Assembly (NCBI GenBank): GCA_016214895.1
Contig: JACRMR010000012.1
Location: forward strand, 297,142 to 361,141
DNA from: Candidatus Zhuqueibacterota bacterium
Lineage (GTDB): Bacteria > Electryoneota > RPQS01
Direction of reading: 5' to 3'
Length of the DNA stretch: 64,000 nucleotides
In this document: in pieces, positions 1-64,000 of the stretch
How the letters are laid out: every line of letters begins with the position of its first letter
Position numbering within the stretch: position 1 is the stretch's first letter
The notes under the pieces: generated by a model
Told to the model about the DNA's origin: nothing
Database searches by the model: none
What the model saw: only the letters and a program-made list of their open reading frames with translations
Made by a program: the position numbers and the translations under genes

Positions 1-2523
1 GTTTATGATCTCCGAGCCACCCGTGGCCGTCGGGAAGAATGCGCCGCGCTGGGTCGTGAACACGACCGTTGCGCCGTTGATCGGCACACTATTCCCGTCC
101 TGGACCATTGCCACACACTGAATCTGCGACGGGTCAGTGCGCTGTCCGTAATGCCACGCGTTCGGCGTGCAGATCAAGTCCAACAGTGGTTCCTGCATCG
201 GCAGCGTGAACAGCTCGGTGGCCGAGACGGCACCCGGAGCGGCGGTACGGGCTGTGATTGAGATGGTCTCGAACGTCGCCTGCGAGTTGTAGCGCAAGAT
301 CGTGTATGCAACACCGGGACGATGGTCACCGTTCTTGTCCGCGTTGCAGACAATGACGTTCGCCGACAAGATCTGCGCCGTGTCCGGATCGACCTCGAAG
401 AAGACCGCGACACTGCAGCGCACGGCGTTGTTGTACTGATCGAGAACCAGCGCATTCACCTCGAGATCCCAGGCCGCGCCGGCGTCATCGCCGACTTCGT
501 CCACACCGATGTCGATACTGGCGGGCGGACCGGCCACCACCGAACCGTTTGAGGCCGAGGCACAAATCGTCTGCCCGTCCTCTGCCACGCAACACGCCTG
601 AACACTGAACGGTCCGGGAATCGTGCCCGCATTCAGCGTAGCCACCGCGATGCCATTCGCCGTCGTCGATGAGTCGCTGAAGCCGTGGTTGTTAATATTG
701 ATTCCGCCGAGCAACTCGCCGCCGATGATGCGGAAGCCGACCCGGATGCCATCCGGGGCCGCGTTGTTATTGGCGTCGCGAACGCGCGCCGTCAACGTGG
801 TCGATGACTGGCCGCCGGTCCCGGCGACTTCGACGCTGGGCGGTGTGACTTCAAGCAGAATGGTATTGGCGCTGCCTGAGGTCACGAAGATCACCGTCGA
901 ATCGACGGCAACGGCACCCAACTCCACTTTCACGGTCACGGAACCGGCAGTGACACCGGTATTCAGCGTCACACGCGCCTGACCGTTGATATCCGTTGAG
1001 ATCGGCGATTGCGGCGTCAAGGTCCCAGACGTTGACGTTGTCGTGAAAGTCACCGCTTCGCCATCGCGGACGTTATTGGCGAGCGAATCCTGCACCTGAG
1101 CGATGAAGCCCACGGTTCCGTTAACGGGAACCACCGGCAGTTCTGCGACGATGGAGACCATGCGCGCCGGACCCGGATCGATGATGAACTGGAGGTGGTT
1201 GGATTCTACTCCGCGCACCATCGCATACATTTCAGCCGGATCAGACGGCGGGGTCACATTCGTGCAAACGGTCCAGTACACGGGAGAGATGAACGCACCG
1301 TTCCGAATCTCGACGCTGTCCACCGCAAACGTACCGCACTCTTTGTAGAGATACGCGAACAATCCGTTGATGCGATTGCCGTTGTCGTAGGCGGCAAGGA
1401 GCTGAAGCGCAATCGAGTCCTGTCCGGCGGTTCCTGAATAGCGGGACGCGGACAGGATCACATTGCCGACATTTGCCGCGGGATCAATGCGCACATGCAC
1501 GGTGTCCGCCAGACCCCACTTCGGGTAGCGCGCGATGACCAGCGCGGAATCGTTGGGATCGATGCTGTTCGGGATCCCGCCGCCGCAGAGAATGCGCTGA
1601 ACCACGCCGCTGCTATCGGTGATGCCGAATGAACTGATGCTGCCCACGCCGCCGGGCGTGCCGAAGTAGATTGTATCGTTCGGAACGGCTACGCCATATG
1701 CGTCTTCCAGTGTGGCGGTGATCGTCGCATTCGTCACGCAGCCATCGGCGTTGATGCGGCTGATGTTCGTGGAGACACTCAGTACTCCGGTCACGAGGGT
1801 CAGCTCGACATGCACCTGTGACGAGTCGGACTTGCCCCCCGCCCGCACGTAGATCCAGCCCTCGCCGGACTCCCCATCCGGGTACCACCACGTGACCGTG
1901 CGACCGGATTCATCGGTGGCCGGCGGAGGCGTGAAGCGGCCCAGATCCGTGCTCATCTGCACGTTGACATTCGCGATCCCCTGGTGATTCACGTCACGCA
2001 AGGTAATCAAGCATTGCACCGAATCCTCGCCGGAAGGACTGGTGTTGACGCGATCCGGCGTGATATCAAGGTTGATCGAGCCGACCACGTCGCGAGCCTC
2101 TCGGACTGAAATCGGCACCGAAGCGACCACGCCGGAGGCATTGACGTTGATCACATTGTCGCCCTGCTGCGCGTAGGAGCGATAGACGCATTCCACACGA
2201 CCGAGGCCGTTCGACGTGTCACGCAGCTGCGTGTCCACATACTCGATAAAGCCGAGGCTCGCATTGGTGAGCGAGATCGCCACCCGGACCCCCTGCATCA
2301 CCACGCCGGAACGATCGCGAACCACGATGCTGACCGTGGTCGAAGCCGAATCGCCGGGCAGGTACTGCAACGTGTCGTCCCCGAGCACGATCTGCAGCGA
2401 TCCGACGCCACCGTCGGTGTTACCCCCTGTGCCAGACGTGCTCTTGTCGGAACAGCCCACGGCGAGCAGCAGCACCGCCATCACGCACATCAAGACGAAA
2501 GCTGTGCCGAGTTTCTTCTTCAT
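1..2523 (-). CDS. Partial (C-terminus beyond window start) giant surface lipoprotein with tandem bacterial Ig-like group 1 (Big_1, invasin/intimin-type) repeats
   Basis: The reverse strand translates without a stop from the ATG at 2521-2523 (MKKKLGTAFVLMCVMAVLLLAVGCSDKS, signal peptide plus lipobox LAVGC) down to position 1. The translation shows repeated ~90-aa units of the pattern ...TATLTD.YGN.V.NG..VTFTTT.G.L... typical of Big_1 domains. It is absent from the supplied ORF track because no stop lies inside the window. Confidence 0.6.
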   Translation of the reverse strand, partial: MKKKLGTAFVLMCVMAVLLLAVGCSDKSTSGTGGNTDGGVGSLQIVLGDDTLQYLPGDSASTTVSIVVRDRSGVVMQGVRVAISLTNASLGFIEYVDTQLRDTSNGLGRVECVYRSYAQQGDNVINVNASGVVASVPISVREARDVVGSINLDITPDRVNTSPSGEDSVQCLITLRDVNHQGIANVNVQMSTDLGRFTPPPATDESGRTVTWWYPDGESGEGWIYVRAGGKSDSSQVHVELTLVTGVLSVSTNISRINADGCVTNATITATLEDAYGVAVPNDTIYFGTPGGVGSISSFGITDSSGVVQRILCGGGIPNSIDPNDSALVIARYPKWGLADTVHVRIDPAANVGNVILSASRYSGTAGQDSIALQLLAAYDNGNRINGLFAYLYKECGTFAVDSVEIRNGAFISPVYWTVCTNVTPPSDPAEMYAMVRGVESNHLQFIIDPGPARMVSIVAELPVVPVNGTVGFIAQVQDSLANNVRDGEAVTFTTTSTSGTLTPQSPISTDINGQARVTLNTGVTAGSVTVKVELGAVAVDSTVIFVTSGSANTILLEVTPPSVEVAGTGGQSSTTLTARVRDANNNAAPDGIRVGFRIIGGELLGGININNHGFSDSSTTANGIAVATLNAGTIPGPFSVQACCVAEDGQTICASASNGSVVAGPPASIDIGVDEVGDDAGAAWDLEVNALVLDQYNNAVRCSVAVFFEVDPDTAQILSANVIVCNADKNGDHRPGVAYTILRYNSQATFETISITARTAAPGAVSATELFTLPMQEPLLDLICTPNAWHYGQRTDPSQIQCVAMVQDGNSVPINGATVVFTTQRGAFFPTATGGSEIIN

Positions 2524-2632
2524 CTGAGTCTCCATACGCCCCTCCAAACGGTTGAATGTGAATGAACCGATCGGAAGCTTCCAAAGCTGCTTGGAATCCC
2601 CCGATTGATCCGGGCCACCACCGGAGAGCGTA

Positions 2633-4351
2633 TTACTTGGTTGTCTGTTGAACGACCAGGACCACCGTCGCCACTTGCGCCGCGGTCGCGATAAAATCCT
2701 TGAACGAATTCCACGCCGACGCATAGGCCGGCTTCGGCGGAACGTAAATCAGATCACCCGGATCGATCGGCAGCGACGACTGGTAGCGGATCTGCGAACC
2801 GTTGCGGGCCTTGATGATCATGGCCCGATGCACCCAACCCCCCTTGTTCTTGCCGCCGGCCGCGTCGATGTAATAGCGGATGTCCTCGTCCGCTTGCCAG
2901 GCGACTTCGCCGGCTTCGTTGACCGCTCCGACCACTCGTACACCGAGCGGAGTCCGCGGAATCTCGAGCCGGTCGCCGCTGTGCAGCACGATATCGCCGG
3001 CTTCATTATTCAGCGATTCCGCATGACTGAGGTCGAGCACGACGGTCGAATAGTCCCAACGCGCAAACTCAGCCGCCAGACCGGGATCGTTTTCAAGACT
3101 GATTACCTGCGAAGACCGAAACAACTCGGCAAGAATGCGGTCCCGCTCGGGCAGCAGCGGGTCCTGCTTCGGATCGCGAATCAACCGCGCGGACTGCGCC
3201 GCCGCCGTGGGCAGCAACCCACCCGCCGAAGCCAAGATGTCCCGCAGAGTGGTCTCGCCGCTCGTCACGGCATAACCGCCGGGATGCGCGACTTCGCCGG
3301 AAATTAGTACGGAACCGATCCGACTGGTATCCGGCGCTCCCACCACCAGTACGTGATCGCCGGGAGCAAGCTTTGTCGTCAACAGGCCCGGTGTCGTGAC
3401 GATATCCAGCGACTTCGGTCCACCGGACCGTCCAATCACCTGTATAGATCGGCCATCCGCGGTTTCACTAAGGCCGCCCGCAAGTTTAATGGCGGTGCCC
3501 AGATCGTCGCTCTGTTTCCACTCAAAAGACCCGCCGCTGCGAACGCTACCCGTGACGGTGATTGACGGACCGCCGTCGGTCTTCTCCGGAACGTTGATCG
3601 ACTGACCGTCACGCAGCAACGGATTGGCAGACGTGACTCCGGACCGGAAGAAGAGGGCAAGATCGGCCGTGCCCGAGAGGGAACCGTCACGATTCACCAC
3701 GGCAATCTGGCGCAGGGAGCCAATATTGGCCGAGTCGATCCCGTCCTTCGAGAAGGAGACCGTTCGGGCGAACCCGCCCGCTGCGTCAATCGCATCGGCG
3801 ATCCGGTCCGTCGCCCGCACGACGTAGGTTCCCGGAAAGTTGACTGCGCCCGTCACATGTACGCGAAACCGGCGGGGAGTAACCAGCGACGAGGACACCG
3901 CGGCAATCCGCATGGATCGGGCGACCGCTTCATCAATCTCCGCTTTCGCGCGGTTCAACGTGCGATCGGCAACCCGAACCATCCCAACCAGCGGCACGGC
4001 CAGTTCGCCCTCGGCGTTGACGGTGGCCGAAACTTCGCTGTAAGTCGGCTTCCAGAAATACAGCATGAACTGATCGCCGGGACCGACCACATACTCGTCG
4101 GGATTGACCGCGCCTTCAAAGAACACCTCACCGGACTTCGCAGGCAGGCCGGCTGACCTCGACAAGAGCGACTGTAGATCGTTAGGTGAGCCACCCGGAC
4201 TCATCGAAGAACCGCCCGAGGGTATTTGCCCCAGCAACGTACAAGTCAGGCACACCAGCGCGACGACGATCAGGCCCGTCCGCGCGCCGGTGGCACTCAA
4301 AGGTGCACGAAGAATACTACTTCTCTTCAGGCTGCTGCCCCTCGGCGCCAT
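2633..4351 (-). CDS. Wza-like polysaccharide biosynthesis/export protein (Poly_export N-domain plus multiple SLBB domains)
   Basis: 572 aa with an N-terminal signal/TM segment, a Poly_export-like motif (YVVGPGDQFMLYFWKP...AVPLVGMVRVADRTLNRAKAEIDEAV) and several SLBB-like repeats. It overlaps the pilQ 3' end by ~35 nt. Confidence 0.7.
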   Translation of the reverse strand: MAPRGSSLKRSSILRAPLSATGARTGLIVVALVCLTCTLLGQIPSGGSSMSPGGSPNDLQSLLSRSAGLPAKSGEVFFEGAVNPDEYVVGPGDQFMLYFWKPTYSEVSATVNAEGELAVPLVGMVRVADRTLNRAKAEIDEAVARSMRIAAVSSSLVTPRRFRVHVTGAVNFPGTYVVRATDRIADAIDAAGGFARTVSFSKDGIDSANIGSLRQIAVVNRDGSLSGTADLALFFRSGVTSANPLLRDGQSINVPEKTDGGPSITVTGSVRSGGSFEWKQSDDLGTAIKLAGGLSETADGRSIQVIGRSGGPKSLDIVTTPGLLTTKLAPGDHVLVVGAPDTSRIGSVLISGEVAHPGGYAVTSGETTLRDILASAGGLLPTAAAQSARLIRDPKQDPLLPERDRILAELFRSSQVISLENDPGLAAEFARWDYSTVVLDLSHAESLNNEAGDIVLHSGDRLEIPRTPLGVRVVGAVNEAGEVAWQADEDIRYYIDAAGGKNKGGWVHRAMIIKARNGSQIRYQSSLPIDPGDLIYVPPKPAYASAWNSFKDFIATAAQVATVVLVVQQTTK

Positions 4352-5765
4352 CGGCGGGTATGAACTTGTCCTGTACTTCCTTCACGCGCGGCGGGAGCTG
4401 AAGCTCGTATCCCGTGCCCAGAATGTGCGGGGTGACCTGAATGATCAAATCCGTCTTGCGCGTGGTCTCCGCCGTGTGACGGAACAACCCGCCGATGAAC
4501 GGGATGTCGCCCAGGAACGGAACCCGATGCTTGTTCTTCGAGGACTCCGCACCGAGCAGACCCGCGATAATCACCGTCTCGCCGTCTTTGATTCGCAAGG
4601 TCGTCTTTGAGGTACGACGCTTAATCCACGGCACCTGCGTGTCCTGAGACTCTACAAACTGAAAGATCGACGACAGTTCCGGCGTGATGTCGGTCGTGAT
4701 GTAACCGTCCGAATTGATCTTCGGGCGTACTTTCAGCAGGACACCGACCACGACCCGCTCAATCTGCACCTGACCACCGACACCGCCGCTGCGGGCGATG
4801 TACGGAATCTCGTCCACGACCTGCAGACTGGCTTCCTTGTTGTTCAAGGTCGCGATTGCAGAATTGGCGAGAACTTCGGCGCGACCGCGTTTCTGCAGCA
4901 GGTCCAGCCCCACTTCAAAGGCCGTCGTCTGCTTCGTCCAGTAACCCAGGCGACGGGATTCCAGCGGGAAGTACGGCAGGAACGACGGCACTTTGCCTTT
5001 CGTGGACGGTTCGAGACCGGTCAGGGCAGGATTGCCGTCCTGGTCCACCATGTTACCGAAGGCATCAACCGGGCTTTCCGAAATCACCGTCGAGATGTTG
5101 GACAGCCGATTCCAATCGATACCGAGCATCTCTTCGTCATCCACCGCGACCTCGACCATCCGACACTCCAGCACGATCTGCAGCGCGGGACGGTCCACCT
5201 GTTCCACCACCTTCTGAATATCCGATATGACTTTCGGACTGGTGATGACGAGCAGCTTATTTCCGGTTGTATCGACCGAAATATCCGCCGTGAAATTCGC
5301 GAGCATTCTTGCGATGTCCGGCGCGGAGGTGTACTTCAGGTCAACCACATACGACGTCAGACCGACTTGTTCCTTGAGCTGCTTGGACGGCGCTACGAGG
5401 AATGACTGTCCGACAATCTCGTAGGACAACCCGGCCGCGCGAACCACAAGGTTCATGGCTTGCTCGATCGGAACGTCCCGCAGATGGACGGAAATCTTCT
5501 CTTCCTTGTTGACGCCCGGGCCGGTGACAATATTGAAGCCGCTCTTGTCCGCCAGGATGGACAGGACCGAAGGTAAGAAGGCATCGTCGGCGTCGATGGT
5601 CACGAGCCGGTTCAACCCTTCATCCGCCGCGGCCCGCGCAAGCTCCGGCCGCAGCACCGCTGACAACACGAACAAAGCAACCATGAAGGAGAGCACCGAG
5701 GTCACGCTCGCGGCCGAAACGGTCGACCTCGTGAGGTGCTTGGGGAAAAGCTTGCAGAATCTCAA
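4317..5765 (-). CDS. pilQ: Type IV pilus secretin PilQ (GspD/PilQ secretin family)
   Basis: 482 aa with Secretin_N-like repeats and the C-terminal secretin signature VPFLGDIPFIGGLFR...LIIQVTPHIL. It is the last gene of a pilMNOPQ-ordered operon. Confidence 0.85.
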   Translation of the reverse strand: MRFCKLFPKHLTRSTVSAASVTSVLSFMVALFVLSAVLRPELARAAADEGLNRLVTIDADDAFLPSVLSILADKSGFNIVTGPGVNKEEKISVHLRDVPIEQAMNLVVRAAGLSYEIVGQSFLVAPSKQLKEQVGLTSYVVDLKYTSAPDIARMLANFTADISVDTTGNKLLVITSPKVISDIQKVVEQVDRPALQIVLECRMVEVAVDDEEMLGIDWNRLSNISTVISESPVDAFGNMVDQDGNPALTGLEPSTKGKVPSFLPYFPLESRRLGYWTKQTTAFEVGLDLLQKRGRAEVLANSAIATLNNKEASLQVVDEIPYIARSGGVGGQVQIERVVVGVLLKVRPKINSDGYITTDITPELSSIFQFVESQDTQVPWIKRRTSKTTLRIKDGETVIIAGLLGAESSKNKHRVPFLGDIPFIGGLFRHTAETTRKTDLIIQVTPHILGTGYELQLPPRVKEVQDKFIPADGAEGQQPEEK

Positions 5766-5904
5766 CGGGCTGTTACCTCTCCGACGTTGATGAATTGATT
5801 TTCTCGAAACTGGGGATCACAGTCCGCGGCGTTTCCCCCGCCCGCGGCACTGCGCCGCCCGCGCATCACCACTGCTTCGCCCGCGGCGAAGCGAGTCCGT
5901 TCAC

Positions 5905-6453
5905 CTAATAATTCTGCGGCGCCGACACCGAGGTCGTGGTCTGACCTTCGGAAAGTTCGCTCTCAGGCGCCGATTCATTCACGAGCACCAACGACGCTCC
6001 GCCGCGAACGAGAATCGCCTGCCGCGATGTGATCTTGGAGATGTGGAAGCCGTTAAAATCATCGCCCTCATGAACCACGTGGCTGCGGCCCATGAACTTG
6101 ATGATCGCCGACGGAGTCTCGCCCATCACCGTGCACGACAGCCGCATCCGGCCCTGCTGCTCCAGCGTCTCCGTCATCCCCAAACTGGCCAGAAACTTCC
6201 GCGATTGAATCGCCTTCGTCAGGTCAAACGGATTGTTCTCGACCTGCGTCTGATACGCCATGCGCTCGTTGAGATTCCGCTCCAGAGTGCTGACCGTCTC
6301 CTTCAACTGAGCGTCGGTGCCCAGCGTGATCTTCTGCTGCTTCAGCGATTCCACCTGCTTCGACATCCGGTAGTTGCTGTAGCCGATCCAGATCATCGCC
6401 GCGCACAAGAGCGTGAGGATGATGCCCCAAAGTACGTTTACGCGCTGTCCCAT
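5905..6453 (-). CDS. pilP: PilP-like pilus assembly lipoprotein (position-based)
   Basis: 182 aa with an N-terminal TM/signal and a coiled-coil segment. It sits between pilO and pilQ as in canonical pilMNOPQ. Sequence similarity alone is weak. Confidence 0.45.
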   Translation of the reverse strand: MGQRVNVLWGIILTLLCAAMIWIGYSNYRMSKQVESLKQQKITLGTDAQLKETVSTLERNLNERMAYQTQVENNPFDLTKAIQSRKFLASLGMTETLEQQGRMRLSCTVMGETPSAIIKFMGRSHVVHEGDDFNGFHISKITSRQAILVRGGASLVLVNESAPESELSEGQTTTSVSAPQNY

Positions 6454-6471
6454 ATCTGGAATCGGTCCTCG

Positions 6472-7026
6472 TTACTTGTGTTTGATCAACGTCAACGTCG
6501 ACATCGTGATCTTCATCGGGCGCTTCTCCAACTCGCCGTTCTTGGCCAGCGCCTGGACCTTCTTCACCGTGCTGGTCAAATCCAGATTGTCCACCGTGAC
6601 CAGCCGGTTCGAGCGCTCGATATCGTTGAGGAAATTCACCAGCGACTTGTAGCTCGTCATGACTTCCAGCGAATACGGCGTCTGGATATAATCCGCGAAA
6701 TTCTTGCGGCGGCCCGGCTCAATCGTCACCAGATTGATGTCGTACTGACGCAGAATGTCCGTGACTTGATTCATGAACGGCAGCGACGCGTCCTCCGCCA
6801 GCGAATCCCGCGCCGACTGCGCCAAATTGCCCTCGATCAGCCGCGTCACCTGCTTCAACTCGTTGGCGATGATCTGCGCGGCGATCAGCTTCTCATTTTC
6901 CTGCTGAATCTGACGATCCAGCTCGCGAACCTTGGCCGGCAGCGGCGCGTAGGTCAGCTTCTGGTAGTAATAGAACCCCAGACCCGCCACCGCCAGCAAT
7001 ATCAGCCCAATCAGTACTTTTCTCAT
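6472..7026 (-). CDS. pilO: Type IV pilus assembly protein PilO
   Basis: Internal ATG start MRKVLIGLILLAVAGLGFYYY (single TM) followed by coiled-coil and PilO-like periplasmic domain. The track ORF 6472..7113 carries an N-terminal extension that overlaps pilN. Confidence 0.6.
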   Translation of the reverse strand: MRKVLIGLILLAVAGLGFYYYQKLTYAPLPAKVRELDRQIQQENEKLIAAQIIANELKQVTRLIEGNLAQSARDSLAEDASLPFMNQVTDILRQYDINLVTIEPGRRKNFADYIQTPYSLEVMTSYKSLVNFLNDIERSNRLVTVDNLDLTSTVKKVQALAKNGELEKRPMKITMSTLTLIKHK

Positions 7027-7037
7027 GGGGGGCGCGG

Positions 7038-7664
7038 TTAGAAGTTGATTCCGGTCTTGGTGTCGCGATTGACCGCCGCCTTCTTCTTGGCGTCGGGATC
7101 CGCGGTCAGGCACTCAATCGAGAAGATCAAGGCATCCTGATCTTCGACGACCTTGCGCAGTGATTGATCGAAGCGAATTTCGTGGAGGCCGTGGCGAAAC
7201 TCGGGCGTCCCCTTGAGCAGCTCGATGAACTTCGATATGACTTCGAACTCCTTGATGTTGGAGTCAACCTGCGCGACCGCCTGAATCCTGAACACCTTGT
7301 TTTGGTAGTCCAAGCCGGTAACGGCCATGCCCGCCGGCAAGATCTCGGCCAGCTTCTCCAGCCGCCGAGCCCAGAGGAAGCGATCATTCTCCAGCTTGGC
7401 GAGTGAGGACACATCGTCTTTGGAAACCTTGGTGCCCTCACGCTTCAAGCTGTCAAGTTCGAATCGAATGCGCTCCAACTTCTGCTGCCGCGACTGCACG
7501 ACGTCGCGCATCGCCGCCGTCTGCGCCCAGGTCATCCCGCCGAGCACAACGAACACCAGGGTGAGCAAGCCCAACACCAGATAGGAACGCCGTTCCTGCT
7601 TGCGCTGCTTGAGGATGACCTCACCCTCACCCTTGTTCAGGTTAATAGTAAACTGTTTGACCAT
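7038..7664 (-). CDS. pilN: Type IV pilus assembly protein PilN
   Basis: 208 aa with a short cytoplasmic N-terminus, one TM (LVLGLLTLVFVVLGG) and a coiled-coil periplasmic domain. It lies immediately downstream of pilM. Confidence 0.7.
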   Translation of the reverse strand: MVKQFTINLNKGEGEVILKQRKQERRSYLVLGLLTLVFVVLGGMTWAQTAAMRDVVQSRQQKLERIRFELDSLKREGTKVSKDDVSSLAKLENDRFLWARRLEKLAEILPAGMAVTGLDYQNKVFRIQAVAQVDSNIKEFEVISKFIELLKGTPEFRHGLHEIRFDQSLRKVVEDQDALIFSIECLTADPDAKKKAAVNRDTKTGINF

Positions 7665-7684
7665 GGATCTCGCGGGTTACGGCT

Positions 7685-8761
7685 TCAAATCGCTTGCGCG
7701 CGAGCCGCCAGCCCCACCGCCGCGGCAAATTGATATCGACTGCGAACCTCGCTCGATCCTTCAACGTGGGCAAAGGGATCGAACGGCCGAACTTCGATGC
7801 TGAACTTCTCCGCCAGATAATCGCAGAGCTCGAGACTCTCGGCGACGCCGCCGACCAGCTCCATCCGGGTGAAAAAGCTCTGGCCGGTCTCCTTCACGTA
7901 ATAGCGGAGCGACCGGTTCACTTCATCACTGAGCTTGTCGATCGCCGGCTTATCCGCCAGCGACAGGCCGTCGCCCGCGCTCTCGCCGCCCACGACTTTT
8001 ACGCCCTTGGCCCCGATGCCCTGCGTGCGCTTGATCTCCTCGGCCTCCGTAAACTTCACGTTCAACTTCTTCATAATCTCGTCGCTGAAGGCCCAGCCGC
8101 CGACCGGCAGATCGCGGCTGAAAAACGGATCCTTGCGGCCGATGATCACGAGGTTCGTGCGCCGGGCGCCAATATTGAGAAACACCACCACGCCGTCGTC
8201 GGGCAACTCACTGGTCGAGAGATAGGAATTGAGCGAGGCGAGCGGTTCGAGGTCCACGACGCCGGGCTTGAGCTCCAGCTCATGCAGGATGTCCAGATGA
8301 GCATCGAATACGCGCTTGGTGGTCGCGGCGATCAACACGCGCACCTTGTCCGCGTCTTTCGTATCCTCGCCGATGATCTGGTAGTCCACCACGGTCTCAC
8401 TGCCATCCAGCGGAAGATGCTTGCGGGCCTCCTGAAGAATGCCCGAGGCCATCTCCTCTTCCGGCATTTGCAGCGTCTTGATCTCCTTGGCCGCCTGATT
8501 GAGACCGCCAATCGAGCTGCCCAGATGATGCACGCGCTTCGGACGAACGCCGGCCTCCTGGAACATCTCCAGAATCAGCGGAACGACCGCGGTCTTCTTG
8601 GGACCATCCGGGTCATACTTCTCCTGACCCGTGTAAATATTCCGGGTAAGCGCCTTCACCAGCTTGGAACGGCCGTGACTGCCCTTCTCGGTCAGCACCA
8701 ATTTGATCGCGTGCGAGCCGATATCGAGGCCCACTCGCAGGTTCGAGTTCAAACCAAACAC
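7685..8761 (-). CDS. pilM: Type IV pilus assembly ATPase-fold protein PilM (actin-like)
   Basis: 358 aa whose N-terminus (LRVGLDIGSHAIKLV) and overall FtsA/actin-like fold pattern are typical of PilM. It is the first gene of the pilMNOPQ set. Confidence 0.85.
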   Translation of the reverse strand: MFGLNSNLRVGLDIGSHAIKLVLTEKGSHGRSKLVKALTRNIYTGQEKYDPDGPKKTAVVPLILEMFQEAGVRPKRVHHLGSSIGGLNQAAKEIKTLQMPEEEMASGILQEARKHLPLDGSETVVDYQIIGEDTKDADKVRVLIAATTKRVFDAHLDILHELELKPGVVDLEPLASLNSYLSTSELPDDGVVVFLNIGARRTNLVIIGRKDPFFSRDLPVGGWAFSDEIMKKLNVKFTEAEEIKRTQGIGAKGVKVVGGESAGDGLSLADKPAIDKLSDEVNRSLRYYVKETGQSFFTRMELVGGVAESLELCDYLAEKFSIEVRPFDPFAHVEGSSEVRSRYQFAAAVGLAARAQAI

Positions 8762-9103
8762 ACGTGCTCCTTACACACCGGGAAATTCAGGATCGTATTC
8801 CGCCGAATCGCGAACGTCAACAGCCGGACGCGGCAGGATCGCTCCAAGAGGTGAGACTGTATTGAGAGAGGATGAAGCAGGGGGGTCGCGCGGCGCGACA
8901 ACGCGCGCCGCGCGACGCTCGGTTCCGGGAAGATAACGTGAAGATCGGACACAGGAATGAACAAGGATAGAATCCGGAAATCATCTAAGACCGGAATCCG
9001 CCATGCCACTCCTGAAGCATGGCCTCCGCCGTCTGTTCGTTACACTTGGCTTCGAGCCCCGCCCGACTCGCCGCACTCGCACCACCTGAAGCCGCTGCCC
9101 CGG

Positions 9104-10648
9104 TCAGTTGAACCGGGTGTAGTTGCGCTGATTGATGTCCACCTGATCGTCCACACCCTGACCCCACTGCACGATGTCAAACAACGCGTGACCGGAATTG
9201 TCAACCGCATCGAAAAAGCACGGCGGCCGCTTGGAAAGCAACCGGCGATCGTAGCGATACTGCTTCAGATAGCCGGTACTCTGACGCGTGGAGCGGTGGA
9301 CATAGCCACGGCGCATTTGCGTGACCGAGCCGTAAACAAAGATCTGGCCGCGGTCGTCCGGTGCGCAGGTGCAGACATAGCCGCTATCGACGTCGTTCTG
9401 GTTCTCAAACGTGAAACTCTCGCCCAAAGCCACGATCGCCGCCGTGATCACGATGTCCGTCAGTGCGGGATTCGTCTGGGCATTGCCCAAGCCGGCGGAA
9501 TTCTCGCGACCGTTCGCGGGGGTGTTGGCGATCTTGATGTCCTGTTCGCTGACCAGCCCCAAGTAATCGTCACAGCCGTTCGGGATGATGCCCTGATTCG
9601 TCGTCCCGACGTACTTGATGTCATCCAGCAGACGCATCGTGAACGAGGTGCCAATCGTCACCCTCCCGTCGAGCGTGCCATACACCTCCAATGGGCAATC
9701 ACAGAAGATTCCGATGTCCGTGCTTCCCGGGATCGGCACCAGCCAGCGGTTCGTGGAGTCAAACGGCGTGCCGGTCGGCCACTGGTACATGCGAATGGAC
9801 GAACCCATAAACACGGCGCGGATGGTCTGCTCAAACCCGGTACCGTAGAAGTAGCCATTGTTTGCCGCGCATTGACGAAGCCGTTCGGCCTGATCGGGGA
9901 TCAGGACTCCGGGTGCATTGAAAAACGGCGGAATCGCGAAGTACGGATTGTAGCCGGTACCGCGCCAAAAATCGTCTTCCGTCGTCGATACGATATCAAA
10001 GAACTGTGGATCCTGCATGATCGCTATCATGCTGTTCGAGTGCACACGTCCATTCAGCGTGTCGCCATGCCAGAACTTGATGCGGTCGCCGAAGCTCGTC
10101 ACCTCTTCATCGGTCAAGTACATGTAGTCCGCAAAATTGCGGATCTTCACGAACAGCACGGCGCGCCGGCGGACATCCTTCGGCTCCGCCTCCCCGTTCT
10201 GAAAGAACGGCACGGTCGCCACGCCGATCGACGAGATCCGAAATGCCTTGTCCTGCGACCAGAAATCACCCGGATCGGTCGTGGTGGTCAACGGGTGCAC
10301 GACCACATTCTCATAACGGCCGAAACCTTCGACCTGCTGCCCCTGCAGGACGACATCCGAGTTCGGCAGCAACGCGGCCTGCTGCGTACGCAGCCACGTA
10401 AAGCCCTTCTCAATGACCCCCATCTGCGCCAGATAGTAGGCCTGCATGGCTGCGGCCGCGTGCGTGGACTGGTTCGACTCGTCCGTGGACCAGCGCATGA
10501 ACGCCAGTCCCGTTCCGAGCAGGACCATACCCAGCACCACCACTGCCATCATCACGTAGCCGCCCTGCTGAATGCGGAGGCGATATGCACGCTGTTCGTG
10601 ATCCATAGAATCCCTCTTTGGGTTTGAAAAATCCCCACCCTTTCCCAT
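9104..10648 (-). CDS. PilX_N-domain minor pilin-like protein with a large C-terminal domain
   Basis: The N-terminus RLRIQQGGYVMMAVVVLGMVLLGTGLAFMRWSTDESNQSTHAAAAMQAYYLAQMG matches the PilX N-terminal pattern (QRG.ALI..LLVL.VL..LGL.A...S..E......QA..AAEAG). It lies within the pilus locus. The antisense ORF 8957..10627 was rejected. Confidence 0.45.
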   Translation of the reverse strand: MGKGGDFSNPKRDSMDHEQRAYRLRIQQGGYVMMAVVVLGMVLLGTGLAFMRWSTDESNQSTHAAAAMQAYYLAQMGVIEKGFTWLRTQQAALLPNSDVVLQGQQVEGFGRYENVVVHPLTTTTDPGDFWSQDKAFRISSIGVATVPFFQNGEAEPKDVRRRAVLFVKIRNFADYMYLTDEEVTSFGDRIKFWHGDTLNGRVHSNSMIAIMQDPQFFDIVSTTEDDFWRGTGYNPYFAIPPFFNAPGVLIPDQAERLRQCAANNGYFYGTGFEQTIRAVFMGSSIRMYQWPTGTPFDSTNRWLVPIPGSTDIGIFCDCPLEVYGTLDGRVTIGTSFTMRLLDDIKYVGTTNQGIIPNGCDDYLGLVSEQDIKIANTPANGRENSAGLGNAQTNPALTDIVITAAIVALGESFTFENQNDVDSGYVCTCAPDDRGQIFVYGSVTQMRRGYVHRSTRQSTGYLKQYRYDRRLLSKRPPCFFDAVDNSGHALFDIVQWGQGVDDQVDINQRNYTRFN

Positions 10649-10865
10649 CGGCCCAAAACAAGCAACTTAGAGTGACAGGCTCCGGTACAGTCGGCGACGA
10701 CTCCGAAGTCCTCGGTCGTCCTCTCACATGTTAAGAAGACAAACGATGTCTGCGGTCGCTGGTCTGCGAAGCGGTCCCACTCTGCTGTTTCGGACGTCGC
10801 CGGGCTGCCGGAGATCCCTCGGCCCGCTGATATCCCAACGCCAGTTTCTATGAAAGAACAGGGTC

Positions 10866-10898
10866 GGTGCCGCGGCAGTTGAGGCTCGCCGCGGCACC
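10866..10898 (-). terminator. Candidate intrinsic terminator after the pilin-like gene
   Basis: An 11-bp perfect inverted repeat, ggtgccgcggc/gccgcggcacc, is followed on the minus strand by the U-rich ugUUcUUUc. Confidence 0.4.
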
Positions 10899-10911
10899 GC
10901 CGAATGATGCT

Positions 10912-11682
10912 CTAAGGATTACGGCCAAGGACCTCGTCGGCCTGCGGATTCACGCTCGTGTCCCAGTTGCGCATGAAAACGCTTGTCTGGTATGTCCGTT
11001 CCCGAACGTACTCCTGCTCGAACAGCCCGAACAAGCCGTCCCCCCGCCCCGGCGGGCGATACCGGTACTGCAAAGTCATGGAGATGTCCACGGAGCCAAG
11101 CTTGCGCAGGTTCAGATCGTGACTGGGCCGCACGTAATCCATGGTGAAGCCTTCAACCGTAATCCGATCATAACGCCCCATGGTCGCAATTTCGTCGTGG
11201 CGGGGTCGCTGCCCCGTGAATACGAACTGCTCGCTTCGCCCCGATCCATACCATAGCGGCTCACGACCGCCCAGCAGAATGCCTCGACTGGCACGATAGG
11301 TGATCGTCATCAAGCTGTCTTGCAGACGACCGCCGTAACGCCAATTCCTCGCGAAGTCAGTGCCGGGCGAGCCGCGATCGTAGAAACGCACCTTCCAAAT
11401 CGGATTACGCGAGCCGCCCTGAATCTGAACCGCATCCCAGCCCCACCCCATAAGGTTGGTCAGCTCCAGAAACGTTGACTGCGCATATTGATCCATCTGG
11501 CGGTCCGCATTGGCGACCTTGATCTGCATCGTAAAACTGCGATACGCCACCCAGCCACCCAGCAATACCACGCCGGCCATGATCGTCGTAATCGCCGTGG
11601 AGACGAACGTGAACCCGGCATCCCGCCGCCGCCGGCTGCGCACCGCCGGCATCCCTGAGTCTTGTGTTTGTGTTGTTGTCAT
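10912..11682 (-). CDS. Hypothetical pilin-like membrane protein (non-canonical prepilin N-terminus)
   Basis: Start taken at MTTTQTQDSG. The N-terminus RRRRDAGFTFVSTAITTIMAGVVLLGG resembles a prepilin G|FTL(I/V)E site but has Ser at +5. It sits between pilT and the PilX-like gene. Confidence 0.35.
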   Translation of the reverse strand: MTTTQTQDSGMPAVRSRRRRDAGFTFVSTAITTIMAGVVLLGGWVAYRSFTMQIKVANADRQMDQYAQSTFLELTNLMGWGWDAVQIQGGSRNPIWKVRFYDRGSPGTDFARNWRYGGRLQDSLMTITYRASRGILLGGREPLWYGSGRSEQFVFTGQRPRHDEIATMGRYDRITVEGFTMDYVRPSHDLNLRKLGSVDISMTLQYRYRPPGRGDGLFGLFEQEYVRERTYQTSVFMRNWDTSVNPQADEVLGRNP

Positions 11683-11693
11683 GTTGGCCCCCT

Positions 11694-12179
11694 TCATGAC
11701 CGGATCACAATGTATGTAACGAATGTCAGCTCGCGCGCCTGGAACCGGTCGTCCTCGCCACCCGGCATGTCGTGCTCGCTCCAGCGGGCGTGGCATTTCA
11801 ACGTGTACCAGTCAATGTCCTGGCCTGTCTCGAGAACGTCCACAGCCCGAACCGGCTCCCGAATCAAGTCCACCACCAACGGCGGTGTGTTTCCGCCGGC
11901 GACCGCCGTCGTCAGGACCGAAGTCCGCTCGTTGACCGTGCGGCCCATGTTGGTCGCGCTGCGCTCATCTTCTTCCATCTGGATCCGCGACTGCCACTCA
12001 TCCACGAATCCGCGCAACAGGTACGCGACGGCCTTCTCATTCTCCTGGCGAATGAGCACGTCGCGACCGTAGATCATCGCGGACGACGTGCCCGCCACGA
12101 TGATGGACAAGATGACCAACCCCACCGCGACGCTGACGATGTCGGCCTCTCCGCGCTGCCATTTCAGCTTCATCTTCAT
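11694..12179 (-). CDS. Hypothetical small membrane protein in pilus locus (possible minor pilin)
   Basis: Internal start MKMKLKWQRGEADIVSVAVGLVILSIIVAG gives a short leader plus hydrophobic helix. The 5' extension in the track ORF overlaps pilT. There is no canonical GFTxxE motif. Confidence 0.3.
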   Translation of the reverse strand: MKMKLKWQRGEADIVSVAVGLVILSIIVAGTSSAMIYGRDVLIRQENEKAVAYLLRGFVDEWQSRIQMEEDERSATNMGRTVNERTSVLTTAVAGGNTPPLVVDLIREPVRAVDVLETGQDIDWYTLKCHARWSEHDMPGGEDDRFQARELTFVTYIVIRS

Positions 12180-12288
12180 CGATTTCCTCCCCACTGTTGG
12201 TGATTCGCCCGGTCGACACGGACGAGTCGAAGGACTGTCTGTTTGCGCCTTGCCGCCCCGCGGTGCGGGACGCCAAAGTACCTGCAGA

Positions 12289-13362
12289 TTACTCTTGAAG
12301 ATTGACTTCGAACAGCTTCGGATTCTCCGCCACATGCGCCGCCGTCTCGCGGGTAATCAGCCCCTTATGCATCAACCGGGTCAAATCCTGATCCAGACTC
12401 TGCATACCGGACTTGCCGCCGGCCTGGATGACCGACGGAATCTGATAAATCTTGTCCTCACGAATCAGGTTGCGAACCGCCGTCGTCGCCACCATGATTT
12501 CCGCCGCCACGACTCGACCCTCACCGCCCTTCTTGGGCAGCAGCTTCTGGGCCACGACGGCCTCCAGCGACTCCGCCAGCATCGAGCGAACCTGTGTCTT
12601 CTGGGCCGCCGGGAAAATGTCAATCACGCGGTCGATCGTCTTCGCCGCGCTCGACGTATGCAAGGTCGCAAACACCAAGTGACCCGTTTCCGCCGCCGTC
12701 AACGCCAGCGAAATGGTCTCCAGATCGCGCATTTCTCCGACCAGAATGACATCGGGGTCTTCACGCAACGCCGCACGCAACGCGTTGGCGAACGAGTGCG
12801 TGTTCGCCCCGAGTTCGCGCTGGTTGATCATGCAGTTCTTGGAATCGTGGAAGAACTCGACCGGGTCTTCAATCGTAATGATGTGAAGCTCTTTGTACTC
12901 GTTGATCCAGTCGATCATCGTCGCCAGCGTCGTCGTCTTGCCCGAACCCGTCGGACCCGTCAGCAAGACCAAGCCCCGGTCGCGATCGGCGAGGTCGCGC
13001 ATGACCTCGGGCAGCCCCAACTCCTCAAAGGTGCGGATATCGGTCGGAATCGTCCGAAACACGGCACCCAAACCATTGATCTGCTGAAAAACGTTGACAC
13101 GAAACCGAGCGATACTCTCCAACTTCGCCGAGAAGTCGATTTCCTTCATCTCCTCGAACCGCTCGAGCTGATCGCGCGTCAGGACCGTGCGAACAATCGA
13201 GAGCATCGTCTCATTGTCCAACCGCGGCAGATTCAACTTGCGCATGCGACCGTGAACACGGATCATCGGAATCGACCCGCCGGAGAGGTGCAAGTCCGAC
13301 GCACCCTGATCTACCGCGAAGCGAAGCAGGTCGTATATGTCTAAGCGTCTTGCTGTTGCAAC
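12289..13362 (-). CDS. pilT: Twitching motility retraction ATPase PilT
   Basis: Walker A GPTGSGKTT, the Asp box, the His box and a PilT-specific C-terminus (AHVAENPKLF). Start is proposed at the GTG (Val59 of the track ORF) preceding RRLDIYDLLRFAVDQGASDLHL, the conserved PilT N-terminus. The track ORF to 13536 is probably over-extended. Confidence 0.9.
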   Translation of the reverse strand, partial: VATARRLDIYDLLRFAVDQGASDLHLSGGSIPMIRVHGRMRKLNLPRLDNETMLSIVRTVLTRDQLERFEEMKEIDFSAKLESIARFRVNVFQQINGLGAVFRTIPTDIRTFEELGLPEVMRDLADRDRGLVLLTGPTGSGKTTTLATMIDWINEYKELHIITIEDPVEFFHDSKNCMINQRELGANTHSFANALRAALREDPDVILVGEMRDLETISLALTAAETGHLVFATLHTSSAAKTIDRVIDIFPAAQKTQVRSMLAESLEAVVAQKLLPKKGGEGRVVAAEIMVATTAVRNLIREDKIYQIPSVIQAGGKSGMQSLDQDLTRLMHKGLITRETAAHVAENPKLFEVNLQE

Positions 13363-13530
13363 TTCGGCCACGATGCCTTCTTTCTGCTGTCCTGCCGCCG
13401 GCGGACCGCCGACGACAACCGCGCTATCCGTTCCCGGGTCCACAGTGCGACCCGCTATTCTTCCCGATTCCTGTCTGACGTCCGACCCCCGATCATCTCC
13501 CGCTGTCGATTTCGCTTCCAGCAAGAGGGC

Positions 13531-13569
13531 GGTCACCGGGGCGGGAAGCGCACGAACGCCCCGGCGACC
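13531..13569 (-). terminator. GC-rich stem-loop between pilA and pilT (possible attenuator giving pilA>pilT expression)
   Basis: ggtcaccggggcg...cgccccggcgacc forms a 13-bp inverted repeat. The U-tract is weak. Confidence 0.3.
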
Positions 13570-13592
13570 ACATCATCTTCTCCGGCCAAAAC

Positions 13593-14015
13593 CTACTGGT
13601 TCTCTTCCGGCAGACCGTAGCCGAGCCACGTGCCGTCCTGGACATTGTAAATCACCTGATGTCCCGACCCACCGCGCATCTGCTCGGTGGACGTCGCCGT
13701 GATCGTCACCGGCGGGGCCCCGACCAACGCAAACGTCCACTGCAAAGCCGTGGACTGCGCAATTTCAAGGTACTTCTCCTGCTGCAACTCCTCGATCGTG
13801 GACGGCCAGTCGCCTTTGTCCTGATAGAAGACCTGGGCAGCCTGCCAGACCGCATTGATGGTCGTCTTGGCATCCGATGCGCGCGCGCTTCTCACGTACT
13901 CAACGTAGATCGGAACCGAAATCGCAGCGAGAATCGCTACGATCACGACCACGATGAGGATTTCGATAAGGGTGAATCCCTTATCACTCCGCCGACGATG
14001 AAATCTGCTCAGCAT
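13593..14015 (-). CDS. pilA: Type IVa major pilin PilA
   Basis: Canonical prepilin N-terminus MLSRFHRRRSDKG|FTLIEILIVVVIVAILAAISVPIY. A strong RBS (AAGGAG) lies 6 nt upstream of the ATG at 14013-14015. The protein is ~140 aa. Confidence 0.85.
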   Translation of the reverse strand: MLSRFHRRRSDKGFTLIEILIVVVIVAILAAISVPIYVEYVRSARASDAKTTINAVWQAAQVFYQDKGDWPSTIEELQQEKYLEIAQSTALQWTFALVGAPPVTITATSTEQMRGGSGHQVIYNVQDGTWLGYGLPEENQ

Positions 14016-14547
14016 GCTCACTCCTTTTGAGTTTTCCTCCCCGCACAAGGTACGGTACCCCCCACGGGAACGTGGTTTACTGTATTATTAGTGGACGAGA
14101 AGGTACTACCGTAACTCAACTTTATCAAGTCCAAAACCCGCCTCGATTTGCACACTCCACAGTACGGCCACGACCCTGACATTGTTCAGAATCCTCCACG
14201 ATCGCATTTCAAGGGCACCTAATCCCATGAAAAACATGAGCTGACAAATTTCCGTCAACTGCAAAATCTGCAAGACCTGCATTGTTTGCGTACCTGACGA
14301 GAGGCCAAGTCTGCAAAAAGAAAAAGCCACACCCAAGAGGGCGCGGCCAATGCTGTACACCTGGTCACCGAACCGACCGCGCATTCGGCTGCCTCCCAAC
14401 GGAGTCCAGCCTCCTGCAACCCAGTTCCAGTAGCCGCGTCCGGCTTATGCCCTTTCGGAACCGGATCGCGCACGATGCGCCGGAATCGGATCACCCCCAC
14501 AGGTAACCCTGAACCGATTCACCGAGATCCCGCCCCGAGCGAGCACC

Positions 14548-15042
14548 CTACCGGGAATATCGCCAGCGATCTGAAACCATCGTTGCCACCACTACCACCA
14601 CCATCACCGGAGCGACGAGGCCGAGAACGGCCATCGGATGGTTCGAAAATACCGTCCAGCCGGTCACGCCGCCAATCACTCCGCCGAGCGTGGAACACAC
14701 CGAGACAACCGTCTCCCAGAGCGCGTTGGCACCCAGAACCAATGCTGCCGCAAGAGCCAGACCAGGCGCCCACATCTCGAGCAAATTCAACATCCGGCGA
14801 CGAGGAGTTTCTACAAGGTCCTCCACGATTCCACACTTCTTTAACACATTCAGCGTGAAATCAACTCGTGGGGTGAGCTCCTGCTGAGTCTCCAGCGCAC
14901 GATTCACCGTCCGACAGAGAATAATCGCCTCGGCGAAATCCTCGTCGATGGCGGCAAATCCTTCGACTTCACGTCGCTCGGCAACCGTCAGGCCGCCGTC
15001 AACGTACTCAGCCAGTTTATCGTAAGCTTGCTCAGTCGTCAT
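14548..15042 (-). CDS. Putative membrane-anchored anti-sigma factor (cognate to adjacent ECF sigma)
   Basis: 164 aa. The start overlaps the ECF sigma stop (ATGA). It has an N-terminal cytoplasmic helix-rich domain and C-terminal TM helices, but no zf-HC2 motif. Confidence 0.5.
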   Translation of the reverse strand: MTTEQAYDKLAEYVDGGLTVAERREVEGFAAIDEDFAEAIILCRTVNRALETQQELTPRVDFTLNVLKKCGIVEDLVETPRRRMLNLLEMWAPGLALAAALVLGANALWETVVSVCSTLGGVIGGVTGWTVFSNHPMAVLGLVAPVMVVVVVATMVSDRWRYSR

Positions 15043-15611
15043 AGTTCATCCACCTCGCGGATCTGCCGCCCCAGCAGCCGGTCGCGCAGCCAAGCTTTGC
15101 CTCTGAAAAGATAGCTCTTTACGGTCCCAATCGGCACGTCCATCACCTCGGCGATCTCAAGATACGAAAATTCCTTCAAGTAATAAAGCGAGATCGCGGT
15201 CCGGTATTGTTCAGGCATCCGCGCAATCAGCGGGCCAAGGCGTTCTTTCAGGATCACCTCCTCGGCGAACGGATTGTCCCCGGAAGGGATCATCAAACTC
15301 GCTTCATGACCCGGATCATCCACTTGGATGAACTGCGACCGAGCCCGCGCCGATTTGCTCTCAGCGATGCATAAGTTCAGCGTAATCCTATAAATCCATG
15401 TTGAGAGCTTGCACTCGCCCCGGAAGGAACCAAGTCCTCGCCAGACTCGCAAGAAGACCTCCTGGGCCAAGTCGTCCGCTGCGTCCTGCCGACCCGTCAT
15501 CCGGGCAGCAAGATTCAGAACCAGCCCTTTGTACTGGTTCACCAACTCGGCAAAGGCCTGGTCACTGCCCGTGCGGAGGCGCTGCAGTAGCTCCGCTTCG
15601 TCACTCCGCAT
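15039..15611 (-). CDS. ECF (sigma-24/RpoE-type) RNA polymerase sigma factor
   Basis: Sigma-70 region 2 (VNQYKGLVLNLAARMTGRQDAADDLAQEVFLRVWRGL...TWIYRITLN) and region 4 (SYLEIAEVMDVPIGTVKSYLFRG). Confidence 0.85.
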   Translation of the reverse strand: MRSDEAELLQRLRTGSDQAFAELVNQYKGLVLNLAARMTGRQDAADDLAQEVFLRVWRGLGSFRGECKLSTWIYRITLNLCIAESKSARARSQFIQVDDPGHEASLMIPSGDNPFAEEVILKERLGPLIARMPEQYRTAISLYYLKEFSYLEIAEVMDVPIGTVKSYLFRGKAWLRDRLLGRQIREVDEL

Positions 15612-15846
15612 TGCGTGGCCTGGGTTCTCCGCTAATCGTCTCGTAAGATTAGACCGTTCGCCTGCAGGAATGTTTCAGCATGTACAATGAAGGCTCGTTC
15701 AACCGCATACCGCAACATTACTCGCCCATTCGTACTCTACAGGTTGGGTGGCGGGCAATCGCATGCTCAACCTGTGTTAACGTAAACCAATGCAGGATCA
15801 AGAGTTATATGCTCCATGCCGCCCCACGACAACTCAAGGAGTCGCT

Positions 15847-16284
15847 ATGAGTACTGAAGAACTGGCCATCATGATTCCGATCATCGGGATTCTCGGCAGC
15901 TTTCTCGTGGTCATCGTGTTCGTGCTGGCCGACAACCGGACCCGCCGCATGCGAGCGAAAATGCTGCACGACGAGCGCATGATCGCACTGGAAAAGGGGC
16001 TGCCCGTCCCGATGGACGATGCGTTCGCGAAGAAACGCCGCTACTTCAGGTCCGGTTTGGTCTGGTGTTCCATCGGCCTCGGATTGATGACGCTGGGAAT
16101 CGTCGCGACCGAGAATGATGCGAATGAGCTGTTTGGAGTCGGATCGATTCCGCTCCTGATCGGCCTCGCGCTGATCGCCGGAGACCTTATTGATCTGAAA
16201 CGAGCGAAAGCAGAGCGGGATAGAGTGATTTCACCGTATCTTGCGGCGGAGACTGAGCCGCGGAGTTCGGCCGGTCGCTCATAA
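15847..16284 (+). CDS. Hypothetical small two-TM membrane protein
   Basis: The ATG at 15847 has the RBS AAGGAG 7 nt upstream, and the product has two hydrophobic helices. Its 3' end overlaps the convergent nadB by ~100 nt, which lowers confidence. Confidence 0.4.
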   Translation: MSTEELAIMIPIIGILGSFLVVIVFVLADNRTRRMRAKMLHDERMIALEKGLPVPMDDAFAKKRRYFRSGLVWCSIGLGLMTLGIVATENDANELFGVGSIPLLIGLALIAGDLIDLKRAKAERDRVISPYLAAETEPRSSAGRS

Positions 16285-17824
16285 AGTGCAGTCCGCGGCT
16301 CTCCGAGCGGCTTTGAGCGCAAGAGACGATCAGATCGGCCATGATCGCCAAATTGCGCAATTCCACTAAAGGGGCGCTGATCCTCGTCCGGCGGTAGAAG
16401 TCCGTCACTTCGTCAACCAGCAGGTCGAGTCGGCGCCGCGCCCGTTGCAGGCGCAACGTCGAGCGCACGATACCCACGTAATCCCACATCAGTTTGCGGA
16501 TTTCGTTGCGGTCGTGCTGCACGAGAATCCACTCTTCCGAGTTCACTGTGCCTTCCTCCGACCACGATTGGGCTTCCGGCGCGGGCGGACACTCGCGCAG
16601 CCATTCGCCGCAACTGGCCGCCGCCTGATCCGCAAAGACGACCGCTTCCAACAGGGAATTTGACGCGAGGCGGTTCGCACCGTGGACGCCGGTCATGGCC
16701 ACTTCCCCGATCGCGAATAGGCCGGGAATTGAGGTGCGCGCCCGCAGATCCGTGACGACCCCGCCGCACTGATAGTGGGCGGCCGGCACCACCGGAATCG
16801 GATCGGCCGTGAAGTCGATATTGTGACCGCGGCAAATCGTATCAATATGCGGGAACTCGCGCCGCAATCCGGGCGCATCGAGATGAGACGCGTCGAGCAG
16901 CACATAGCGCTCGCCGCGTTTTTTCATTTCCGCGTCAATCGCCCGGGCCACGATATCACGCGGCGCCAACTCGCCGCGTTCGTCGTACTTGAGCATGAAG
17001 CGCTCGCCGTCGAGGTTTTTCAGGAGCGCTCCATGTCCGCGCAACGCTTCCGTAATCAGCTCGCGAGGCTTGTCATCCGAACCCGGTTGATAGAGCGTGG
17101 TCGGATGAAATTGCATGAATTCGAGATTTCCGACCCGCGCTCCGGCCCGCCAGGCCGCCACCACGCCGTCGCCGGTCGCGATGGTCGGATTGGTGGTGTG
17201 CTCATACACCGTGCCCGAACCGCCGGTCGCCAGCACCACCGCCCGGGCCGTGATCGTCTTTACGAAGTTCTTCCGCGTCTCGAGCACATAGGCGCCATAG
17301 CAGCGCGGCGTGCGCGCCAATTCGCCGGCGCGCGGATGCGGGTCGATCAGGAGATCGATCATCAGATGATGCTCAAGGACGCGCAACCGGCCGGATTTTC
17401 GAGCACGACGCAGCAACACCGATTCAATCTCCATCCCGGTGCGGTCCCGATGATGCAAGATGCGCGACCGACTGTGCCCGCCTTCGCGCCCCAATGACAA
17501 CTCGCCCTCATGACGCGAGAACCGAACGCCCAGCTCCATCAACTCCCGAATCCGCGTGGGCGCCGTTTCCACCACGAGGCGCACCGCGTCCTCGTGACAC
17601 AACCCCGCGCCCGCGCGCAAGGTGTCCTCGACGTGCAGTTGAATGTCGTCGTCTTGTGCCGTGACCGCGGCGATCCCGCCCTGCGCCCAATTCGTGGCGG
17701 ACTCGGCGCTCTGCTTCTTCGTGACCAGGATCACGTCCGCGACTTGCGAAAGCTTCAGCGCCAAACTGAGTCCGGCGATGCCCGAACCCACGATCAAAAC
17801 GTCCGCCTGGAGAGTGTCCTTCAT
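16187..17824 (-). CDS. nadB: L-aspartate oxidase
   Basis: FAD-binding N-terminus VLIVGSGIAGLSLALKL, a fumarate-reductase/succinate-dehydrogenase flavoprotein-like core, and a length of 545 aa. Confidence 0.9.
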   Translation of the reverse strand: MKDTLQADVLIVGSGIAGLSLALKLSQVADVILVTKKQSAESATNWAQGGIAAVTAQDDDIQLHVEDTLRAGAGLCHEDAVRLVVETAPTRIRELMELGVRFSRHEGELSLGREGGHSRSRILHHRDRTGMEIESVLLRRARKSGRLRVLEHHLMIDLLIDPHPRAGELARTPRCYGAYVLETRKNFVKTITARAVVLATGGSGTVYEHTTNPTIATGDGVVAAWRAGARVGNLEFMQFHPTTLYQPGSDDKPRELITEALRGHGALLKNLDGERFMLKYDERGELAPRDIVARAIDAEMKKRGERYVLLDASHLDAPGLRREFPHIDTICRGHNIDFTADPIPVVPAAHYQCGGVVTDLRARTSIPGLFAIGEVAMTGVHGANRLASNSLLEAVVFADQAAASCGEWLRECPPAPEAQSWSEEGTVNSEEWILVQHDRNEIRKLMWDYVGIVRSTLRLQRARRRLDLLVDEVTDFYRRTRISAPLVELRNLAIMADLIVSCAQSRSESRGLHFMSDRPNSAAQSPPQDTVKSLYPALLSLVSDQ

Positions 17825-17925
17825 GAAATGCGAAGAGGAGGATTCGGGCCCGTTGGTGTTCGCGGCAAATCAGAGAAGCGAAGCGACCGGAGACGTCCAC
17901 TCCGGATACAGCTGGGGACTCCCGG

Positions 17926-20900
17926 TCAACGAAGCAACAGCAGCTTGCGCGTCTCGTCGAAGATCGATCCGGCGCGCAGACGATAGAAATAGACCCCGGA
18001 GGGCAGCGGCATGCCGTGGTCGTCGCGGCTATCCCAGCTCGCGGCATACTCCGATGCCGGCTGCAAGGCCCGTACGAGAGTGCGCACGGTGCGGCCGGTG
18101 AGATCATAGACAATGAGTTCGACGGCCGCCGTGCGCGGGATCACATACTTGATCGTCACGTCGCGATTGAACGGATTCGGAAATGCGTTCAACAGGCTGA
18201 AATTGGCGGGCGGAACCCGGGGCACGCCTTCCGCCTCGACGGAGTAACGACTGACCTCGCCGCCGACGGAAACGGCATCGACCCGATAGAAATAGCGGAC
18301 ACCGGGTGTGAGCCCGCGCTCCGTGAACACGTACCGCCACGCGGTCGCCGCCGTTCCGCGTCCGACCAGTTGCGAATAGTCCGTAAACGACGCCGTCGGA
18401 ATGTAGGTGGTATCGCCGTCCAGGCGACGATAGAGATTGAAGCCTTCGTTGTTCAGCTCCGATGCCACGGTCCAAATCACGCGCAGCGCGCCGAAGGCGG
18501 TGTCCTGTTCGGTGGTGAAGCCCGTGAATGTCACCGGTAAGGCGATGTCGCGCATTCCAATCGGCCAGGTCGTCGAAATCACCGGATCACCGCCGCAGTC
18601 GATCTGCTGCGGCGACGCGACAGAGAGCCGCACGCGATGATAGGCGTTCGCCGCCGCGGCAAACGAAATCGAGGTAAAAAGAAAGGTCTCCGATCCGCTC
18701 AGGGGAACGGAAAATCCGGAGAATTCGAAGGCCCCGCCGAACCACGGACCCAGCACCGCGATCTGCTGATCAGCGCCGGGACTGAAGACCGAATCCTGAC
18801 TCCACCACAGACGCGTGCCGGCCGGCTGCAAGTCAGCCGGGTCCATGTCACCGCCCACCGAAAAACTCACCGCGCGCAGCGCGCTCTGACCTTCCTGTGC
18901 CGTAAGGCCGAGATAGAACGCGAGTCGATCCACTTCGCCGGGGACTACCGGCTCCACGCCCAACGAGCCGCCGCGCACCAGCACGCTTGATCCGCTCGGC
19001 AAGCGGAGATCCGTGACCGACATCGCCTGCGGCGGATTCGCCAGCGCGTCACGGTACTCGATGGTGAGCATGTACACACCGCGCTGCACCAGCGACTCTC
19101 CGCCTTGGACCGAATCGATCCCGACGCCAAACGAAAGTTGCAATGGCACTAAGACAACGATCTTGTCGTTTTCGGCCGATACGTCAGAGAGAAACACCGT
19201 GTGAGGAGAGCCCGTGTCAAATTCGGGTCCGCCCGTCTGCGTAAGCGAAATGCGGAGCGTGCCCGGAGACGCCACTTCATCTTGATCCCAGTTGACGAGC
19301 AGTCCAGCGTAGGAAATAGTATCGCCCTCGGCTGGCGAATTGATGATCACCGGCGAGGTACTATTGTCGTAAACCGGAACGCGTACGAACGAATAAGCCA
19401 TGGCGTTTCCGCCCAGATCCTGGTAGCCGACCCGCAATGTGTATCGCGAGCCGTCATAGAGCTGGTTATTCTCGCCCGGCGTTCCTGCCCCCTCCACAGA
19501 CGTGACCAGATCCGAAGACAGGAGGTCCGCCGCGTTGAGAAAGAACCCCGTGCGTCCCCGGCTCGCCAGTTCACCGAGATGGACCGTCCGCGGGGAGCCC
19601 GGGTCCGTGCCGCCGATCGCGATAAACGACAGCACGACGCTCCCCGGCAGCGGAGCCTCGGGGATTTGCACTTGAATCCACACAGTTTGATTAAACCGCT
19701 GCCCCGTGATCGGGGCTTCGATCGTCGGCGTGAGCGTCGTCGCGTCCTGCGGCCAGATGTAGCCTTGCTCCGTGTCGCCGGAGTTCTCATTGCCCGCGAG
19801 ATCGCCGTAGCTCAAGCTGACGTTGTACACCACTTGCGATATCAGCCGGTCATCGAAGCCGTTCGGATTGTACTCGATGTGATCCGAGCCGGTCCCGATC
19901 GACCGGCCATCCAACAACAGCGTATGTAAACCGGCGAAGTAGTTCTCGCGATTCAGCAGCAGGTGGTGCTCGAGCGTGTCAACGCGCACGGACAGGGTGT
20001 CCATGACGAAACTCAGCCACACGGAATCCGCGGCTTCGGGCAACTGGTAGATAACGAGCACGGTGGAGTCTCCGCTCTCGGATCCCTGCCGCGGCTCGAT
20101 AAGATTCGGCGGCAGGGTCAGGAAGTCCGCCTGAATCGTGATGGCACTGTCCGCCGCTTCCGGGTTGTTGTTGACATCGGAATAGGCGATCAGGAACCGG
20201 AACCTCGCGTCGGGGGTCAGCGAATCGCCGCCCGAAAGCGAATGGACGTCCGGCGAATCGCCGAGATGAAACGCATCCAGTTGCACGCGCTTGTTCGCGC
20301 CATCGCTGAAATCTTCCAGCGTCAGGATGTGCTGCTCGTGCGCGTCCGGATCGACGTTCTCGATCACGAGGTAGAGCCGAAAGGTGTCCGCCCACTCCGG
20401 CTGACTGTACACCACGTCAAAAAAGCGGCTGATCGAAGAGCGATCGACCGGCTCCAGCAGCTCCGGGGGAACCGTGCGAGAATCCCGAAACGTGATGAAT
20501 CCGGAATGCAGCTCATCCACCGAATCCTGAGTCTCGATTGCGCCCGGGACCGTGACATACGAAACGCGATGAGCCGAGAACGTATCGACGTGCGCGGTAT
20601 CATTCGACATCACCGCCAATTCGGCCTGGAAGGACAGCACTCGACCATCGACCAGCGGTTTGAGCGACGCCCGCACACTTAAGCGAGGTGGAACCGAATC
20701 CGGCATGAACACATAGGTAATCCGGTCCACGTTCACCGGCAGCACCATGATGCGGGCCCCCGTGCAGGCCGGTCCCGTGTAACCGTGCAACAGCACCTGA
20801 TTCCGCGTGGCCGCGGCGAGGCCGATTTCGCTCACCGTCCAGTATGTGGAAGGAGTGTGAGAAATGATCAGGTAAAGGCTGTCGGAGTCTTCCACCACCG

Positions 20901-21072
20901 TATCGCGGGCAGTCGGTGAACCCGAGAGACCGATACCGATGACCTCAGGAATCGGCTGTGCCAGGGCGAGCAGGCAGTCCAGCGCCACGGCGAGCACGAA
21001 CCACCCGAGGCGGTAACGTCGATGGTATGGATTGAGGAGTGTCTGCATAAATATCGTGATTCGCCGCTGCAA
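17926..21072 (-). CDS. Large secreted hypothetical protein with T9SS C-terminal sorting domain
   Basis: 1048 aa with an N-terminal signal/TM. The C-terminus FPNPFNRDVTIKYVIPRTAAVELIVYDLTGRTVRTL...GVYFYRLRAG...KLLLLR is the Por/T9SS CTD signature. Confidence 0.6.
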   Translation of the reverse strand: MQRRITIFMQTLLNPYHRRYRLGWFVLAVALDCLLALAQPIPEVIGIGLSGSPTARDTVVEDSDSLYLIISHTPSTYWTVSEIGLAAATRNQVLLHGYTGPACTGARIMVLPVNVDRITYVFMPDSVPPRLSVRASLKPLVDGRVLSFQAELAVMSNDTAHVDTFSAHRVSYVTVPGAIETQDSVDELHSGFITFRDSRTVPPELLEPVDRSSISRFFDVVYSQPEWADTFRLYLVIENVDPDAHEQHILTLEDFSDGANKRVQLDAFHLGDSPDVHSLSGGDSLTPDARFRFLIAYSDVNNNPEAADSAITIQADFLTLPPNLIEPRQGSESGDSTVLVIYQLPEAADSVWLSFVMDTLSVRVDTLEHHLLLNRENYFAGLHTLLLDGRSIGTGSDHIEYNPNGFDDRLISQVVYNVSLSYGDLAGNENSGDTEQGYIWPQDATTLTPTIEAPITGQRFNQTVWIQVQIPEAPLPGSVVLSFIAIGGTDPGSPRTVHLGELASRGRTGFFLNAADLLSSDLVTSVEGAGTPGENNQLYDGSRYTLRVGYQDLGGNAMAYSFVRVPVYDNSTSPVIINSPAEGDTISYAGLLVNWDQDEVASPGTLRISLTQTGGPEFDTGSPHTVFLSDVSAENDKIVVLVPLQLSFGVGIDSVQGGESLVQRGVYMLTIEYRDALANPPQAMSVTDLRLPSGSSVLVRGGSLGVEPVVPGEVDRLAFYLGLTAQEGQSALRAVSFSVGGDMDPADLQPAGTRLWWSQDSVFSPGADQQIAVLGPWFGGAFEFSGFSVPLSGSETFLFTSISFAAAANAYHRVRLSVASPQQIDCGGDPVISTTWPIGMRDIALPVTFTGFTTEQDTAFGALRVIWTVASELNNEGFNLYRRLDGDTTYIPTASFTDYSQLVGRGTAATAWRYVFTERGLTPGVRYFYRVDAVSVGGEVSRYSVEAEGVPRVPPANFSLLNAFPNPFNRDVTIKYVIPRTAAVELIVYDLTGRTVRTLVRALQPASEYAASWDSRDDHGMPLPSGVYFYRLRAGSIFDETRKLLLLR

Positions 21073-21086
21073 GGGATATGCCGCGA

Positions 21087-23891
21087 TCAGCGGAGAATGA
21101 GCAGCTTTCCTGCGACGCGAACGGATGCCGTCTCGATTCGATAAAGGACCAGGCCGGAGGCAGGAGCAAACGGCGAACGGTCGAGCCGGATCGCAGTGGG
21201 ACCGCCGACGATGTTGGAATACCGCAACAGCTCCTGCCCCAGCAAGTTGTAGAAGACTACGGACGCGGTTTGCCCGAGCGGCAATTGCAAGCGCAGTTGG
21301 CCGTAGGCGGGAAGCGGATTCGGGTACAGCCGCGGCGTTTCGACCGCGATCGGCTGCCGGACGTCCGGCGCCGGGGGCAGTCCATAATGTGCGCGGGCTG
21401 AGTCCACCCGAGCTTGCAACCCGGCCATGTCGCCCGCCGTCGCGACCGCAAATACCACTGTGCGACTCGCCCCCGGCTCCAGCTCAAACGGTCCCACTGC
21501 CGTGACCAGACTCAAATCGAACTCCGTGCCCGGCGAGGCACCGATTCCGGACTGCAAAATCTGCCACTTGCGATTATCATCCCAACCAGCAGCAGGGGTC
21601 AACTGCTCGCGGTTATTGAGCACGGAATAGACCGTGAGCGGTGTGTTCAGACCCGCCAGCCCGATCAACGGCTGCCCCGGTGCGGTGGCGGAAACCACCG
21701 CGATGCCCGACGGGGTGTCGAATTGCGCGCGATTGCGCGATGACGGCCCCAGGTCCCAATCCATCATGAGTCCGACGAACGCAGAGTCCCAGCGATTCAC
21801 GGAACGGTTGGTAACGACGTATTCGAGACTCAGGTAATCGGCTTGGTCGTCGCCGGCGAAAGCCAGACCGGAGGCCTGCACCCGCGCGAACAGCGGCAGC
21901 GCGGCTCCGCGATCTTCGAACGTCGTCCGGACTTCCCGATCGGCGCGGGGAGAAGCGATTACGCGCGCGAAGCTATCGGGCATCGCGGTCCAATCGAACC
22001 GGGCAAACTCCGCATCACCGAAGAAATTGTCGATTACCTGTCCGTCCGCGGCCAGGACAAACGAACCGTGATACAACGCGCCGGTCGGACGTTCCGAAAG
22101 TCGCAGACCCGGCCCCAGGTATCGACGATTCGTATAGTCATGATAGCCCAGCGATCCGTGCTCCGCAAATCCGAGCTGGAGGTGGTTCGAGCTCAGCACC
22201 ACAAATGTCGAATCGAGGATCACGTCGGTCGTGGCGCGGCCGATGAGGCGATTGTCCGCCGCGAGAAAGTCCACGCTGATGGGAATGACCCGGTCGAAGC
22301 GCGATTCGGGCGGCAGTGTGATGCGAACCGGCGGGCTGTTCGCAAATGTGTGTCCGGCGATCATGTCGGGGTAGAACGTCAGCGGGTTGTTGATGCCCAC
22401 GCTGTCCTCGCGCGTCAAGACCAAGGCATGCACGCCGCTCAGCGGCCCGAGCTCATCCCACACGCCGATAACCAGCTCGGCGGATTCTCCCGGTTCCACA
22501 TGCCCGTCGCCGTCGCCATCGATTTCGAGATAGTCGGTGTACGCGATTCGGACTCCGCTGACGGAATCCGCCAATGCGCGGTAGGCATTCAATCGCCCTA
22601 AACCGAGACCACCCGCCTCCAACGAGTTCAACGCGTCGATCGGATCGGCCGATGACGCCACGCGCTGCGCCACCTGAAGGCCCGTGAGTCCGGGATAGCG
22701 CGACACGACCAAGCCACAGACCGCGCTGACAAACGGCGCCGCCATGCTGGTGCCCTGCCAGGTGTCATAGGCCGGGTTGCCCACGGTGTCGATCATCGTC
22801 GAGAGAATGGCCACACCCGGAGCGCTGAGCTTGATCCAAGGCCCGTACTGGGTGAAGTCAGCGGCGCGATCATCAAGCCGCGTCGCGGAAACACTCAAGA
22901 CGCCTTCCGAGGCGGCCGGATAATGTGGACTCGTCCGCGCGTTGATGTTGTTCCCGGCCGCCGCCACGACGACGGCTCCGCGCTGTAACACATGGTTGAG
23001 CACGTCCCGTTCGTAAGCAGACTCCGAGCCTCCGCCCCATGAGCAATTGATGACCCGCGCTCCCGCGCGCCAAGCATAGTAAACGCCTTCGAATCCGTAC
23101 GGAATCGAGTTGTTAGAACCCGCACGGATGCCCATGATTTTGCAATCGGGAGCAATCCCCGCGATGCCGCGCCCGTTGTTGCGCAGCGCGCCAATCACGC
23201 CCGCGACGTGAGTGCCGTGCGACTCATCCCGGACGCGCGGACTGGGAGTCGGATCGCCATCGCCGTCCACGAAATCATAACCGAACAGATCGTCGATGTA
23301 GCCGTTTAGATCGTCGTCCACTCCCGGCCAGCCCGCCTGCTCCGCCGAATTGCTCCAACTCTGACCGGCAAGCTCGGGATGTGTGAAGTCAACTCCGAGA
23401 TCCACCACCGCAATCGCCACCGTCGGATCGCCGCGGGTTAGATTCCACGCCGATTCCATCTCAATCTTTTGCAAACCCCACTGCTGAGTGTAGAACGGAT
23501 CGTCGGGAACGCCGTCGAGCGGCGACCGCCCCCCGTGTTCACGGGCGTCGCCGTCAACATACCTGATCGGCCGTCGTTCCGCATATTCGACGCGCACATC
23601 CTGGCTCAGCATCGCGAGCAGAACTGCAACATCGGCGGCTTGCCGCGCACGAACAACGCAGATCCGCGCCAGGTCGGGAGCCTCACGCGCGCTGACCGGC
23701 AGCGCCGGGTGGATCGCCTCGATTCGCGCATCCAGCTCCGGCAGCAAGGATGCCGCGTCAAGCGTGGCCGGCAGCTGTCGCCACTTCACCATGACATCCA
23801 GCGCGGGCGATCCCAGATCGGGGACACCGCAAAGGCCGGAGGCGACGATTGTGAACAGCAGTGCGAAGAGCAGAGGAATCGGAGTTCCCAT
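21087..23891 (-). CDS. S8 family subtilisin-like serine peptidase with T9SS C-terminal sorting domain
   Basis: Catalytic triad motifs (VAVVDLGVD; HGTHVAGVIG; GTSMAAPFVSAV) and the C-terminal CTD LYPNPLPAYG...VVFYNLLGQEL...KLLILR. Confidence 0.85.
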   Translation of the reverse strand: MGTPIPLLFALLFTIVASGLCGVPDLGSPALDVMVKWRQLPATLDAASLLPELDARIEAIHPALPVSAREAPDLARICVVRARQAADVAVLLAMLSQDVRVEYAERRPIRYVDGDAREHGGRSPLDGVPDDPFYTQQWGLQKIEMESAWNLTRGDPTVAIAVVDLGVDFTHPELAGQSWSNSAEQAGWPGVDDDLNGYIDDLFGYDFVDGDGDPTPSPRVRDESHGTHVAGVIGALRNNGRGIAGIAPDCKIMGIRAGSNNSIPYGFEGVYYAWRAGARVINCSWGGGSESAYERDVLNHVLQRGAVVVAAAGNNINARTSPHYPAASEGVLSVSATRLDDRAADFTQYGPWIKLSAPGVAILSTMIDTVGNPAYDTWQGTSMAAPFVSAVCGLVVSRYPGLTGLQVAQRVASSADPIDALNSLEAGGLGLGRLNAYRALADSVSGVRIAYTDYLEIDGDGDGHVEPGESAELVIGVWDELGPLSGVHALVLTREDSVGINNPLTFYPDMIAGHTFANSPPVRITLPPESRFDRVIPISVDFLAADNRLIGRATTDVILDSTFVVLSSNHLQLGFAEHGSLGYHDYTNRRYLGPGLRLSERPTGALYHGSFVLAADGQVIDNFFGDAEFARFDWTAMPDSFARVIASPRADREVRTTFEDRGAALPLFARVQASGLAFAGDDQADYLSLEYVVTNRSVNRWDSAFVGLMMDWDLGPSSRNRAQFDTPSGIAVVSATAPGQPLIGLAGLNTPLTVYSVLNNREQLTPAAGWDDNRKWQILQSGIGASPGTEFDLSLVTAVGPFELEPGASRTVVFAVATAGDMAGLQARVDSARAHYGLPPAPDVRQPIAVETPRLYPNPLPAYGQLRLQLPLGQTASVVFYNLLGQELLRYSNIVGGPTAIRLDRSPFAPASGLVLYRIETASVRVAGKLLILR

Positions 23892-23897
23892 CAGATC

Positions 23898-25025
23898 TTA
23901 TAGTGCATGAATGCGACGGCTGAGCCGGGCCAACCCTTCGCGCATCTCGGGCTGTGGCCCGCCAAAACTAACTCTCACCGAACCGGGAGCATTGAACAAT
24001 GATCCGGGAAACACGATCGTCTCATCGTCAGTCAACAAGCCGCGCGTAAATTCAATGTCATCCGTGCCGGCAGGAAGTATGACCAGCGCCGTAATGCCCG
24101 CGGCCGGAATCACGCAGTGCGCGCGAGGTGTCTGGCGAACGAATTCGTCGAATAGGGATCGGCCCTCGGCATGCTTGGCCGCGTTCCGAATGAGGAAGTC
24201 GATAGCAGCAGGCGAACTCATGATGCGCCAGGCCAAATCCTCGGTCATGTACGGCTGGTTTACGCCCAACAGATTGTTGAGCCGGTAGGCGCGCCGGATC
24301 AGGTCCGCCGGTCCCACGGCCCAACCCACCCGCAGCCCGTCGAGACCCCAGCATTTGTCTAGTCCGTTGATCGAGACCGCTCCCGACGCAAAACCATGTT
24401 CCCGATGATCGCGTGTGATCCAGGGCAGAAAGACTTCGTCCACCATCACCGTCGCTCCGACCGTTGACGCCGTTTCGACAAGTCCGCGCACCAGATCGCC
24501 GGACATGCAAACATTCGTCGGATTATGCAAGTTGGTGAGGCAGACCAATCGCGTGCGGTCGGTCAGGAGTGACTTGAGCTCCGCCGCGTCGGGCAAGCAG
24601 CCGTGCTCCATTCGGCGCGGAAGGTCCACTACCCGTTCACTCCAAACCTCCACCCCGTTGCGCGGAGGTTCGTACGTCGGTGTCTCAAAGATGGCCTCGC
24701 CGCCGCCGGAAAGGGCCGCCCCGGCGATGAGAAAATCGCACTGGCTGGCCCCCTGGGCCAGCAGCACGTTTTCGGGCCGCGCCCCATACCATTCGGCGAT
24801 GACTTCCTTGAGGCGCTCATGGCCGGCGAAGTTCGGGCCCGTGAGTGCGGGCCGGAACGGTCCGCCCGGCACGCTGTCGAGGCTGGTGAACTGGGTAATA
24901 CCGCTCCGCGCCAAATTGTAAACCGCGCCTGAGTAGCCGAACTTGGCGAACTCCATCAGCGCAGAAGGCCGCCAATTGATGAACTCGGCGGTGGAGCTAT
25001 CGGTTTCGAAGTGTAGTGATGGCAA
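23898..25025 (-). CDS. PLP-dependent aminotransferase (class I/II fold)
   Basis: 375 aa with the general class I/II aminotransferase pattern. Substrate is unassignable. Confidence 0.6.
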   Translation of the reverse strand: MPSLHFETDSSTAEFINWRPSALMEFAKFGYSGAVYNLARSGITQFTSLDSVPGGPFRPALTGPNFAGHERLKEVIAEWYGARPENVLLAQGASQCDFLIAGAALSGGGEAIFETPTYEPPRNGVEVWSERVVDLPRRMEHGCLPDAAELKSLLTDRTRLVCLTNLHNPTNVCMSGDLVRGLVETASTVGATVMVDEVFLPWITRDHREHGFASGAVSINGLDKCWGLDGLRVGWAVGPADLIRRAYRLNNLLGVNQPYMTEDLAWRIMSSPAAIDFLIRNAAKHAEGRSLFDEFVRQTPRAHCVIPAAGITALVILPAGTDDIEFTRGLLTDDETIVFPGSLFNAPGSVRVSFGGPQPEMREGLARLSRRIHAL

Positions 25026-25245
25026 GGGTGTCGAGGAGGGATCGAGGACGCAATCAAACTGCCGTAGAACGAGGCCAAACTGCCGTCATTAATATACCGT
25101 ATCCAAAGTACGTTCTAACCGTTAGAAAGTCAAGACGGCGGGAACGACCGAAATGCTTAAATAGCCTGAACTTTGCAGATTCTCGTGCGAGGCTCGACTC
25201 GATTCGGGGCCGCTGCCGAGGGAACCACTCAACCTGGTGGAGTGG

Positions 25246-25274
25246 CTTGACAATCCCGAGGCAAAACAGTATCT
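25246..25274 (+). promoter_or_regulatory. Candidate sigma-70-type promoter for kdsC-kdsD-lptC-lptA operon
   Basis: TTGACA (25246-25251), a 17-nt spacer, then TATCTT (25269-25274), ~35 nt upstream of the kdsC ATG. It lies in a divergent intergenic region. Confidence 0.4.
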
Positions 25275-25308
25275 TAAGTGAATACAAGCAAAAATTGTAC
25301 CCCGGGGC

Positions 25309-25902
25309 ATGGTTTCCGCCCGGGTGGAACTGCGAACCTCAACCGCCTTGCCCCCTTTTGACCTACTGACCCCCGAGCTGCGCGCCCGACTATCCAGAAT
25401 TCGATTTCTGCTATTAGATGTGGATGGCGTCCTCACCGACGGACGCCTATCGCTCTCGGACTCCGAAATCGAGGCGAAGACCTACTCTACGCGGGATGGC
25501 TTCGCCATCGTCTGGATCAAGAACTACGGCCTCGCCGTTGGCGTTATCTCCGGACGTCGCTCATCCGGAACCGACCGGCGTTGCCGCGACCTCAAGATGG
25601 ATGAAATTCACCTCGGACACCTGAAGAAGGTTGCCGTCTATGAAGAAATCGCACAGCGGCGCGGTCTCGGCGACGACGAAATCGCCTTTATCGGGGACGA
25701 TCTGATTGACCTCCCCTTAATGAAGCGAGTCGGGGTGTCCGCTTGTCCGGCAGATGCACACTTCGAAGTCGCGGCGCGCGTTGACGTCGTACTTCGACAT
25801 CCCGGCGGCAACGGCGCGATTCGGGAGTTCATCGATCTGTGGTTGATGGCGGCGGGCAAGTGGGAGCAGTCCATAGAGGACATCTTCAATGGCAATTATT
25901 GA
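25309..25902 (+). CDS. kdsC: 3-deoxy-D-manno-octulosonate 8-phosphate phosphatase (HAD family)
   Basis: HAD motifs LLLDVDGVLTDG and GDDLIDLP, a length of ~190 aa, and a position upstream of kdsD/lpt genes. Confidence 0.85.
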   Translation: MVSARVELRTSTALPPFDLLTPELRARLSRIRFLLLDVDGVLTDGRLSLSDSEIEAKTYSTRDGFAIVWIKNYGLAVGVISGRRSSGTDRRCRDLKMDEIHLGHLKKVAVYEEIAQRRGLGDDEIAFIGDDLIDLPLMKRVGVSACPADAHFEVAARVDVVLRHPGGNGAIREFIDLWLMAAGKWEQSIEDIFNGNY

Positions 25903-26893
25903 TCACACCGTCCCGGTACGGATCAAACCCGAGAGCCTGGCCGTCGCCACGCGTCTGATTCGGATCGAGGCGGAGTCAGTGCGGGCGCTATCGGAACGAA
26001 TTGACCCGGAATTTGAAAAGGCGGTCGCACTGCTCTCGGCTACCCGGGGGCGTGTGGTGGTGACGGGGATCGGGAAATCCGGTCACATCGGCAGAAAGAT
26101 CTCCGCGACTTTTGCCAGTACCGGAACGCCGTCGTCGTATCTGCATCCCTCCGAAGCCGCGCACGGCGACCTCGGAATGGTCACCCGGAACGATGCGGTG
26201 GTTGTCATCTCAAAGAGCGGATCGACGGACGACTTGTTGAACCTGATGCCGTATTTCAAGCTGCTGAACGTTCCCGTCATCGGTTTGCTCGGCGAAGTGC
26301 GAAGTCCGCTGGGCGAGAAATGCGACGTCGTGCTCGATCTGAGCGTGATCGAAGAGGGCTGTCCGCTGGACCTTGCTCCGACAGCCTCCACGACGGCGAC
26401 GCTGGCGATGGGGGACGCGTTGGCGGTGGCGTTGATGACTGAAAAGGATTTCAAGCCGCAGGATTTCGCGTTTCTGCATCCGGGCGGCGCGCTGGGACGA
26501 AGACTGAGCATGCGCGTCGAAGATGTGATGCACACCGGCGAGAATATTCCGATCAGTCCGGCCGACGCCTCCCTGCGCGAGTGCATCGTCGAAATGACGC
26601 GCAAGCGCCTCGGCGCCACCTGCATCCTCTCGACCGCGGGGGAACTGGCCGGGATCTTCACGGACGGCGATCTGCGCCGGGCCTTCGAGCGTGGAGTGGA
26701 GCTGGAGACTACGCGAGCACTGCAGGTTGCTACCCTCAGACCCAAGACCATCGCTCCGCAAACCCTGGTTGCCCGGGCAGTGAACCTCATGGAGGCATAC
26801 AATATCCTGGTGTTGCCGGTCGTCGCCCTCGACGGCCACGTGGTCGGCATCGTCCACCTGCACGATCTGCTGAAATCGGGAATCGGCCGGTGA
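25889..26893 (+). CDS. kdsD: Arabinose-5-phosphate isomerase (SIS plus tandem CBS domains)
   Basis: SIS motif VVVTGIGKSGHIGRKISATFASTGTPS and C-terminal CBS pair. It overlaps kdsC by 14 nt. Confidence 0.9.
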   Translation: MAIIDHTVPVRIKPESLAVATRLIRIEAESVRALSERIDPEFEKAVALLSATRGRVVVTGIGKSGHIGRKISATFASTGTPSSYLHPSEAAHGDLGMVTRNDAVVVISKSGSTDDLLNLMPYFKLLNVPVIGLLGEVRSPLGEKCDVVLDLSVIEEGCPLDLAPTASTTATLAMGDALAVALMTEKDFKPQDFAFLHPGGALGRRLSMRVEDVMHTGENIPISPADASLRECIVEMTRKRLGATCILSTAGELAGIFTDGDLRRAFERGVELETTRALQVATLRPKTIAPQTLVARAVNLMEAYNILVLPVVALDGHVVGIVHLHDLLKSGIGR

Positions 26894-27480
26894 CGTTTCC
26901 CGCGTTGCTCGCGCTGTTAGCACTTGCCCTGTGCAGCGGCTGCACTAAGATCGGCGGGCCGGACGCCGACAAAGCGGCGGGTGAATTGCCGGAGCAGGAA
27001 TTGTACAACGCCACGATCCGCTTCTATCAGAGCGAGCGAACCTCCGCGATCCTGCGCGCCGGGCGAATCCGCAAATTCCAAAAGCAGTCCACCGTGCTGT
27101 TGGACCAGAGAGTACACATCGATTTCTTCAACCAGGCCGGTCAACACACGACTTCGCTCGTCTCCGATTCAGCCCGCGCGGACGACACCAAGCATGATAT
27201 GGTCGCCATGGGACACGTGGTCGCGAAGTCCGATAGCGGCGAGATTCTGGAGACGCAATTCCTGCGCTGGGAGAATAAGACGCGACGAATCATCTCTGAC
27301 GCTCCAGTCAAGCTCTCCACGCCGACCGACACGCTCTTCGGCAGCCATTTTGTCTCGGACGAACACCTGCGAAACTGGCAGATCGAGCAGCCCACAGGCG
27401 TAACTTTCCGTGAGCTGGAGCAGCGCGCTCAGCGCGACAGCGCGGCGGGCGCGCCGCCGGACACCGCGGCGAACGAGTGA
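26890..27480 (+). CDS. lptC: LPS export system protein LptC (GTG start overlapping kdsD stop)
   Basis: N-terminal anchor FPALLALLALALCSGC and an OstA-like beta-jellyroll segment. It sits between kdsD and lptA. The track ORF 26581..27480 is over-extended in the 5' direction inside kdsD. Confidence 0.6.
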   Translation: MTFPALLALLALALCSGCTKIGGPDADKAAGELPEQELYNATIRFYQSERTSAILRAGRIRKFQKQSTVLLDQRVHIDFFNQAGQHTTSLVSDSARADDTKHDMVAMGHVVAKSDSGEILETQFLRWENKTRRIISDAPVKLSTPTDTLFGSHFVSDEHLRNWQIEQPTGVTFRELEQRAQRDSAAGAPPDTAANE

Positions 27481-28640
27481 CGTCGATGCTGCGCCGACTC
27501 TTATCGCTGATCTTCGTCGTGTGCGCCGTGCGCGGATGGCCGCAAGAGAGCACACCGATCGTGCTGGAGCGCGCCAACTCATTGCAATCGTTTGAAACGA
27601 ACGGCACGCGCTGGCAGGAGTTGCGCGGCGACGTGATGATGACTCGCGACAGCCTGACCGTTACCTGCCAGAACGCGCTGTACTATCCGGACTCGGGTCT
27701 GGTCATCTTCACGAATAACGTCGAGTTCCGCGATCCGACCCGGCTGCTACTCGCCGATGAAGTCATTTACAACGACTTCACGCAGGAAGTTCTGGCCACG
27801 AGCAATGTGCGCATCTACCAGCAAGATACGCTGTCGGCGACAGCCCGCAAGGCAAAGTATCGCCAGCGCTTCAAGCAGGCCTGGCTCTACGATGATGTAA
27901 GACTCCGCGAGGAGAACCGGCGGATTCTGCTGAGCGGAGCGGTCGGCTACCTGGATCACGAGCGCAATTACGGCTGGGTTGCAGGCAACCCGGTCCTGGT
28001 CGAACGAGACTCCTCCCTGAGAGTCACGACCGAAATCCACGGCGATACCGTTATCTACGACGATGCGCTGGATCAAGCGCGATGCGTCGGCAAGGTCACG
28101 ATCGAACGCGACAGCCTGATCGCCAGCGGTTCCGACCTCGTCTATTCCACGCAGCAGAAGGTCGCCGTGCTCACCGGTTCACCCGTCGCAACGCGGGCGC
28201 AGGACGTGATTAACGGCGATACCTTGAAATTGCACTTCGAGGGCGAAGTACTGGATCGCGTCGAGGTGATCGGCAACGCCCTCGCTACCAGCCCCGCGGA
28301 CAGCGGATTCAGCGAGCCGCGGCACCGGATGGAAGGCCAGCGGATGACGCTCTGGGTTGACAGCTCGCGGATCTCGCGGGCGCTGATTGAAGGCAATGCC
28401 ATCGCGACCTACTTCGTGCGCGAAGACAGCCAGCCGCGCGGACTGAATATCACCTCCGGCGACCGGCTCCGCGTCTTCTTCGACGAGCACAAGATCTCCC
28501 GGATCCGCGTCGAGGGCGGCACCGAAGGCAATTACACTCCGCAACGACTAATGGCCGCTGCCGCCGCCGACACTACGGCCGCCCGACCGCAGAGTACACC
28601 GCCGCCGCCGCGCCGCGCGCCGGGTCTGCCACGCAGATAG
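27477..28640 (+). CDS. lptA: LPS transport periplasmic protein LptA / OstA-N domain protein
   Basis: Signal peptide then OstA_N-like repeats (LTVTCQNALYYPDSGLVIFTNNVEF...). The start overlaps the lptC stop. It is longer than E. coli LptA (387 aa, with a Pro/Ala-rich tail). Confidence 0.7.
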   Translation: MTSMLRRLLSLIFVVCAVRGWPQESTPIVLERANSLQSFETNGTRWQELRGDVMMTRDSLTVTCQNALYYPDSGLVIFTNNVEFRDPTRLLLADEVIYNDFTQEVLATSNVRIYQQDTLSATARKAKYRQRFKQAWLYDDVRLREENRRILLSGAVGYLDHERNYGWVAGNPVLVERDSSLRVTTEIHGDTVIYDDALDQARCVGKVTIERDSLIASGSDLVYSTQQKVAVLTGSPVATRAQDVINGDTLKLHFEGEVLDRVEVIGNALATSPADSGFSEPRHRMEGQRMTLWVDSSRISRALIEGNAIATYFVREDSQPRGLNITSGDRLRVFFDEHKISRIRVEGGTEGNYTPQRLMAAAAADTTAARPQSTPPPPRRAPGLPRR

Positions 28641-28716
28641 TCTGCGCCCTCATTTCACCACTTAGGTTCCGGCTCCGTAACGGCGATGAAGCGGAGCTCT
28701 ATCAGGAGATCAGCAA

Positions 28717-31227
28717 TTGGCGAGTCCGAAGTCTCGTACCAAACCTGCCCACACCGCGACCGAGCCGCCTGCTTCCGCAATGCGGCCGTGGCTGCGCGAC
28801 GCCATTGCCTGCGCCGCGATCTTCCTCGCGGTCTTCATCATGTTCCCGGAAATGGCAATCAACGGCAAACTCTTCTCGCGCGGAGATGACAGCGAGTCCG
28901 CCGCCTCGATGAACGAATTCGCCGTGCAGGAGGCGCAGGCGCGGGAGTATCCGCTCTGGTGCCCATACGTGTTCGGGGGCTTTCCGTCGTTGGCCGCCGG
29001 CGGCTATTCGAACTACGAGCACATGGGCATGCCGTACGCGCTGGCCAATCGCTATCTTTCGCCGCGCTACTGGATGGACGTCGTGACCACGCGAGTGCTG
29101 TTTTGGGGCGGCTTCGGCGATGAACATTCCAGCGCGCGCTGGCTACTCGCGCTGTTCCTCTATGCCGGGCTGTTCACCTATCTGCTCATGCGCAGTCTGA
29201 ACTTCGATGCCTTGATTTCGCTGTTCAGTTCACTGCTCATGGCCTGGAATCCGTATCTGATTTCGCTGGCGACGGCTGCGCACGGCGGAAAGATGATGAC
29301 CTTCATCTATCTGCCGCTGATTCTGCTCTTGACGTGGAACGTCATGAGCAAGCGGCGACTCTTGGATCTGGCTTTGCTGGCGGCGGCCTTCGGCTGGCAA
29401 ATCGCCGTGGGGGGGCACACGCAGATCCTGTTCTACAGCTTTGCCGCGGTAGGGCTCGTCTATCTGGTCTGGCTGATCTTTGAGCTGAAAGAGCGTCCGT
29501 TGGCGCTGGCCTTCAAGCCCGCCGCGTTCATCGGCGTCGCGCTGCTGCTGGGCTTCGCCGTCGGGGCACTTTGGTATGTCCCGCTCCTGAAGTTCGTCGG
29601 CTATTCGATTCGCGGCATGGCGCCGGCGTTTGCCGAGACCGCGCAGCCCGGCTATTCGATGGCGGACGCGACGATGTGGTCGTTTCATCCACAGGAGCTG
29701 CTCACGTTCGTCGTGCCGTCGTGGTTCGGTCTGAAATCCCCGTACTACTGGGGCGACATGCCGTTCACGTCGTCGAGTTTCTACTTCGGCGTTGTGCCGC
29801 TGCTGTTCGCCGTGCTGGCCTTTTTCGGGAAGAAGGACCGCCTGTTCTGGGGATTGTTAGCGGTTTCCGGGTTTGCTTTGCTGCTCTCGTTCGGCAAGCA
29901 CTTCGAGACCTTCTACGGCCTGTTCTTCGACCACTTCCCCTTCTTCAACAAGTTCCGAACACCGTCGCTGATCCTGCTGTTGGCCGTACTGGCGGGCATC
30001 GTGTGGGCGGGTTACGGGTTGCGGTTCGTACTGGGTCTCGGAGAAGACCCAAAGTGGAAGAAACGATTCCTGATTGGCGGGGTCGTCTGTTTGGCGCTGC
30101 TGCTGCTGTTTGTCGTGGCCGGCGGAGTCTTCTCCGGACTGTTCGGATCGTTCGCAAAAGCCGGTGAAGAGCGCCAATACAACCCGCAGCAACTCGAGCA
30201 GCTCCGGCAGATTCGGTTTGACATGCTGAAGAAAGACCTGTTGTTCTCCTTGTTCTGGTTGACCGCCGCGTTTGCCGCGTGCTGGGCACTCCTGTCGCGC
30301 AAGCTGAAGCCGAACCTGTTCCTCATCGGGATGATTCTGATTACGCTGATTGACCTCTGGCGGTTCTCCCATCAGTTCTTCGAGCCGCAGCCGGCCGGAG
30401 ACGCACTGGCCGGCCTGAAACCCAACAAGGTGGTCGAAGCGCTGAAGTTGGACAAGAGCGTGTTTCGGGTGATGCCGCTCGGTCGAATCGCACAGGACAA
30501 CCGGTGGGCGGCATGGGAGGTCGCGTCGCTCGGCGGCTATCATGGCGCCAAGATGCGCAGTTATCAGGACTATCAAGACTACGTCTTCACCAAGGGCAGC
30601 GATCCGCAAGTTCCGGTCAACTTCGAGTGCTACTCCGCGATGAACTGCAAGTACTTCGTCGCGGAGGGGCAACTACCGCCCGAACTCGGTTATGAGCAGG
30701 TCGCTGTGGACCAACAGGCAAAGTGGATCCTCTATCGCAATTCCCACGCGCTCGAACGCGCCTATTTCGTGGACTCCGTGGAAACGATCAGCGACCGCAA
30801 GCAGGTGCTGCAACGACTGACGCGCGGCGACTTTGCATGGAACAGCATGGCAACTATTAATGAATCGCTGCCGGGCGCGATCGCGGTCGGCGTGCAGCGG
30901 CGGGCCGAGGTCTCTGAGTACATTCCGCACCGGGTGAAGCTGCGCGCCGAAGTCGCCGGCCCGTCCTTCATGGTATTCTCGGATGCCTACTATGAACCGG
31001 GTTGGGAAGCGCTGGATAACGGCAAACCCGCCCGGATCTATCTCGTGAACGGCTACGTGCGCGGGCTGTTCTTGCAACCGGGAACTCATGAAATCGAGTA
31101 CCGGTACGTGGGGACGTACGAGCGGCGCGGCGTGTTGATCGCCACCGTCGCGCATTTCCTCGTGTGGGGACTGGTCGCCGGCTGTTTCCTGTATGAACGG
31201 CGGCGCCGACTGGTGGCCGCGGCGTGA
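28717..31227 (+). CDS. YfhO-family-like polytopic membrane protein (putative lipid/glycan glycosyltransferase) embedded in lpt operon
   Basis: 836 aa with >10 TM helices in the first ~500 aa, a large extracytoplasmic domain and a final C-terminal TM ([16 protein letters not shown]), which is the YfhO architecture. Its stop overlaps the lptB start (31224-31227). Confidence 0.55.
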
Positions 31228-32015
31228 TGGCGGAACACGATAGCGATGTTCGCATCGAGCGGAGTCGTCCCGAGGCGCTGCGCGAAGCCGCCGTGTTGCG
31301 CGGCCGCGATCTCTTGAAGCGCTACGGCCGCCGCACGGTGGTGGACTCGGTCACCGTGCACGTATCAACCGGCGAAATTGTCGGCTTGCTGGGTCCGAAC
31401 GGGGCCGGCAAGACGACCACGTTCTACATGATGACCGGCATGATCCAGCCGAACGGCGGAGAGATTCTGCTGGGCGACACCGTCATTACGCGCATGCCGA
31501 TGTACCGGCGGGCGCGGCTGGGCATCGGCTACCTCGCGCAAGAGCCGTCAGTCTTTCGCAAGCTCACGGTCGAGCAGAACCTGATGGCCATTCTGGAGCT
31601 GCTCCCCATTCGTCGCCGCGAACGCCAGGAGCGAATGCAGCAATTGCTCGAAGAGTTCACGCTCACGCAGGTGGCGAAGAACAAGGGGTATCAGCTCTCC
31701 GGCGGCGAACGTCGCCGCGTCGAAATCGCAAGGTCGTTGGTCACGCGTCCGAAGTTCATGTTGCTTGACGAGCCGTTCGCCGGAATCGACCCCATTGCCG
31801 TCAACGATATCCAGCAGATCGTAAAAGGGCTGAAGGGCCGCGGCTTGGGTGTGCTGATCACGGACCACAATGTCCACGAGACCCTGGCCATCACCGACCG
31901 CTCCTATCTCCTCTACAGCGGCCGGCTATTGAAAGAGGGCTCAGCCGAGTTTCTGGCCAGTGATGAAGAGGCGCGCCGAATCTACCTCGGCGACACCTTC
32001 AAACTGGGTCGGTAG
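31224..32015 (+). CDS. lptB: LPS export ABC transporter ATP-binding protein LptB
   Basis: Walker [13 protein letters not shown] signature [15 protein letters not shown], Walker B MLLDEP, an LptB-type C-terminal extension, and a position immediately upstream of rpoN. Confidence 0.9.
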
Positions 32016-32235
32016 CGGCCGTGCGGCAGGTCTGACCGTGTCATGAGGTATGTCATAGCAATTAGTGCCTCTATCAACCAGCGAAGTCCCCGAGGCAAAT
32101 CCGTGAGCAGGTCGGACTCCCGATCAAATTCGTTTTCTCTAACTCGTATAAATACAATTATTAATGATTTCTTGAAATCGATGACGGGAACCCGAAACAT
32201 ATGTGCGCAGTGATTGGCATAGGGGTTGCATGTCA

Positions 32236-32297
32236 GAGGTGGGTGATCAGGCTGGTCTCACGTCAACTCGCTGTGCACGTTCCTGATCACACCCACC
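32236..32297 (+). promoter_or_regulatory. Long imperfect inverted repeat (16-bp arms, ~30-nt loop) in AT-rich lptB-rpoN intergenic island
   Basis: gaggtgggtgatcagg ... cctgatcacacccacc. The surrounding region 32040-32230 is conspicuously AT-rich compared with the rest of the window. Confidence 0.35.
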
Positions 32298-32340
32298 CGT
32301 AGTCAACCCTCTCTGTCGTCCGGCCTCCAGGTAATGAACC

Positions 32341-33831
32341 ATGACCCAACTCCGGCAAGAATTTCGTCAGCACCAGCGACTTGAGCAGTACCTCCAACCG
32401 CAACAGATCCTCCGCAGCGAGCTGATCCAATTGCCCTTGCTCGAGCTCGAACTTCGAGTCCGGCAAGAGCTGGTGGAAAACCCGTTTCTCGAAGAGATCG
32501 CCGAGGACGAGGCCATTGTGGACAAGCAGCAAGTCGAGCTGGAATCGGATACCGCGGCGGCAACCTACGAGACTGACCACTCGGAAAATGGGACGACCGA
32601 AAAAGCGGCCGAGATAGAATCCGCGCAGGAGGCGACCAAGGAGTCGGACGTTGACTGGGAGAACTTCCTCAGCGATGACGCCGATCAAGGTCTATTCCGG
32701 GCCGGAAAGCACATGCCCGATGACATGGTGGAGACCCCGCAGGCTTTCGTGCCCACGCTGTCCGAACACCTTGAGGAGCAGTTGCGATTACAGCGGCTTA
32801 CCCCGGATGAATTAAAGGTCGGGCAGTACATCATCGGCTCGATCAACAACGACGGCTATCTGAAATACCCGGTCGAAGAAATCGCGCGCGAACTCAATGT
32901 GCCGGTGCCGCTGGCGGAGAAGGTGCTGGCCTTGGTCCAGCAACTCGACCCGCCCGGAATCGGGGCGCGACACCCGCAGGAATGCCTGTTGATTCAACTT
33001 CGCCAGTGGGACCATCAGGACAAAGCGCGATTGCCAATTCAAATCCTGACCGAGGCCTACGATGACTTGCTCAATAAGCGCTACGAAGTGATCGCCAAAA
33101 AGATGAATGTTGCGCTCGACCAGGTTAAGCAGGCCTTCGCCGAGATCCGCAAACTCAACCCCAAGCCGGGCGAAGGCTATTTCGATGAGAAACAGAACTA
33201 CGTTGTCCCGGACCTGGTCGTGACTCGCGCCGGCGGAGATGACGACGAATTCATCGTCTTCCTGAACGACGGAAATATCCCCAGCTTCCACATCAACACG
33301 GCCTACAAGGAGATGTTCCTGTCGGGAAATACCGACAAGAAAGTCAAGGAGTTCGTCACCCGCAAACTCGAGAGCGCCCGCTGGTTCATTAACGCGATTC
33401 ATCAACGGCAAACCACGATTCTGCGCACCATGCGCGCCATTGTCAAGCGGCAAGAGGGCTTCTTCCGCCACGGCAAGGAACATCTCAAACCGATGATCCT
33501 GCAGGATATTGCCGAGGAAATCGGGATGGACATTTCCACGATCTCTCGCGTGACGTCCGGAAAGTACGTGCAGACCGAGTGGGGCGTCTTCGAGCTGAAG
33601 TACTTCTTCTCCGAACGCATGGAAACCACCGACGGCGAGGAGATTTCCACGAAAGTCATTAAGGCCCGCCTGCTCGACATCATCGAACAGGAAGGCAAAT
33701 CAGATCCGCTCTCCGACCAGACCATCGCCGAGATGCTGGCCAAGGAGGGCTACCCCATCGCGCGCCGCACCGTCCAGAAATACCGCGAGCAATTGGCCAT
33801 CCCGGTCAAGCGCTTGCGGCGAGAGATCTGA
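32341..33831 (+). CDS. rpoN: RNA polymerase sigma-54 factor
   Basis: Gln/Leu-rich region I (LRQEFRQHQRLEQYLQPQQILRSELIQLPLLELE), the core-binding region, the C-terminal HTH and the RpoN box ARRTVQKYRE. Confidence 0.9.
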   Translation: MTQLRQEFRQHQRLEQYLQPQQILRSELIQLPLLELELRVRQELVENPFLEEIAEDEAIVDKQQVELESDTAAATYETDHSENGTTEKAAEIESAQEATKESDVDWENFLSDDADQGLFRAGKHMPDDMVETPQAFVPTLSEHLEEQLRLQRLTPDELKVGQYIIGSINNDGYLKYPVEEIARELNVPVPLAEKVLALVQQLDPPGIGARHPQECLLIQLRQWDHQDKARLPIQILTEAYDDLLNKRYEVIAKKMNVALDQVKQAFAEIRKLNPKPGEGYFDEKQNYVVPDLVVTRAGGDDDEFIVFLNDGNIPSFHINTAYKEMFLSGNTDKKVKEFVTRKLESARWFINAIHQRQTTILRTMRAIVKRQEGFFRHGKEHLKPMILQDIAEEIGMDISTISRVTSGKYVQTEWGVFELKYFFSERMETTDGEEISTKVIKARLLDIIEQEGKSDPLSDQTIAEMLAKEGYPIARRTVQKYREQLAIPVKRLRREI

Positions 33832-33854
33832 TTCCCGACGCAGTTTCCGCTCCG

Positions 33855-33884
33855 GGGCCGGCCTTCCGCCGGCCCTGTTTGTTG
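33855..33884 (+). terminator. Intrinsic terminator after rpoN
   Basis: ggggccggc-cttcc-gccggccc followed by tgtttgtt. Confidence 0.5.
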
Positions 33885-34026
33885 CCGGGAGGCCCGGACT
33901 TGGCGGATTTGAGCGGAATTGTGTATATTGGGAGCCCGTCGAGCACCGGGAAACTACGCGCGGGTCACCTGTCCAACGGCACGGATCCGGAGCTAACTCT
34001 AACTAAATAGCCGTAAACTGGCCCCC

Positions 34027-36423
34027 ATGAGCGATAATCTTCTGACACCCGAGATCGAGTCCTTCCCCGTTCTGCCGCTGCGTGATGTCGTCGTCTTCCC
34101 GTCGATGATCTTTCCGTTGCTGATCGGCCGGCCGGGTACGCTCGCCGCCGTCGAACGGGCCATGCTCCTCGAACGCAGGCTGCTGCTGCTGTCGCAGCGC
34201 GATCCGAATCAGGAAGAACTGACCCCCGACGATCTCTTCCGCGTGGGGGTCGTCGCCAACATTCTACAGACCCTCAAGCTCCCCAACGGACTGGTCAAGG
34301 TGTTGATCGAAGGGCTCTATCGCGCTTCCGCATCGGACATTACCACCGAACAGCAATCCCTCGTCGCCAAAGTTCACCGCCTGCAGTTGCAAAACGTCGA
34401 TTCGGTCGAAACACGCGCAAACATGAAAGTCGCGCAGCGCCGGTTCCGCGATTACGTGAGTCTGAACCGGCAGTTGCCCGAGGAAGTGCTGATCTCACTC
34501 ACGTCGGTTACCGAACCTGAGCGGGTCTCCGATTTCATGATGGCGCACCTGCCGCTGCCCGTCGCGCAAAAGCAGGAGGTGCTCGACGAAGCGAATTTGC
34601 TCGAACAGTTCGCGATCATCAATCGCGTGCTCGAACATGAAATCGAAATTCTGAAAATCGAGAAGTCGATCGAAGGTCAGGTGCGCGAGAAGATCAGCCG
34701 CTCGCAGCGGGTGTACTACCTGCAGGAACAGATGCGGGTGATCAAAAAGGAACTCGGCGAAGAGGGTGACGAAGACTTCGCGGACGTGATCGCCTATCGC
34801 AAGCGGATGCGCAAGGCCAAGATGCCGAAGCTGGTGCGCGACCGCGCCGAAGAAGAAATCGAGAAGCTGAAGGGCATGCCGATGATGTCGCCCGAAGCGT
34901 CGGTCATCAAGAACTATCTCGATTGGCTGTGCGCGCTGCCCTGGGGAATTCGCACCAAGGATAACCTCGACATCGGCGCCGCGGAGACCATCCTCGATGA
35001 AGACCACTTCGGGCTGAAAAAGCCGAAGGAGCGGATTCTCGAGCATCTCGCCGTGCTCAAACGCGTGGACAAGATCAAGGGACCGATCCTCTGCCTCGTC
35101 GGTCCGCCCGGCGTCGGCAAGACTTCGCTCGCCCGCTCCGTGGCGCGGGCCATGGGCCGCAAATTCGTGCGCCTCTCGCTCGGCGGCGTGCGCGACGAAG
35201 CCGAAATCCGCGGCCACCGCCGTACTTACATCGGGTCCATGCCCGGCCGAATCATCCAATCCATGAAACGCGCGGGATCGATGAACCCCGTCTTCCTGCT
35301 CGATGAAATCGACAAGATGGCGTCCGATTTTCGCGGTGATCCGGCGGCAGCGCTGCTGGAAGTCCTCGACCCGGAGCAAAACTCGGCGTTTTCCGATCAC
35401 TACCTCGAAGTCGATTTCGACCTGTCGCAAATCCTGTTCATCACGACCGCCAATATCCGTCACGACATTCCACTGCCGCTGCAAGATCGCATGGAAGTCA
35501 TCGAGATCCACGGTTACTTGCGACACGAAAAGCAGCAGATCGCCTCGCACTTCCTGCTGCCCAAGCAAATGCAAGATCACGGCCTGGAGAGCAAGGAGCT
35601 CGACGTTACCGCGGCGGCCATGAGCGGGATCATCGATCACTATACCCGTGAATCCGGCGTCCGCGAACTCGAACGAATGCTGGCCCGCGTCTGCCGAAAA
35701 GTGGCGCGCGAGAACTCACAGAAAGGACGCGCGCGCGCGCGGCTGACTCCGCTCACCATCGAAAGCTATCTCGGGGTGCCGCCGTTCAAGGAGAATTTGG
35801 TTGACCAGATTCATCGCATCGGAAGCGTGGTCGGGCTGGCTTGGACGTCCGTGGGCGGCGACGTGTTGAATATTCAGGCCTCGATCATGAAAGGCAAGGG
35901 CAACATTCAGTTGACCGGCCGACTCGGCGAAGTCATGCGTGAATCCGCGCAGGCGGCCATGACCTACTTGCGAGCCTACGGCGGCGCGTGGGGGGTGCCC
36001 GTCGATTTCCTGGCTAAGAACGATGTCCACGTCCATATTCCGGAAGGCGCAACACCAAAGGACGGTCCGTCCGCAGGAATTACGCTCGCGACCGCTGTGC
36101 TCTCTGCCATCATCAATAAGCCGGTGCCGGCCGACATTGCCATGACCGGGGAGATCACCCTGCGCGGCACGGTCCTGCCGATCGGCGGCTTGCCCGAAAA
36201 AACCATGGCCGCGCGACGAGCGCAAATTCGCAAACTGTTCATTCCCTCCGGCAATCGTGTGGATTGGGCCGATCTGGACGCGGAACTCAAAGAAGGGTTC
36301 GAGATTCAGTTCGTCGATCAAGTCGAAGAGGTGTGGAACGATATTTTCAAGCAGTCACCGAAGCGCGGCGTGCGCCGCTCCCAGCCGCGCGCCCGCTCTT
36401 CCCCGAGCACTCGACCAAACTAA
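34027..36423 (+). CDS. lon: ATP-dependent Lon protease (LonA)
   Basis: Lon N-terminal domain, AAA+ Walker A GPPGVGKTS, catalytic Ser-Lys region PKDGPSAGIT...K, and a length of 798 aa. Confidence 0.95.
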   Translation: MSDNLLTPEIESFPVLPLRDVVVFPSMIFPLLIGRPGTLAAVERAMLLERRLLLLSQRDPNQEELTPDDLFRVGVVANILQTLKLPNGLVKVLIEGLYRASASDITTEQQSLVAKVHRLQLQNVDSVETRANMKVAQRRFRDYVSLNRQLPEEVLISLTSVTEPERVSDFMMAHLPLPVAQKQEVLDEANLLEQFAIINRVLEHEIEILKIEKSIEGQVREKISRSQRVYYLQEQMRVIKKELGEEGDEDFADVIAYRKRMRKAKMPKLVRDRAEEEIEKLKGMPMMSPEASVIKNYLDWLCALPWGIRTKDNLDIGAAETILDEDHFGLKKPKERILEHLAVLKRVDKIKGPILCLVGPPGVGKTSLARSVARAMGRKFVRLSLGGVRDEAEIRGHRRTYIGSMPGRIIQSMKRAGSMNPVFLLDEIDKMASDFRGDPAAALLEVLDPEQNSAFSDHYLEVDFDLSQILFITTANIRHDIPLPLQDRMEVIEIHGYLRHEKQQIASHFLLPKQMQDHGLESKELDVTAAAMSGIIDHYTRESGVRELERMLARVCRKVARENSQKGRARARLTPLTIESYLGVPPFKENLVDQIHRIGSVVGLAWTSVGGDVLNIQASIMKGKGNIQLTGRLGEVMRESAQAAMTYLRAYGGAWGVPVDFLAKNDVHVHIPEGATPKDGPSAGITLATAVLSAIINKPVPADIAMTGEITLRGTVLPIGGLPEKTMAARRAQIRKLFIPSGNRVDWADLDAELKEGFEIQFVDQVEEVWNDIFKQSPKRGVRRSQPRARSSPSTRPN

Positions 36424-36500
36424 GTTCGACGCCCCGCCGTCGCTCACTGCGCAACAATCAAACGGGCACTTCAGAAGTGCCCGTCTTAACTCAGCTTATC

Positions 36501-37115
36501 ATGGCCGCCTTCAAGATTCCCGAAGCCGAATTCGTGCTCTCCTGCCCGCGCGTGGAGCTGGCGCCAAAACGTCCGTTGCCCGAAATCGCGTTTGCCGGTC
36601 GCAGCAACGTCGGCAAATCGTCGCTGATCAACTCGCTCTTGAATCGCAAGCAGATCGCGATGACCTCAAAGGCGCCCGGCAAAACTCGCCTGTTAAACTA
36701 CTTTCTGATCGGTCGCGGCTGGTGCTACTTCGTGGACCTGCCCGGCTACGGATACGCGAAGGTCTCACAGAGCCTGAAAGACGACTGGGGAGAGTATCTT
36801 GAAGCTTATTTCCGGGACGCGCCCCGCTTGATCCTGTCCGTACTGCTGATCGATGTCCGGCGCGGGGTGACGCCGCTCGACGAGCAGATGGTGGACGGTC
36901 TCGCCATCTACAAGCGGCCATTTCTGGCGATTCTGACCAAAGCCGACAAGCTGAACGCTGCTGAACTTGCGCGCACGGTCCGCCGGATCGGCGAACAGTT
37001 GATGCCGCGCGGAGCGCGCCGAATCATCCCCTATTCCGCCATCAATCACATGGGGCGTGATCTCCTCTGGGCTGAGGTGCGCAACGTGATTGAAGAGCAA
37101 AAAGCGCGACCGTAG
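36501..37115 (+). CDS. engB: Ribosome biogenesis GTP-binding protein EngB/YsxC
   Basis: G1 GRSNVGKSS, G3 DLPGYG and G4 TKADK. The start ATG at 36501 is internal to the over-extended track ORF 36264..37115. Confidence 0.85.
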   Translation: MAAFKIPEAEFVLSCPRVELAPKRPLPEIAFAGRSNVGKSSLINSLLNRKQIAMTSKAPGKTRLLNYFLIGRGWCYFVDLPGYGYAKVSQSLKDDWGEYLEAYFRDAPRLILSVLLIDVRRGVTPLDEQMVDGLAIYKRPFLAILTKADKLNAAELARTVRRIGEQLMPRGARRIIPYSAINHMGRDLLWAEVRNVIEEQKARP

Positions 37116-37143
37116 TCTCTTCCGTCGCGCTTCTTCCCCGGTG

Positions 37144-37170
37144 CCTCGCGGAAACGCGAGGTTTTCTATT
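37144..37170. terminator. Bidirectional intrinsic terminator between engB and convergent lipoprotein gene
   Basis: cctcgcg-gaaa-cgcgagg followed by ttttctattt. Confidence 0.55.
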
Positions 37171-38215
37171 TGGTGAATACGACCAATCCCTGCCCGCGGT
37201 CAGTCACGTATAACCGGTTCCCGGCCGGGTCCGCGTCCAGCGCGCTCGGATCGATCACGTCCAGAAGTTGCACAAACTCCGGCGCCGACGGAGTGGAAAT
37301 GTCGTACACGTAGATCCCGTCGTTCACGTCCAGCACACAGGCATAGTGGCCCTGCACGACGATTTCCTGCAAGCGGTCCGCGCTGGGGACCACCAGCGTG
37401 GCCGCCACGACCGGAGCCGTGCGCGTCGTCGCATCGACCACCACGATGCCATATTGCGCGGCCACAATGATATAGTCTCCGTACCAGGCACAATCATAGG
37501 CAATGCCGGGAACCTCGAGGGTCGAGATCGACTCGCTCACGTTGCCGCGGTGAAGGTGGATTCCCTCTTCGCCGATGCCAATGGCAAACTCGACGCTCGC
37601 GTTGCGACCAAATCCGCGAATCTCCCGCCGCGGCGGAAGGTACGGAGCAAACACGAGGTCGCACGAAAATGACCAATTCGATTGGTCGTTCTCGCGGCAG
37701 AGTTTGGTCGCAATGAAACCGTCATTGCCCGCTTGGTCCGATGCCCAGAACTTGAGGGTGTCGTCAACCGAGTCAAACTCGAGATCGCGCAGCGGAACGA
37801 CGAAATTGATTCCGCTCTTGCGCTCCCCCGATAGGAAATCGTGAATATCGGAATGGCTGGCGATCTCTCCGGCATCGACGCCGCTCATTACATAATGGTG
37901 GAGCAAGTCGAGGGCGACGATGGCCGTCTTCTCGCCCGCCAGCAGCCCGTTCCGATTATCGTAATGAAACACCGAGTCAATCGCGTTCAGATCAGCCACA
38001 TTCAGCACGACCGTTCCGTACAGGTCGTCCGCAATCGCGACATAATCCCCCTTGGCCGCGACGTCCTGCGCGACGCCGCGCGTCACAAATACCGCCGCTT
38101 GCGCGTAGGGTCGCACGGGGATGTCGGGAGTGTTAGGCTCGTCACACGACGTCAAGAGCAACAGCGGCAGCGTCGTCAAAACGAGCGCCAGCCGGCGATA
38201 CAATGAGGGGTTCAT
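37166..38215 (-). CDS. LVIVD-repeat beta-propeller lipoprotein
   Basis: Lipoprotein signal MNPSLYRRLALVLTTLPLLLLTSC and repeated (G)DY(V/I)..A....G(I/V)VV.D motifs, e.g. GDYVAIADDLYGTVVLNV and GDYIIVAAQYGIVVVDA. Confidence 0.55.
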   Translation of the reverse strand: MNPSLYRRLALVLTTLPLLLLTSCDEPNTPDIPVRPYAQAAVFVTRGVAQDVAAKGDYVAIADDLYGTVVLNVADLNAIDSVFHYDNRNGLLAGEKTAIVALDLLHHYVMSGVDAGEIASHSDIHDFLSGERKSGINFVVPLRDLEFDSVDDTLKFWASDQAGNDGFIATKLCRENDQSNWSFSCDLVFAPYLPPRREIRGFGRNASVEFAIGIGEEGIHLHRGNVSESISTLEVPGIAYDCAWYGDYIIVAAQYGIVVVDATTRTAPVVAATLVVPSADRLQEIVVQGHYACVLDVNDGIYVYDISTPSAPEFVQLLDVIDPSALDADPAGNRLYVTDRGQGLVVFTK

Positions 38216-38218
38216 ACG

Positions 38219-38881
38219 CTAAGGAGGCAGGTGAAAGGCAGGATGCGCCGCGAGCGCCTGCTCGACGGCGTGAAAAGTCTCAAACGGGTGAAAGGGACGA
38301 CCCAGTCGTTCGCACTCGCGCGCGAGCGTGCCGGTAGCAAACAGCAGGTCGGCATGCGCCGACGGGCAGAGATCAGTATAACCGTCGCCAATGTAAATGA
38401 CGGACTTGCCGCGCCCCTTGAAGCCAAGTACGTCCACGCACTTGCAATGACTGCAACACTCTTTCATTCGCGGACCCGGATACGGCTGCATCCGCCAACC
38501 CGTGGCAAGCGGCTCGACTTCGTGCGCGCGAATTTCTACATCATGCACGCCGGCTTTTTCGAGCAAAGCCTCGATTAGAATGCGCAAGCCCGATGACAGA
38601 ATCACGATTGGCAGATCGTGCGCGCGGCAACGGTTCACGAACTCGGCGAAGCCGTCCCTGATCATCACTCCGCGCAACAGTGACTCGCGGGCCGTGGTCC
38701 AGGACGCCCGGATCAGCGAAACCTGCTCCATCATCGCCGCGCGCTCGGTCAGGTCGCCGCGCCAGACACGATCGTCGAGTTCTTTCCAATAAGGATCGGC
38801 GTATTCCGCGAGCAGATACTCCACCGCGTCGGGAATACTGATCGTGCCGTCAAAATCGCAGCAAACCACCCAGTCGTTCAT
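38219..38881 (-). CDS. HAD-superfamily (IB/MtnX-like) phosphatase, translationally coupled to pdxT
   Basis: Motif I VVCCDFDGTIS, motif IV IYIGDGYTDL, and a Cys cluster CCSHCKC. The ATG at 38879-38881 overlaps the pdxT stop (ATGA). Confidence 0.6.
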   Translation of the reverse strand: MNDWVVCCDFDGTISIPDAVEYLLAEYADPYWKELDDRVWRGDLTERAAMMEQVSLIRASWTTARESLLRGVMIRDGFAEFVNRCRAHDLPIVILSSGLRILIEALLEKAGVHDVEIRAHEVEPLATGWRMQPYPGPRMKECCSHCKCVDVLGFKGRGKSVIYIGDGYTDLCPSAHADLLFATGTLARECERLGRPFHPFETFHAVEQALAAHPAFHLPP

Positions 38882-39453
38882 GCGATCAGCGACAGAAAAT
38901 AGCGGTGCAAGCGATCGTCCGCGGTCAGTTCGGGATGAAAGGAGGTGGCCAGAATGCGCCCCTGTCGGATGCACACCGGTTCCGCTTCATACCACACCAG
39001 CGGCCGGCAATCCGGCCCGTACGTGCGGATGCGGGGAGCGCGAATGAACACCCCGTGCAGCGTCCCGGATCCAAGCTCCGGGTCAACGCGCAAGTCGGCC
39101 TCGAAGGAGTGCAGTTGTCGGCCGAACCCGTTGCGGTCAACTTCGAAGTCCATCCATTCAAACGCCGCCACACGCGGGTCGGCCACACCCCGGGAGAGCA
39201 TGATCATCCCCGCGCACGTTCCCCACACGGCATGCGACTTCGCAAACTCGTCGAGCGCCGAGCGCAGCGGTACCGTCATGAGCCTCGTCAGCGTCGTGCT
39301 CTCGCCGCCGGGAATAACCAATCCCGCCACTCCGGCAAGCTCGGTTTCCGTCCGGATTTCGCGTACGCGAACTCCGAGGTGTTCGAACCGCTCGCGGTGT
39401 TTCGCGAAGTCGCCCTGCAGCGCCAACAAGCCGACCGTCTGCTCAGAGCCCAC
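38878..39453 (-). CDS. pdxT: Pyridoxal 5'-phosphate synthase glutaminase subunit PdxT
   Basis: Class I glutamine amidotransferase with catalytic Cys in GTCAGMIML, His/Glu in SFHPELT, and a length of 191 aa. Confidence 0.9.
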   Translation of the reverse strand: MGSEQTVGLLALQGDFAKHRERFEHLGVRVREIRTETELAGVAGLVIPGGESTTLTRLMTVPLRSALDEFAKSHAVWGTCAGMIMLSRGVADPRVAAFEWMDFEVDRNGFGRQLHSFEADLRVDPELGSGTLHGVFIRAPRIRTYGPDCRPLVWYEAEPVCIRQGRILATSFHPELTADDRLHRYFLSLIA

Positions 39454-39474
39454 GCGATGTCGCTCCCGGTCGGA

Positions 39475-40359
39475 TCACCAGCCGCGCGTGGCGAGCATGT
39501 CCTCCGCGCGCATCGTGCGCACGTCGAGCCCCGGCATGGCATTCATCAACCCCGTGGAAACCTCCGCCAGCTTCTTCGGATCGCGGAAATGCGTCGTCGC
39601 AATCACGATCGCCTGCCCCCGCGCAATCGGATCATCGCTCTTGAAGATACCCGAGCCGACAAACACCGCCTCCGCGCCAAGTTGCATCATCAATGCGGCG
39701 TCGGCGGGCGTCGCGATCCCCCCCGCAGCAAAATTCGGTACGGGAAGTTTGCCCAGCGAACGCACTTGAGTCAACAGCTCATAGGGAGCGCCGATTTCCT
39801 TCCCATAGGCGACCAGTTCCTCGTCCCCCATCAGCGTCACGCGCCGGCAGGCCGTCATCACACTGCGCATGTGCCGCACCGCCTCGACGATGTTTCCGGT
39901 ACCGGCCTCGCCCTTGGTGCGAATCATCGCCGCGCCCTCGGCGATCCTGCGCAGCGCTTCGCCCAAATCGCGGCAGCCGCACACAAACGGAACCTTGAAC
40001 TTGTGCTTGTCGATATGGTAGTTCTCGTCCGCCGGTGTCAACACTTCGCTCTCGTCGATGAAATCCACCTCAATGGACTCCAGAATCTGCGCTTCTACAA
40101 AGTGGCCGATCCGGCACTTTGCCATCACCGGAATCGATACGGCGGTCTGAATCTCACGAATCTTGGAGACATCGGACATGCGCGCCACACCGCCATCGCG
40201 CCGAATATCAGCGGGCACGCGCTCCAGCGCCATGACGGCAGTCGCGCCCGCATCTTCGGCAATCCGGGCCTGCGTCGCGTCGGTCACGTCCATGATCACG
40301 CCGCCCTTGAGCATTTCGGCGAGACCAACTTTCGTCGTGAATGTTCCTGTCTTTGTCAT
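39475..40359 (-). CDS. pdxS: Pyridoxal 5'-phosphate synthase lyase subunit PdxS
   Basis: Highly conserved PdxS/SNZ sequence (GGVIMDV...[15 protein letters not shown]...[16 protein letters not shown]). The start is taken at internal MTKTGTF. Confidence 0.9.
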
Positions 40360-40431
40360 GGTGAAATTCTCCTCAAGATCGAAATCCAGAAAACCAACCG
40401 GTGGCGGCAACTGCTGCCGGCCCGCCGACGG

Positions 40432-42402
40432 TTACTTCAATAACACAACCTTGCGTGTGGAGTTCTGTCCGTCCGCGCGCAAATGTACGAAATAGACTCC
40501 GGCCGTCAAATCCGAACCATCAACGGCGATCCGGTGAAGGCCGGCAGTCTGCACGTCGTCAGCAAGGGCCCGCACCAGCCGACCGGCCACGTCATACAGT
40601 CTGACCGTTGCCGCTCCGGTCCGCGGTAACATGAATTCGACCACGGCCGTCGGATTGAACGGATTCGGATAAATGCTCGTGATGCCAAACTCGCGCGGTA
40701 CGACGCCGCGGGTCTCCGCGTCCAGCACAAATGCGGTCACCGTAATCACAATGTCGCTGTCGGGACAAGTGTTCGACGCCAGCAAAATCTGACCGATGTA
40801 ATCCCAGATCGCGCTATCACTCGTGTCGGGCGAAATCGTGACCTCGAAGTCTTGCAGCTCGCCCGGCAGCACGGTCAGGTCCGCCGGACTCACCGACAAC
40901 CAGGGGTCCGGGACCAGATTGCCCTGCGCGGTTGCAGAGACATGCAGCGGACCATCTCCGTTGTTCAGCACCGGAATCTGTGCGGTTGCGGTCGTGCGAT
41001 TATGCACAATCACATTCAGGGAGCTGACTTGCACGTCGATCAGCGGCCGCCGGAGCAGGAAGTTCAAGACCGCCGCCGAGTCCGCGTTGGCGACAACACC
41101 GCCCACCATCGTATCCGTCCAGCACGGATGCTGCGTCATCAGCGTGTAAGTACCGGGCGCGGTCAGCAACGAATACTCGCCCGTCTGACTCGTAAACGCC
41201 GTCACTCCCGTCTCGAGGATTCTGACCGGAATGCGATCCAGAAATTGCCCGCCGCCCAACGCCCGCACCGTCCCCATCACCTGCGCCGGTGTTCCCATCC
41301 GGTTCTCGTAGAATTGCATCTGCGACTGCTGATTCTCGCAGACGAGGAAATCCGCATCACCGTCCTGGTCCACATCGCCGATCGATATACCCATATTGCG
41401 GTAATTCGCCGTCAACGTCTGATAGCTGAAGCTGAGATTACCGTTGTTGCGCCACCAGTACACCGCGCCATCCGCCGCGACCCCGACGATGTCCAGCGTG
41501 CCATTCATGTCAAAATCAGCCAGCGCCGTCCCACGCGGATACGAGATGGACGTCGAGAGCGCCTGCTCGGTCATCCCGCCGCTCCCGCCGATCCACAAGA
41601 CGATGCGACCGCCATCGTAATCGCTGACGATCACGTCGTCGAAGCCATCCGCGTTCACATCGCCGCCGGTGACCCACGTCGTCGAACCCAAGGTCCCCAA
41701 TGTGTGCGATTCCCAGGTCGTAAGGTTCACCTGCTCAACCCAGTACACGCCCCGCCAATCCGTCCCCACGACAACGTCGCGGTCGCCGTCGTGGTCAATG
41801 TCCGCCGTGGCAACGTCCAGCGGATGACTGCCGGTGATGTTCACGGCATCGACCAGCACGAGCGAGTCCCCGACGGACACGAACATCTGGATTACATTAG
41901 ACAAATAGGCCGCGACCACCAGGTCGGGAACCCCGTCGCCGCTGATATCGTCCACACAAACGTCGAATTGGCCCTGCTGACCGTCTCCGACTTGCCGGAC
42001 CGTGAACGCATTCGCACCGCCGAGGCCCGTTGCTGTCAGAATGTAAGTCGTATTCAGGCCGTAGGCGGCCAGCGCAATGTCATCTCGTCCGTCCTGATTA
42101 AAGTCCGCCACCGCAAGATGGCGAAACGTCCCGCCGCCGATATTCAGCTGCCGCGCCTGCCGCGTCCGGTCCGGCAACGTCTCCAGCCAGAAGATGGTTC
42201 CGGAGAATCCACAGGCGGCAATGTCAAGGTCGCCGTCGCCATCAAAATCACCGGTGCCGGCCGAATACAACTCGAGGACATCCGATGAAATTGTCGTGCG
42301 CACGAAATCCTGCGCTCGCAGCGCTTCGCCGTAGCCCATCAGTGTGATCATCAACCCGCACGCCAGCGTGAGGGCGATAGTTGCCGGTCTCCGCACAGGC
42401 AA
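40432..42402 (-). CDS. FG-GAP/VCBS repeat protein with T9SS C-terminal sorting domain
   Basis: Repeated FG-GAP-like motifs (DFDGDGDLDIA, DFNQDGRDDIA, DISGDGVPDLV, DIDHDGDRDVV, DVNADGFDDVI) and the CTD SIYPNPFNPTAVVEFML...VRLYDVAGRLV...KVVLLK. Confidence 0.75.
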   Translation of the reverse strand: MPVRRPATIALTLACGLMITLMGYGEALRAQDFVRTTISSDVLELYSAGTGDFDGDGDLDIAACGFSGTIFWLETLPDRTRQARQLNIGGGTFRHLAVADFNQDGRDDIALAAYGLNTTYILTATGLGGANAFTVRQVGDGQQGQFDVCVDDISGDGVPDLVVAAYLSNVIQMFVSVGDSLVLVDAVNITGSHPLDVATADIDHDGDRDVVVGTDWRGVYWVEQVNLTTWESHTLGTLGSTTWVTGGDVNADGFDDVIVSDYDGGRIVLWIGGSGGMTEQALSTSISYPRGTALADFDMNGTLDIVGVAADGAVYWWRNNGNLSFSYQTLTANYRNMGISIGDVDQDGDADFLVCENQQSQMQFYENRMGTPAQVMGTVRALGGGQFLDRIPVRILETGVTAFTSQTGEYSLLTAPGTYTLMTQHPCWTDTMVGGVVANADSAAVLNFLLRRPLIDVQVSSLNVIVHNRTTATAQIPVLNNGDGPLHVSATAQGNLVPDPWLSVSPADLTVLPGELQDFEVTISPDTSDSAIWDYIGQILLASNTCPDSDIVITVTAFVLDAETRGVVPREFGITSIYPNPFNPTAVVEFMLPRTGAATVRLYDVAGRLVRALADDVQTAGLHRIAVDGSDLTAGVYFVHLRADGQNSTRKVVLLK

Positions 42403-42475
42403 TCTCGCTTCGTGGTAAGTGTCAGAATCCGCTGCCGGTCTTCTCTACACGACAGCCCACACCGTCAGCTCATAT

Positions 42476-44581
42476 CTATTTCAACAATGTCAGTTTCACG
42501 GTTGCCACGCGCGCGTCAGCACTCAGTCGCGCGAAGTATGTCCCAGAGCCGTGCGCCGTGCCGTCCCACCGCATCCGGTATTGACCTGCCGTCATGAACC
42601 CGCGCACGACGGTTTCCACCAGTCGGCCCTGCAAATCAAAGATATTCAGGCTCGCCTGCGCCGGATGCTCGAGCGCAAATTCCAGATTCACGACCGTATT
42701 GAACGGATTCGGATAGACTTTTGCCAGGCCGAACTCCAGCGGCAATTCCACCCCTCCGTCAGCACCCGCGGACCACGTGATGAAGTTCCAGCGTTGACGC
42801 GAATCCAGCGTCATCGGGGGATACAGGCTCGATGCAGTCACCCACCACGTAACCGGCGAAACGTCCGGAAAGATCGGATTGTTCGCGAAGCTCACAATCA
42901 TGAACGTGTCCGCCAACGCCGGAAAAGATACCGTCGTGTCCCCGGTCTGAAAATGCACGGTGTAACTCACCCCGTCATTCGAGTCGGGGTCGCGCGCCGG
43001 CGTCCAACTGAACTCCGCCGAGGACTGCGGCAATGCCAAACCACTGTCCGGCGCCGCGAGGTCAAAGGGCTCCGTCGAGTCCGGGATCAGACGTAGAAAC
43101 GCTTGATACCGCTGTTCGCAAATCCGCGTCAAATTATGATCGTCCTGCGCCACCACGCGCCAGTAGATCACCGCCTCATCGGAGTCCGCGGGCCACGTAA
43201 AGCGGGATACATTCAACGGTCCATACACCTGCACCGGCGCCTGAAACAGCGAATCGGAATCGATGAGCAGCGCGTACCGGATCCCCTCGCCATCCGGTTC
43301 CGTCGCGTCTTCCCAATCAAAATACACTGTGTCGTTCGTCACCGTGTCCGAACTCAACGGATACAACAGCGAAAATCGATTCGGCGGATGCTGCCCTGGT
43401 GAGTGCGGATCGGCGTCGGTCACCACATAGAGGCCGTGCTGCGCCTGCTCCTGAATCTGCGCGCCGACCGCCCGATAGTGATAGCCGCGGTCCTGCGCCA
43501 CGTCAAACAATACCGCACCGGCCGCGCCGTCCACATACAGGGTCCAAAGACTGTCACCGCGCAGATTGTATTTGGCCAAAATTCCGCGCTGCGGCGAGCT
43601 GGGGGTGCTGCGGGTATAGCCGGCAATCACGAATCCGCTATCAAAATCCTGAGTCGCCGCCACACCGTAGGCCACATCGACGCCCGGTGTCCGCCAGAGC
43701 CGCGACCACAAACTGTCGCCGTTGTCGTTCGTCGCGACCAGCCAGATATCGCCGTTCACCGAATCGCCAAACGAACGGCTGGTGCCGACCAGAATCGTCA
43801 ACTGTGAAGATAGCCTCGCGGCGTCCAGGCAAGCTTCATGCTGTGCGCCGCCGAACCGCCGGTGGACCTCCGTCGAATCCGTAAACAACGAATCCGTGCG
43901 GACCAGCCAGAAATCACGCGAACGCCCGACCAGACTGTCCGCGGTTCCGCAGATCAACAGCCGGAGTTCGTTCTGACCGTTCCGATAACCAAGCAGCGCG
44001 GATCCGTACCGCCCCTCTGCGTAAACGCGGTCACCGATGATCGCTCCGGTTGCCGCAAGCGATCGCACGACCACATCCGCGACATCCTCGCCCGGGCGAA
44101 TCTCGCCCAAAGCATATTCTCCGGCAGTCGAAGCTCCCGGATGAGCACTGACCGCCGTGAGCTGCTCACTGAAGCCCGGCGACCCGTCGTCAACATTCAC
44201 CTCGGTCCCGCCGTCGAGGGCCAGCCGCACGTGGCGGAAATCCATCGATCCGCTCTCGTAGGTGGACCCCACGAGCACGATCTCGTCTGCGCTCGACGAC
44301 AGCGTCATCCCCAGCAACTGGTCAGTCGTGCCCAGTTGGGAATTCCAAACCGTGTCCCCCGCGCTATCGACCCGCTGCACCCAGAACTGGAATTGACCCT
44401 CTAATGCGTTTCCACCGAGAAAAGCGCCCGTCTGCGAGGTCGTGTCTGCTAAGCTAATCTGACTGAAATAGCCCCGCGTTTCGTAAACCCTGCTGAATGT
44501 CACGTCCGGGGCGATGGCCCAGCCGACCACGCCCGATATCAGGAGCAGCGCCGCCACCGGCAGCGCCTGCAATATTTTCAT
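42476..44581 (-). CDS. Secreted beta-propeller-like hypothetical protein with T9SS C-terminal sorting domain
   Basis: Start at MKILQALPVAALLLISG (signal peptide) and CTD KVYPNPFNTVVNLEFALEHPAQASLNIFDLQGRLVETV...VKLTLLK. Confidence 0.65.
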   Translation of the reverse strand: MKILQALPVAALLLISGVVGWAIAPDVTFSRVYETRGYFSQISLADTTSQTGAFLGGNALEGQFQFWVQRVDSAGDTVWNSQLGTTDQLLGMTLSSSADEIVLVGSTYESGSMDFRHVRLALDGGTEVNVDDGSPGFSEQLTAVSAHPGASTAGEYALGEIRPGEDVADVVVRSLAATGAIIGDRVYAEGRYGSALLGYRNGQNELRLLICGTADSLVGRSRDFWLVRTDSLFTDSTEVHRRFGGAQHEACLDAARLSSQLTILVGTSRSFGDSVNGDIWLVATNDNGDSLWSRLWRTPGVDVAYGVAATQDFDSGFVIAGYTRSTPSSPQRGILAKYNLRGDSLWTLYVDGAAGAVLFDVAQDRGYHYRAVGAQIQEQAQHGLYVVTDADPHSPGQHPPNRFSLLYPLSSDTVTNDTVYFDWEDATEPDGEGIRYALLIDSDSLFQAPVQVYGPLNVSRFTWPADSDEAVIYWRVVAQDDHNLTRICEQRYQAFLRLIPDSTEPFDLAAPDSGLALPQSSAEFSWTPARDPDSNDGVSYTVHFQTGDTTVSFPALADTFMIVSFANNPIFPDVSPVTWWVTASSLYPPMTLDSRQRWNFITWSAGADGGVELPLEFGLAKVYPNPFNTVVNLEFALEHPAQASLNIFDLQGRLVETVVRGFMTAGQYRMRWDGTAHGSGTYFARLSADARVATVKLTLLK

Positions 44582-44808
44582 CCTGCGGCCCTCCCAAGCC
44601 CCTCGGATCATCATCCCTTCAAGAACGGCGACGAAATACGGCTCCGAATTGCAGGTTGCAACCCAGTTCGCGATTAGCCAATTCGGGGGCGATTGGGGCT
44701 GTCGCCGGGAACCCACAAGCTATCTAAATTACCGATTTCTGTGCATTTTGTCAAGCCAAACCGACCCCGATTTGGACGGGCACCGGATTTGCAAACTCGC
44801 CTCTGCAA

Positions 44809-47226
44809 GTGAACCATATGACCCAAGAGGTGCAAATGCGATCCATCTGGAAGCCCGTCTTCGTCACCGTCGGTGCACTGGCCATTCTGGCCGGTACGCT
44901 ACTCTTGATGGGCAATATCCAAAATGTCACGCGCATCGCGAACTCGACCGAGTTTTCCAAGCTCCAGACCACCGCGCTGTCGTGGTCGGCCGGCCTGGAA
45001 ACCTGCCGATCCGCGGTTCGGGAGCAGGTGCTCCGGCAAGAGCTGCTGCGAATCTCCGAACGGCCCGGCGAATGGGTGACATGGCGAGCCGCCGAGAAAT
45101 ACCGTGCATTTCTCACCGACTGGAACGCCTCCTACGGCCCCCCGCGGGCGCTCTGCCTGATCGTAAATGCGGCGCAGCTCCATAGTTTTGAAGGCGACAC
45201 GAGCGGATTGGCAATGTCGTTGAAGTTGTTCGAGGAATCGGGCAATCCGGAGATCACGATCTTCGGTGGCAACGCAAGTACTCCCGGTTTTGTCGCGATC
45301 CAATATCGTTACCAGCAGGATAGCGCCGCGATCGCCTCGCGCTGGATCACTCTGTTCGACCCCACGACTGTGCTGCGAGTCGGAGACACGGCCCCGCATG
45401 CCTGGACACTCATGTCCGGCCCCGATCAAACCCTGTTCTCCTCGTCCGGCGGGTCGCAGGCCGCCTGCGTCAGTCCGGCAACCTGGCCACTCATTATCGG
45501 TCAGCAGAAAGGGGCCCTGCCGGGGACGAACGACGATCAATGGGGATTCGTCAAACTGCAACTCCCCGGGATGAAGCCCGTATTGCTCCTCGCATCCCTG
45601 ACTCCGCCCGGCACGGCGTCACACGCGTCGATCTGGTGGATCGCGGCGGGTCTGCTGGTGATGATCGTCGTCGCGGTCTGGCCGTACGCCCCCAATCCCC
45701 TGACCGCGGAATTGGCTCCGCCGCTCCCCGAACCGGGAGAGCCGGCGATCCCAAGCTCGGATGCCACTGCCTTCCGGCAACTCTTCCAGGCCATCGTGGA
45801 TCCGTTGTGCATCGTGGAAGTCGATGGCCGATTCTCGCGCTCGAATCATGCCGCGCAGGAAATGCTCAGAATTCAGCGGGGAAAGCCGGATCCGGCGCTC
45901 AACATGGAACACGGAGACCTGGCGATTCCCGCCGCGGCTTTCTTCCAACAGCTCGCCGCAGGGGCCATTGACGCCGACGGTCCGGTGCGGCTTGCCACCA
46001 CCGAAAAGGTCGTCTTTTCCGGTCGCATTCGTGCGACCCGGCTCTACGTCGATCAAGATCGGCATGGCCCGCTGCTCTTGCAATTCGTGCATGATGTCGA
46101 AACCGCACCGACACTCGCCATTGAGTCCGTGGCGGACGAGGATGCCGTTCCGGTCGCCGATCCATTGTGTCCGAATGCGATCATCGTGGTGTCGCGCGAT
46201 GGCTTGTTACAGAATTACAACGACGCCGCCCTGGCCATCTGTCCGACCCTTGAAAACTCGCCGATGCTCACGGACATCTTCCCCGCGCTGGACCGCATCG
46301 AAGTCGAGCGGATACTAAGGCGCGAAAACACCTCGCGGTTCGAAACCCTGTTCGGGAGCGGCACGTTCGAGTTTCACGCCTGCCCGCACAATGGCACCGT
46401 CGTCCTCTACGGCAGTCCCGCCGCCGCCGAAAAACAGCTCGAAATCGCGCTCGCACAGGCGCACGAAAACTTCAACACGCTGTGCAACATGACGCCCGCC
46501 GCCGTGCTCTTCCTCAATGTGCACGATCACAACATACAGCAGTGCAACGTGGCCGCCTGCGACCTGTTCAGCATGCCGGCGCCGGGACTGCTCGGGCGCA
46601 CACTCGAATCCCTCTCCGCATTTCCGTGGATCCCGTCCTCCGAGCCGGAAAGCGAGTTCTTCGCCGCGACTCCCGACGGCCGCACCATCCGCTGCAAGTT
46701 CGCCTGCGAACTGGTCAAGATCGAAGGCGAACCAACGATGCTGGCCGTGCTCGATCCGATCGCCACCTACCAGCCCGTCTCGGAACAGGAACAGGAAACC
46801 CGTGAACTGCTCGCGGCAGTGGATCGGCTCGCCCAAGACGAAGACACGCCGCCGAATACCGCCGGCCCGGGGCTGCTCATCGTTTCCAACCCCGTCGTGC
46901 GCGATGTCGCCCGCAAACTGCTCGAACGCGCCGGCCATGACGTCGAGGCTTTCACCACGCTCGATGATGCCACGGTCTGGGTGATCGCGCATCAGTACGT
47001 GCCGGGCCTGATCACGCTGGACGTGACCGACTTCGACGATGTCGAGGATTGGCTCGCGAACCTCCGCGCCCGCTGCGGCAGCGTCCCCTGCCTGGCGATC
47101 ACTGACGGCGAGACGCATGAGTTGCCCAACTCCGGCGAGAACTTCTTCCTGCAAAAGCCGTTTGATCTCGATGATGTGGAGCGCGCGCTTCACGAATTAG
47201 GAGTCGAAGCCACGGCGCACGCCTGA
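44809..47226 (+). CDS. Membrane sensor protein: periplasmic domain, three PAS-like domains and a C-terminal degenerate receiver (REC) domain; no kinase domain
   Basis: There are two TM segments (residues ~15-35 and ~280-300). Three PAS-like cores are present (FRQLFQAIVDPLCIVEVDGRF; IIVVSRDGLLQNY; MTPAAVLFLNVHDHNIQQCNVAA...). The C-terminal ~120 aa have REC topology (LLIVSNP...LITLDV...KPFDLDDV) but with SN in place of the acidic DD pair. Confidence 0.55.
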   Translation: MNHMTQEVQMRSIWKPVFVTVGALAILAGTLLLMGNIQNVTRIANSTEFSKLQTTALSWSAGLETCRSAVREQVLRQELLRISERPGEWVTWRAAEKYRAFLTDWNASYGPPRALCLIVNAAQLHSFEGDTSGLAMSLKLFEESGNPEITIFGGNASTPGFVAIQYRYQQDSAAIASRWITLFDPTTVLRVGDTAPHAWTLMSGPDQTLFSSSGGSQAACVSPATWPLIIGQQKGALPGTNDDQWGFVKLQLPGMKPVLLLASLTPPGTASHASIWWIAAGLLVMIVVAVWPYAPNPLTAELAPPLPEPGEPAIPSSDATAFRQLFQAIVDPLCIVEVDGRFSRSNHAAQEMLRIQRGKPDPALNMEHGDLAIPAAAFFQQLAAGAIDADGPVRLATTEKVVFSGRIRATRLYVDQDRHGPLLLQFVHDVETAPTLAIESVADEDAVPVADPLCPNAIIVVSRDGLLQNYNDAALAICPTLENSPMLTDIFPALDRIEVERILRRENTSRFETLFGSGTFEFHACPHNGTVVLYGSPAAAEKQLEIALAQAHENFNTLCNMTPAAVLFLNVHDHNIQQCNVAACDLFSMPAPGLLGRTLESLSAFPWIPSSEPESEFFAATPDGRTIRCKFACELVKIEGEPTMLAVLDPIATYQPVSEQEQETRELLAAVDRLAQDEDTPPNTAGPGLLIVSNPVVRDVARKLLERAGHDVEAFTTLDDATVWVIAHQYVPGLITLDVTDFDDVEDWLANLRARCGSVPCLAITDGETHELPNSGENFFLQKPFDLDDVERALHELGVEATAHA

Positions 47227-47257
47227 CGCGGTTGTGGAATTACCGAGTACTGTTTGT

Positions 47258-47296
47258 ACAACAAGGCCGCCACGGCAAGGCGGCCTTGTCTTTTTT
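47258..47296 (+). terminator. Intrinsic terminator after sensor gene
   Basis: caaggccgcc-acggca-aggcggccttg followed by tcttttttc. Confidence 0.7.
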
Positions 47297-47649
47297 CAAA
47301 TTGTAGCGCTTTGTGAATAACTACACGAAAGCGCGAACGGACGCCGGATGCGGCCGCTTCATTATTCCAGACCCGGCCTCCCGGCTTGGTCTCCTTGACC
47401 CGCGCCGGATCCCATCTATCCTTTGCCGAGGCAAGTAGTTGTACTAACTCCTCTCGAATACCTCACCGTTCAGTCATTGGTACCCAACCGTTTCTTAACG
47501 GTTCCGGGCGCGTGCTGCACTTGCGGAAGCAGTTTCCGGAGGCTATTTTATCAGACTATCGCGGGTGGCTCAACGACCTTGACCCGAGTCCGTGAATCCG
47601 ACCTTGCTGCCAATTCCCGGCTGTACAATATAGACCACAGGAGATCCCT

Positions 47650-50600
47650 ATGTTTTCGCTTGGCTCCCGATGTTCTTCCTTGCTCGCACTGCTGGCTACC
47701 CTGTTAGTCGCCGGCCTGGGCCTTGCCCAGAATCCCGGTGATGTGCTGATTTCGGAATCGATGTACGATGATACGGCCTCAACAGATGTCGAATGGGCGG
47801 AAATCTACAACACTACGGCTAACCCCATCGACATCTCCGGCTGGACGCTGCAGGACGCCCCTGCTTATCCCCCGGCGACCGAAGGTTCAATCCTGGTCCC
47901 GGCCGGCACCACTATCGCTGCCGGACAATACCTGGTCCTGTGCAAGGCCGCAATTCCCGAGTTCACGGGCGAAATCGTCTGCACGCAGAATTTCGGTTCA
48001 TGGGCACTCGGTAATTCCGGTGACAACCTCGCCCTCTATACGGGGAGCGGCACGCTCATTGATGGATCGTTGAGCGTCATTATCCCGGACTCATCGCTGA
48101 CGGGCGGAAACTCAACGGAGCGTTGCTCCTTCGCCATCAGCTACGATGTCGGGTCAAACTGGCATCAGTCCACCAATGTGTTCGCCACGACCGGCCGCTA
48201 CCGCCTCTGCACGCCCGGCGCACCGAATTCCGCCTGCGGGGCCAGCGATACCACGCCACCGACGCTCCTGAGCGCCGCGGCCACGACTGCTACCACCGTC
48301 GATCTGCTCTGGAATGAGTCGGTCGGGCTGGTGTCAGCGCAGACCGTGGCCAACTACGTCGTCAACAATGGCGTCGGCAATCCGCTGACCGCGACCCGCG
48401 ACGGAGCGAATCTCGCGCTGGTGCATCTGACGTTCAACGCGATGGCCAACAACACCTACTCGATCACCTGCAATAACGTTGCTGACGTGGCCGGAAATGT
48501 CTCCACGAATCAGATCGCTAATTTCACGGTGAATGTTACCGTCGCGCAGGGCGCTGTTGTGATCACGGAAGTGATGTACGATGATACGGCCAGCGGGACC
48601 AACCCCGATGTCGAATGGGTGGAGATTCATAACACCACCGCGTCGGCCATCGATTTATCGCTGTGGCGTCTGACCGACTACAGCGCCGTCCCGCCCACCG
48701 CGGAAGGCAATGTCGTGATTCCGGCCGGGACTTCGATTCCGGCGGATGGCTATCTCGTGCTTTCCAAAGTCGCGATGCCGGAAATCCCGAGCGCGATTGT
48801 CTGCGTTGACTCCGGATCACTCGGGCTGGGCAATTCCGGCGATAACCTCGCACTTTATACCGCGGACTTCGCGCAACTCGTGGATGGCTCGCTGACGGTC
48901 AACTACCCTGACCTCGCCCTGAACAACGGCGGTCACTCGATTGAGAAGTGCGATGTGAACGCGCCGTGGTCCGGCCTCGCCGCCGATTGGCATGAATCCA
49001 CCAATGTCTTCGGAACCGGACGATATCAGCTCTGCACGCCGGGCGCCGTCAATTCTCCCTGCCTCGGCGACACCACACGGCCCACGCTCGTGTCCGCGAC
49101 CGCGCTCAGCACGACGCTGATCGAAGTCGTCTTCAACGAAGCCCTGAACGAAGTCTCGGCGGAAACCGTGACAAACTACTCCGTGGACCTCGGCGTGGGC
49201 TCGCCCAGCACGGCAACGCTGCAGACCACCCCCACAACGGTCCGCCTGCTCTACGGCACCGCGTTGGCTCCCAATACGTACACCTTGACCGTCAATAACG
49301 TAGCGGACGTTGCGCTGAATGCGATCCTGCCCAACTCGCAAGTGTCGTTCACCGTCTCCGCTCCGCCGGAGAACCTCAAGTTCACCGAGTTCATGCCGAA
49401 TCCGGCGTTCGCGAGCACAGGCGACAGCCTCGGCGAATGGTTCGAGATCTATAATGCCGGGGCGACCACCGTGGATCTGACCGGGTGGATCATCGCCGAT
49501 AATTCCGGCAGCGATACCATTGAAGCCGGCACGATCAACCCCGGCCAGTATTTTGTGTTCTGCTCAAACGGCGACAGCGCAACGAACGGCGGTGTGCCGG
49601 AGAATTTCGACTATCGTTTCGCCACGTCCGGTTGGGGCCTGAGCCTGAGCAATACCGGCGAAACCATCTTCTTGCGCAACCCGGCGGGGACCAATGTCGC
49701 CACGGTCACATACACGACCGCATTCCATTGGGGCGCCGGCGTGAGCGCCCAATTGATCGATTTGAATTACAGCGGCGCCGTTGACACCATGTGGTGCGCC
49801 GGTTATCAGGCCTGGCCGGGCGCCAACAATGGCGACCTCGGCACGCCCGGAACCGCTACGGCATGTGCTCCGGTGCTCCCGCCGGATACGCTCACACTCT
49901 GCCAGGTCCGCGAGCAAGACACCTGCGGCGTCGCCACGCGGCTGAATACCCGCGTCGTCACGCATGGCGTCGTTACTTGGGTCGATTCGTGCGGCACAGA
50001 GGCGTTCGTCGAGAGCGGCGGCTGCGCGGTCCAGATCTTCGGCACCGCGGTTACGACCAATATGGTCGGGAATCCCCGTCCCCCCATGGTCGGCGACACC
50101 ATTGAAGTGTGGAGTTACATCACACAGTTCCGCGGCGTCACAGAATTCTCTACCTATACCGCCGTCGCGCCGGTGATCACCTATCTTGGTTCGGCTGCGG
50201 TCCCGGCACCGGTAGTGGTCGCGGCCTCGGCAGTCGCAACCGTCGTCGATGACTGCGGACCCGAACTGTACGAATCCCGTATTATTTCCGTGCTCGGCGC
50301 GACCTTCCTGAATGCAGGCGGTACGTTCGCACCCGGTGACACAACGTTCCCGGCCGTGGTCGGAACGGACACGGTCCTCTACTACGTCGATAGTTGCGAT
50401 GTGTCTATCCTCGGAACGACGATTCCTGCCGGCGCTGTGAACTTGCGAGGTGCGCTCGGACAACATGATCTGACGACGCCGTGCCTGTGCGGCGGCTATC
50501 AGATCGTCTTCGCCGGAGGCAGCGCTTTCGAAGCCGCGCAGTGCCCGGATCCTACGCAATTCACCGTCAATCGTGACGACAGCCTGGCCACGACGGTTAC

Positions 50601-50796
50601 CTTGCGCTGGACCCCCGGCCTCGGTGCAGCATGCAATACGTACAAGGTCTATGCATCCACGAACGGCAGCGCTGTTTTCCCCGCCACATACACCCTCGTC
50701 GCGACGGTCGTTGCACCAACGCCGCCGGATTGCTTCTATACCGATCCGAGCGCACTGGCGCCGATTCGCTTCTATCATGTGACGGCTGACAACTAA
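47650..50796 (+). CDS. Large secreted protein with three lamin-tail domains (LTD), Ig-like (SbsA/Big_5-type) domains and a C-terminal FN3-like region
   Basis: It begins with a signal peptide. Three LTD-like units are present (VLISESMYDDTASTDVEWAEIYNTTANPIDISGWTLQD...LGNSGDNLALY; VVITEVMYDDTASGTNPDVEWVEIHNTTASAIDLSLWRLTD...LGNSGDNLALY; LKFTEFMPNPAFASTGDSLGEWFEIYNAGATTVDLTGWIIAD), each followed by a segment of the type TTPPTLLSA..TT.VDLLWNE. The length is 1048 aa. Confidence 0.75.
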   Translation: MFSLGSRCSSLLALLATLLVAGLGLAQNPGDVLISESMYDDTASTDVEWAEIYNTTANPIDISGWTLQDAPAYPPATEGSILVPAGTTIAAGQYLVLCKAAIPEFTGEIVCTQNFGSWALGNSGDNLALYTGSGTLIDGSLSVIIPDSSLTGGNSTERCSFAISYDVGSNWHQSTNVFATTGRYRLCTPGAPNSACGASDTTPPTLLSAAATTATTVDLLWNESVGLVSAQTVANYVVNNGVGNPLTATRDGANLALVHLTFNAMANNTYSITCNNVADVAGNVSTNQIANFTVNVTVAQGAVVITEVMYDDTASGTNPDVEWVEIHNTTASAIDLSLWRLTDYSAVPPTAEGNVVIPAGTSIPADGYLVLSKVAMPEIPSAIVCVDSGSLGLGNSGDNLALYTADFAQLVDGSLTVNYPDLALNNGGHSIEKCDVNAPWSGLAADWHESTNVFGTGRYQLCTPGAVNSPCLGDTTRPTLVSATALSTTLIEVVFNEALNEVSAETVTNYSVDLGVGSPSTATLQTTPTTVRLLYGTALAPNTYTLTVNNVADVALNAILPNSQVSFTVSAPPENLKFTEFMPNPAFASTGDSLGEWFEIYNAGATTVDLTGWIIADNSGSDTIEAGTINPGQYFVFCSNGDSATNGGVPENFDYRFATSGWGLSLSNTGETIFLRNPAGTNVATVTYTTAFHWGAGVSAQLIDLNYSGAVDTMWCAGYQAWPGANNGDLGTPGTATACAPVLPPDTLTLCQVREQDTCGVATRLNTRVVTHGVVTWVDSCGTEAFVESGGCAVQIFGTAVTTNMVGNPRPPMVGDTIEVWSYITQFRGVTEFSTYTAVAPVITYLGSAAVPAPVVVAASAVATVVDDCGPELYESRIISVLGATFLNAGGTFAPGDTTFPAVVGTDTVLYYVDSCDVSILGTTIPAGAVNLRGALGQHDLTTPCLCGGYQIVFAGGSAFEAAQCPDPTQFTVNRDDSLATTVTLRWTPGLGAACNTYKVYASTNGSAVFPATYTLVATVVAPTPPDCFYTDPSALAPIRFYHVTADN
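47741..49700 (+). repeat. Intragenic tandem coding repeats (LTD units, ~0.8-kb period, partially conserved at the nucleotide level)
   Basis: Compare 47755-47870 with 48568-48690 (gatgtacgatgatacggcc...gatgtcgaatggg.ggagat...aacac.ac.gc). Confidence 0.55.
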
Positions 50797-50811
50797 ACCG
50801 GCCTGCCCGGC

Positions 50812-50866
50812 ATTCATTCGAAGCGCGGCCCGGGCATTGCCCGGGCCGCACTGGTTCCGGGGCAAA
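50812..50866 (+). terminator. Two tandem GC-rich hairpins downstream of LTD gene (terminator-like, no U-tract)
   Basis: The first is gcggcccgggcattgcccgggccgc (11-bp stem). The second is ccggggca-aaatc-tgccccgg. Confidence 0.35.
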
Positions 50867-51004
50867 ATCTGCCCCGGGCAGGCGCTATGCAGCAGCAGTT
50901 ACCGGACTTACGCGTGGCGCGAGGTTTGCTTCAAGTAGCTATGACATAATCCCGGACCAGCTCGTCCACCGCCGAAATAGGATAACCCCGCCCGAGGAAC
51001 TACC

Positions 51005-51442
51005 ATGGCCGACAATCTGATCGAGAATTTCCTCCTCAATCAGGCCCCCGGCAACGCCGTCCTTAAGAAGACGCTGGATGCGAACGCCCTGCGGCAACGC
51101 ACACACGCGCAGAATATCGCCAATGCTGAGACGCCCGGGTACCGGCGGCTGGCCGTGGACTTCGAACAGCAGCTCAAGCAGGTGCTGGACGACGACATCG
51201 ACGGCATGGCACAGACCAATCCGCGCCACATGAACGGAAACGGCGCGCGCGTCGAGCTTGAGGCCCTTGCCGCAACGACGCGCACGGAACCGCTCGATCC
51301 GAACAGCCCGGGCATCAACGGCGTAAATATCGATCTCGAAATGGCCGAGATGGCCGAAACCCAGCTCCGCTATCTCACGTCGCTGGAACTTCTGAAACGC
51401 CGATATGCCGGCATCAAGGCCGCGATCAAAGGCCAACCGTAA
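51005..51442 (+). CDS. flgB: Flagellar basal-body rod protein FlgB homolog (orphan)
   Basis: Rod-protein N-terminal signature AQNIANAETPGYRR (consensus NIANANTPGY), a length of 145 aa, and a heptad-rich C-terminus. No flgC/fliE is adjacent. Confidence 0.7.
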   Translation: MADNLIENFLLNQAPGNAVLKKTLDANALRQRTHAQNIANAETPGYRRLAVDFEQQLKQVLDDDIDGMAQTNPRHMNGNGARVELEALAATTRTEPLDPNSPGINGVNIDLEMAEMAETQLRYLTSLELLKRRYAGIKAAIKGQP

Positions 51443-51461
51443 TCGCAAGGCAGATCAAGAC

Positions 51462-51496
51462 AAACGGGACAGCAGCGCTGTCCCGTTTGCATTTTC
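51462..51496. terminator. Bidirectional intrinsic terminator between flgB and convergent tyrA
   Basis: aaacgggacagc-agc-gctgtcccgttt followed by gcattttcg. Confidence 0.6.
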
Positions 51497-51514
51497 GATC
51501 CCCTGCTATTGCCG

Positions 51515-52705
51515 CTAAGGTCTAAGCCGCGCCGCGAAACCGTCTTCTTTCAAGATCTCAACGGCGCGCCGCGCATCGAGACGCGATTCCACCGTGACGT
51601 GCAGCGATCCGCCACGACCCTCGCGAACGAATAATACTCCAATGTCGCGAATGTTGATACGATGCGTAGCCAGCAGACTGGCAATCCTGGCTATGGCACC
51701 CGGACGGTCCGAAACCGTCACCGAGATCTCGCAATTCGCGTCCCAGTCGCCCGGCCGCTCCCGTAACAGCTTGCGCTGGAACTCGGCCGCGCTCATCCAC
51801 AGATCGTGCACGCGACCCGCCGCGATCGCCGCCTCAAATTCCTCCAGCGTCCGGCGAAGCTCCGCCAAACCCGCCAGCAGCGCGGATTGATTGGAACGGA
51901 GCGCCCCCTCCCACATTTCCGGCGGCAGCGCGGCCAAGGCCGTCGAGGACTGAAACGACCCCGTGGCGAGCTTCGACAACAGCGGCTCCGTTGACGATCG
52001 CATCGCCAGCCAATGCGACATTGCCAGCGCGACCATCAGCGGCACGTGCGTAGTCAGCGCGACAATCTGATCGTGACGATCCGGTTCCAGCGGCAGCGGG
52101 TACGCGCCCAGCATGCGAATCCACCAAAACAGCGTCTCGCGCGATTCCGCCGGAAGGTCAGGACGCGATGTCACCAACCAGTAAGCGTTCTCGAACAAGT
52201 TCGCATCGGCATTCGCGATCCCGGTGCGGTCCTTCCCCGCCAGCGGGTGTCCGCCAATATAGTGCGCGGACGACGGCGTCAGCTCGGCAACGCGCAGTAA
52301 TTCGGATTTCGTCGGACAGGTGTCCGTCACAATCGCCCCGGCCTTCGCTCGGGTCAATATGTCCGGCAGCAACCGTGCCGATGTTTCCACGGGTACGCAC
52401 AGGACAATCAGATCCGCATTGCCGATCGCCTCGGAAAGCTCGACCACTCCCCGATCGATGGCACCGCGGGCGAGCGCTTCATCCAAAACCTCCTGTCGAT
52501 CGCAGCCGATCACACTCCCGCCGTGCTCCATCGCCTTCATGCGCAATCCGATCGAGCCCCCGATCAACCCGACCCCAACGATCACAATCCGATCAAACTC
52601 GCGGCTAATTAGCGCCAGCGGATCGGGCAGAGTTAGCCCGTCTAACTCCACATGTTCCACTGCTTCGGGTTCGCCGATTCCGCTTTTCATCTCGTGATCG
52701 GTCAA
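51515..52705 (-). CDS. tyrA: Prephenate dehydrogenase (TyrA) with C-terminal ACT domain
   Basis: Rossmann GxGxxG (IVIVGVGLIGGSIG), the catalytic motif YIGGHPLAGKD, and a C-terminal ACT domain (ISVTVSDRPGAIARIASLLATHRINIRDIGV). Confidence 0.85.
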   Translation of the reverse strand: MTDHEMKSGIGEPEAVEHVELDGLTLPDPLALISREFDRIVIVGVGLIGGSIGLRMKAMEHGGSVIGCDRQEVLDEALARGAIDRGVVELSEAIGNADLIVLCVPVETSARLLPDILTRAKAGAIVTDTCPTKSELLRVAELTPSSAHYIGGHPLAGKDRTGIANADANLFENAYWLVTSRPDLPAESRETLFWWIRMLGAYPLPLEPDRHDQIVALTTHVPLMVALAMSHWLAMRSSTEPLLSKLATGSFQSSTALAALPPEMWEGALRSNQSALLAGLAELRRTLEEFEAAIAAGRVHDLWMSAAEFQRKLLRERPGDWDANCEISVTVSDRPGAIARIASLLATHRINIRDIGVLFVREGRGGSLHVTVESRLDARRAVEILKEDGFAARLRP

Positions 52706-52735
52706 CGCTCGCGATCCTCAGTCTGCGCCCACACC

Positions 52736-53827
52736 TTACCGAATTTCCGTGATCTTAAGCCCGGCGTTGCCGAGCGCCGTCGCCGCTCGCGATCTGTCCG
52801 CCGGTGAATTCAAGGTCAAACAGAACGTCCCCGCCGCCGCATCGTGCATCTTGTCCAGACTGGCGACGGTGATTCTGCACTCCGCCAAAATCTGCGCCGC
52901 CTTTTCCAACACCTTTGTGTCTCCGCCAGCCGCCAGCACGATCTCCCGTGACGCCTCCTGCGCCACTTCCGGATTGACCAGTTTGCCGCTGGCCCCCGCC
53001 AACTGCTCCAAGTGCTGCTCGAGACTCCCCGTGGCGACAGCTTCACGCAACGTTGCCAACTGCTTCAACAGTTGATCCAGCGCCTGCAAAACCGGTTCGC
53101 GATTATCCGCCACATCATGCGCCCATCCGGAAAACTGCATCTGTTGCAGCTCGCCCATCTGCTCCGCCAGCCACGCCCCCATGCTCGCGGAACTGACCGG
53201 CATGCCTCGCGCCGGATCCAACACATATTCGACCGCGGCCATCATGGCCAACCGCGGCGCCTGATTGATGTCCGCCAGCATTCGGTCGTGCGCTTGCGGA
53301 CTCATCGCCACCACGTTCGCTCCCAGCCGCTTCATCGCCTCCTGCAACTGCGAAAACGCATCCAGATCCGGCTTCCCGCGCGGCGTCAGGATGACGGTCT
53401 TATGCTCAAAGTAATACTGACTCGATTTCTCCAACTCGATCTGCACGTCCGCATCCCCGGCCAACCGAAAACCGACGTAGCTGACGTCTGTACGTTTCGA
53501 TTCGGCGAAGACCCGGTTCACGTCACCCTTGACCCGAGTCATCTCCGAGATGATCGTCCCCGGCTCGACGCAGGCCAAAACATCGCACAGTGAAATGCCC
53601 AGGGTCGCGGCTTCCCGTGACAAGATGACCAGACCCGCGCCCTTTACGGCCCGGGCAAGCTCCGGGGTTCCGTCGGTCACCACGCGAAGTTTCCAGGCCT
53701 GCTGGACTGTCGCATTGTCGGCCACCCCGACGATGCCGCCCTGGTACCCGGTCCGCTTCATGCCCAAGGCGAAACTGCCGACCATGCCGTCCAGGCCTAT
53801 GAAGCACATGCGATTACATAGTGCCAT
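52736..53827 (-). CDS. TyrA-fold/ACT paralog with degenerate NAD-binding and catalytic motifs (putative pseudo-dehydrogenase)
   Basis: It is collinear with TyrA, but GxGxxG becomes IGLDGMVGS and the HPLAG motif becomes YVGFRLAGD (no His). It retains an ACT-like C-terminus. Confidence 0.55.
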   Translation of the reverse strand: MALCNRMCFIGLDGMVGSFALGMKRTGYQGGIVGVADNATVQQAWKLRVVTDGTPELARAVKGAGLVILSREAATLGISLCDVLACVEPGTIISEMTRVKGDVNRVFAESKRTDVSYVGFRLAGDADVQIELEKSSQYYFEHKTVILTPRGKPDLDAFSQLQEAMKRLGANVVAMSPQAHDRMLADINQAPRLAMMAAVEYVLDPARGMPVSSASMGAWLAEQMGELQQMQFSGWAHDVADNREPVLQALDQLLKQLATLREAVATGSLEQHLEQLAGASGKLVNPEVAQEASREIVLAAGGDTKVLEKAAQILAECRITVASLDKMHDAAAGTFCLTLNSPADRSRAATALGNAGLKITEIR

Positions 53828-54043
53828 ACCTGCCTACTCCACGGTTGTTCTCAAGCCGAAATTATCCGACCCAAGATGCGCAATTCCCGCGCCACCCATC
53901 CCACCGTATCGTAAATATAACAAATCATAAGGAGGAGCGCAAGGGAATCGACCCCATCAGACTCACTGATCCTCGCCAGACCCAAAAGACAAGGCGGACA
54001 ACTGCCCGCCTTACCGTCAAACTGCCCGCACTATCCCCCCGCC

Positions 54044-55546
54044 TCAGCCGACCGGTACGTCCGCACCCCGCAGGAGTTCCTTGGCCCGGATGACCTGTTC
54101 CCGCTTGGTCAGGGTAACCCAAAGCGTCAGCCCACTTGGCGTTTCCTCGCGATCAATCCGCTCAATTTCGATCCGATTCTGCGTCAGGAGCTGAGCCGCC
54201 GTCTGCAACGTGTGGACGTCGTGCCCGCAGGAAATTGAAAACGTCGGCGAAAGATCCTGCTCAGCCTCGACGCTCGCCGGGGCGAGATCCGAACTGCCGG
54301 TTCCCACCGCCGAATCGCCGAAACCAGCGCTCAGCGAGCCATAGTCGTCTGAAACCCAGCCGTGGTGCGCGTCGGGTCGTTGTTCCGCGGAGGTCTCCGG
54401 CGCCGAAACGGACGGTGCTGAATCCTGAGATTCGTGTGCAGCGGCCAACGTCGAGATCTCACCGCGCCCGGTGCGTTCCGGCTCCACGGCCTGCGCCCGC
54501 AGGATATCCTCGACGGTGCGCCGCGTGTTTTCAATCAGCTCATACAACGATTGGACACTGACCCCTTGGCGAACCGGCATCCGCTTGACGACCTTGATCG
54601 CGCTCTCGAGCATCTCAACCAACGCTTCCGGCGAAGCCTCCATCGCGGCCGGTGGCAGCGCTGCCAGTCGCGCTCCCGCCGGGTTGGTCAAACTCTTCAG
54701 TTCATTTGCCTGACGGTGAGTGCTCGAGGCAATCTCGTGCATCTTGTCCTGCGTCAGCTCACCGATCAGAGCCGCCAGCTGCTGTTGGCAGCCCTCGAGT
54801 GCCGCCAAGACGTTGGACTTGTTGTGAAACAAGTTGGACGACCAAATCTCCGAAGCCGACCGTCCCATCGCCGCGAAGTCGCCAAAGAGCTGGTAGCTCT
54901 CGGCCACCGTGTCGGTGCCCGTCGCATCCAGCTTGTTCGTGAGGTAGCGCATGAAAGGAATCCGCACCAATTGCGGAAGCTGCACGAATTCCGCCATCTG
55001 CCGGTCATGAAGCTGCGGACTCGTCGCGATCACCGTGGCGCCGCAGTGCCGAAACATGTCCGATAACAGGCTAAAGACATTTAGGTCCTCAATCGTGAGC
55101 GGCGATAGCGACACCCGTTGGCCGTTGAAGAAATCGGCCGAGGCCCCGTCGAGCGCTTCGCCCCAATCCAACGAGCCGCCCAGGGCTACGCTCACATAGT
55201 GGAAATCCGTCCGGTCGAGTTCTCTAACTACCCGCGACACTTCTGTCATGGTTCGCCCATGGCCGCAGATCACCGCACGCGGATCACACGAAATGATGAC
55301 CTCCCGTAAATTCCACGGAGAGCCGTTCTCCCCCGTTCCCAGCAACAGAATGTCGGAACCGTGGATTCCCTCCAGAAAGCTATCTACGCAGGAGTCCGCG
55401 ACGCCGCTGCTCACCCACTGCTGGCCGACCTCCGCGCCCGCCACACAGATGACCTCGACCCCCGGTGAATATTGCCGGATGGCCAGGGCGAGGGTTCCCG
55501 CCCAGTGATCGGGTCCAATTACGCAAACTCGCGTAAACCTTAGCAT
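54044..55546 (-). CDS. TyrA-fold/ACT paralog with degenerate motifs and a long low-complexity linker (putative pseudo-dehydrogenase)
   Basis: The N-terminus VCVIGPDHWAGTLALAI (GxDxxxG), with YVSVALGGS replacing HPLAG. ADFFNGQRVSLSPLT aligns to ANLFENAYWLVT of TyrA. An acidic/Ser-rich linker precedes a C-terminal ACT-like domain. Confidence 0.5.
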   Translation of the reverse strand: MLRFTRVCVIGPDHWAGTLALAIRQYSPGVEVICVAGAEVGQQWVSSGVADSCVDSFLEGIHGSDILLLGTGENGSPWNLREVIISCDPRAVICGHGRTMTEVSRVVRELDRTDFHYVSVALGGSLDWGEALDGASADFFNGQRVSLSPLTIEDLNVFSLLSDMFRHCGATVIATSPQLHDRQMAEFVQLPQLVRIPFMRYLTNKLDATGTDTVAESYQLFGDFAAMGRSASEIWSSNLFHNKSNVLAALEGCQQQLAALIGELTQDKMHEIASSTHRQANELKSLTNPAGARLAALPPAAMEASPEALVEMLESAIKVVKRMPVRQGVSVQSLYELIENTRRTVEDILRAQAVEPERTGRGEISTLAAAHESQDSAPSVSAPETSAEQRPDAHHGWVSDDYGSLSAGFGDSAVGTGSSDLAPASVEAEQDLSPTFSISCGHDVHTLQTAAQLLTQNRIEIERIDREETPSGLTLWVTLTKREQVIRAKELLRGADVPVG

Positions 55547-55780
55547 TGACTACTCCTTACAGATTTTATTGAACACAGACGATCCGACTATTGCAAATGC
55601 AATACCCGTTGCTATGCGACCGGACCACGACATCGGCAGCGCCACCACGAAACATTGAGTCGTCGTGGGCCGAGTTCACGACGGCCGTTGCTTCGCTCGT
55701 CAGACGCGGGACGAAAAAAGACGACTGTTTCCAGTCGTCCAATCAGCTTCGCCAGCCCCCGTCGATTCCAGTCGATCTAT

Positions 55781-56206
55781 CTACTTCGCTCGATAGTCCG
55801 CCAGGCATGTCTCGAGCGTCGTCCACGGCAAACTCGCGCACTTCACTCGCACAGGAAGCTTCGACACGCCGGCGAGAGCTTCGATATCGCCAAGGTCAAC
55901 CGTCGTCGGTGGCTCCCCATCGCGCAAAAAATCGCGAACCGCCGCAATCCAAACCTCCAGCTCCGCCATCGTCTTGCCTTGCACGGCCTCCGTCAGCATC
56001 GACGCCGACGCCGTCGAGATCGCGCAACCCTTGCCGTCAAAGGAAATCTCAACCAGCCGGTCGCCGTCGAACCGCAGGTCCAACACCAATTCGTCACCGC
56101 AAAGCGGATTCAGGCCTTCCGCGCTGACTGTCGGATCCGTCAACCGCCCCCGATACCGCGGCAGCCGATAGTGATCCAGCAGAATGTCGCTGTAAAGATC
56201 AGGCAA
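55781..56206 (-). CDS. sufU: SUF Fe-S cluster assembly scaffold SufU (NifU/IscU-like)
   Basis: LNPLCGDEL...GKGCAISTASASML...KCASLPW conserved Cys ligands, and a length of 141 aa. Confidence 0.85.
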   Translation of the reverse strand: MPDLYSDILLDHYRLPRYRGRLTDPTVSAEGLNPLCGDELVLDLRFDGDRLVEISFDGKGCAISTASASMLTEAVQGKTMAELEVWIAAVRDFLRDGEPPTTVDLGDIEALAGVSKLPVRVKCASLPWTTLETCLADYRAK

Positions 56207-57422
56207 CGGAAAGCACCTGTCTTACTTTGCGAACCGCGTCCACTAACAGATCAATCTCTGCCTCGGTGTTGTACAGATAAAAACTGGCGCGCGCTGTCGC
56301 GACCACGCCCAACCAACGCATCAGCGGCTGAGCGCAATGGTGACCGGCGCGAATCGCAATCCCCTCGCGATCCAACAGGCCCGCCGCGTCGTGCGCATGC
56401 ACACCGTCAATATTAAACGTCACCATGGACGACCGCTCCAGTGCCGGGCCGTACACCGTTACCCCCGGTGTCGCGGTCAACGCGTCGTAAGCATAGGTGG
56501 ACAGATGATAATCGTGCGCGTGAATCCAATCCATCCCGATCACGTCGAGATAGCGAATCGCCTCCGCCAGACCTACGGCCTCCACAATCGGCGGAGTTCC
56601 CGCCTCAAACTTGTAAGGCAATTCATTCCACGTCGAGTGATCGAGAAACACCTCGCGAATCATCTCCCCGCCCGTCAGGAACGGATCCATGTCCTCCAGA
56701 ATCTCCGGCTTGCCCCACAGGACTCCGATCCCGGTCGGACCCAGCATCTTGTGCCCGGAAAAGGCGTAAAAATCCGCGTCAATCTCCGTAATGTCCACCG
56801 GCATATGTGGTACCGCTTGCGCGCCGTCGACCAGCACCCGCGCCCCCACGCGGTGAGCAAGCTCCGTAATCTCGCGAACCGGGTTGATCGTACCCAGGAC
56901 ATTCGATACATGCGTCAGTGCCACGAGCGCGACCGAACCGTCCAGCAACTTCCGGCCCGCATCCATGTCCAGCGTCCCGTCTTCGCGCAGCGGCCAAAAG
57001 CGCAATTCCGCACCCACGGCCTTCGCCACGATTTGCCACGGGACCAAATTCGCGTGATGTTCGAGCGGCGTCAGCAGAATCGCCTGCCCATGCTTGATGA
57101 AACGCCGACCAAAGGAGTGCGCCACCAGATTGATCGACTCCGTCGTCCCGCGCGTGAAGATCACGCCCCGCGAGTCCGGCGCCTTAATGAAATCCCGCAC
57201 GGTCCCACGCGCCGCTTCATAATCCGCCGTTGCGCGCTCACCCAGTGTATGCACGCCGCGGTGAACATTCGAATATCGCGATTCGCAAAATCGACAATGC
57301 GAGTCCAGCACCGCCATCGGCTTCTGCGAACTCGCCGCGCTGTCCAAATATACCAATGGCCGGCCGTTGACCTTCACATTCAGTATCGGAAAGTCCCGGC
57401 GAATCTCGGCAACCGTCTTCAT
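56199..57422 (-). CDS. sufS: Cysteine desulfurase SufS
   Basis: Class V aminotransferase, group II desulfurase pattern (YLDSAASSQKP...SGHKMLGPTGIGVLWG...RAGHHCAQPL). The start is taken at MKTVAEIRRDFPIL. Confidence 0.9.
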   Translation of the reverse strand: MKTVAEIRRDFPILNVKVNGRPLVYLDSAASSQKPMAVLDSHCRFCESRYSNVHRGVHTLGERATADYEAARGTVRDFIKAPDSRGVIFTRGTTESINLVAHSFGRRFIKHGQAILLTPLEHHANLVPWQIVAKAVGAELRFWPLREDGTLDMDAGRKLLDGSVALVALTHVSNVLGTINPVREITELAHRVGARVLVDGAQAVPHMPVDITEIDADFYAFSGHKMLGPTGIGVLWGKPEILEDMDPFLTGGEMIREVFLDHSTWNELPYKFEAGTPPIVEAVGLAEAIRYLDVIGMDWIHAHDYHLSTYAYDALTATPGVTVYGPALERSSMVTFNIDGVHAHDAAGLLDREGIAIRAGHHCAQPLMRWLGVVATARASFYLYNTEAEIDLLVDAVRKVRQVLSVA

Positions 57423-57468
57423 AGTGCGATCCCGCCCCTGACGTGTGTGCTCTGCACACAACGCTTGT

Positions 57469-57837
57469 TCATTTCGTCCCGCCGTCCGCCGGTGCCGCCG
57501 CGGGAATCAAGACCAGAACTTCGTCTCCCCGCACCTCCACCGCAAACGTTTGCAGTGGCTCCGTCGCCGGCAGCGACAGCGCCTCGCCCGTTGCCAAATC
57601 AAACATCGCCCCGTGCCGCGGGCACTCCACGTGGCACCCCTCCAACCAACCGTCAGCCAGCGATTCATCCTCGTGCGTGCAGTGACTGCTGGTCGCAAAC
57701 CACTGGCCGTCGCTCCGAAAAACGACCAACTGCAGCGGTCCAACGTTGAACGACTTGCCGCCGTCCCGCTTGAATTCAGCTTTCGAACAAATCCGCACCC
57801 ACTCCCCGTCCGACCGACCAACCTTCGCAGTATCCAA
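57469..57837 (-). CDS. Rieske [2Fe-2S] ferredoxin-like protein in suf cluster
   Basis: CTHEDESL ... CPRHGAMF, i.e. the Rieske CxH-(15-17)-CxxH motif, and a length of 122 aa. Confidence 0.8.
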   Translation of the reverse strand: MDTAKVGRSDGEWVRICSKAEFKRDGGKSFNVGPLQLVVFRSDGQWFATSSHCTHEDESLADGWLEGCHVECPRHGAMFDLATGEALSLPATEPLQTFAVEVRGDEVLVLIPAAAPADGGTK

Positions 57838-57985
57838 GTGGCTCCTCTACGCCGTGAAGTTCTTGTGCGACCGACGCCGAATTGCTACTGACCCGCTTCC
57901 GGCCTACTTATTGCAAATCGGATAAAAGACGTCAGATTCTATCTATCCACCAACAGGGGTCACCAAAGTTCTCGCGAGGTAATCG

Positions 57986-58555
57986 ATGACAAAGTCCAGA
58001 ATCCTGATCCTGCTCATGACCGCCCTGGCGCTCGCCACCGGCTGTTCCGACGACGAAGCAACTACCACCATCCCGCCAGCGGTTCCCAGTGATGATCAAC
58101 TTCTCGCCGGGCCGGAATCAGGCAAGCAATTTGTCCGCTGGAATTCCGTCGGACTGGAACGTGTTCACGCCAGTGGTGCGACGGTCGAAGGCTGGTGCTA
58201 TCCCGCTCAGGAAACCAATCTCGAAATCCTGCTCATGGCCGGATATTCCGTCCCGGTTGGCGCGACACCGGGCGACTCGCTTCACTGTTCGCTCACCGTC
58301 GCGGACACCACCTATTCGCAAACCGACTTCCTGCCCGAAGGCATTACGTGGAACGACTCGGTGATCTACTGGTGTGACACCTCGTGCGTGCACATCCCCC
58401 CCGGCAGCAGTGCCGCGGACATCTGTTTCTATTGGTACAATCCGGCTTCCGGTGAATTCAAGCAAATCACGACCGCCGTCGTGGAAACGCATTGGGTGGC
58501 TAAGACGCTGCATTTCTCCCGCTACATTCTCGGCCAAAAACGCTCCGCAAACTGA
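57986..58555 (+). CDS. Hypothetical lipoprotein (opposite strand, interrupts suf cluster)
   Basis: Lipoprotein signal MTKSRILILLMTALALATGC. The antisense alternative ORF is composition-poor. Confidence 0.45.
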   Translation: MTKSRILILLMTALALATGCSDDEATTTIPPAVPSDDQLLAGPESGKQFVRWNSVGLERVHASGATVEGWCYPAQETNLEILLMAGYSVPVGATPGDSLHCSLTVADTTYSQTDFLPEGITWNDSVIYWCDTSCVHIPPGSSAADICFYWYNPASGEFKQITTAVVETHWVAKTLHFSRYILGQKRSAN

Positions 58556-58615
58556 GCGCGGCCGCCGCGAAAACGGAGATCGTACTCACGCGGGACCTCA
58601 CGGTCCCGCGGCTGT

Positions 58616-59812
58616 TTAGAGTCGCACCGCCTCGCCGATGGAAGCCATCACGGCGTCGCGCCAGCGCTCTTGAACCGTTCCAACCGGGACCTTCTGAATG
58701 ACCTCTTCGGCAAATCCGGTCGCGATCACGCGCAGGGCCTGACCCCGCGACAGCCCGCGACTTTGCAGGTAGAACAGCTGGTCCCGGTTCAAGGACCCCA
58801 TCGACGCGCCATGCGTACAGCGCACATCGTCCGCAATGATCTCGAGCTTCGGAATGGCGTCCGCGTGCGTTCCCGGTTCGAGTAGCAGGTTGCGGCACTG
58901 TTGGTACGCGTCGGTCTTCTGCGACTGCTGCGGTACGGAGATCAGTCCCTGATAAACCGAATGCGAGCGTCCTGACAGCAGCGTCTTGAACGTCAGGTCC
59001 GACTTGCACCGCGGCGCGCCATGATACTGATGAGTGCGATGATCCGCTCGCGCATCGCCGCTGCCCGCGAACAGCCCCTGAATCCGCCCCGACGAGTTCG
59101 GCCCCAACAACATTAGTTCCATCCGCGCCACATGCCAGGCCGCGCCCTGCGTGAAGGAGTACCAGGTCACAGCGGAATCCTGCGCCACCTGAACTCGCGC
59201 GCGGCGGTAGAGCGCAGCGCGGGCGCCGCACCAATCCTCCTGCACATAGTTAAGACGCGCGCCCGCTTCCACCATGATCTCGGTCCGCCCCACCGTTACC
59301 GCATCGTCCGACGCCGGCAGCCAGCGATCAACAATCGTTGCCTCAGCGTCACGCTCCACAACGACCAAGGTCGTGAACGTCGATAGCCCCGGGCCGGAGC
59401 TGCGCTGCTGGAGTTCAATCGTCTCGCCCGACCAAGCCCGCGGAACCCTGATGATCACGGGAGCACGGCAGAAGGCTTTGTGATAGTACAGGAATTTGGC
59501 GTCGTAGTCGTCACCGGGAATCGTCAGCAGTTGCCGCATAGATTCCGCGCCTGCTGACGCAAGCGGCGACGCCAACGCGGCGGGCAGATGCGTCGTCGTT
59601 TCGTGAAGGGAGGTCGCCGCCTCGACCTGTTCGGTCCGCGGCCACGGGAACTGGTCGGGATCGGTCTTTCGCCAATCCTCTTCGAGCCGTGACGGGATCG
59701 CTGCCGAGCGGGCCTGCTCCAAGGCATGCAACCGCTGCTCAGGGGTCCACAGCGGGTGCGGGATCGACTCTATAAACGCGCTGCTGCGGGGATGCGACGT
59801 CGTCTCAGCCAA
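58616..59812 (-). CDS. sufD: Fe-S cluster assembly protein SufD
   Basis: SufB/SufD family beta-helix pattern, a length of 398 aa, and a start overlapping the sufB stop. Confidence 0.8.
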
Positions 59813-61214
59813 CGGAACCCTCCATCTGCAATTGGATCAGCCGGTTCATCTCGAGCGCGTACTCCATCGGCAACTCCTTGACCACCGGCTCGATAAATCC
59901 GCGCACAATTAACGTCATCGCGTCGGCCTCCGAAATGCCGCGACTCATCAGATAGAAGATCTGCTCGTCGCCGATCTTCGAGACCGTTGCCTCGTGACCC
60001 AGCTCGACCTTGTCCTCCTGAATATTCATGTACGGATACGTGTCGCTGCGGCTGTGATCGTCAAGCAATAATGCATCGCAGCTCACGTTCGACTTCGAGT
60101 TCTCCGCGCCTTTGCTCACCTCCACGAGGCCGCGATAAGACGTCCGCCCGCCGCCGCGCGAAATCGATTTCGACACGATGACCGAGGTCGTCTCCGGCGC
60201 GTGATGAATCACCTTCGCGCCCGCCTCCGTATGCATCCCCGGCCCCGCGTAGGCCACCGACAGAATGTCCGCGCGCGCATGCCGCCCCATCATGTAAACC
60301 GACGGATACTTCATTGTCACCTTCGAACCGAGATTGCAATCAACCCACTCCATCGTCGCATCTTCTTCCGCCAGCGTACGCTTCGTCACGAGATTGTACA
60401 CGTTCTTCGACCAGTTCTGAATCGTGGTGTACCGCACCCGCGAGTGCTTCTTCGCGTAGATCTCCACCACCGCGCTGTGCAGCGAATCCGAAGAATACAC
60501 CGGCGCCGTGCAGCCCTCCACGTAGTGCACGTTCGAGCCTTCGTCCGCGATGATCAGCGTGCGCTCAAACTGCCCGACATTCTTCGCGTTGATCCGGAAG
60601 TAGGCCTGCAGCGGAATCGTCACATGCACGCCCTTCGGCACATAGATGAAACTGCCGCCCGACCAGACCGCCGTATTCAGCGCCGCGAGCTTATTATCGC
60701 CCGCCGGAATCAACTTGTTGAAATACTCCTGAAACAGATCGGGATACTCGCGCAAGCCGGAATCGGTGTCAAGAAAGATGACTCCCAGTTTCGACCACTC
60801 TTTCTGCAGAGAGTGGTACACGACTTCCGAATCATACTGCGCACCGACACCGGCCAGAAATTTCTTCTCGGCCTCGGGAATCCCCAGCTTGTCGTAAGTG
60901 TCCCGAATCTCTTCCGGTACCGCGTCCCAGTTGGATTCGACGCGTTCGTTTGACCGCACGTAGTAGTGAATATCGTCGTAGTTGATCCCCGATAAGTCCG
61001 GCCCCCAGTTCGGAGACGCCTTCCGCACGAAATAGTCGAGGCCCTTCAGACGCAGTTTGCGCATCCAGTCCGGTTCGCTCTTCATCTCGGAGATCTCTTC
61101 GACCACCTTGCGCGACAACCCTTTGGGCAGCTTCACCGTCGACTTATCTTCGTCGTGAAAACCGTAGCGGTCGTAGTTGTCCAGATCGAGCTCGAACTTC
61201 TTGTCCTTTTCCAT
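59805..61214 (-). CDS. sufB: Fe-S cluster assembly protein SufB
   Basis: Highly conserved SufB sequence (…[34 protein letters not shown]…), and a length of 469 aa. Confidence 0.9.
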
Positions 61215-61215
61215 C

Positions 61216-62259
61216 CTATCCTCCCTGCAACACAGCCAGCAATTCGCTTGCCCGGCTGTCCGCCGTGTATCGGTCTCGCAAGATCAGTAACGCGCGGTCG
61301 GCTAAGCGATCGCGCGCAGTGCCGTCGCTTAGAAGTTGCTTCATCGCCTCATACCATTCCTCCGGTGCGGACGCGTAGCGGATCGAGTCGCGATCCGCAA
61401 AATCCTGCACGGGGAAACCGATCGGACTCGCCACCGCGGGCACGCCACGGCTCATGTACACCAGCGCCTTGTAGTTCATCTTGGCGCGACACCATTCCGT
61501 ATCATCGAGTGGCGCAAGTCCCAGCGTGAATTGCGGCACGAATTCCGCCTCCGCTGACCGACTCCACGGAATGAACCTGTGCCGGTAGCGCGGCGGCGGG
61601 TTCATCAGACCTGACGTCATGATCCACACCTCAAGCTCGGGGAGCTCTGCTTGCAGCCGCAGAATGGAGTCCTCAAGCGGCCGTAAGAACCGCTGGTTTT
61701 CCGGTGCCCCCACCCACCCGACCACTGCGGGATGCCGCGGCACCGACGGCGCTGCCGCTACGGTCTCGACAATCGTCGGAATGACGTGCACGTAGGCGTT
61801 TAGTCCGGTCGCGTAGCGGCGAATGGCCGCGCCGCTGGCCACGACCGCGGATGCGCGGCGAAGCGAGCGATTGACGCGCTCACGTTCCGCGCTGCGCCAG
61901 ACCGCGTTCGGCAGATCAAACGGCGACGCCAGATAGATCGCGTCGTCCAGATCATATACGATGCGCTTCCGCAGCGCTCGGGCGAGTCCCAACTTGATTC
62001 GCCCACCGCTGAACTTCTGATGCCAGATGGCATCCGCGCGGAATACGGTGAACAGCGCGCGGAGCGGAAGCAACTCCAGCCAGAGTCGCGAGCGACCGCG
62101 CGGACGTTCCGTTCCGCGTTCGTACTTGTGAAACGTGTAACTGTCAACGAACACGGCCACGCCCGCGGCTGCCAGCGCCGGAAGATACGCGTACATCCGC
62201 GTCCGCGCGCTGCCGTTGTCCAGTCCTCCTCCGGGAATCATCAGCACGCGCAGCGTCAT
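61216..62259 (-). CDS. Glycosyltransferase family 1 (GT4-type)
   Basis: Start taken at [12 protein letters not shown], which overlaps the GT2 stop (ATGA). It has a C-terminal GT1 Rossmann region with the E-x7-E-like context ([13 protein letters not shown]...). The track ORF to 62613 is over-extended. Confidence 0.65.
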
Positions 62260-63203
62260 ACTGTCAGCTCCGCCAGCATCGCGCGCATCTGCGAAGCGGT
62301 CACGCGGGCCGTTCGCCGCAGCGCTCGCCGACGCCGCCATGCCTCCGGCAACCACCGCAGGAACGCAATCCAGCTCGCCAGCACCGCTCCGCATTGACGC
62401 GCCCGGATATGATGCGGGATGCCGAACACGTCTTTCTGTAAACGGTAGAGAATCTCCCGCACGGACATCCAGCCCGGCAGGCCGTTCGCGCAGGTCAGCA
62501 ACCGGTTCCGGCGATAGCGAATGAACCGCGCGCGCGGCAGGCGTGCCTGTGTGGGTGAACGATGATGCCGCACACGCGCCTGTGGCACGAGCCGAAAGCT
62601 CCAATCGAACCACCGGCAGCGCAATGCCAAATCGACGTCATCCCACTCGGCAAAGAAGTTCGGATCGAGACCGCCCACTTCGTCAAATGCCTCGCGTCGA
62701 AAGAGCGCGCAGGCAAGACAGACGCCAAATACTACCGTGGATGCGCTCGGCGCCAAGTCCGCCGACTCCCCGTGCAGTCCGTCGGCCGCCGTGAAGTGCC
62801 GATGCAATACGATACCCGCGCTGTCCACGCATCGGGGGTCCGCCGCGTTCACCAACAGCGGCTGGACCGCGGCCACCCGCTGGCCGGCCTGCAGCAAAGC
62901 GTCCACCAACGATGGCAACGAGCCCGGCTCCAGCACCGTGTCATTATTCAGAAGCAACAACAGCTCGCCGCGAGCGACCGCGACGCCGTGATTGATCGCA
63001 CCGGTAAACCCGGTATTGGTCGCTAACACTTCGCAGTGTACCGTCGGAAACTGCGCGCTCACGTAAGCGACGCTGCCGTCCGTCGAACCGTTATCGACGA
63101 GCAGAACTTCGAGCGGATCCCTGCATTCCTGACTGAGCACGGAGGTCAGACACGGCCCGAGGTATTCGAGACCGTTGAAATTGGGAATGATCACCGAGAT
63201 CAT
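62256..63203 (-). CDS. Glycosyltransferase family 2
   Basis: MISVIIPNFNGLEYLGPCLTSVLSQ...LLVDNGSTDGS...LLLLLNNDTV, i.e. the GT-A DxD-containing N-terminal domain. Confidence 0.85.
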   Translation of the reverse strand: MISVIIPNFNGLEYLGPCLTSVLSQECRDPLEVLLVDNGSTDGSVAYVSAQFPTVHCEVLATNTGFTGAINHGVAVARGELLLLLNNDTVLEPGSLPSLVDALLQAGQRVAAVQPLLVNAADPRCVDSAGIVLHRHFTAADGLHGESADLAPSASTVVFGVCLACALFRREAFDEVGGLDPNFFAEWDDVDLALRCRWFDWSFRLVPQARVRHHRSPTQARLPRARFIRYRRNRLLTCANGLPGWMSVREILYRLQKDVFGIPHHIRARQCGAVLASWIAFLRWLPEAWRRRRALRRTARVTASQMRAMLAELTV

Positions 63204-63339
63204 TCACCCTCGCCTTGAGCTATGCGTGCGCCGCCGCAATGTGACCCAGATTATGGCGCTTGACGCGCTCAAAATCCTCCGGCAGCGGAGGCAGGTACGC
63301 CTGTGGAAACTCCACCTCGTCGAAGGACTCCCATGAACA

Positions 63340-63798
63340 CTACTTTACCGTCACAATGTCGGCCTTGGTCGTGCCCACGATCGCCAACAGTTCGCCCTGC
63401 TCCGGCTTCGGGACCTTGAATTCGTCGAGGGTCTTCACAAAGTCCACGACCATCGCGTCCCATTCCTTGTTTGCAATATTCAAATGCGCGTGGGACTCCT
63501 TCATCGAGCGGCCGGTGTAAACCTGCGGACCGCCTGTCACCTGACACACCAGTGCCGTAACCTGAAACTTGAGTCCAGCCTTTGGCACGCGATCGCGCGC
63601 CTCTTTTATCGCCGGATTCGCGTTCAAGACATCATTCACCAGCAGTTTCTCGATGAATACGTCCACCACCGAGGCGATATTGTACACACCACCGAGGCGG
63701 TCATAGAGCGACGGCGCGGCAGGTTCCGCCGCGCGAGCAGCCGTCGATACCAGCATGACAGCCATCATTCCGGTCAGAAGACTCTGCAGACTCTTCAT
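63340..63798 (-). CDS. Signal-peptide-bearing truncated hemoglobin (2/2 Hb, group I/trHbN-like)
   Basis: Signal peptide MKSLQSLLTGMMAVMLVSTAARA, then SLYDRLGGVYNIASVVDVFIEKLL...TGGPQVYTGRSMKESHAHLNI, which aligns with the trHbN B/E/F-helix signatures (IYDKIGG...GGPEPYTGAPMKQVH). The RBS AAGGGAG is upstream. A TAG stop is followed in-frame by a conserved tail (see findings). Confidence 0.75.
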   Translation of the reverse strand: MKSLQSLLTGMMAVMLVSTAARAAEPAAPSLYDRLGGVYNIASVVDVFIEKLLVNDVLNANPAIKEARDRVPKAGLKFQVTALVCQVTGGPQVYTGRSMKESHAHLNIANKEWDAMVVDFVKTLDEFKVPKPEQGELLAIVGTTKADIVTVK

Positions 63799-63842
63799 AG
63801 CTTGCTCCCTTCGTGTTTCGTTGATCTATGGGGGGCGACCAT

Positions 63843-64000
63843 CATATCGTCTGAGCGGCAAGCGCCGCTCCAAGATTGTGCTGCTTGATCCGGTGAAAAT
63901 CCTCCGGCAGCGGAGGCAGGTTCGTCAGTTGAAACTCAATGAACTCCGCTTCGCTCATCCCCAACGCCGGCGTCAGCCGCCGCTCGCGTCCCAGAGTTGA
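63843..64000 (-). CDS. 3' end of upstream gene (runs off window); C-terminal tail homologous to post-stop region of the trHb gene
   Basis: The reverse-strand translation ...TLGRERRLTPALGMSEAEFIEFQLTNLPPLPEDFHRIKQHNLGAALAAQTI* is open to the window edge. Confidence 0.3.

Follow-up and report, generated by a model that had tools for sequence, protein, structure and literature searches.

A solitary flgB gene with a sigma-54-type promoter is conserved across a FlgB family and its nearest outgroup

To our knowledge, the order flgB-flgC-fliE at the head of the flagellar rod operon is treated as nearly universal. In the 64-kb stretch of DNA analyzed here (the window), a gene resembling flgB stands by itself, which raises the question of whether it serves a flagellum whose other genes lie elsewhere, has been put to another use, or is a leftover. 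An earlier note on this DNA had offered these three readings as a dispersed flagellar regulon, a repurposed rod-like protein, and a relic. Our analysis discards the relic and finds the dispersed regulon best supported, albeit indirectly, while a repurposed protein is possible and has gained no positive support.

Identity of the FlgB protein and its setting in the window

The flgB gene and the neighboring genes and clusters to which we refer are as follows.
51005..51442, plus strand: flgB CDS, 145 aa, flagellar proximal-rod protein FlgB, ATG start
47650..50796, plus strand: secreted LTD-Big_5-LTD protein, 1048 aa (Pfam LTD 5.7e-53), directly upstream of flgB
44809..47226, plus strand: membrane PAS sensor (Pfam PAS, weak C-terminal Response_reg, two hydrophobic segments)
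51515-55546, minus strand: three tandem prephenate-dehydrogenase paralogues
2633-14048, minus strand: type IV pilus cluster, complete-looking

Residues 36-46 of the flgB reading frame read QNIANAETPGY, and the protein scores 90.7 bits against the NCBIfam equivalog TIGR01396 (FlgB; cut-off 59.05), with profile positions 7-131 of 131 matched. The earlier description of a clear FlgB with a NIANAETPGY signature is thus borne out, and the FlgB HMM threshold, named at the time as a possible refutation, is exceeded. The N-terminal rod motif at residues 23-47 matches Pfam Flg_bb_rod just past its threshold (22.4 bits versus a cut-off of 20.7), and the FlgC model TIGR01395 gives the protein only 21 bits. 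A PDB profile search with the profile of the family described below returned full-length matches to the FlgB chains of 12du, 7bin, and 8z5s (E ~1e-20). The AF2 model of the protein, which is of moderate quality (pLDDT 72), combines long helices at both termini with a small beta element. When this model was compared with the PDB by Foldseek, ranks 1-21 were all proximal-rod FlgB chains, with Salmonella on top and query-normalized TM scores of 0.53-0.58, followed by FlgC. Moreover, a protein of identical sequence (P0001) bears the name FlgB at NCBI, and in a neighbor-joining tree rooted on FlgC, the family and its outgroup are nested within FlgB, apart from FlgC. As far as HMM, profile, predicted fold, and tree can tell, the protein is an ordinary, genuine FlgB. 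It shares with the canonical FlgB of Salmonella (flgBCDEFGHIJ; 7bin, 7cg0, 8wkq) the TIGR01396 assignment, size, fold, N-terminal rod motif, C-terminal helix, and lack of a signal peptide. What differs is the genetic arrangement: the canonical gene heads a flgB-flgC-fliE(-fliF...) operon, whereas flgB in the window is monocistronic with neither flgC nor fliE beside it. Adjacency to flgC and fliE is a usual, non-defining feature of FlgB.

The isolation of the gene, as claimed at the outset, was confirmed throughout the window. Pfam scans of ~40 ORFs, together with precomputed Pfam assignments for the right-hand genes, revealed no second flagellar gene, and when the window was searched by tblastn with 21 flagellar proteins (MotAB, FliLMNOPQR, FlhABFG, FliA, FlgC, FliE, and others), flgB was the sole match. 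The window also holds an ECF sigma factor, lptB-rpoN, lon, pdxST, and nifU/suf genes, as well as T9SS-type cargo proteins with Por_Secre_tail C-terminal domains. The earlier note had stated that the genome encodes type IV pili and a T9SS; the pilus cluster and the T9SS cargo proteins are indeed present, and Pfam detected no T9SS machinery in the window. The pilus cluster comprises a Poly_export/SLBB protein, the PilQ secretin, PilO, PilN, PilM, a T2SSE-family ATPase, and a pilin, in addition to three ORFs without a Pfam match.

The LTD gene upstream of flgB is its own transcription unit, with no sigma-54 site upstream of it. Its product, which has three lamin-tail domains and a Big_5 domain, is ~50% identical across the phylum and shows neither an NCBIfam match nor a recognizable T9SS sorting domain. 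On the other side of flgB, the three prephenate-dehydrogenase paralogues are unequal: one (396 aa) is complete and has an ACT domain, another (363 aa) has PDH_N only, and a 500-aa copy combines weak PDH domains with a long C-terminal half without a match. Their copy number differs among relatives.

Transcription signals of the flgB unit

The signals around flgB, and the sigma factor gene related to them, are listed below.
50797..50880, plus strand: GC-rich hairpins, immediately past the LTD stop codon
50915..50930, plus strand: sigma-54 (-24/-12) type promoter TGGCGCGAGGTTTGCT, 90 nt before the flgB ATG
50994..50998, plus strand: Shine-Dalgarno GAGGA, read from the sequence, 7 nt before the flgB start
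51461..51489, no strand assigned: intrinsic terminator hairpin, 13-bp stem, between the convergent flgB and prephenate-dehydrogenase genes
32341..33831, plus strand: rpoN (Pfam Sigma54_DBD 5.7e-59, Sigma54_CBD 6.2e-56, Sigma54_AID)

The element TGGCGCGAGGTTTGCT agrees with TGGCACG-N4-TTGCW at 11 of 12 consensus positions, with GG at -24, GC at -12, and exact spacing. Upstream of flgB, an equivalent element that agrees at 9 or more of the 12 positions was found in 33 of 34 distinct regions, both outgroup loci assigned to Fibromonadales among them, and one that agrees at 10 or more in 28, against backgrounds of 0.05 and 0.013 per 200 nt, respectively. The distance from the GG-N10-GC element to the start codon is 27-96 nt across loci and reaches 191 nt in one of them (L024). 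No sigma-70-like promoter was found upstream of flgB. The sigma-54 factor that this promoter needs is provided for by rpoN in the window, and no Sigma54_activat protein occurs among the window ORFs scanned. A sigma-54-like element, TGGCATAGGGGTTGCA, also lies between lptB and rpoN at 32215-32230 (plus strand), 126 nt before rpoN, and could mediate autoregulation of rpoN.

Both structured regions reported to bracket the gene are present. RNA folding of 50797-50905, which takes in the upstream GC hairpins, gave -62.9 kcal/mol (z = -4.07), a stability equaled by 0 of 200 shuffles. No T-run follows the hairpins on the plus strand. They are probably the 3' end or a terminator structure of the LTD gene. 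Downstream, the hairpin at 51461-51489 (z = -6.22) is flanked by A-rich sequence on its 5' side and by T-rich sequence with a T-run on its 3' side. In agreement with the bidirectional terminator proposed earlier, these features suggest that it could act in both directions. Taken together, a sigma-54 promoter, a Shine-Dalgarno sequence, the 145-aa FlgB frame, and a strong terminator make up one unit.

While the sigma-54 promoter of flgB is well supported, it is not by itself the mark of a flagellar regulon. A promoter of this type, GGCACCGnnTTTGCA, lies at 44778-44793 (plus strand) before the PAS sensor gene, and a sigma-54 element occurs ~60 nt before that gene in 13 of 13 related loci. Likewise, a sigma-54-type promoter at 53879-53894 (minus strand) precedes the prephenate-dehydrogenase paralogue at 52736-53827 and is conserved in 9 of 9 loci, which makes this gene an unexpected regulon member. 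Because the promoter type is kept before these non-flagellar neighbors too, it is not specific to flagella, and we rejected the argument that it proves a flagellar regulon. These promoters imply instead that sigma-54 is widely used in these organisms.

A family of solitary flgB genes and its nearest outgroup

Among 5.8 billion proteins searched, ~100 clusters (141-145 aa) are 52-86% identical to the FlgB of the window and form one family; the few members bearing organism names are labeled KSB1 or Calditrichaeota. We compared ~35 distinct family loci of up to 20 kb each, nearly all of which represent the same neighborhood, and flgB was solitary in every one, with neither flgC nor fliE within 10 kb on either side. 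A JGI metagenome scan yielded 17 loci, none of them attributable to Ace Lake. The same scans also recovered canonical FlgB loci (L013, L035-L042, and L059, including Dehalococcoidia and Acidobacteriaceae), in all of which flgC lies directly downstream, so that the solitary state of the family gene is no artifact of the method. The earlier note had treated the gene as a peculiarity of one genome; the solitary flgB is instead a conserved trait of the lineage.

The commonest gene order is T9SS cargo, PAS sensor, LTD protein, flgB, prephenate dehydrogenase, and nifU-suf. In several loci, L004, L020, and L025 among them, an inversion has flipped the LTD gene and flgB together, and the LTD gene is convergent in another (L050). 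The PAS sensor remains beside flgB despite several rearrangements. One sub-clade has SprT before flgB, followed by a PAS hybrid kinase and an LMW phosphatase, and no LTD gene; we therefore rejected LTD and FlgB as an obligatory functional pair. In two loci, L022 (1272-6005) and L026 (10001-14878), a 1200-1300-aa PAS/GAF hybrid histidine kinase-receiver begins 52-56 nt after flgB and is followed by a low-molecular-weight phosphotyrosine phosphatase; in this sub-clade, kinase and phosphatase may be cotranscribed with flgB.

The reading frame is intact at 141-145 aa in 32 distinct family sequences, and dN/dS (Nei-Gojobori) is 0.04-0.17 for pairs with unsaturated dS, which indicates strong purifying selection. 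The family alignment contains 41 invariant columns, and the N terminus, MADNLIxN, is unusually conserved for a FlgB. One sequence from a 1464-bp Logan contig (P0092) is identical to another family member (P0066) over its first 47 residues and differs sharply beyond them, which suggests a chimeric assembly or a recombinant.

The closest FlgB proteins outside the family (~40% identity, 144-145 aa) are encoded at two loci, L014 and L015, where flgB is also solitary. In this outgroup, flgB sits directly after secDF and has a perfect sigma-54 promoter 27 nt before its start; flhA and flhF lie 7-9 kb from flgB in one locus, and an MCP gene lies near it in the other. The FlgB of L015 begins with MADNLI. 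We assigned the outgroup to Fibromonadales (Fibrobacterota) through its neighboring FlhA, whose closest relatives, among the best 120 matches listed, are named Fibromonadales. For Fibromonadaceae, numerous genes for flagella and chemotaxis have been reported. The outgroup thus resembles the family in its solitary flgB, sigma-54 promoter, and protein length, and differs in having secDF rather than LTD or PAS genes as neighbors and flhA and flhF within 9 kb. The solitary sigma-54 flgB unit is conserved across the family and its nearest outgroup lineage.

Flagellar genes in the lineage and the meaning of the solitary gene

Three family MAGs, Aved_18-Q3-R54-62_BATAC.765, Skiv_18-Q3-R9-52_BATAC.286, and Aved MAXAC.418, are classified as p__AABM5-125-24 in SData3 of Singleton et al., while their 16S sequences are placed in Fibrobacterota/Chitinivibrionia by SILVA and MiDAS. 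A further family-bearing MAG, GCA_020637395.1, is named HK-STAS-AABM5-4. Other carriers of the gene are the assemblies JADJCU01 (Aved BATAC.765; 9 contigs, 96% complete), JADKHW01, GCA_023382385.1, and GCA_036504735.1, as well as a 3.36-Mb contig that encodes P0086. AABM5-125-24 of GTDB corresponds to Ca. Electryoneota and carries the label KSB1 or Calditrichaeota at NCBI; the window genome was placed in this lineage through its family membership and shared gene order. Among the Electryoneota MAGs of Ace Lake, a complete flagellar gene set was described in Ca. Electryonea clarkiae, and a set complete but for flagellin in Ca. Hatepunaea (Williams et al. 2022). The accessible part of a KofamKOALA table that accompanies the paper on Ca. 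Tariuqbacter arcticus, an Electryoneota MAG of another class, lists ~35 flagellar KOs with one FlgB (K02387) for a genome that this part does not name. There, flgB opens one contig and fliE another, with no call for flgC, which leaves their arrangement ambiguous. These phylum-level reports of flagella concern classes or genera other than that of the window's organism. Flagellar KOs were absent from two KSB1 clades analyzed by Li et al. (2022), whose genomes differ from those studied here, and the KSB1 papers, which likewise cover other genomes, do not describe a solitary flgB. In the accessible portion of the Singleton KEGG module list, the AABM5 MAGs do not appear under FlrBC, and the FCB-phyla paper contains no flagellar KOs.

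The FlhA protein of the outgroup was used to look for flagellar genes in the family genomes. Each of the best 120 matches listed shared at least 59% identity, those with a name were Fibrobacterota, and none of these 120 lay on the long contigs that carry a family flgB (2.9 Mb, 3.36 Mb, and others). A HMMER search with FlhA against 50% representatives gave top matches in Elusimicrobiota, Spirochaetes, Nitrospinota, and Wallbacteria, none of them assignable to AABM5; the FlhA of AABM5 may have been merged into a Fibrobacterota cluster. The genes at the ends of the window, used to extend it, matched short Logan contigs only and added nothing further. Two candidates were rejected. An ENA contig with 40% GC and a Fibrobacterota-type flagellar cluster proved to be a different contig from that of a family genome, and the FlhA whose amino-acid composition was the most GC-rich (P0202) has no link to the family, since it lies in GCA_001188585.2 (JFJP02) in the Fibrobacterota-type order flhB-NHL-flhA. 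A ~550-aa NHL-repeat protein is encoded immediately before flhA in clusters assigned to Fibrobacterota (L015 3389-5011, L016 8276-9976, and L062 5801-7489), between flhB and flhA in the latter two, and may be a lineage-specific flagellar component.

We consider it probable, at roughly 0.7, that the gene is the genuine proximal-rod flgB of a flagellated lineage, AABM5-125-24, and forms a sigma-54 unit separate from flgC and fliE. A dispersed regulon is favored because the outgroup lineage has the same solitary sigma-54 flgB and because full flagellar sets have been published in the phylum. Under this explanation, flgB would be transcribed alone from its sigma-54 promoter by RpoN with an enhancer-binding activator, and transcription would end at the hairpin at 51461-51489. 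FlgB, which has no Sec signal, would leave the cytoplasm through the flagellar type III apparatus and, like its counterpart in the solved rod of Salmonella, would build the first layer of the rod by polymerizing onto FliE and FliPQR, underneath FlgC. To judge from family membership and relatives, flgC, fliE, and the other flagellar genes should lie elsewhere in the genome. Against this explanation stands the fact that the family-bearing DNA, meaning the 64-kb window and the ~35 loci of up to 20 kb, shows no other flagellar gene. Weighing on the same side are the lack of an FlhA from the long family contigs among the best 120 matches listed, the use of the promoter type before non-flagellar genes, the origin of the published flagellar sets in other classes or genera, and the two KSB1 clades of Li et al. 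in which flagellar KOs were not found.

The absence of other flagellar genes from this DNA, with a flgB that is solitary at every locus examined, would fit a second explanation, in which flagella were lost in the lineage or in this genome's part of it and the rod-family protein was kept under sigma-54 for another job, possibly linked to the neighboring PAS sensor or the secreted LTD protein. The conserved gene order with these two neighbors, the shared promoter type of the PAS sensor, the persistence of the LTD-flgB pair through inversion, the unusually conserved N terminus, and the lack of an FlhA on near-genome-size contigs among the best 120 matches listed are all in line with it. However, the protein matches the FlgB equivalog model over its full length, and without a type III export gate a protein lacking a signal could not leave the cytoplasm. 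Moreover, the outgroup with flhA and flhF nearby has the same solitary gene and promoter, full flagellar sets occur in published Electryoneota MAGs, the LTD link is missing in one sub-clade, and, with sigma-54 promoters common in the region, sharing a promoter type says little about a functional link. We regard a repurposed FlgB as unlikely. A more specific version, in which at least the activated-sludge/bioreactor branch of AABM5-125-24 lost the flagellum and kept the rod subunit in a non-flagellar role, perhaps tied to the PAS or LTD protein, appears quite unlikely. If a repurposed protein were nonetheless the true explanation, the retention of a rod protein in the absence of a flagellum would count among the rare instances in which an axial flagellar protein has acquired a new role.

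Flagellar rod and hook paralogues occur in other bacteria, and this precedent allows that a canonical flgB-flgC-fliE operon exists elsewhere in the genome, with the flgB of the window as a second, specialized copy. Three observations make such an extra paralogue very unlikely: the best 120 profile matches listed hold the family, followed by the outgroup and FlgB proteins of other phyla, with no second FlgB from a family genome; a single K02387 appears in the accessible part of the Tariuqbacter KO table; and the family scores as an equivalog rather than as a divergent copy. Finally, a decaying relic of a lost flagellum, for which only the isolation of flgB from other flagellar genes would speak, can be dismissed as hardly credible, as the selection analysis contradicts decay (dN/dS 0.04-0.17 over intact frames of uniform length in 32 sequences) and conservation extends to the promoter, the ribosome-binding site, and the terminator.

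A genuine rod gene split from its partners can be compared with other known systems. In Helicobacter and Campylobacter flgBC and in the Vibrio class III flgB operon, a -24/-12 promoter precedes flgB, and these organisms carry their flagellar genes at many separate loci. In these genera, flgB is still cotranscribed with flgC. The flgB of the window is therefore like their sigma-54 rod genes in its promoter and unlike them in standing alone. Leftover flagellar genes also occur in non-flagellate bacteria, as exemplified by FliI, FlhA, and FliF of Chlamydiae, which are likewise isolated flagellar homologues with no obvious flagellum nearby. However, the chlamydial leftovers are parts of the export apparatus, whereas the gene in the window encodes an axial rod subunit, and flagella have been reported in its lineage.

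The unusual feature of this locus is not the protein itself, but the lineage-wide separation of flgB from flgC and fliE as its own sigma-54 unit. That both the split and the promoter are shared speaks for a close link of Electryoneota with Fibrobacterota. If the gene is the genuine rod gene of a flagellated lineage, the head of the rod operon would be split across AABM5-125-24/Electryoneota and at least part of Fibrobacterota, and annotation by operon or synteny, as well as calls of flagellum presence or absence on fragmented MAGs, could misjudge such genomes.

Follow-up and report, generated by a model that had tools for sequence, protein, structure and literature searches.

Three related copies of TyrA lie on the minus strand in the genome of a candidate-division KSB1 bacterium, within the 64,000 nt stretch of DNA analysed here (the window); they are denoted A, B and C (Table 1). 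All three are intact ORFs, with exactly the boundaries given in an earlier note on this DNA, and have in common a TyrA fold with a C-terminal ACT-type domain. Pfam searches matched PDH_N and PDH_C in each of them (C: 80.5 bits, 1.2e-22 and 49.5 bits, 5.7e-13; B: 40.6 bits, 2.3e-10 and 19.0 bits; A: 21.6 and 24.5 bits), and all three gave full-length NCBIfam prephenate dehydrogenase alignments. The ACT domain was matched directly in C only (31.6 bits, 1.4e-7); in B and A it was found by profile-profile comparison. The peptides that the note had quoted are present, i.e. GVGLIGG and HPLAG in C, GLDGMVG and FRLAG in B, GPDHWAG and VALGGS in A, and its central observation holds: only C keeps both GxGxxG and the catalytic His.

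Table 1. Features of the TyrA locus (positions in the window).
Feature	Positions	Strand	Description
Palindromic hairpin	51461..51489	.	13-bp stem; between convergent C and flgB-like gene
Gene C	51515..52705	-	396 aa; TTG start, GAGGA ahead of it
C residues 323-396	51518..51739	-	ACT domain with DRPG ligand loop; Pfam ACT at residues 327-387
C residues 245-261	51923..51973	-	KLATGSFQSSTALAALP; canonical LAAGGFRDxTRIASSxP; Arg to Ala, preceding Asp to Ser; aligned to 5uyy
C residues 151-157	52235..52255	-	GGHPLAG; catalytic His kept (E. coli H197 / A. aeolicus H147)
C residues 127-133	52307..52327	-	TDTCPTK; canonical TDVGSTK; active-site Ser (A. aeolicus S126) to Pro
C residues 44-50	52556..52576	-	GVGLIGG; dinucleotide-binding glycine motif intact
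B-C spacer	52706..52735	-	30 nt; GAGGA 9 nt before TTG of C
Gene B	52736..53827	-	363 aa
B residues 291-363	52739..52957	-	ACT-like domain; GGDTK where DRPG loop stood
B residues 119-125	53453..53473	-	GFRLAGD; catalytic His to Arg (GFR aligned with GGH)
B residues 93-100	53527..53550	-	ISEMTRVK; canonical VTDVGSTK; active-site Ser to Arg
B residues 11-17	53777..53797	-	GLDGMVG; degenerate P-loop, beta1-alphaA turn; second Gly to Asp, third Gly to Val
Terminator-like hairpin	53988..54015	-	12-bp stem then TTTT; 29 nt past A stop; between A and B-C
Gene A	54044..55546	-	500 aa
A residues 433-500	54047..54250	-	ACT-like domain; hhalign 96.2%, E 2.6e-9; AF2 pLDDT 82-90, beta-alpha-beta-beta-alpha
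A residues 354-431	54254..54487	-	acidic Ser/Ala-rich linker; predicted disordered, pLDDT 25-32; length varies among homologs
A residues 11-17	55496..55516	-	GPDHWAG; degenerate P-loop; Gly to Asp as in B
Terminator-like hairpin	55719..55740	-	9-bp stem then TTTTTT; past sufU; between SUF cluster and A

The short distance between B and C suggests co-transcription and coupled translation. An operon of all three genes, as the earlier note had it, is doubtful and probably does not exist, because terminator-like hairpins follow both sufU and A. The hairpin beyond C is likely a bidirectional terminator that closes the B-C unit; the hairpin calls come from a consensus scan only, which found 6 sites where 4.4 are expected. 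What is conserved is the closely spaced B-C pair, present in at least nine related loci; A lies outside it. In KSB1-labelled and Calditrichota-labelled MAGs (L001-L007, L009, L010) the pair directly follows the SUF cluster, and B, when present at this locus, stands immediately upstream of C; the spacer was measured in seven loci besides that of the window and is 1-54 nt long. The trees of B and C show the same split into a KSB1-type and a Calditrichota-type branch. In two nested lineages (L017, L018) B is missing from this locus and C is there alone, with identical motifs; C is therefore independent of an adjacent B, and B is accessory, not obligatory for C.

C belongs to a Calditrichota/KSB1-specific TyrA clade, has about 62 close homologs (at least 49% identical) and aligns with the B. 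anthracis TyrA-ACT structure 5uyy across residues 38-388 (E 1e-52). The three glycines of its nucleotide-binding motif are kept in every family member with a complete N-terminus, and the His, the catalytic role of which is described in PMC2954222, is found in 63 of 63 proteins. The active-site Ser is absent from all 63 (P 44, G 15, A 3, C 1), as opposed to its presence in 185 of 190 other TyrA proteins, which also keep the His (188) and GxGxxG (about 186). Likewise, the Arg that binds the substrate carboxylate (B. anthracis R235, bioRxiv 10.1101/2025.10.30.685691; E. coli R294, for the R294Q effect see PMC2954222) occurs in 0/63 C-family proteins vs. 188/190 others, and the preceding Asp in 1/63 vs. 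178/190. The view of C as an intact TyrA is thus borne out for the glycine motif and the His and not for the Ser and Arg; judged by its residues, C is itself atypical, lacking two of three universally conserved active-site residues. Since C retains the HD relay as well as GxGxxG and the catalytic His, it is predicted to be the sole NAD-competent copy of the three. It alone could bind NAD(P)+ and polarise the 4-OH of the substrate, which would make it the tyrosine-branch dehydrogenase (prephenate/arogenate) of its clade, with a substrate pocket that is non-canonical because the Ser and Arg are missing family-wide.

The AF2 model of B has a pLDDT of 83.9, and its best PDB match is the full-length 5uyy (E 1e-22, 379 columns); TyrA enzymes head the structural matches, with PYCR, IRED and KARI far behind. 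In the model the P-loop region comprises strand 6-10 and helix 14-25, with an Asp in the beta1-alphaA turn at the position where a glycine is required, and no alternative glycine-rich motif was found in either B or A. In the B family the second Gly is D in 20 of 22 proteins and N in the other two, and the third is never G. At the His position 17 of 23 members have R, four have H (Calditrichota-type, reading GFH), and one each Q and N; the note had taken FRLAG as a replacement by Phe, where the alignment gives Arg. The Ser position is R in 18/23 and varies among R, H, S and A. S94 to K100 are invariant across the 15 closest orthologs and rank among the most conserved motifs of the family. The ACT assignment of B comes from hhalign (probability 97.8%, E 1.2e-12); the AF2 models of B and A have a confident beta-alpha-beta-beta-alpha(-beta) C-terminus (in B strands 295-299, 321-326, 334-339 and 359-361, helices 304-316 and 342-354), and the DRPG loop is not conserved in either. 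B thus appears to be a conserved, non-catalytic paralog with the full-length TyrA-ACT architecture, devoid of the NAD motif and the catalytic residues; that B and A no longer bind NAD is suggested by the motif only.

Orthologs of B (P0002-P0015, P0139-P0146) range in identity from 65% down to about 24-30%, and the matches to the B profile with E values of 6e-60 or lower fall into nine clusters (50% level). Their length is steady at 359-366 aa, even where identity is as low as 29% (B of the window vs. B of L006), and the 15 closest (41-65% identity) share 59 invariant columns. With a roughly estimated dN/dS of 0.19-0.32, B is under purifying selection, although it evolves faster than C (46% vs. 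82% identity between L006 and L007) and also faster than the neighbouring suf genes. It is conspicuous that the best-conserved part of B is the "dead" N-domain, i.e. 51% mean pairwise identity as compared with 31% in the dimerization domain and 39% in the ACT domain, whereas the dimerization and ACT domains of C reach 55% and 65%. Of 33 invariant columns of B, 27 fall in the N-domain around the old active site, including ISEMTRVK, YVGFR, ILTPRGKxDL and AMSPQAHD.

A consists of a TyrA-like N-domain, a dimerization domain, a helical insert, the acidic linker and an ACT-like end, with confident AF2 predictions for the N-domain and the C-terminus. The linker, already pointed out in the note, is real (pLDDT below 50), and SVALGGS replaces the GGHPLAG region; the ACT assignment stands on profile-profile comparison and the AF2 model. 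At least four further members of the family were found (P0018, P0147, P0148, P0159), one of which, P0147, stands alone in an unrelated neighbourhood. In this family the second Gly is D in 4/4 members with an N-terminus, the Ser is R in 5/5 and the His is absent in 5/5. A matches the B profile at 1.2e-39. Profile scores, the NJ tree and shared derived residues (second Gly of GxGxxG to Asp, active-site Ser to Arg) agree in grouping A with B, so on sequence grounds A and B form one clade in which A appears as an offshoot of the B lineage, and the two did not alter their motifs independently, as had been supposed.

The reading that we prefer, and to which we would give an even chance, is that B (perhaps also A) is a non-catalytic paralog that serves as a regulatory subunit pairing with C. 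B would stem from an old tandem duplication predating the KSB1-type/Calditrichota-type split; its glycine motif would then have been lost by exchange of the second Gly for Asp, its Ser would have given way to Arg and, in the KSB1 branch, so would its His. The whole architecture of B would have been kept under purifying selection. TyrA dimers are intertwined, with 11,000 A2 buried and helices of the neighbouring monomer lining the active site (PMC2954222); as the C-domain folds only as such a dimer and B seems to be co-transcribed with C, B likely pairs with C. The most likely product would be an asymmetric heterodimer that has a single catalytic site and an ACT pair of mixed origin; B would tune its activity or feedback. 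Even the B. anthracis TyrA-ACT homodimer is functionally asymmetric, with one NAD+ per dimer and an ACT pair that leans on one subunit (bioRxiv 10.1101/2025.10.30.685691), and dead-paralog partners are known from trypanosomatid prozymes (PMC3663545, PMC5201418). A, which is probably transcribed separately, would likely be another non-catalytic partner or a sensor. B would be accessory rather than essential, since some lineages no longer have it at the locus. Against pairing speak the poorly conserved dimerization and ACT domains of B, its faster evolution, the lineages with C alone and the solitary P0147.

A ligand-binding role of the remodelled pocket fits the conservation pattern of B no less well than a role purely as dimer partner. 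B (and A) might act alone, as homodimeric sensors or buffers of small molecules, in which the ACT-like domain and an NAD-free cationic pocket, remodelled by the exchanges of Ser to Arg, His to Arg and Gly to Asp, jointly bind an aromatic-pathway metabolite, with transient contacts to C or another target. This we consider rather unlikely: the well-kept N-domain round the old active site, the variable dimerization domain, the dispensability of B at the locus and the lone A-like protein all favour it, but B and A have no Pfam output or DNA-binding domain, the DRPG ligand loop is not conserved, and B, where present at this locus, is always tightly linked to C. It is improbable that B and/or A are neofunctionalised enzymes and not pseudoenzymes, their TyrA scaffold serving a reaction that needs no NAD or that takes another cofactor or substrate. 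The new motifs at former catalytic positions (TRVK, GFR, TPRGK) are indeed strongly conserved in B, the Calditrichota-type proteins keep the His, and P0150 of a sister lineage keeps GxGxxG and His; however, B-family proteins differ among themselves at the old catalytic positions, which a fixed set of catalytic residues would not normally do, and no precedent of a cofactor-free TyrA-fold enzyme was found in the literature searched.

That A and B are decaying duplicates without function is very improbable, in line with the note, and effectively refuted by conservation. The rate of B and its absence from some loci would agree with decay, but both ORFs are full-length and frameshift-free, B orthologs of constant length persist over deep divergence with many invariant residues, the rough dN/dS is well below 1, the B model is confident, and A differs from its closest relative P0018 (59% identity) about as much as B and C do from theirs (65% with P0002, 63% with P0020). 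The weak Pfam scores of A aside, membership of A and B in another Rossmann-fold family with its own intact nucleotide motif has a negligible chance and is ruled out, as only TyrA models were hit, at full length, TyrA proteins also come first in the sequence, profile and structure comparisons, and there is no alternative glycine motif.

In agreement with the note, we found no description of a TyrA system with motif-less paralogs in the literature searched, and no earlier account of non-catalytic TyrA partner or sensor proteins conserved across related uncultured bacteria. The closest in architecture is TyrAp-ACT (B. anthracis TyrA, PDB 5uyy/6u60), which resembles A, B and C in its Rossmann-type N-domain, helical dimerization domain and C-terminal ACT domain. 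It differs in being a single-gene homodimer, as opposed to two or three diverged paralogs, and in the residues that A and B lack (GxGxxG, catalytic His, Ser, Arg) or that C lacks (Ser and the equivalent of R235). PapC-type homologs (4-amino-4-deoxyprephenate dehydrogenase) keep the nucleotide-binding site, whereas A and B have lost the glycine motif in addition to the His and adjoin a TyrA gene, not a secondary-metabolite cluster. The likeness lies in the missing His: PapC, an active dehydrogenase for a 4-amino substrate in antibiotic pathways, also lacks the otherwise invariant residue (E. coli H197) (PMC1173090).

The prozymes of trypanosomatids (AdoMetDC, DHS, PRMT1) are similar in that an enzyme which works only as an oligomer has retained a dead paralog beside or together with the catalytic one. 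In DHS even the "active" subunit is impaired (PMC3663545), which resembles C with its two missing residues. The prozymes are, however, eukaryotic, and their heteromers and activation are biochemically proven, whereas those of the TyrA trio are putative; strict dependence of the prozyme kind is unlikely here because some relatives have C alone. A bacterial parallel is the Pseudomonas ATCase, a biosynthetic enzyme complexed with an inactive pseudo-dihydroorotase (PMC7053772). That partner belongs to a different enzyme family and is required for activity, whereas B is itself a TyrA paralog and seemingly dispensable. Finally, the B-like P0150, in which the glycine motif and the His are both preserved, has diverged in the remainder of its sequence.

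The region 51515-55546 contains exactly three intact open reading frames, all on the minus strand, and the database proteins that are 100% identical to their products A, B and C come from candidate division KSB1 bacterium. All three proteins matched TyrA (prephenate/arogenate dehydrogenase) models exclusively, both in Pfam and in NCBIfam; the NCBIfam alignments were full-length, with scores far under the equivalog cut-offs. Judged from its sequence, C is a clear TyrA-ACT protein (PDH_N 80.5 bits, PDH_C 49.5 bits; B. anthracis TyrA-ACT, PDB entry 5uyy, E 1e-52 over residues 38-388). B scored above the Pfam cut-off for PDH_N (40.6 bits) and below it for PDH_C (19.0 bits), and A scored above it for PDH_C (24.5 bits) and below it for PDH_N (21.6 bits). 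The AF2 model of B is confident (pLDDT 83.9) and its top PDB matches are TyrA enzymes, the first of them, full-length, being 5uyy. In the model of A the N-domain and the C-terminal domain are confident.

A direct Pfam match to the ACT domain was found in C alone (31.6 bits). In B and A, profile-profile comparison relates the C-terminus to the ACT domain of TyrA (hhalign probability 97.8% and 96.2%, respectively) and their AF2 topologies are as expected, i.e. the beta-alpha-beta-beta-alpha-beta fold of ACT (PF01842) is found in A, B and C. The beta1-alpha1 ligand loop, a DRPG-type glycine loop in TyrA-ACT, reads DRPGAIA in C, and the aligned segments are GGDTKVL in B and CGHDVHTL in A. Pfam, NCBIfam, hhalign and AF2 thus agree with the earlier note, which had described three consecutive TyrA-fold genes with a C-terminal ACT domain, C alone having GxGxxG and the catalytic His. 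The peptides quoted there are all present (GVGLIGG and GGHPLAG in C, GLDGMVG and GFRLAGD in B, GPDHWAG and SVALGGS in A), and the acidic Ser/Ala-rich linker noticed in A is real and predicted to be disordered. We note that C also carries an N-terminal extension, conserved in its family, and a linker that is invariant there; both are missing from ordinary TyrA-ACT proteins, and the counterpart of the linker enters the active site in B. anthracis TyrA.

Features of the locus and of related loci (window positions unless another locus is named)
Feature	Positions	Strand	Description
Gene A	54044-55546	minus	500 aa, intact ORF
Gene B	52736-53827	minus	363 aa, intact ORF
Gene C	51515-52705	minus	396 aa, TTG start, intact ORF
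C residues 1-38	52590-52705		extension with TLPDPLEL motif
C residues 315-322	51740-51763		RERPGDWD linker ahead of ACT
Ser, Arg and Asp sites in gene C	52307-52327, 51923-51973
CRISPR-DR9 match	51925-51956	plus	inside C
Terminator-like hairpin	55740-55719	minus	after sufU
Terminator-like hairpin	54015-53988	minus	after A
Palindromic hairpin			3' of C
SUF cluster	55781-61214	minus	sufB-sufD-Rieske-sufS-sufU
ORF	61216-62613	minus	465 aa, upstream of sufB
Secreted-protein gene	47650-50796	plus	1048 aa
flgB-like gene	51005-51442	plus	small
Other window genes	32341-33831, 34027-36423, 40432-44716, 63340-63798		sigma-54, Lon protease, two Por-secretion-tail (T9SS) surface proteins, truncated-globin-like gene
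L001/L002	5330-7461		four tandem paralogs between sufU and B-C
L012/L013	6001-7524		P0147, A-like, 507 aa
L014	1581-2705		P0150
L017	3743-4000		C-family gene directly after sufU, no B
L018	3831-4000		C-family gene directly after sufU, no B

The state of the key positions was recorded in 281 aligned proteins, with residue roles as given in PMC2954222 and in the preprint on B. anthracis TyrA-ACT. The dinucleotide-binding motif GxGxxG is present in C (GVGLIGG) and reads GLDGMV in B and GPDHWA in A; its second Gly is Asp or Asn throughout the A-family and B-family proteins. The catalytic His (E. coli H197, A. aeolicus H147, H. influenzae H200) is kept in C, and is Arg in the B and Ala in the A of the window. 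Four B proteins of the Calditrichota-type lineage retain it, and their GFH aligns with GFR in the B of the window; the His was therefore replaced by Arg and not by Phe. The active-site Ser (A. aeolicus S126, H. influenzae S179) is missing in all three proteins, with Pro in C and Arg in both B and A, and so is the Arg that binds the substrate carboxylate (E. coli R294, H. influenzae R297, B. anthracis R235), as seen in the census and in the alignment to 5uyy. NAD(P)+-dependent oxidative decarboxylation of prephenate or arogenate is predicted to be possible for C alone.

Residues at the key positions in the aligned proteins (number of proteins)
Group	n	GxGxxG	Active-site Ser	Catalytic His	Substrate Arg
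Other TyrA	190	intact in about 186	185	188	188
B family	23	second Gly D (20) or N (2)	Arg in 18	kept in 4, Arg in 17	2
A family	5	second Gly D in 4/4	Arg in 5/5	0	0
C family	63	intact	0	63	0

The Gly to Asp and Ser to Arg states are common to A and B, the B profile is matched better by A than by ordinary TyrA proteins, and a neighbour-joining tree places A and B in one clade. These observations indicate that the motif losses in A and B are inherited and did not arise independently, as had been supposed; A is a side branch of the B lineage, in which a helical insert and the disordered linker were acquired. Identity among the B orthologs falls from 65% to about 24-30%, with lengths of 359-366 aa throughout, and an exhaustive profile search found nine B clusters (50% level) at E 6e-60 or better. 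There are 59 invariant columns among the 15 closest orthologs, and a rough Nei-Gojobori dN/dS of 0.19-0.32, which is indicative only since dS is saturated (pS 0.61-0.83). A has at least four relatives, P0018 (59% identity), P0147, P0148 and P0159. The ortholog conservation, the invariant columns, the rough dN/dS and the intact reading frames bear out the view that A and B are not decaying duplicates; B is a paralog of an oligomeric enzyme that is retained under selection and, from its motifs, predicted to be catalytically dead.

The enzyme-like member of the group is itself atypical. C belongs to a Calditrichota/KSB1 clade of 63 proteins (among them P0019-P0080), in all of which GxGxxG and both His residues, the catalytic and the second one, are retained. 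The Ser position is occupied by Pro in 44 and by Gly in 15 of the members, the Arg position by Ala or Ser in 52, and the Asp preceding it is found in 1 of 63. These Ser, Arg and Asp residues are kept by 178-188 of the 190 other TyrA proteins, and the nearest ordinary TyrA-ACT proteins (36-39% identity to C) retain all three. The His, Ser and Arg of TyrA are described as conserved across all kingdoms; with the S126A exchange kcat falls 15-fold and Km rises 10-fold, and R294Q greatly raises Km (PMC2954222). In B. anthracis, R235 at the position of E. coli R294 binds the prephenate carboxylate (bioRxiv 10.1101/2025.10.30.685691). Since residues with a reported kinetic role are absent across the C family, the family may have a substrate-binding mode, or a substrate, different from that of other TyrA proteins.

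The three genes had been taken for a single operon. A consensus-based scan found terminator-like hairpins after sufU and after A, which suggests that the transcription units are more likely SUF, then A, then B-C. B and C are separated by 30 nt, with GAGGA ahead of the TTG of C. With Rfam, neither a leader nor a riboswitch turned up in 51300-56300; a CRISPR-DR9 match inside C (23 bits, E 0.096, far under the gathering score) is almost certainly due to chance. No match was obtained in a sigma-70 promoter scan, a result that is uninformative for this phylum. The SUF cluster lies 5' of A on the same strand, the flgB-like gene lies downstream and is convergent with C, and no aromatic amino-acid pathway genes were found near the TyrA paralogs in the window. 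A functional link to the SUF cluster was considered and set aside: the two are kept apart by terminator-like hairpins and by 140-360 nt gaps, and this is probably just a neighbourhood that has been conserved. The cluster itself includes an embedded Rieske ferredoxin gene, has no adjacent sufC and keeps its order in all related loci; the ORF upstream of sufB has no Pfam match.

B-C is found behind the SUF cluster in a number of MAG and metagenome contigs: L001/L002, L003/L004, L005 and L008 (one contig), L009, L010, and the Calditrichota-type L006 and L007. The spacers are 1-54 nt in the seven of these loci measured. A scan of genome contigs with a narrower B alignment gave 3 loci only, and the taxonomic breadth rests on the metagenome and MAG loci. 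The B tree and the C tree have an identical deep split, so the duplication is older than that split. In two other contigs the gene after sufU is A-like. B is missing at two loci, L017 and L018, where 170-258 nt separate sufU from a C-family gene. The C proteins of these two loci have the usual C-family motifs and are nested among B-associated C proteins, which indicates that B was lost or moved at least twice and that the peculiarities of C are independent of an adjacent B. These loci argue against a strict dependence of C on B, although B may be present elsewhere in those genomes. In the sister lineage represented by L014, the protein P0150 keeps GxGxxG and the His, is otherwise diverged, and its gene precedes, by 11 nt, a C-like gene in which the Arg is still present; at L015/L016, close relatives of this C-like neighbour are without the upstream copy. 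The P0150 pair is possibly an early stage of degeneration.

Two explanations for the residues missing from C were rejected. A tie between the Ser/Arg loss and the possession of B is contradicted by the absence of both residues from 63/63 C-family proteins, B-less loci included, as well as by the C-like protein of the sister lineage, which keeps its Arg with or without the upstream P0150. B might also provide the absent Arg in trans in an obligate complex. Many B proteins do have Arg or Lys one position ahead of the canonical Arg, but the B of the window has neither there, and C is found without B.

TyrA dimers are intertwined helical bundles with ~11,000 A2 buried, in which the neighbour's helices line each active site (PMC2954222). 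The B. anthracis TyrA-ACT homodimer is asymmetric, i.e. it binds one NAD+ per dimer and its ACT pair leans on one subunit (bioRxiv 10.1101/2025.10.30.685691). As B and A keep the TyrA dimerization domain they would have to dimerise with something, and B may pair with C as a non-catalytic regulatory subunit, A possibly likewise. The short spacing points to co-expression of B and C and makes their pairing the most economical reading; adjacency and the short spacers are its basis, and we give the regulatory-subunit model for B an even chance of being right. The B-C arrangement resembles the prozyme precedent, i.e. systems of an enzyme and a dead paralog. The conservation of B speaks against a simple scaffold role: its N-domain is the most conserved part (mean identity 51%, 27/33 invariant columns), the dimerization and ACT domains are the least conserved (31% and 39%), and B evolves much faster than C (46% against 82% identity between L006 and L007). 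The same pattern agrees equally well with ligand binding in the cleft of the former active site. On a broader reading, which we put forward only tentatively, the Calditrichota/KSB1 lineages would control the tyrosine branch with a split TyrA, in which an NAD-competent C with a rebuilt substrate pocket (no Ser, no Arg) is paired with one or two dead paralogs, B and A. The active sites of the latter, remodelled by the changes Gly to Asp, Ser to Arg and His to Arg, would then serve as NAD-free allosteric pockets sensing an aromatic-pathway metabolite, in other words a bacterial prozyme/sensor system of aromatic amino-acid biosynthesis, possibly with a new substrate-binding mode or substrate. That B is an autonomous sensor would also agree with its conserved N-domain, and is less likely than the regulatory-subunit model, given the B-C adjacency that favours pairing. 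A new enzymatic function of B or A is improbable. That they are pseudogenes, or members of another Rossmann family, deserves very little credence in view of the ortholog conservation and of the exclusive matches to TyrA models.

TyrA is a textbook committed-step enzyme. The system described here would be of the enzyme and dead-paralog kind, as far as function can be deduced computationally, with the addition of an unexplained C family without Ser and Arg. A whole uncultured lineage has a TyrA that lacks two of the three conserved residues (His, Ser and Arg), adjoined by conserved paralogs that lack all three and the cofactor motif, an arrangement for which no description in the TyrA family was found. 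If B or A pairs with C, a homodimeric and already asymmetric bacterial enzyme would have become a catalytic and regulatory heteromer after duplication. Public records label A-type and B-type proteins as prephenate dehydrogenase, so pathway reconstructions for these MAGs over-count TyrA. No description of non-catalytic TyrA paralogs was found in the literature searched, and a 2005 survey of the TyrA family noted only PapC as being without the invariant His (PMC1173090).

Some further features of the neighbourhood may be mentioned. The flgB-like gene and the gene of the 1048-aa secreted protein are syntenic with B-C across the clade, and they face either way relative to B-C, depending on the lineage; LTD and Big_5 domains were seen on orthologs of the secreted protein in related loci. 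The four paralogs between sufU and B-C in L001/L002 are Cys-rich proteins of ~150 aa with a signal peptide and without a Pfam match. The A-like P0147 stands alone, beside genes for FUR, KatG (catalase-peroxidase), a pyridine-nucleotide disulfide oxidoreductase, DsrC, DsrE and an MFS transporter, an iron, sulfur and oxidative-stress setting that recalls the SUF neighbourhood in which the other A-like copies lie.
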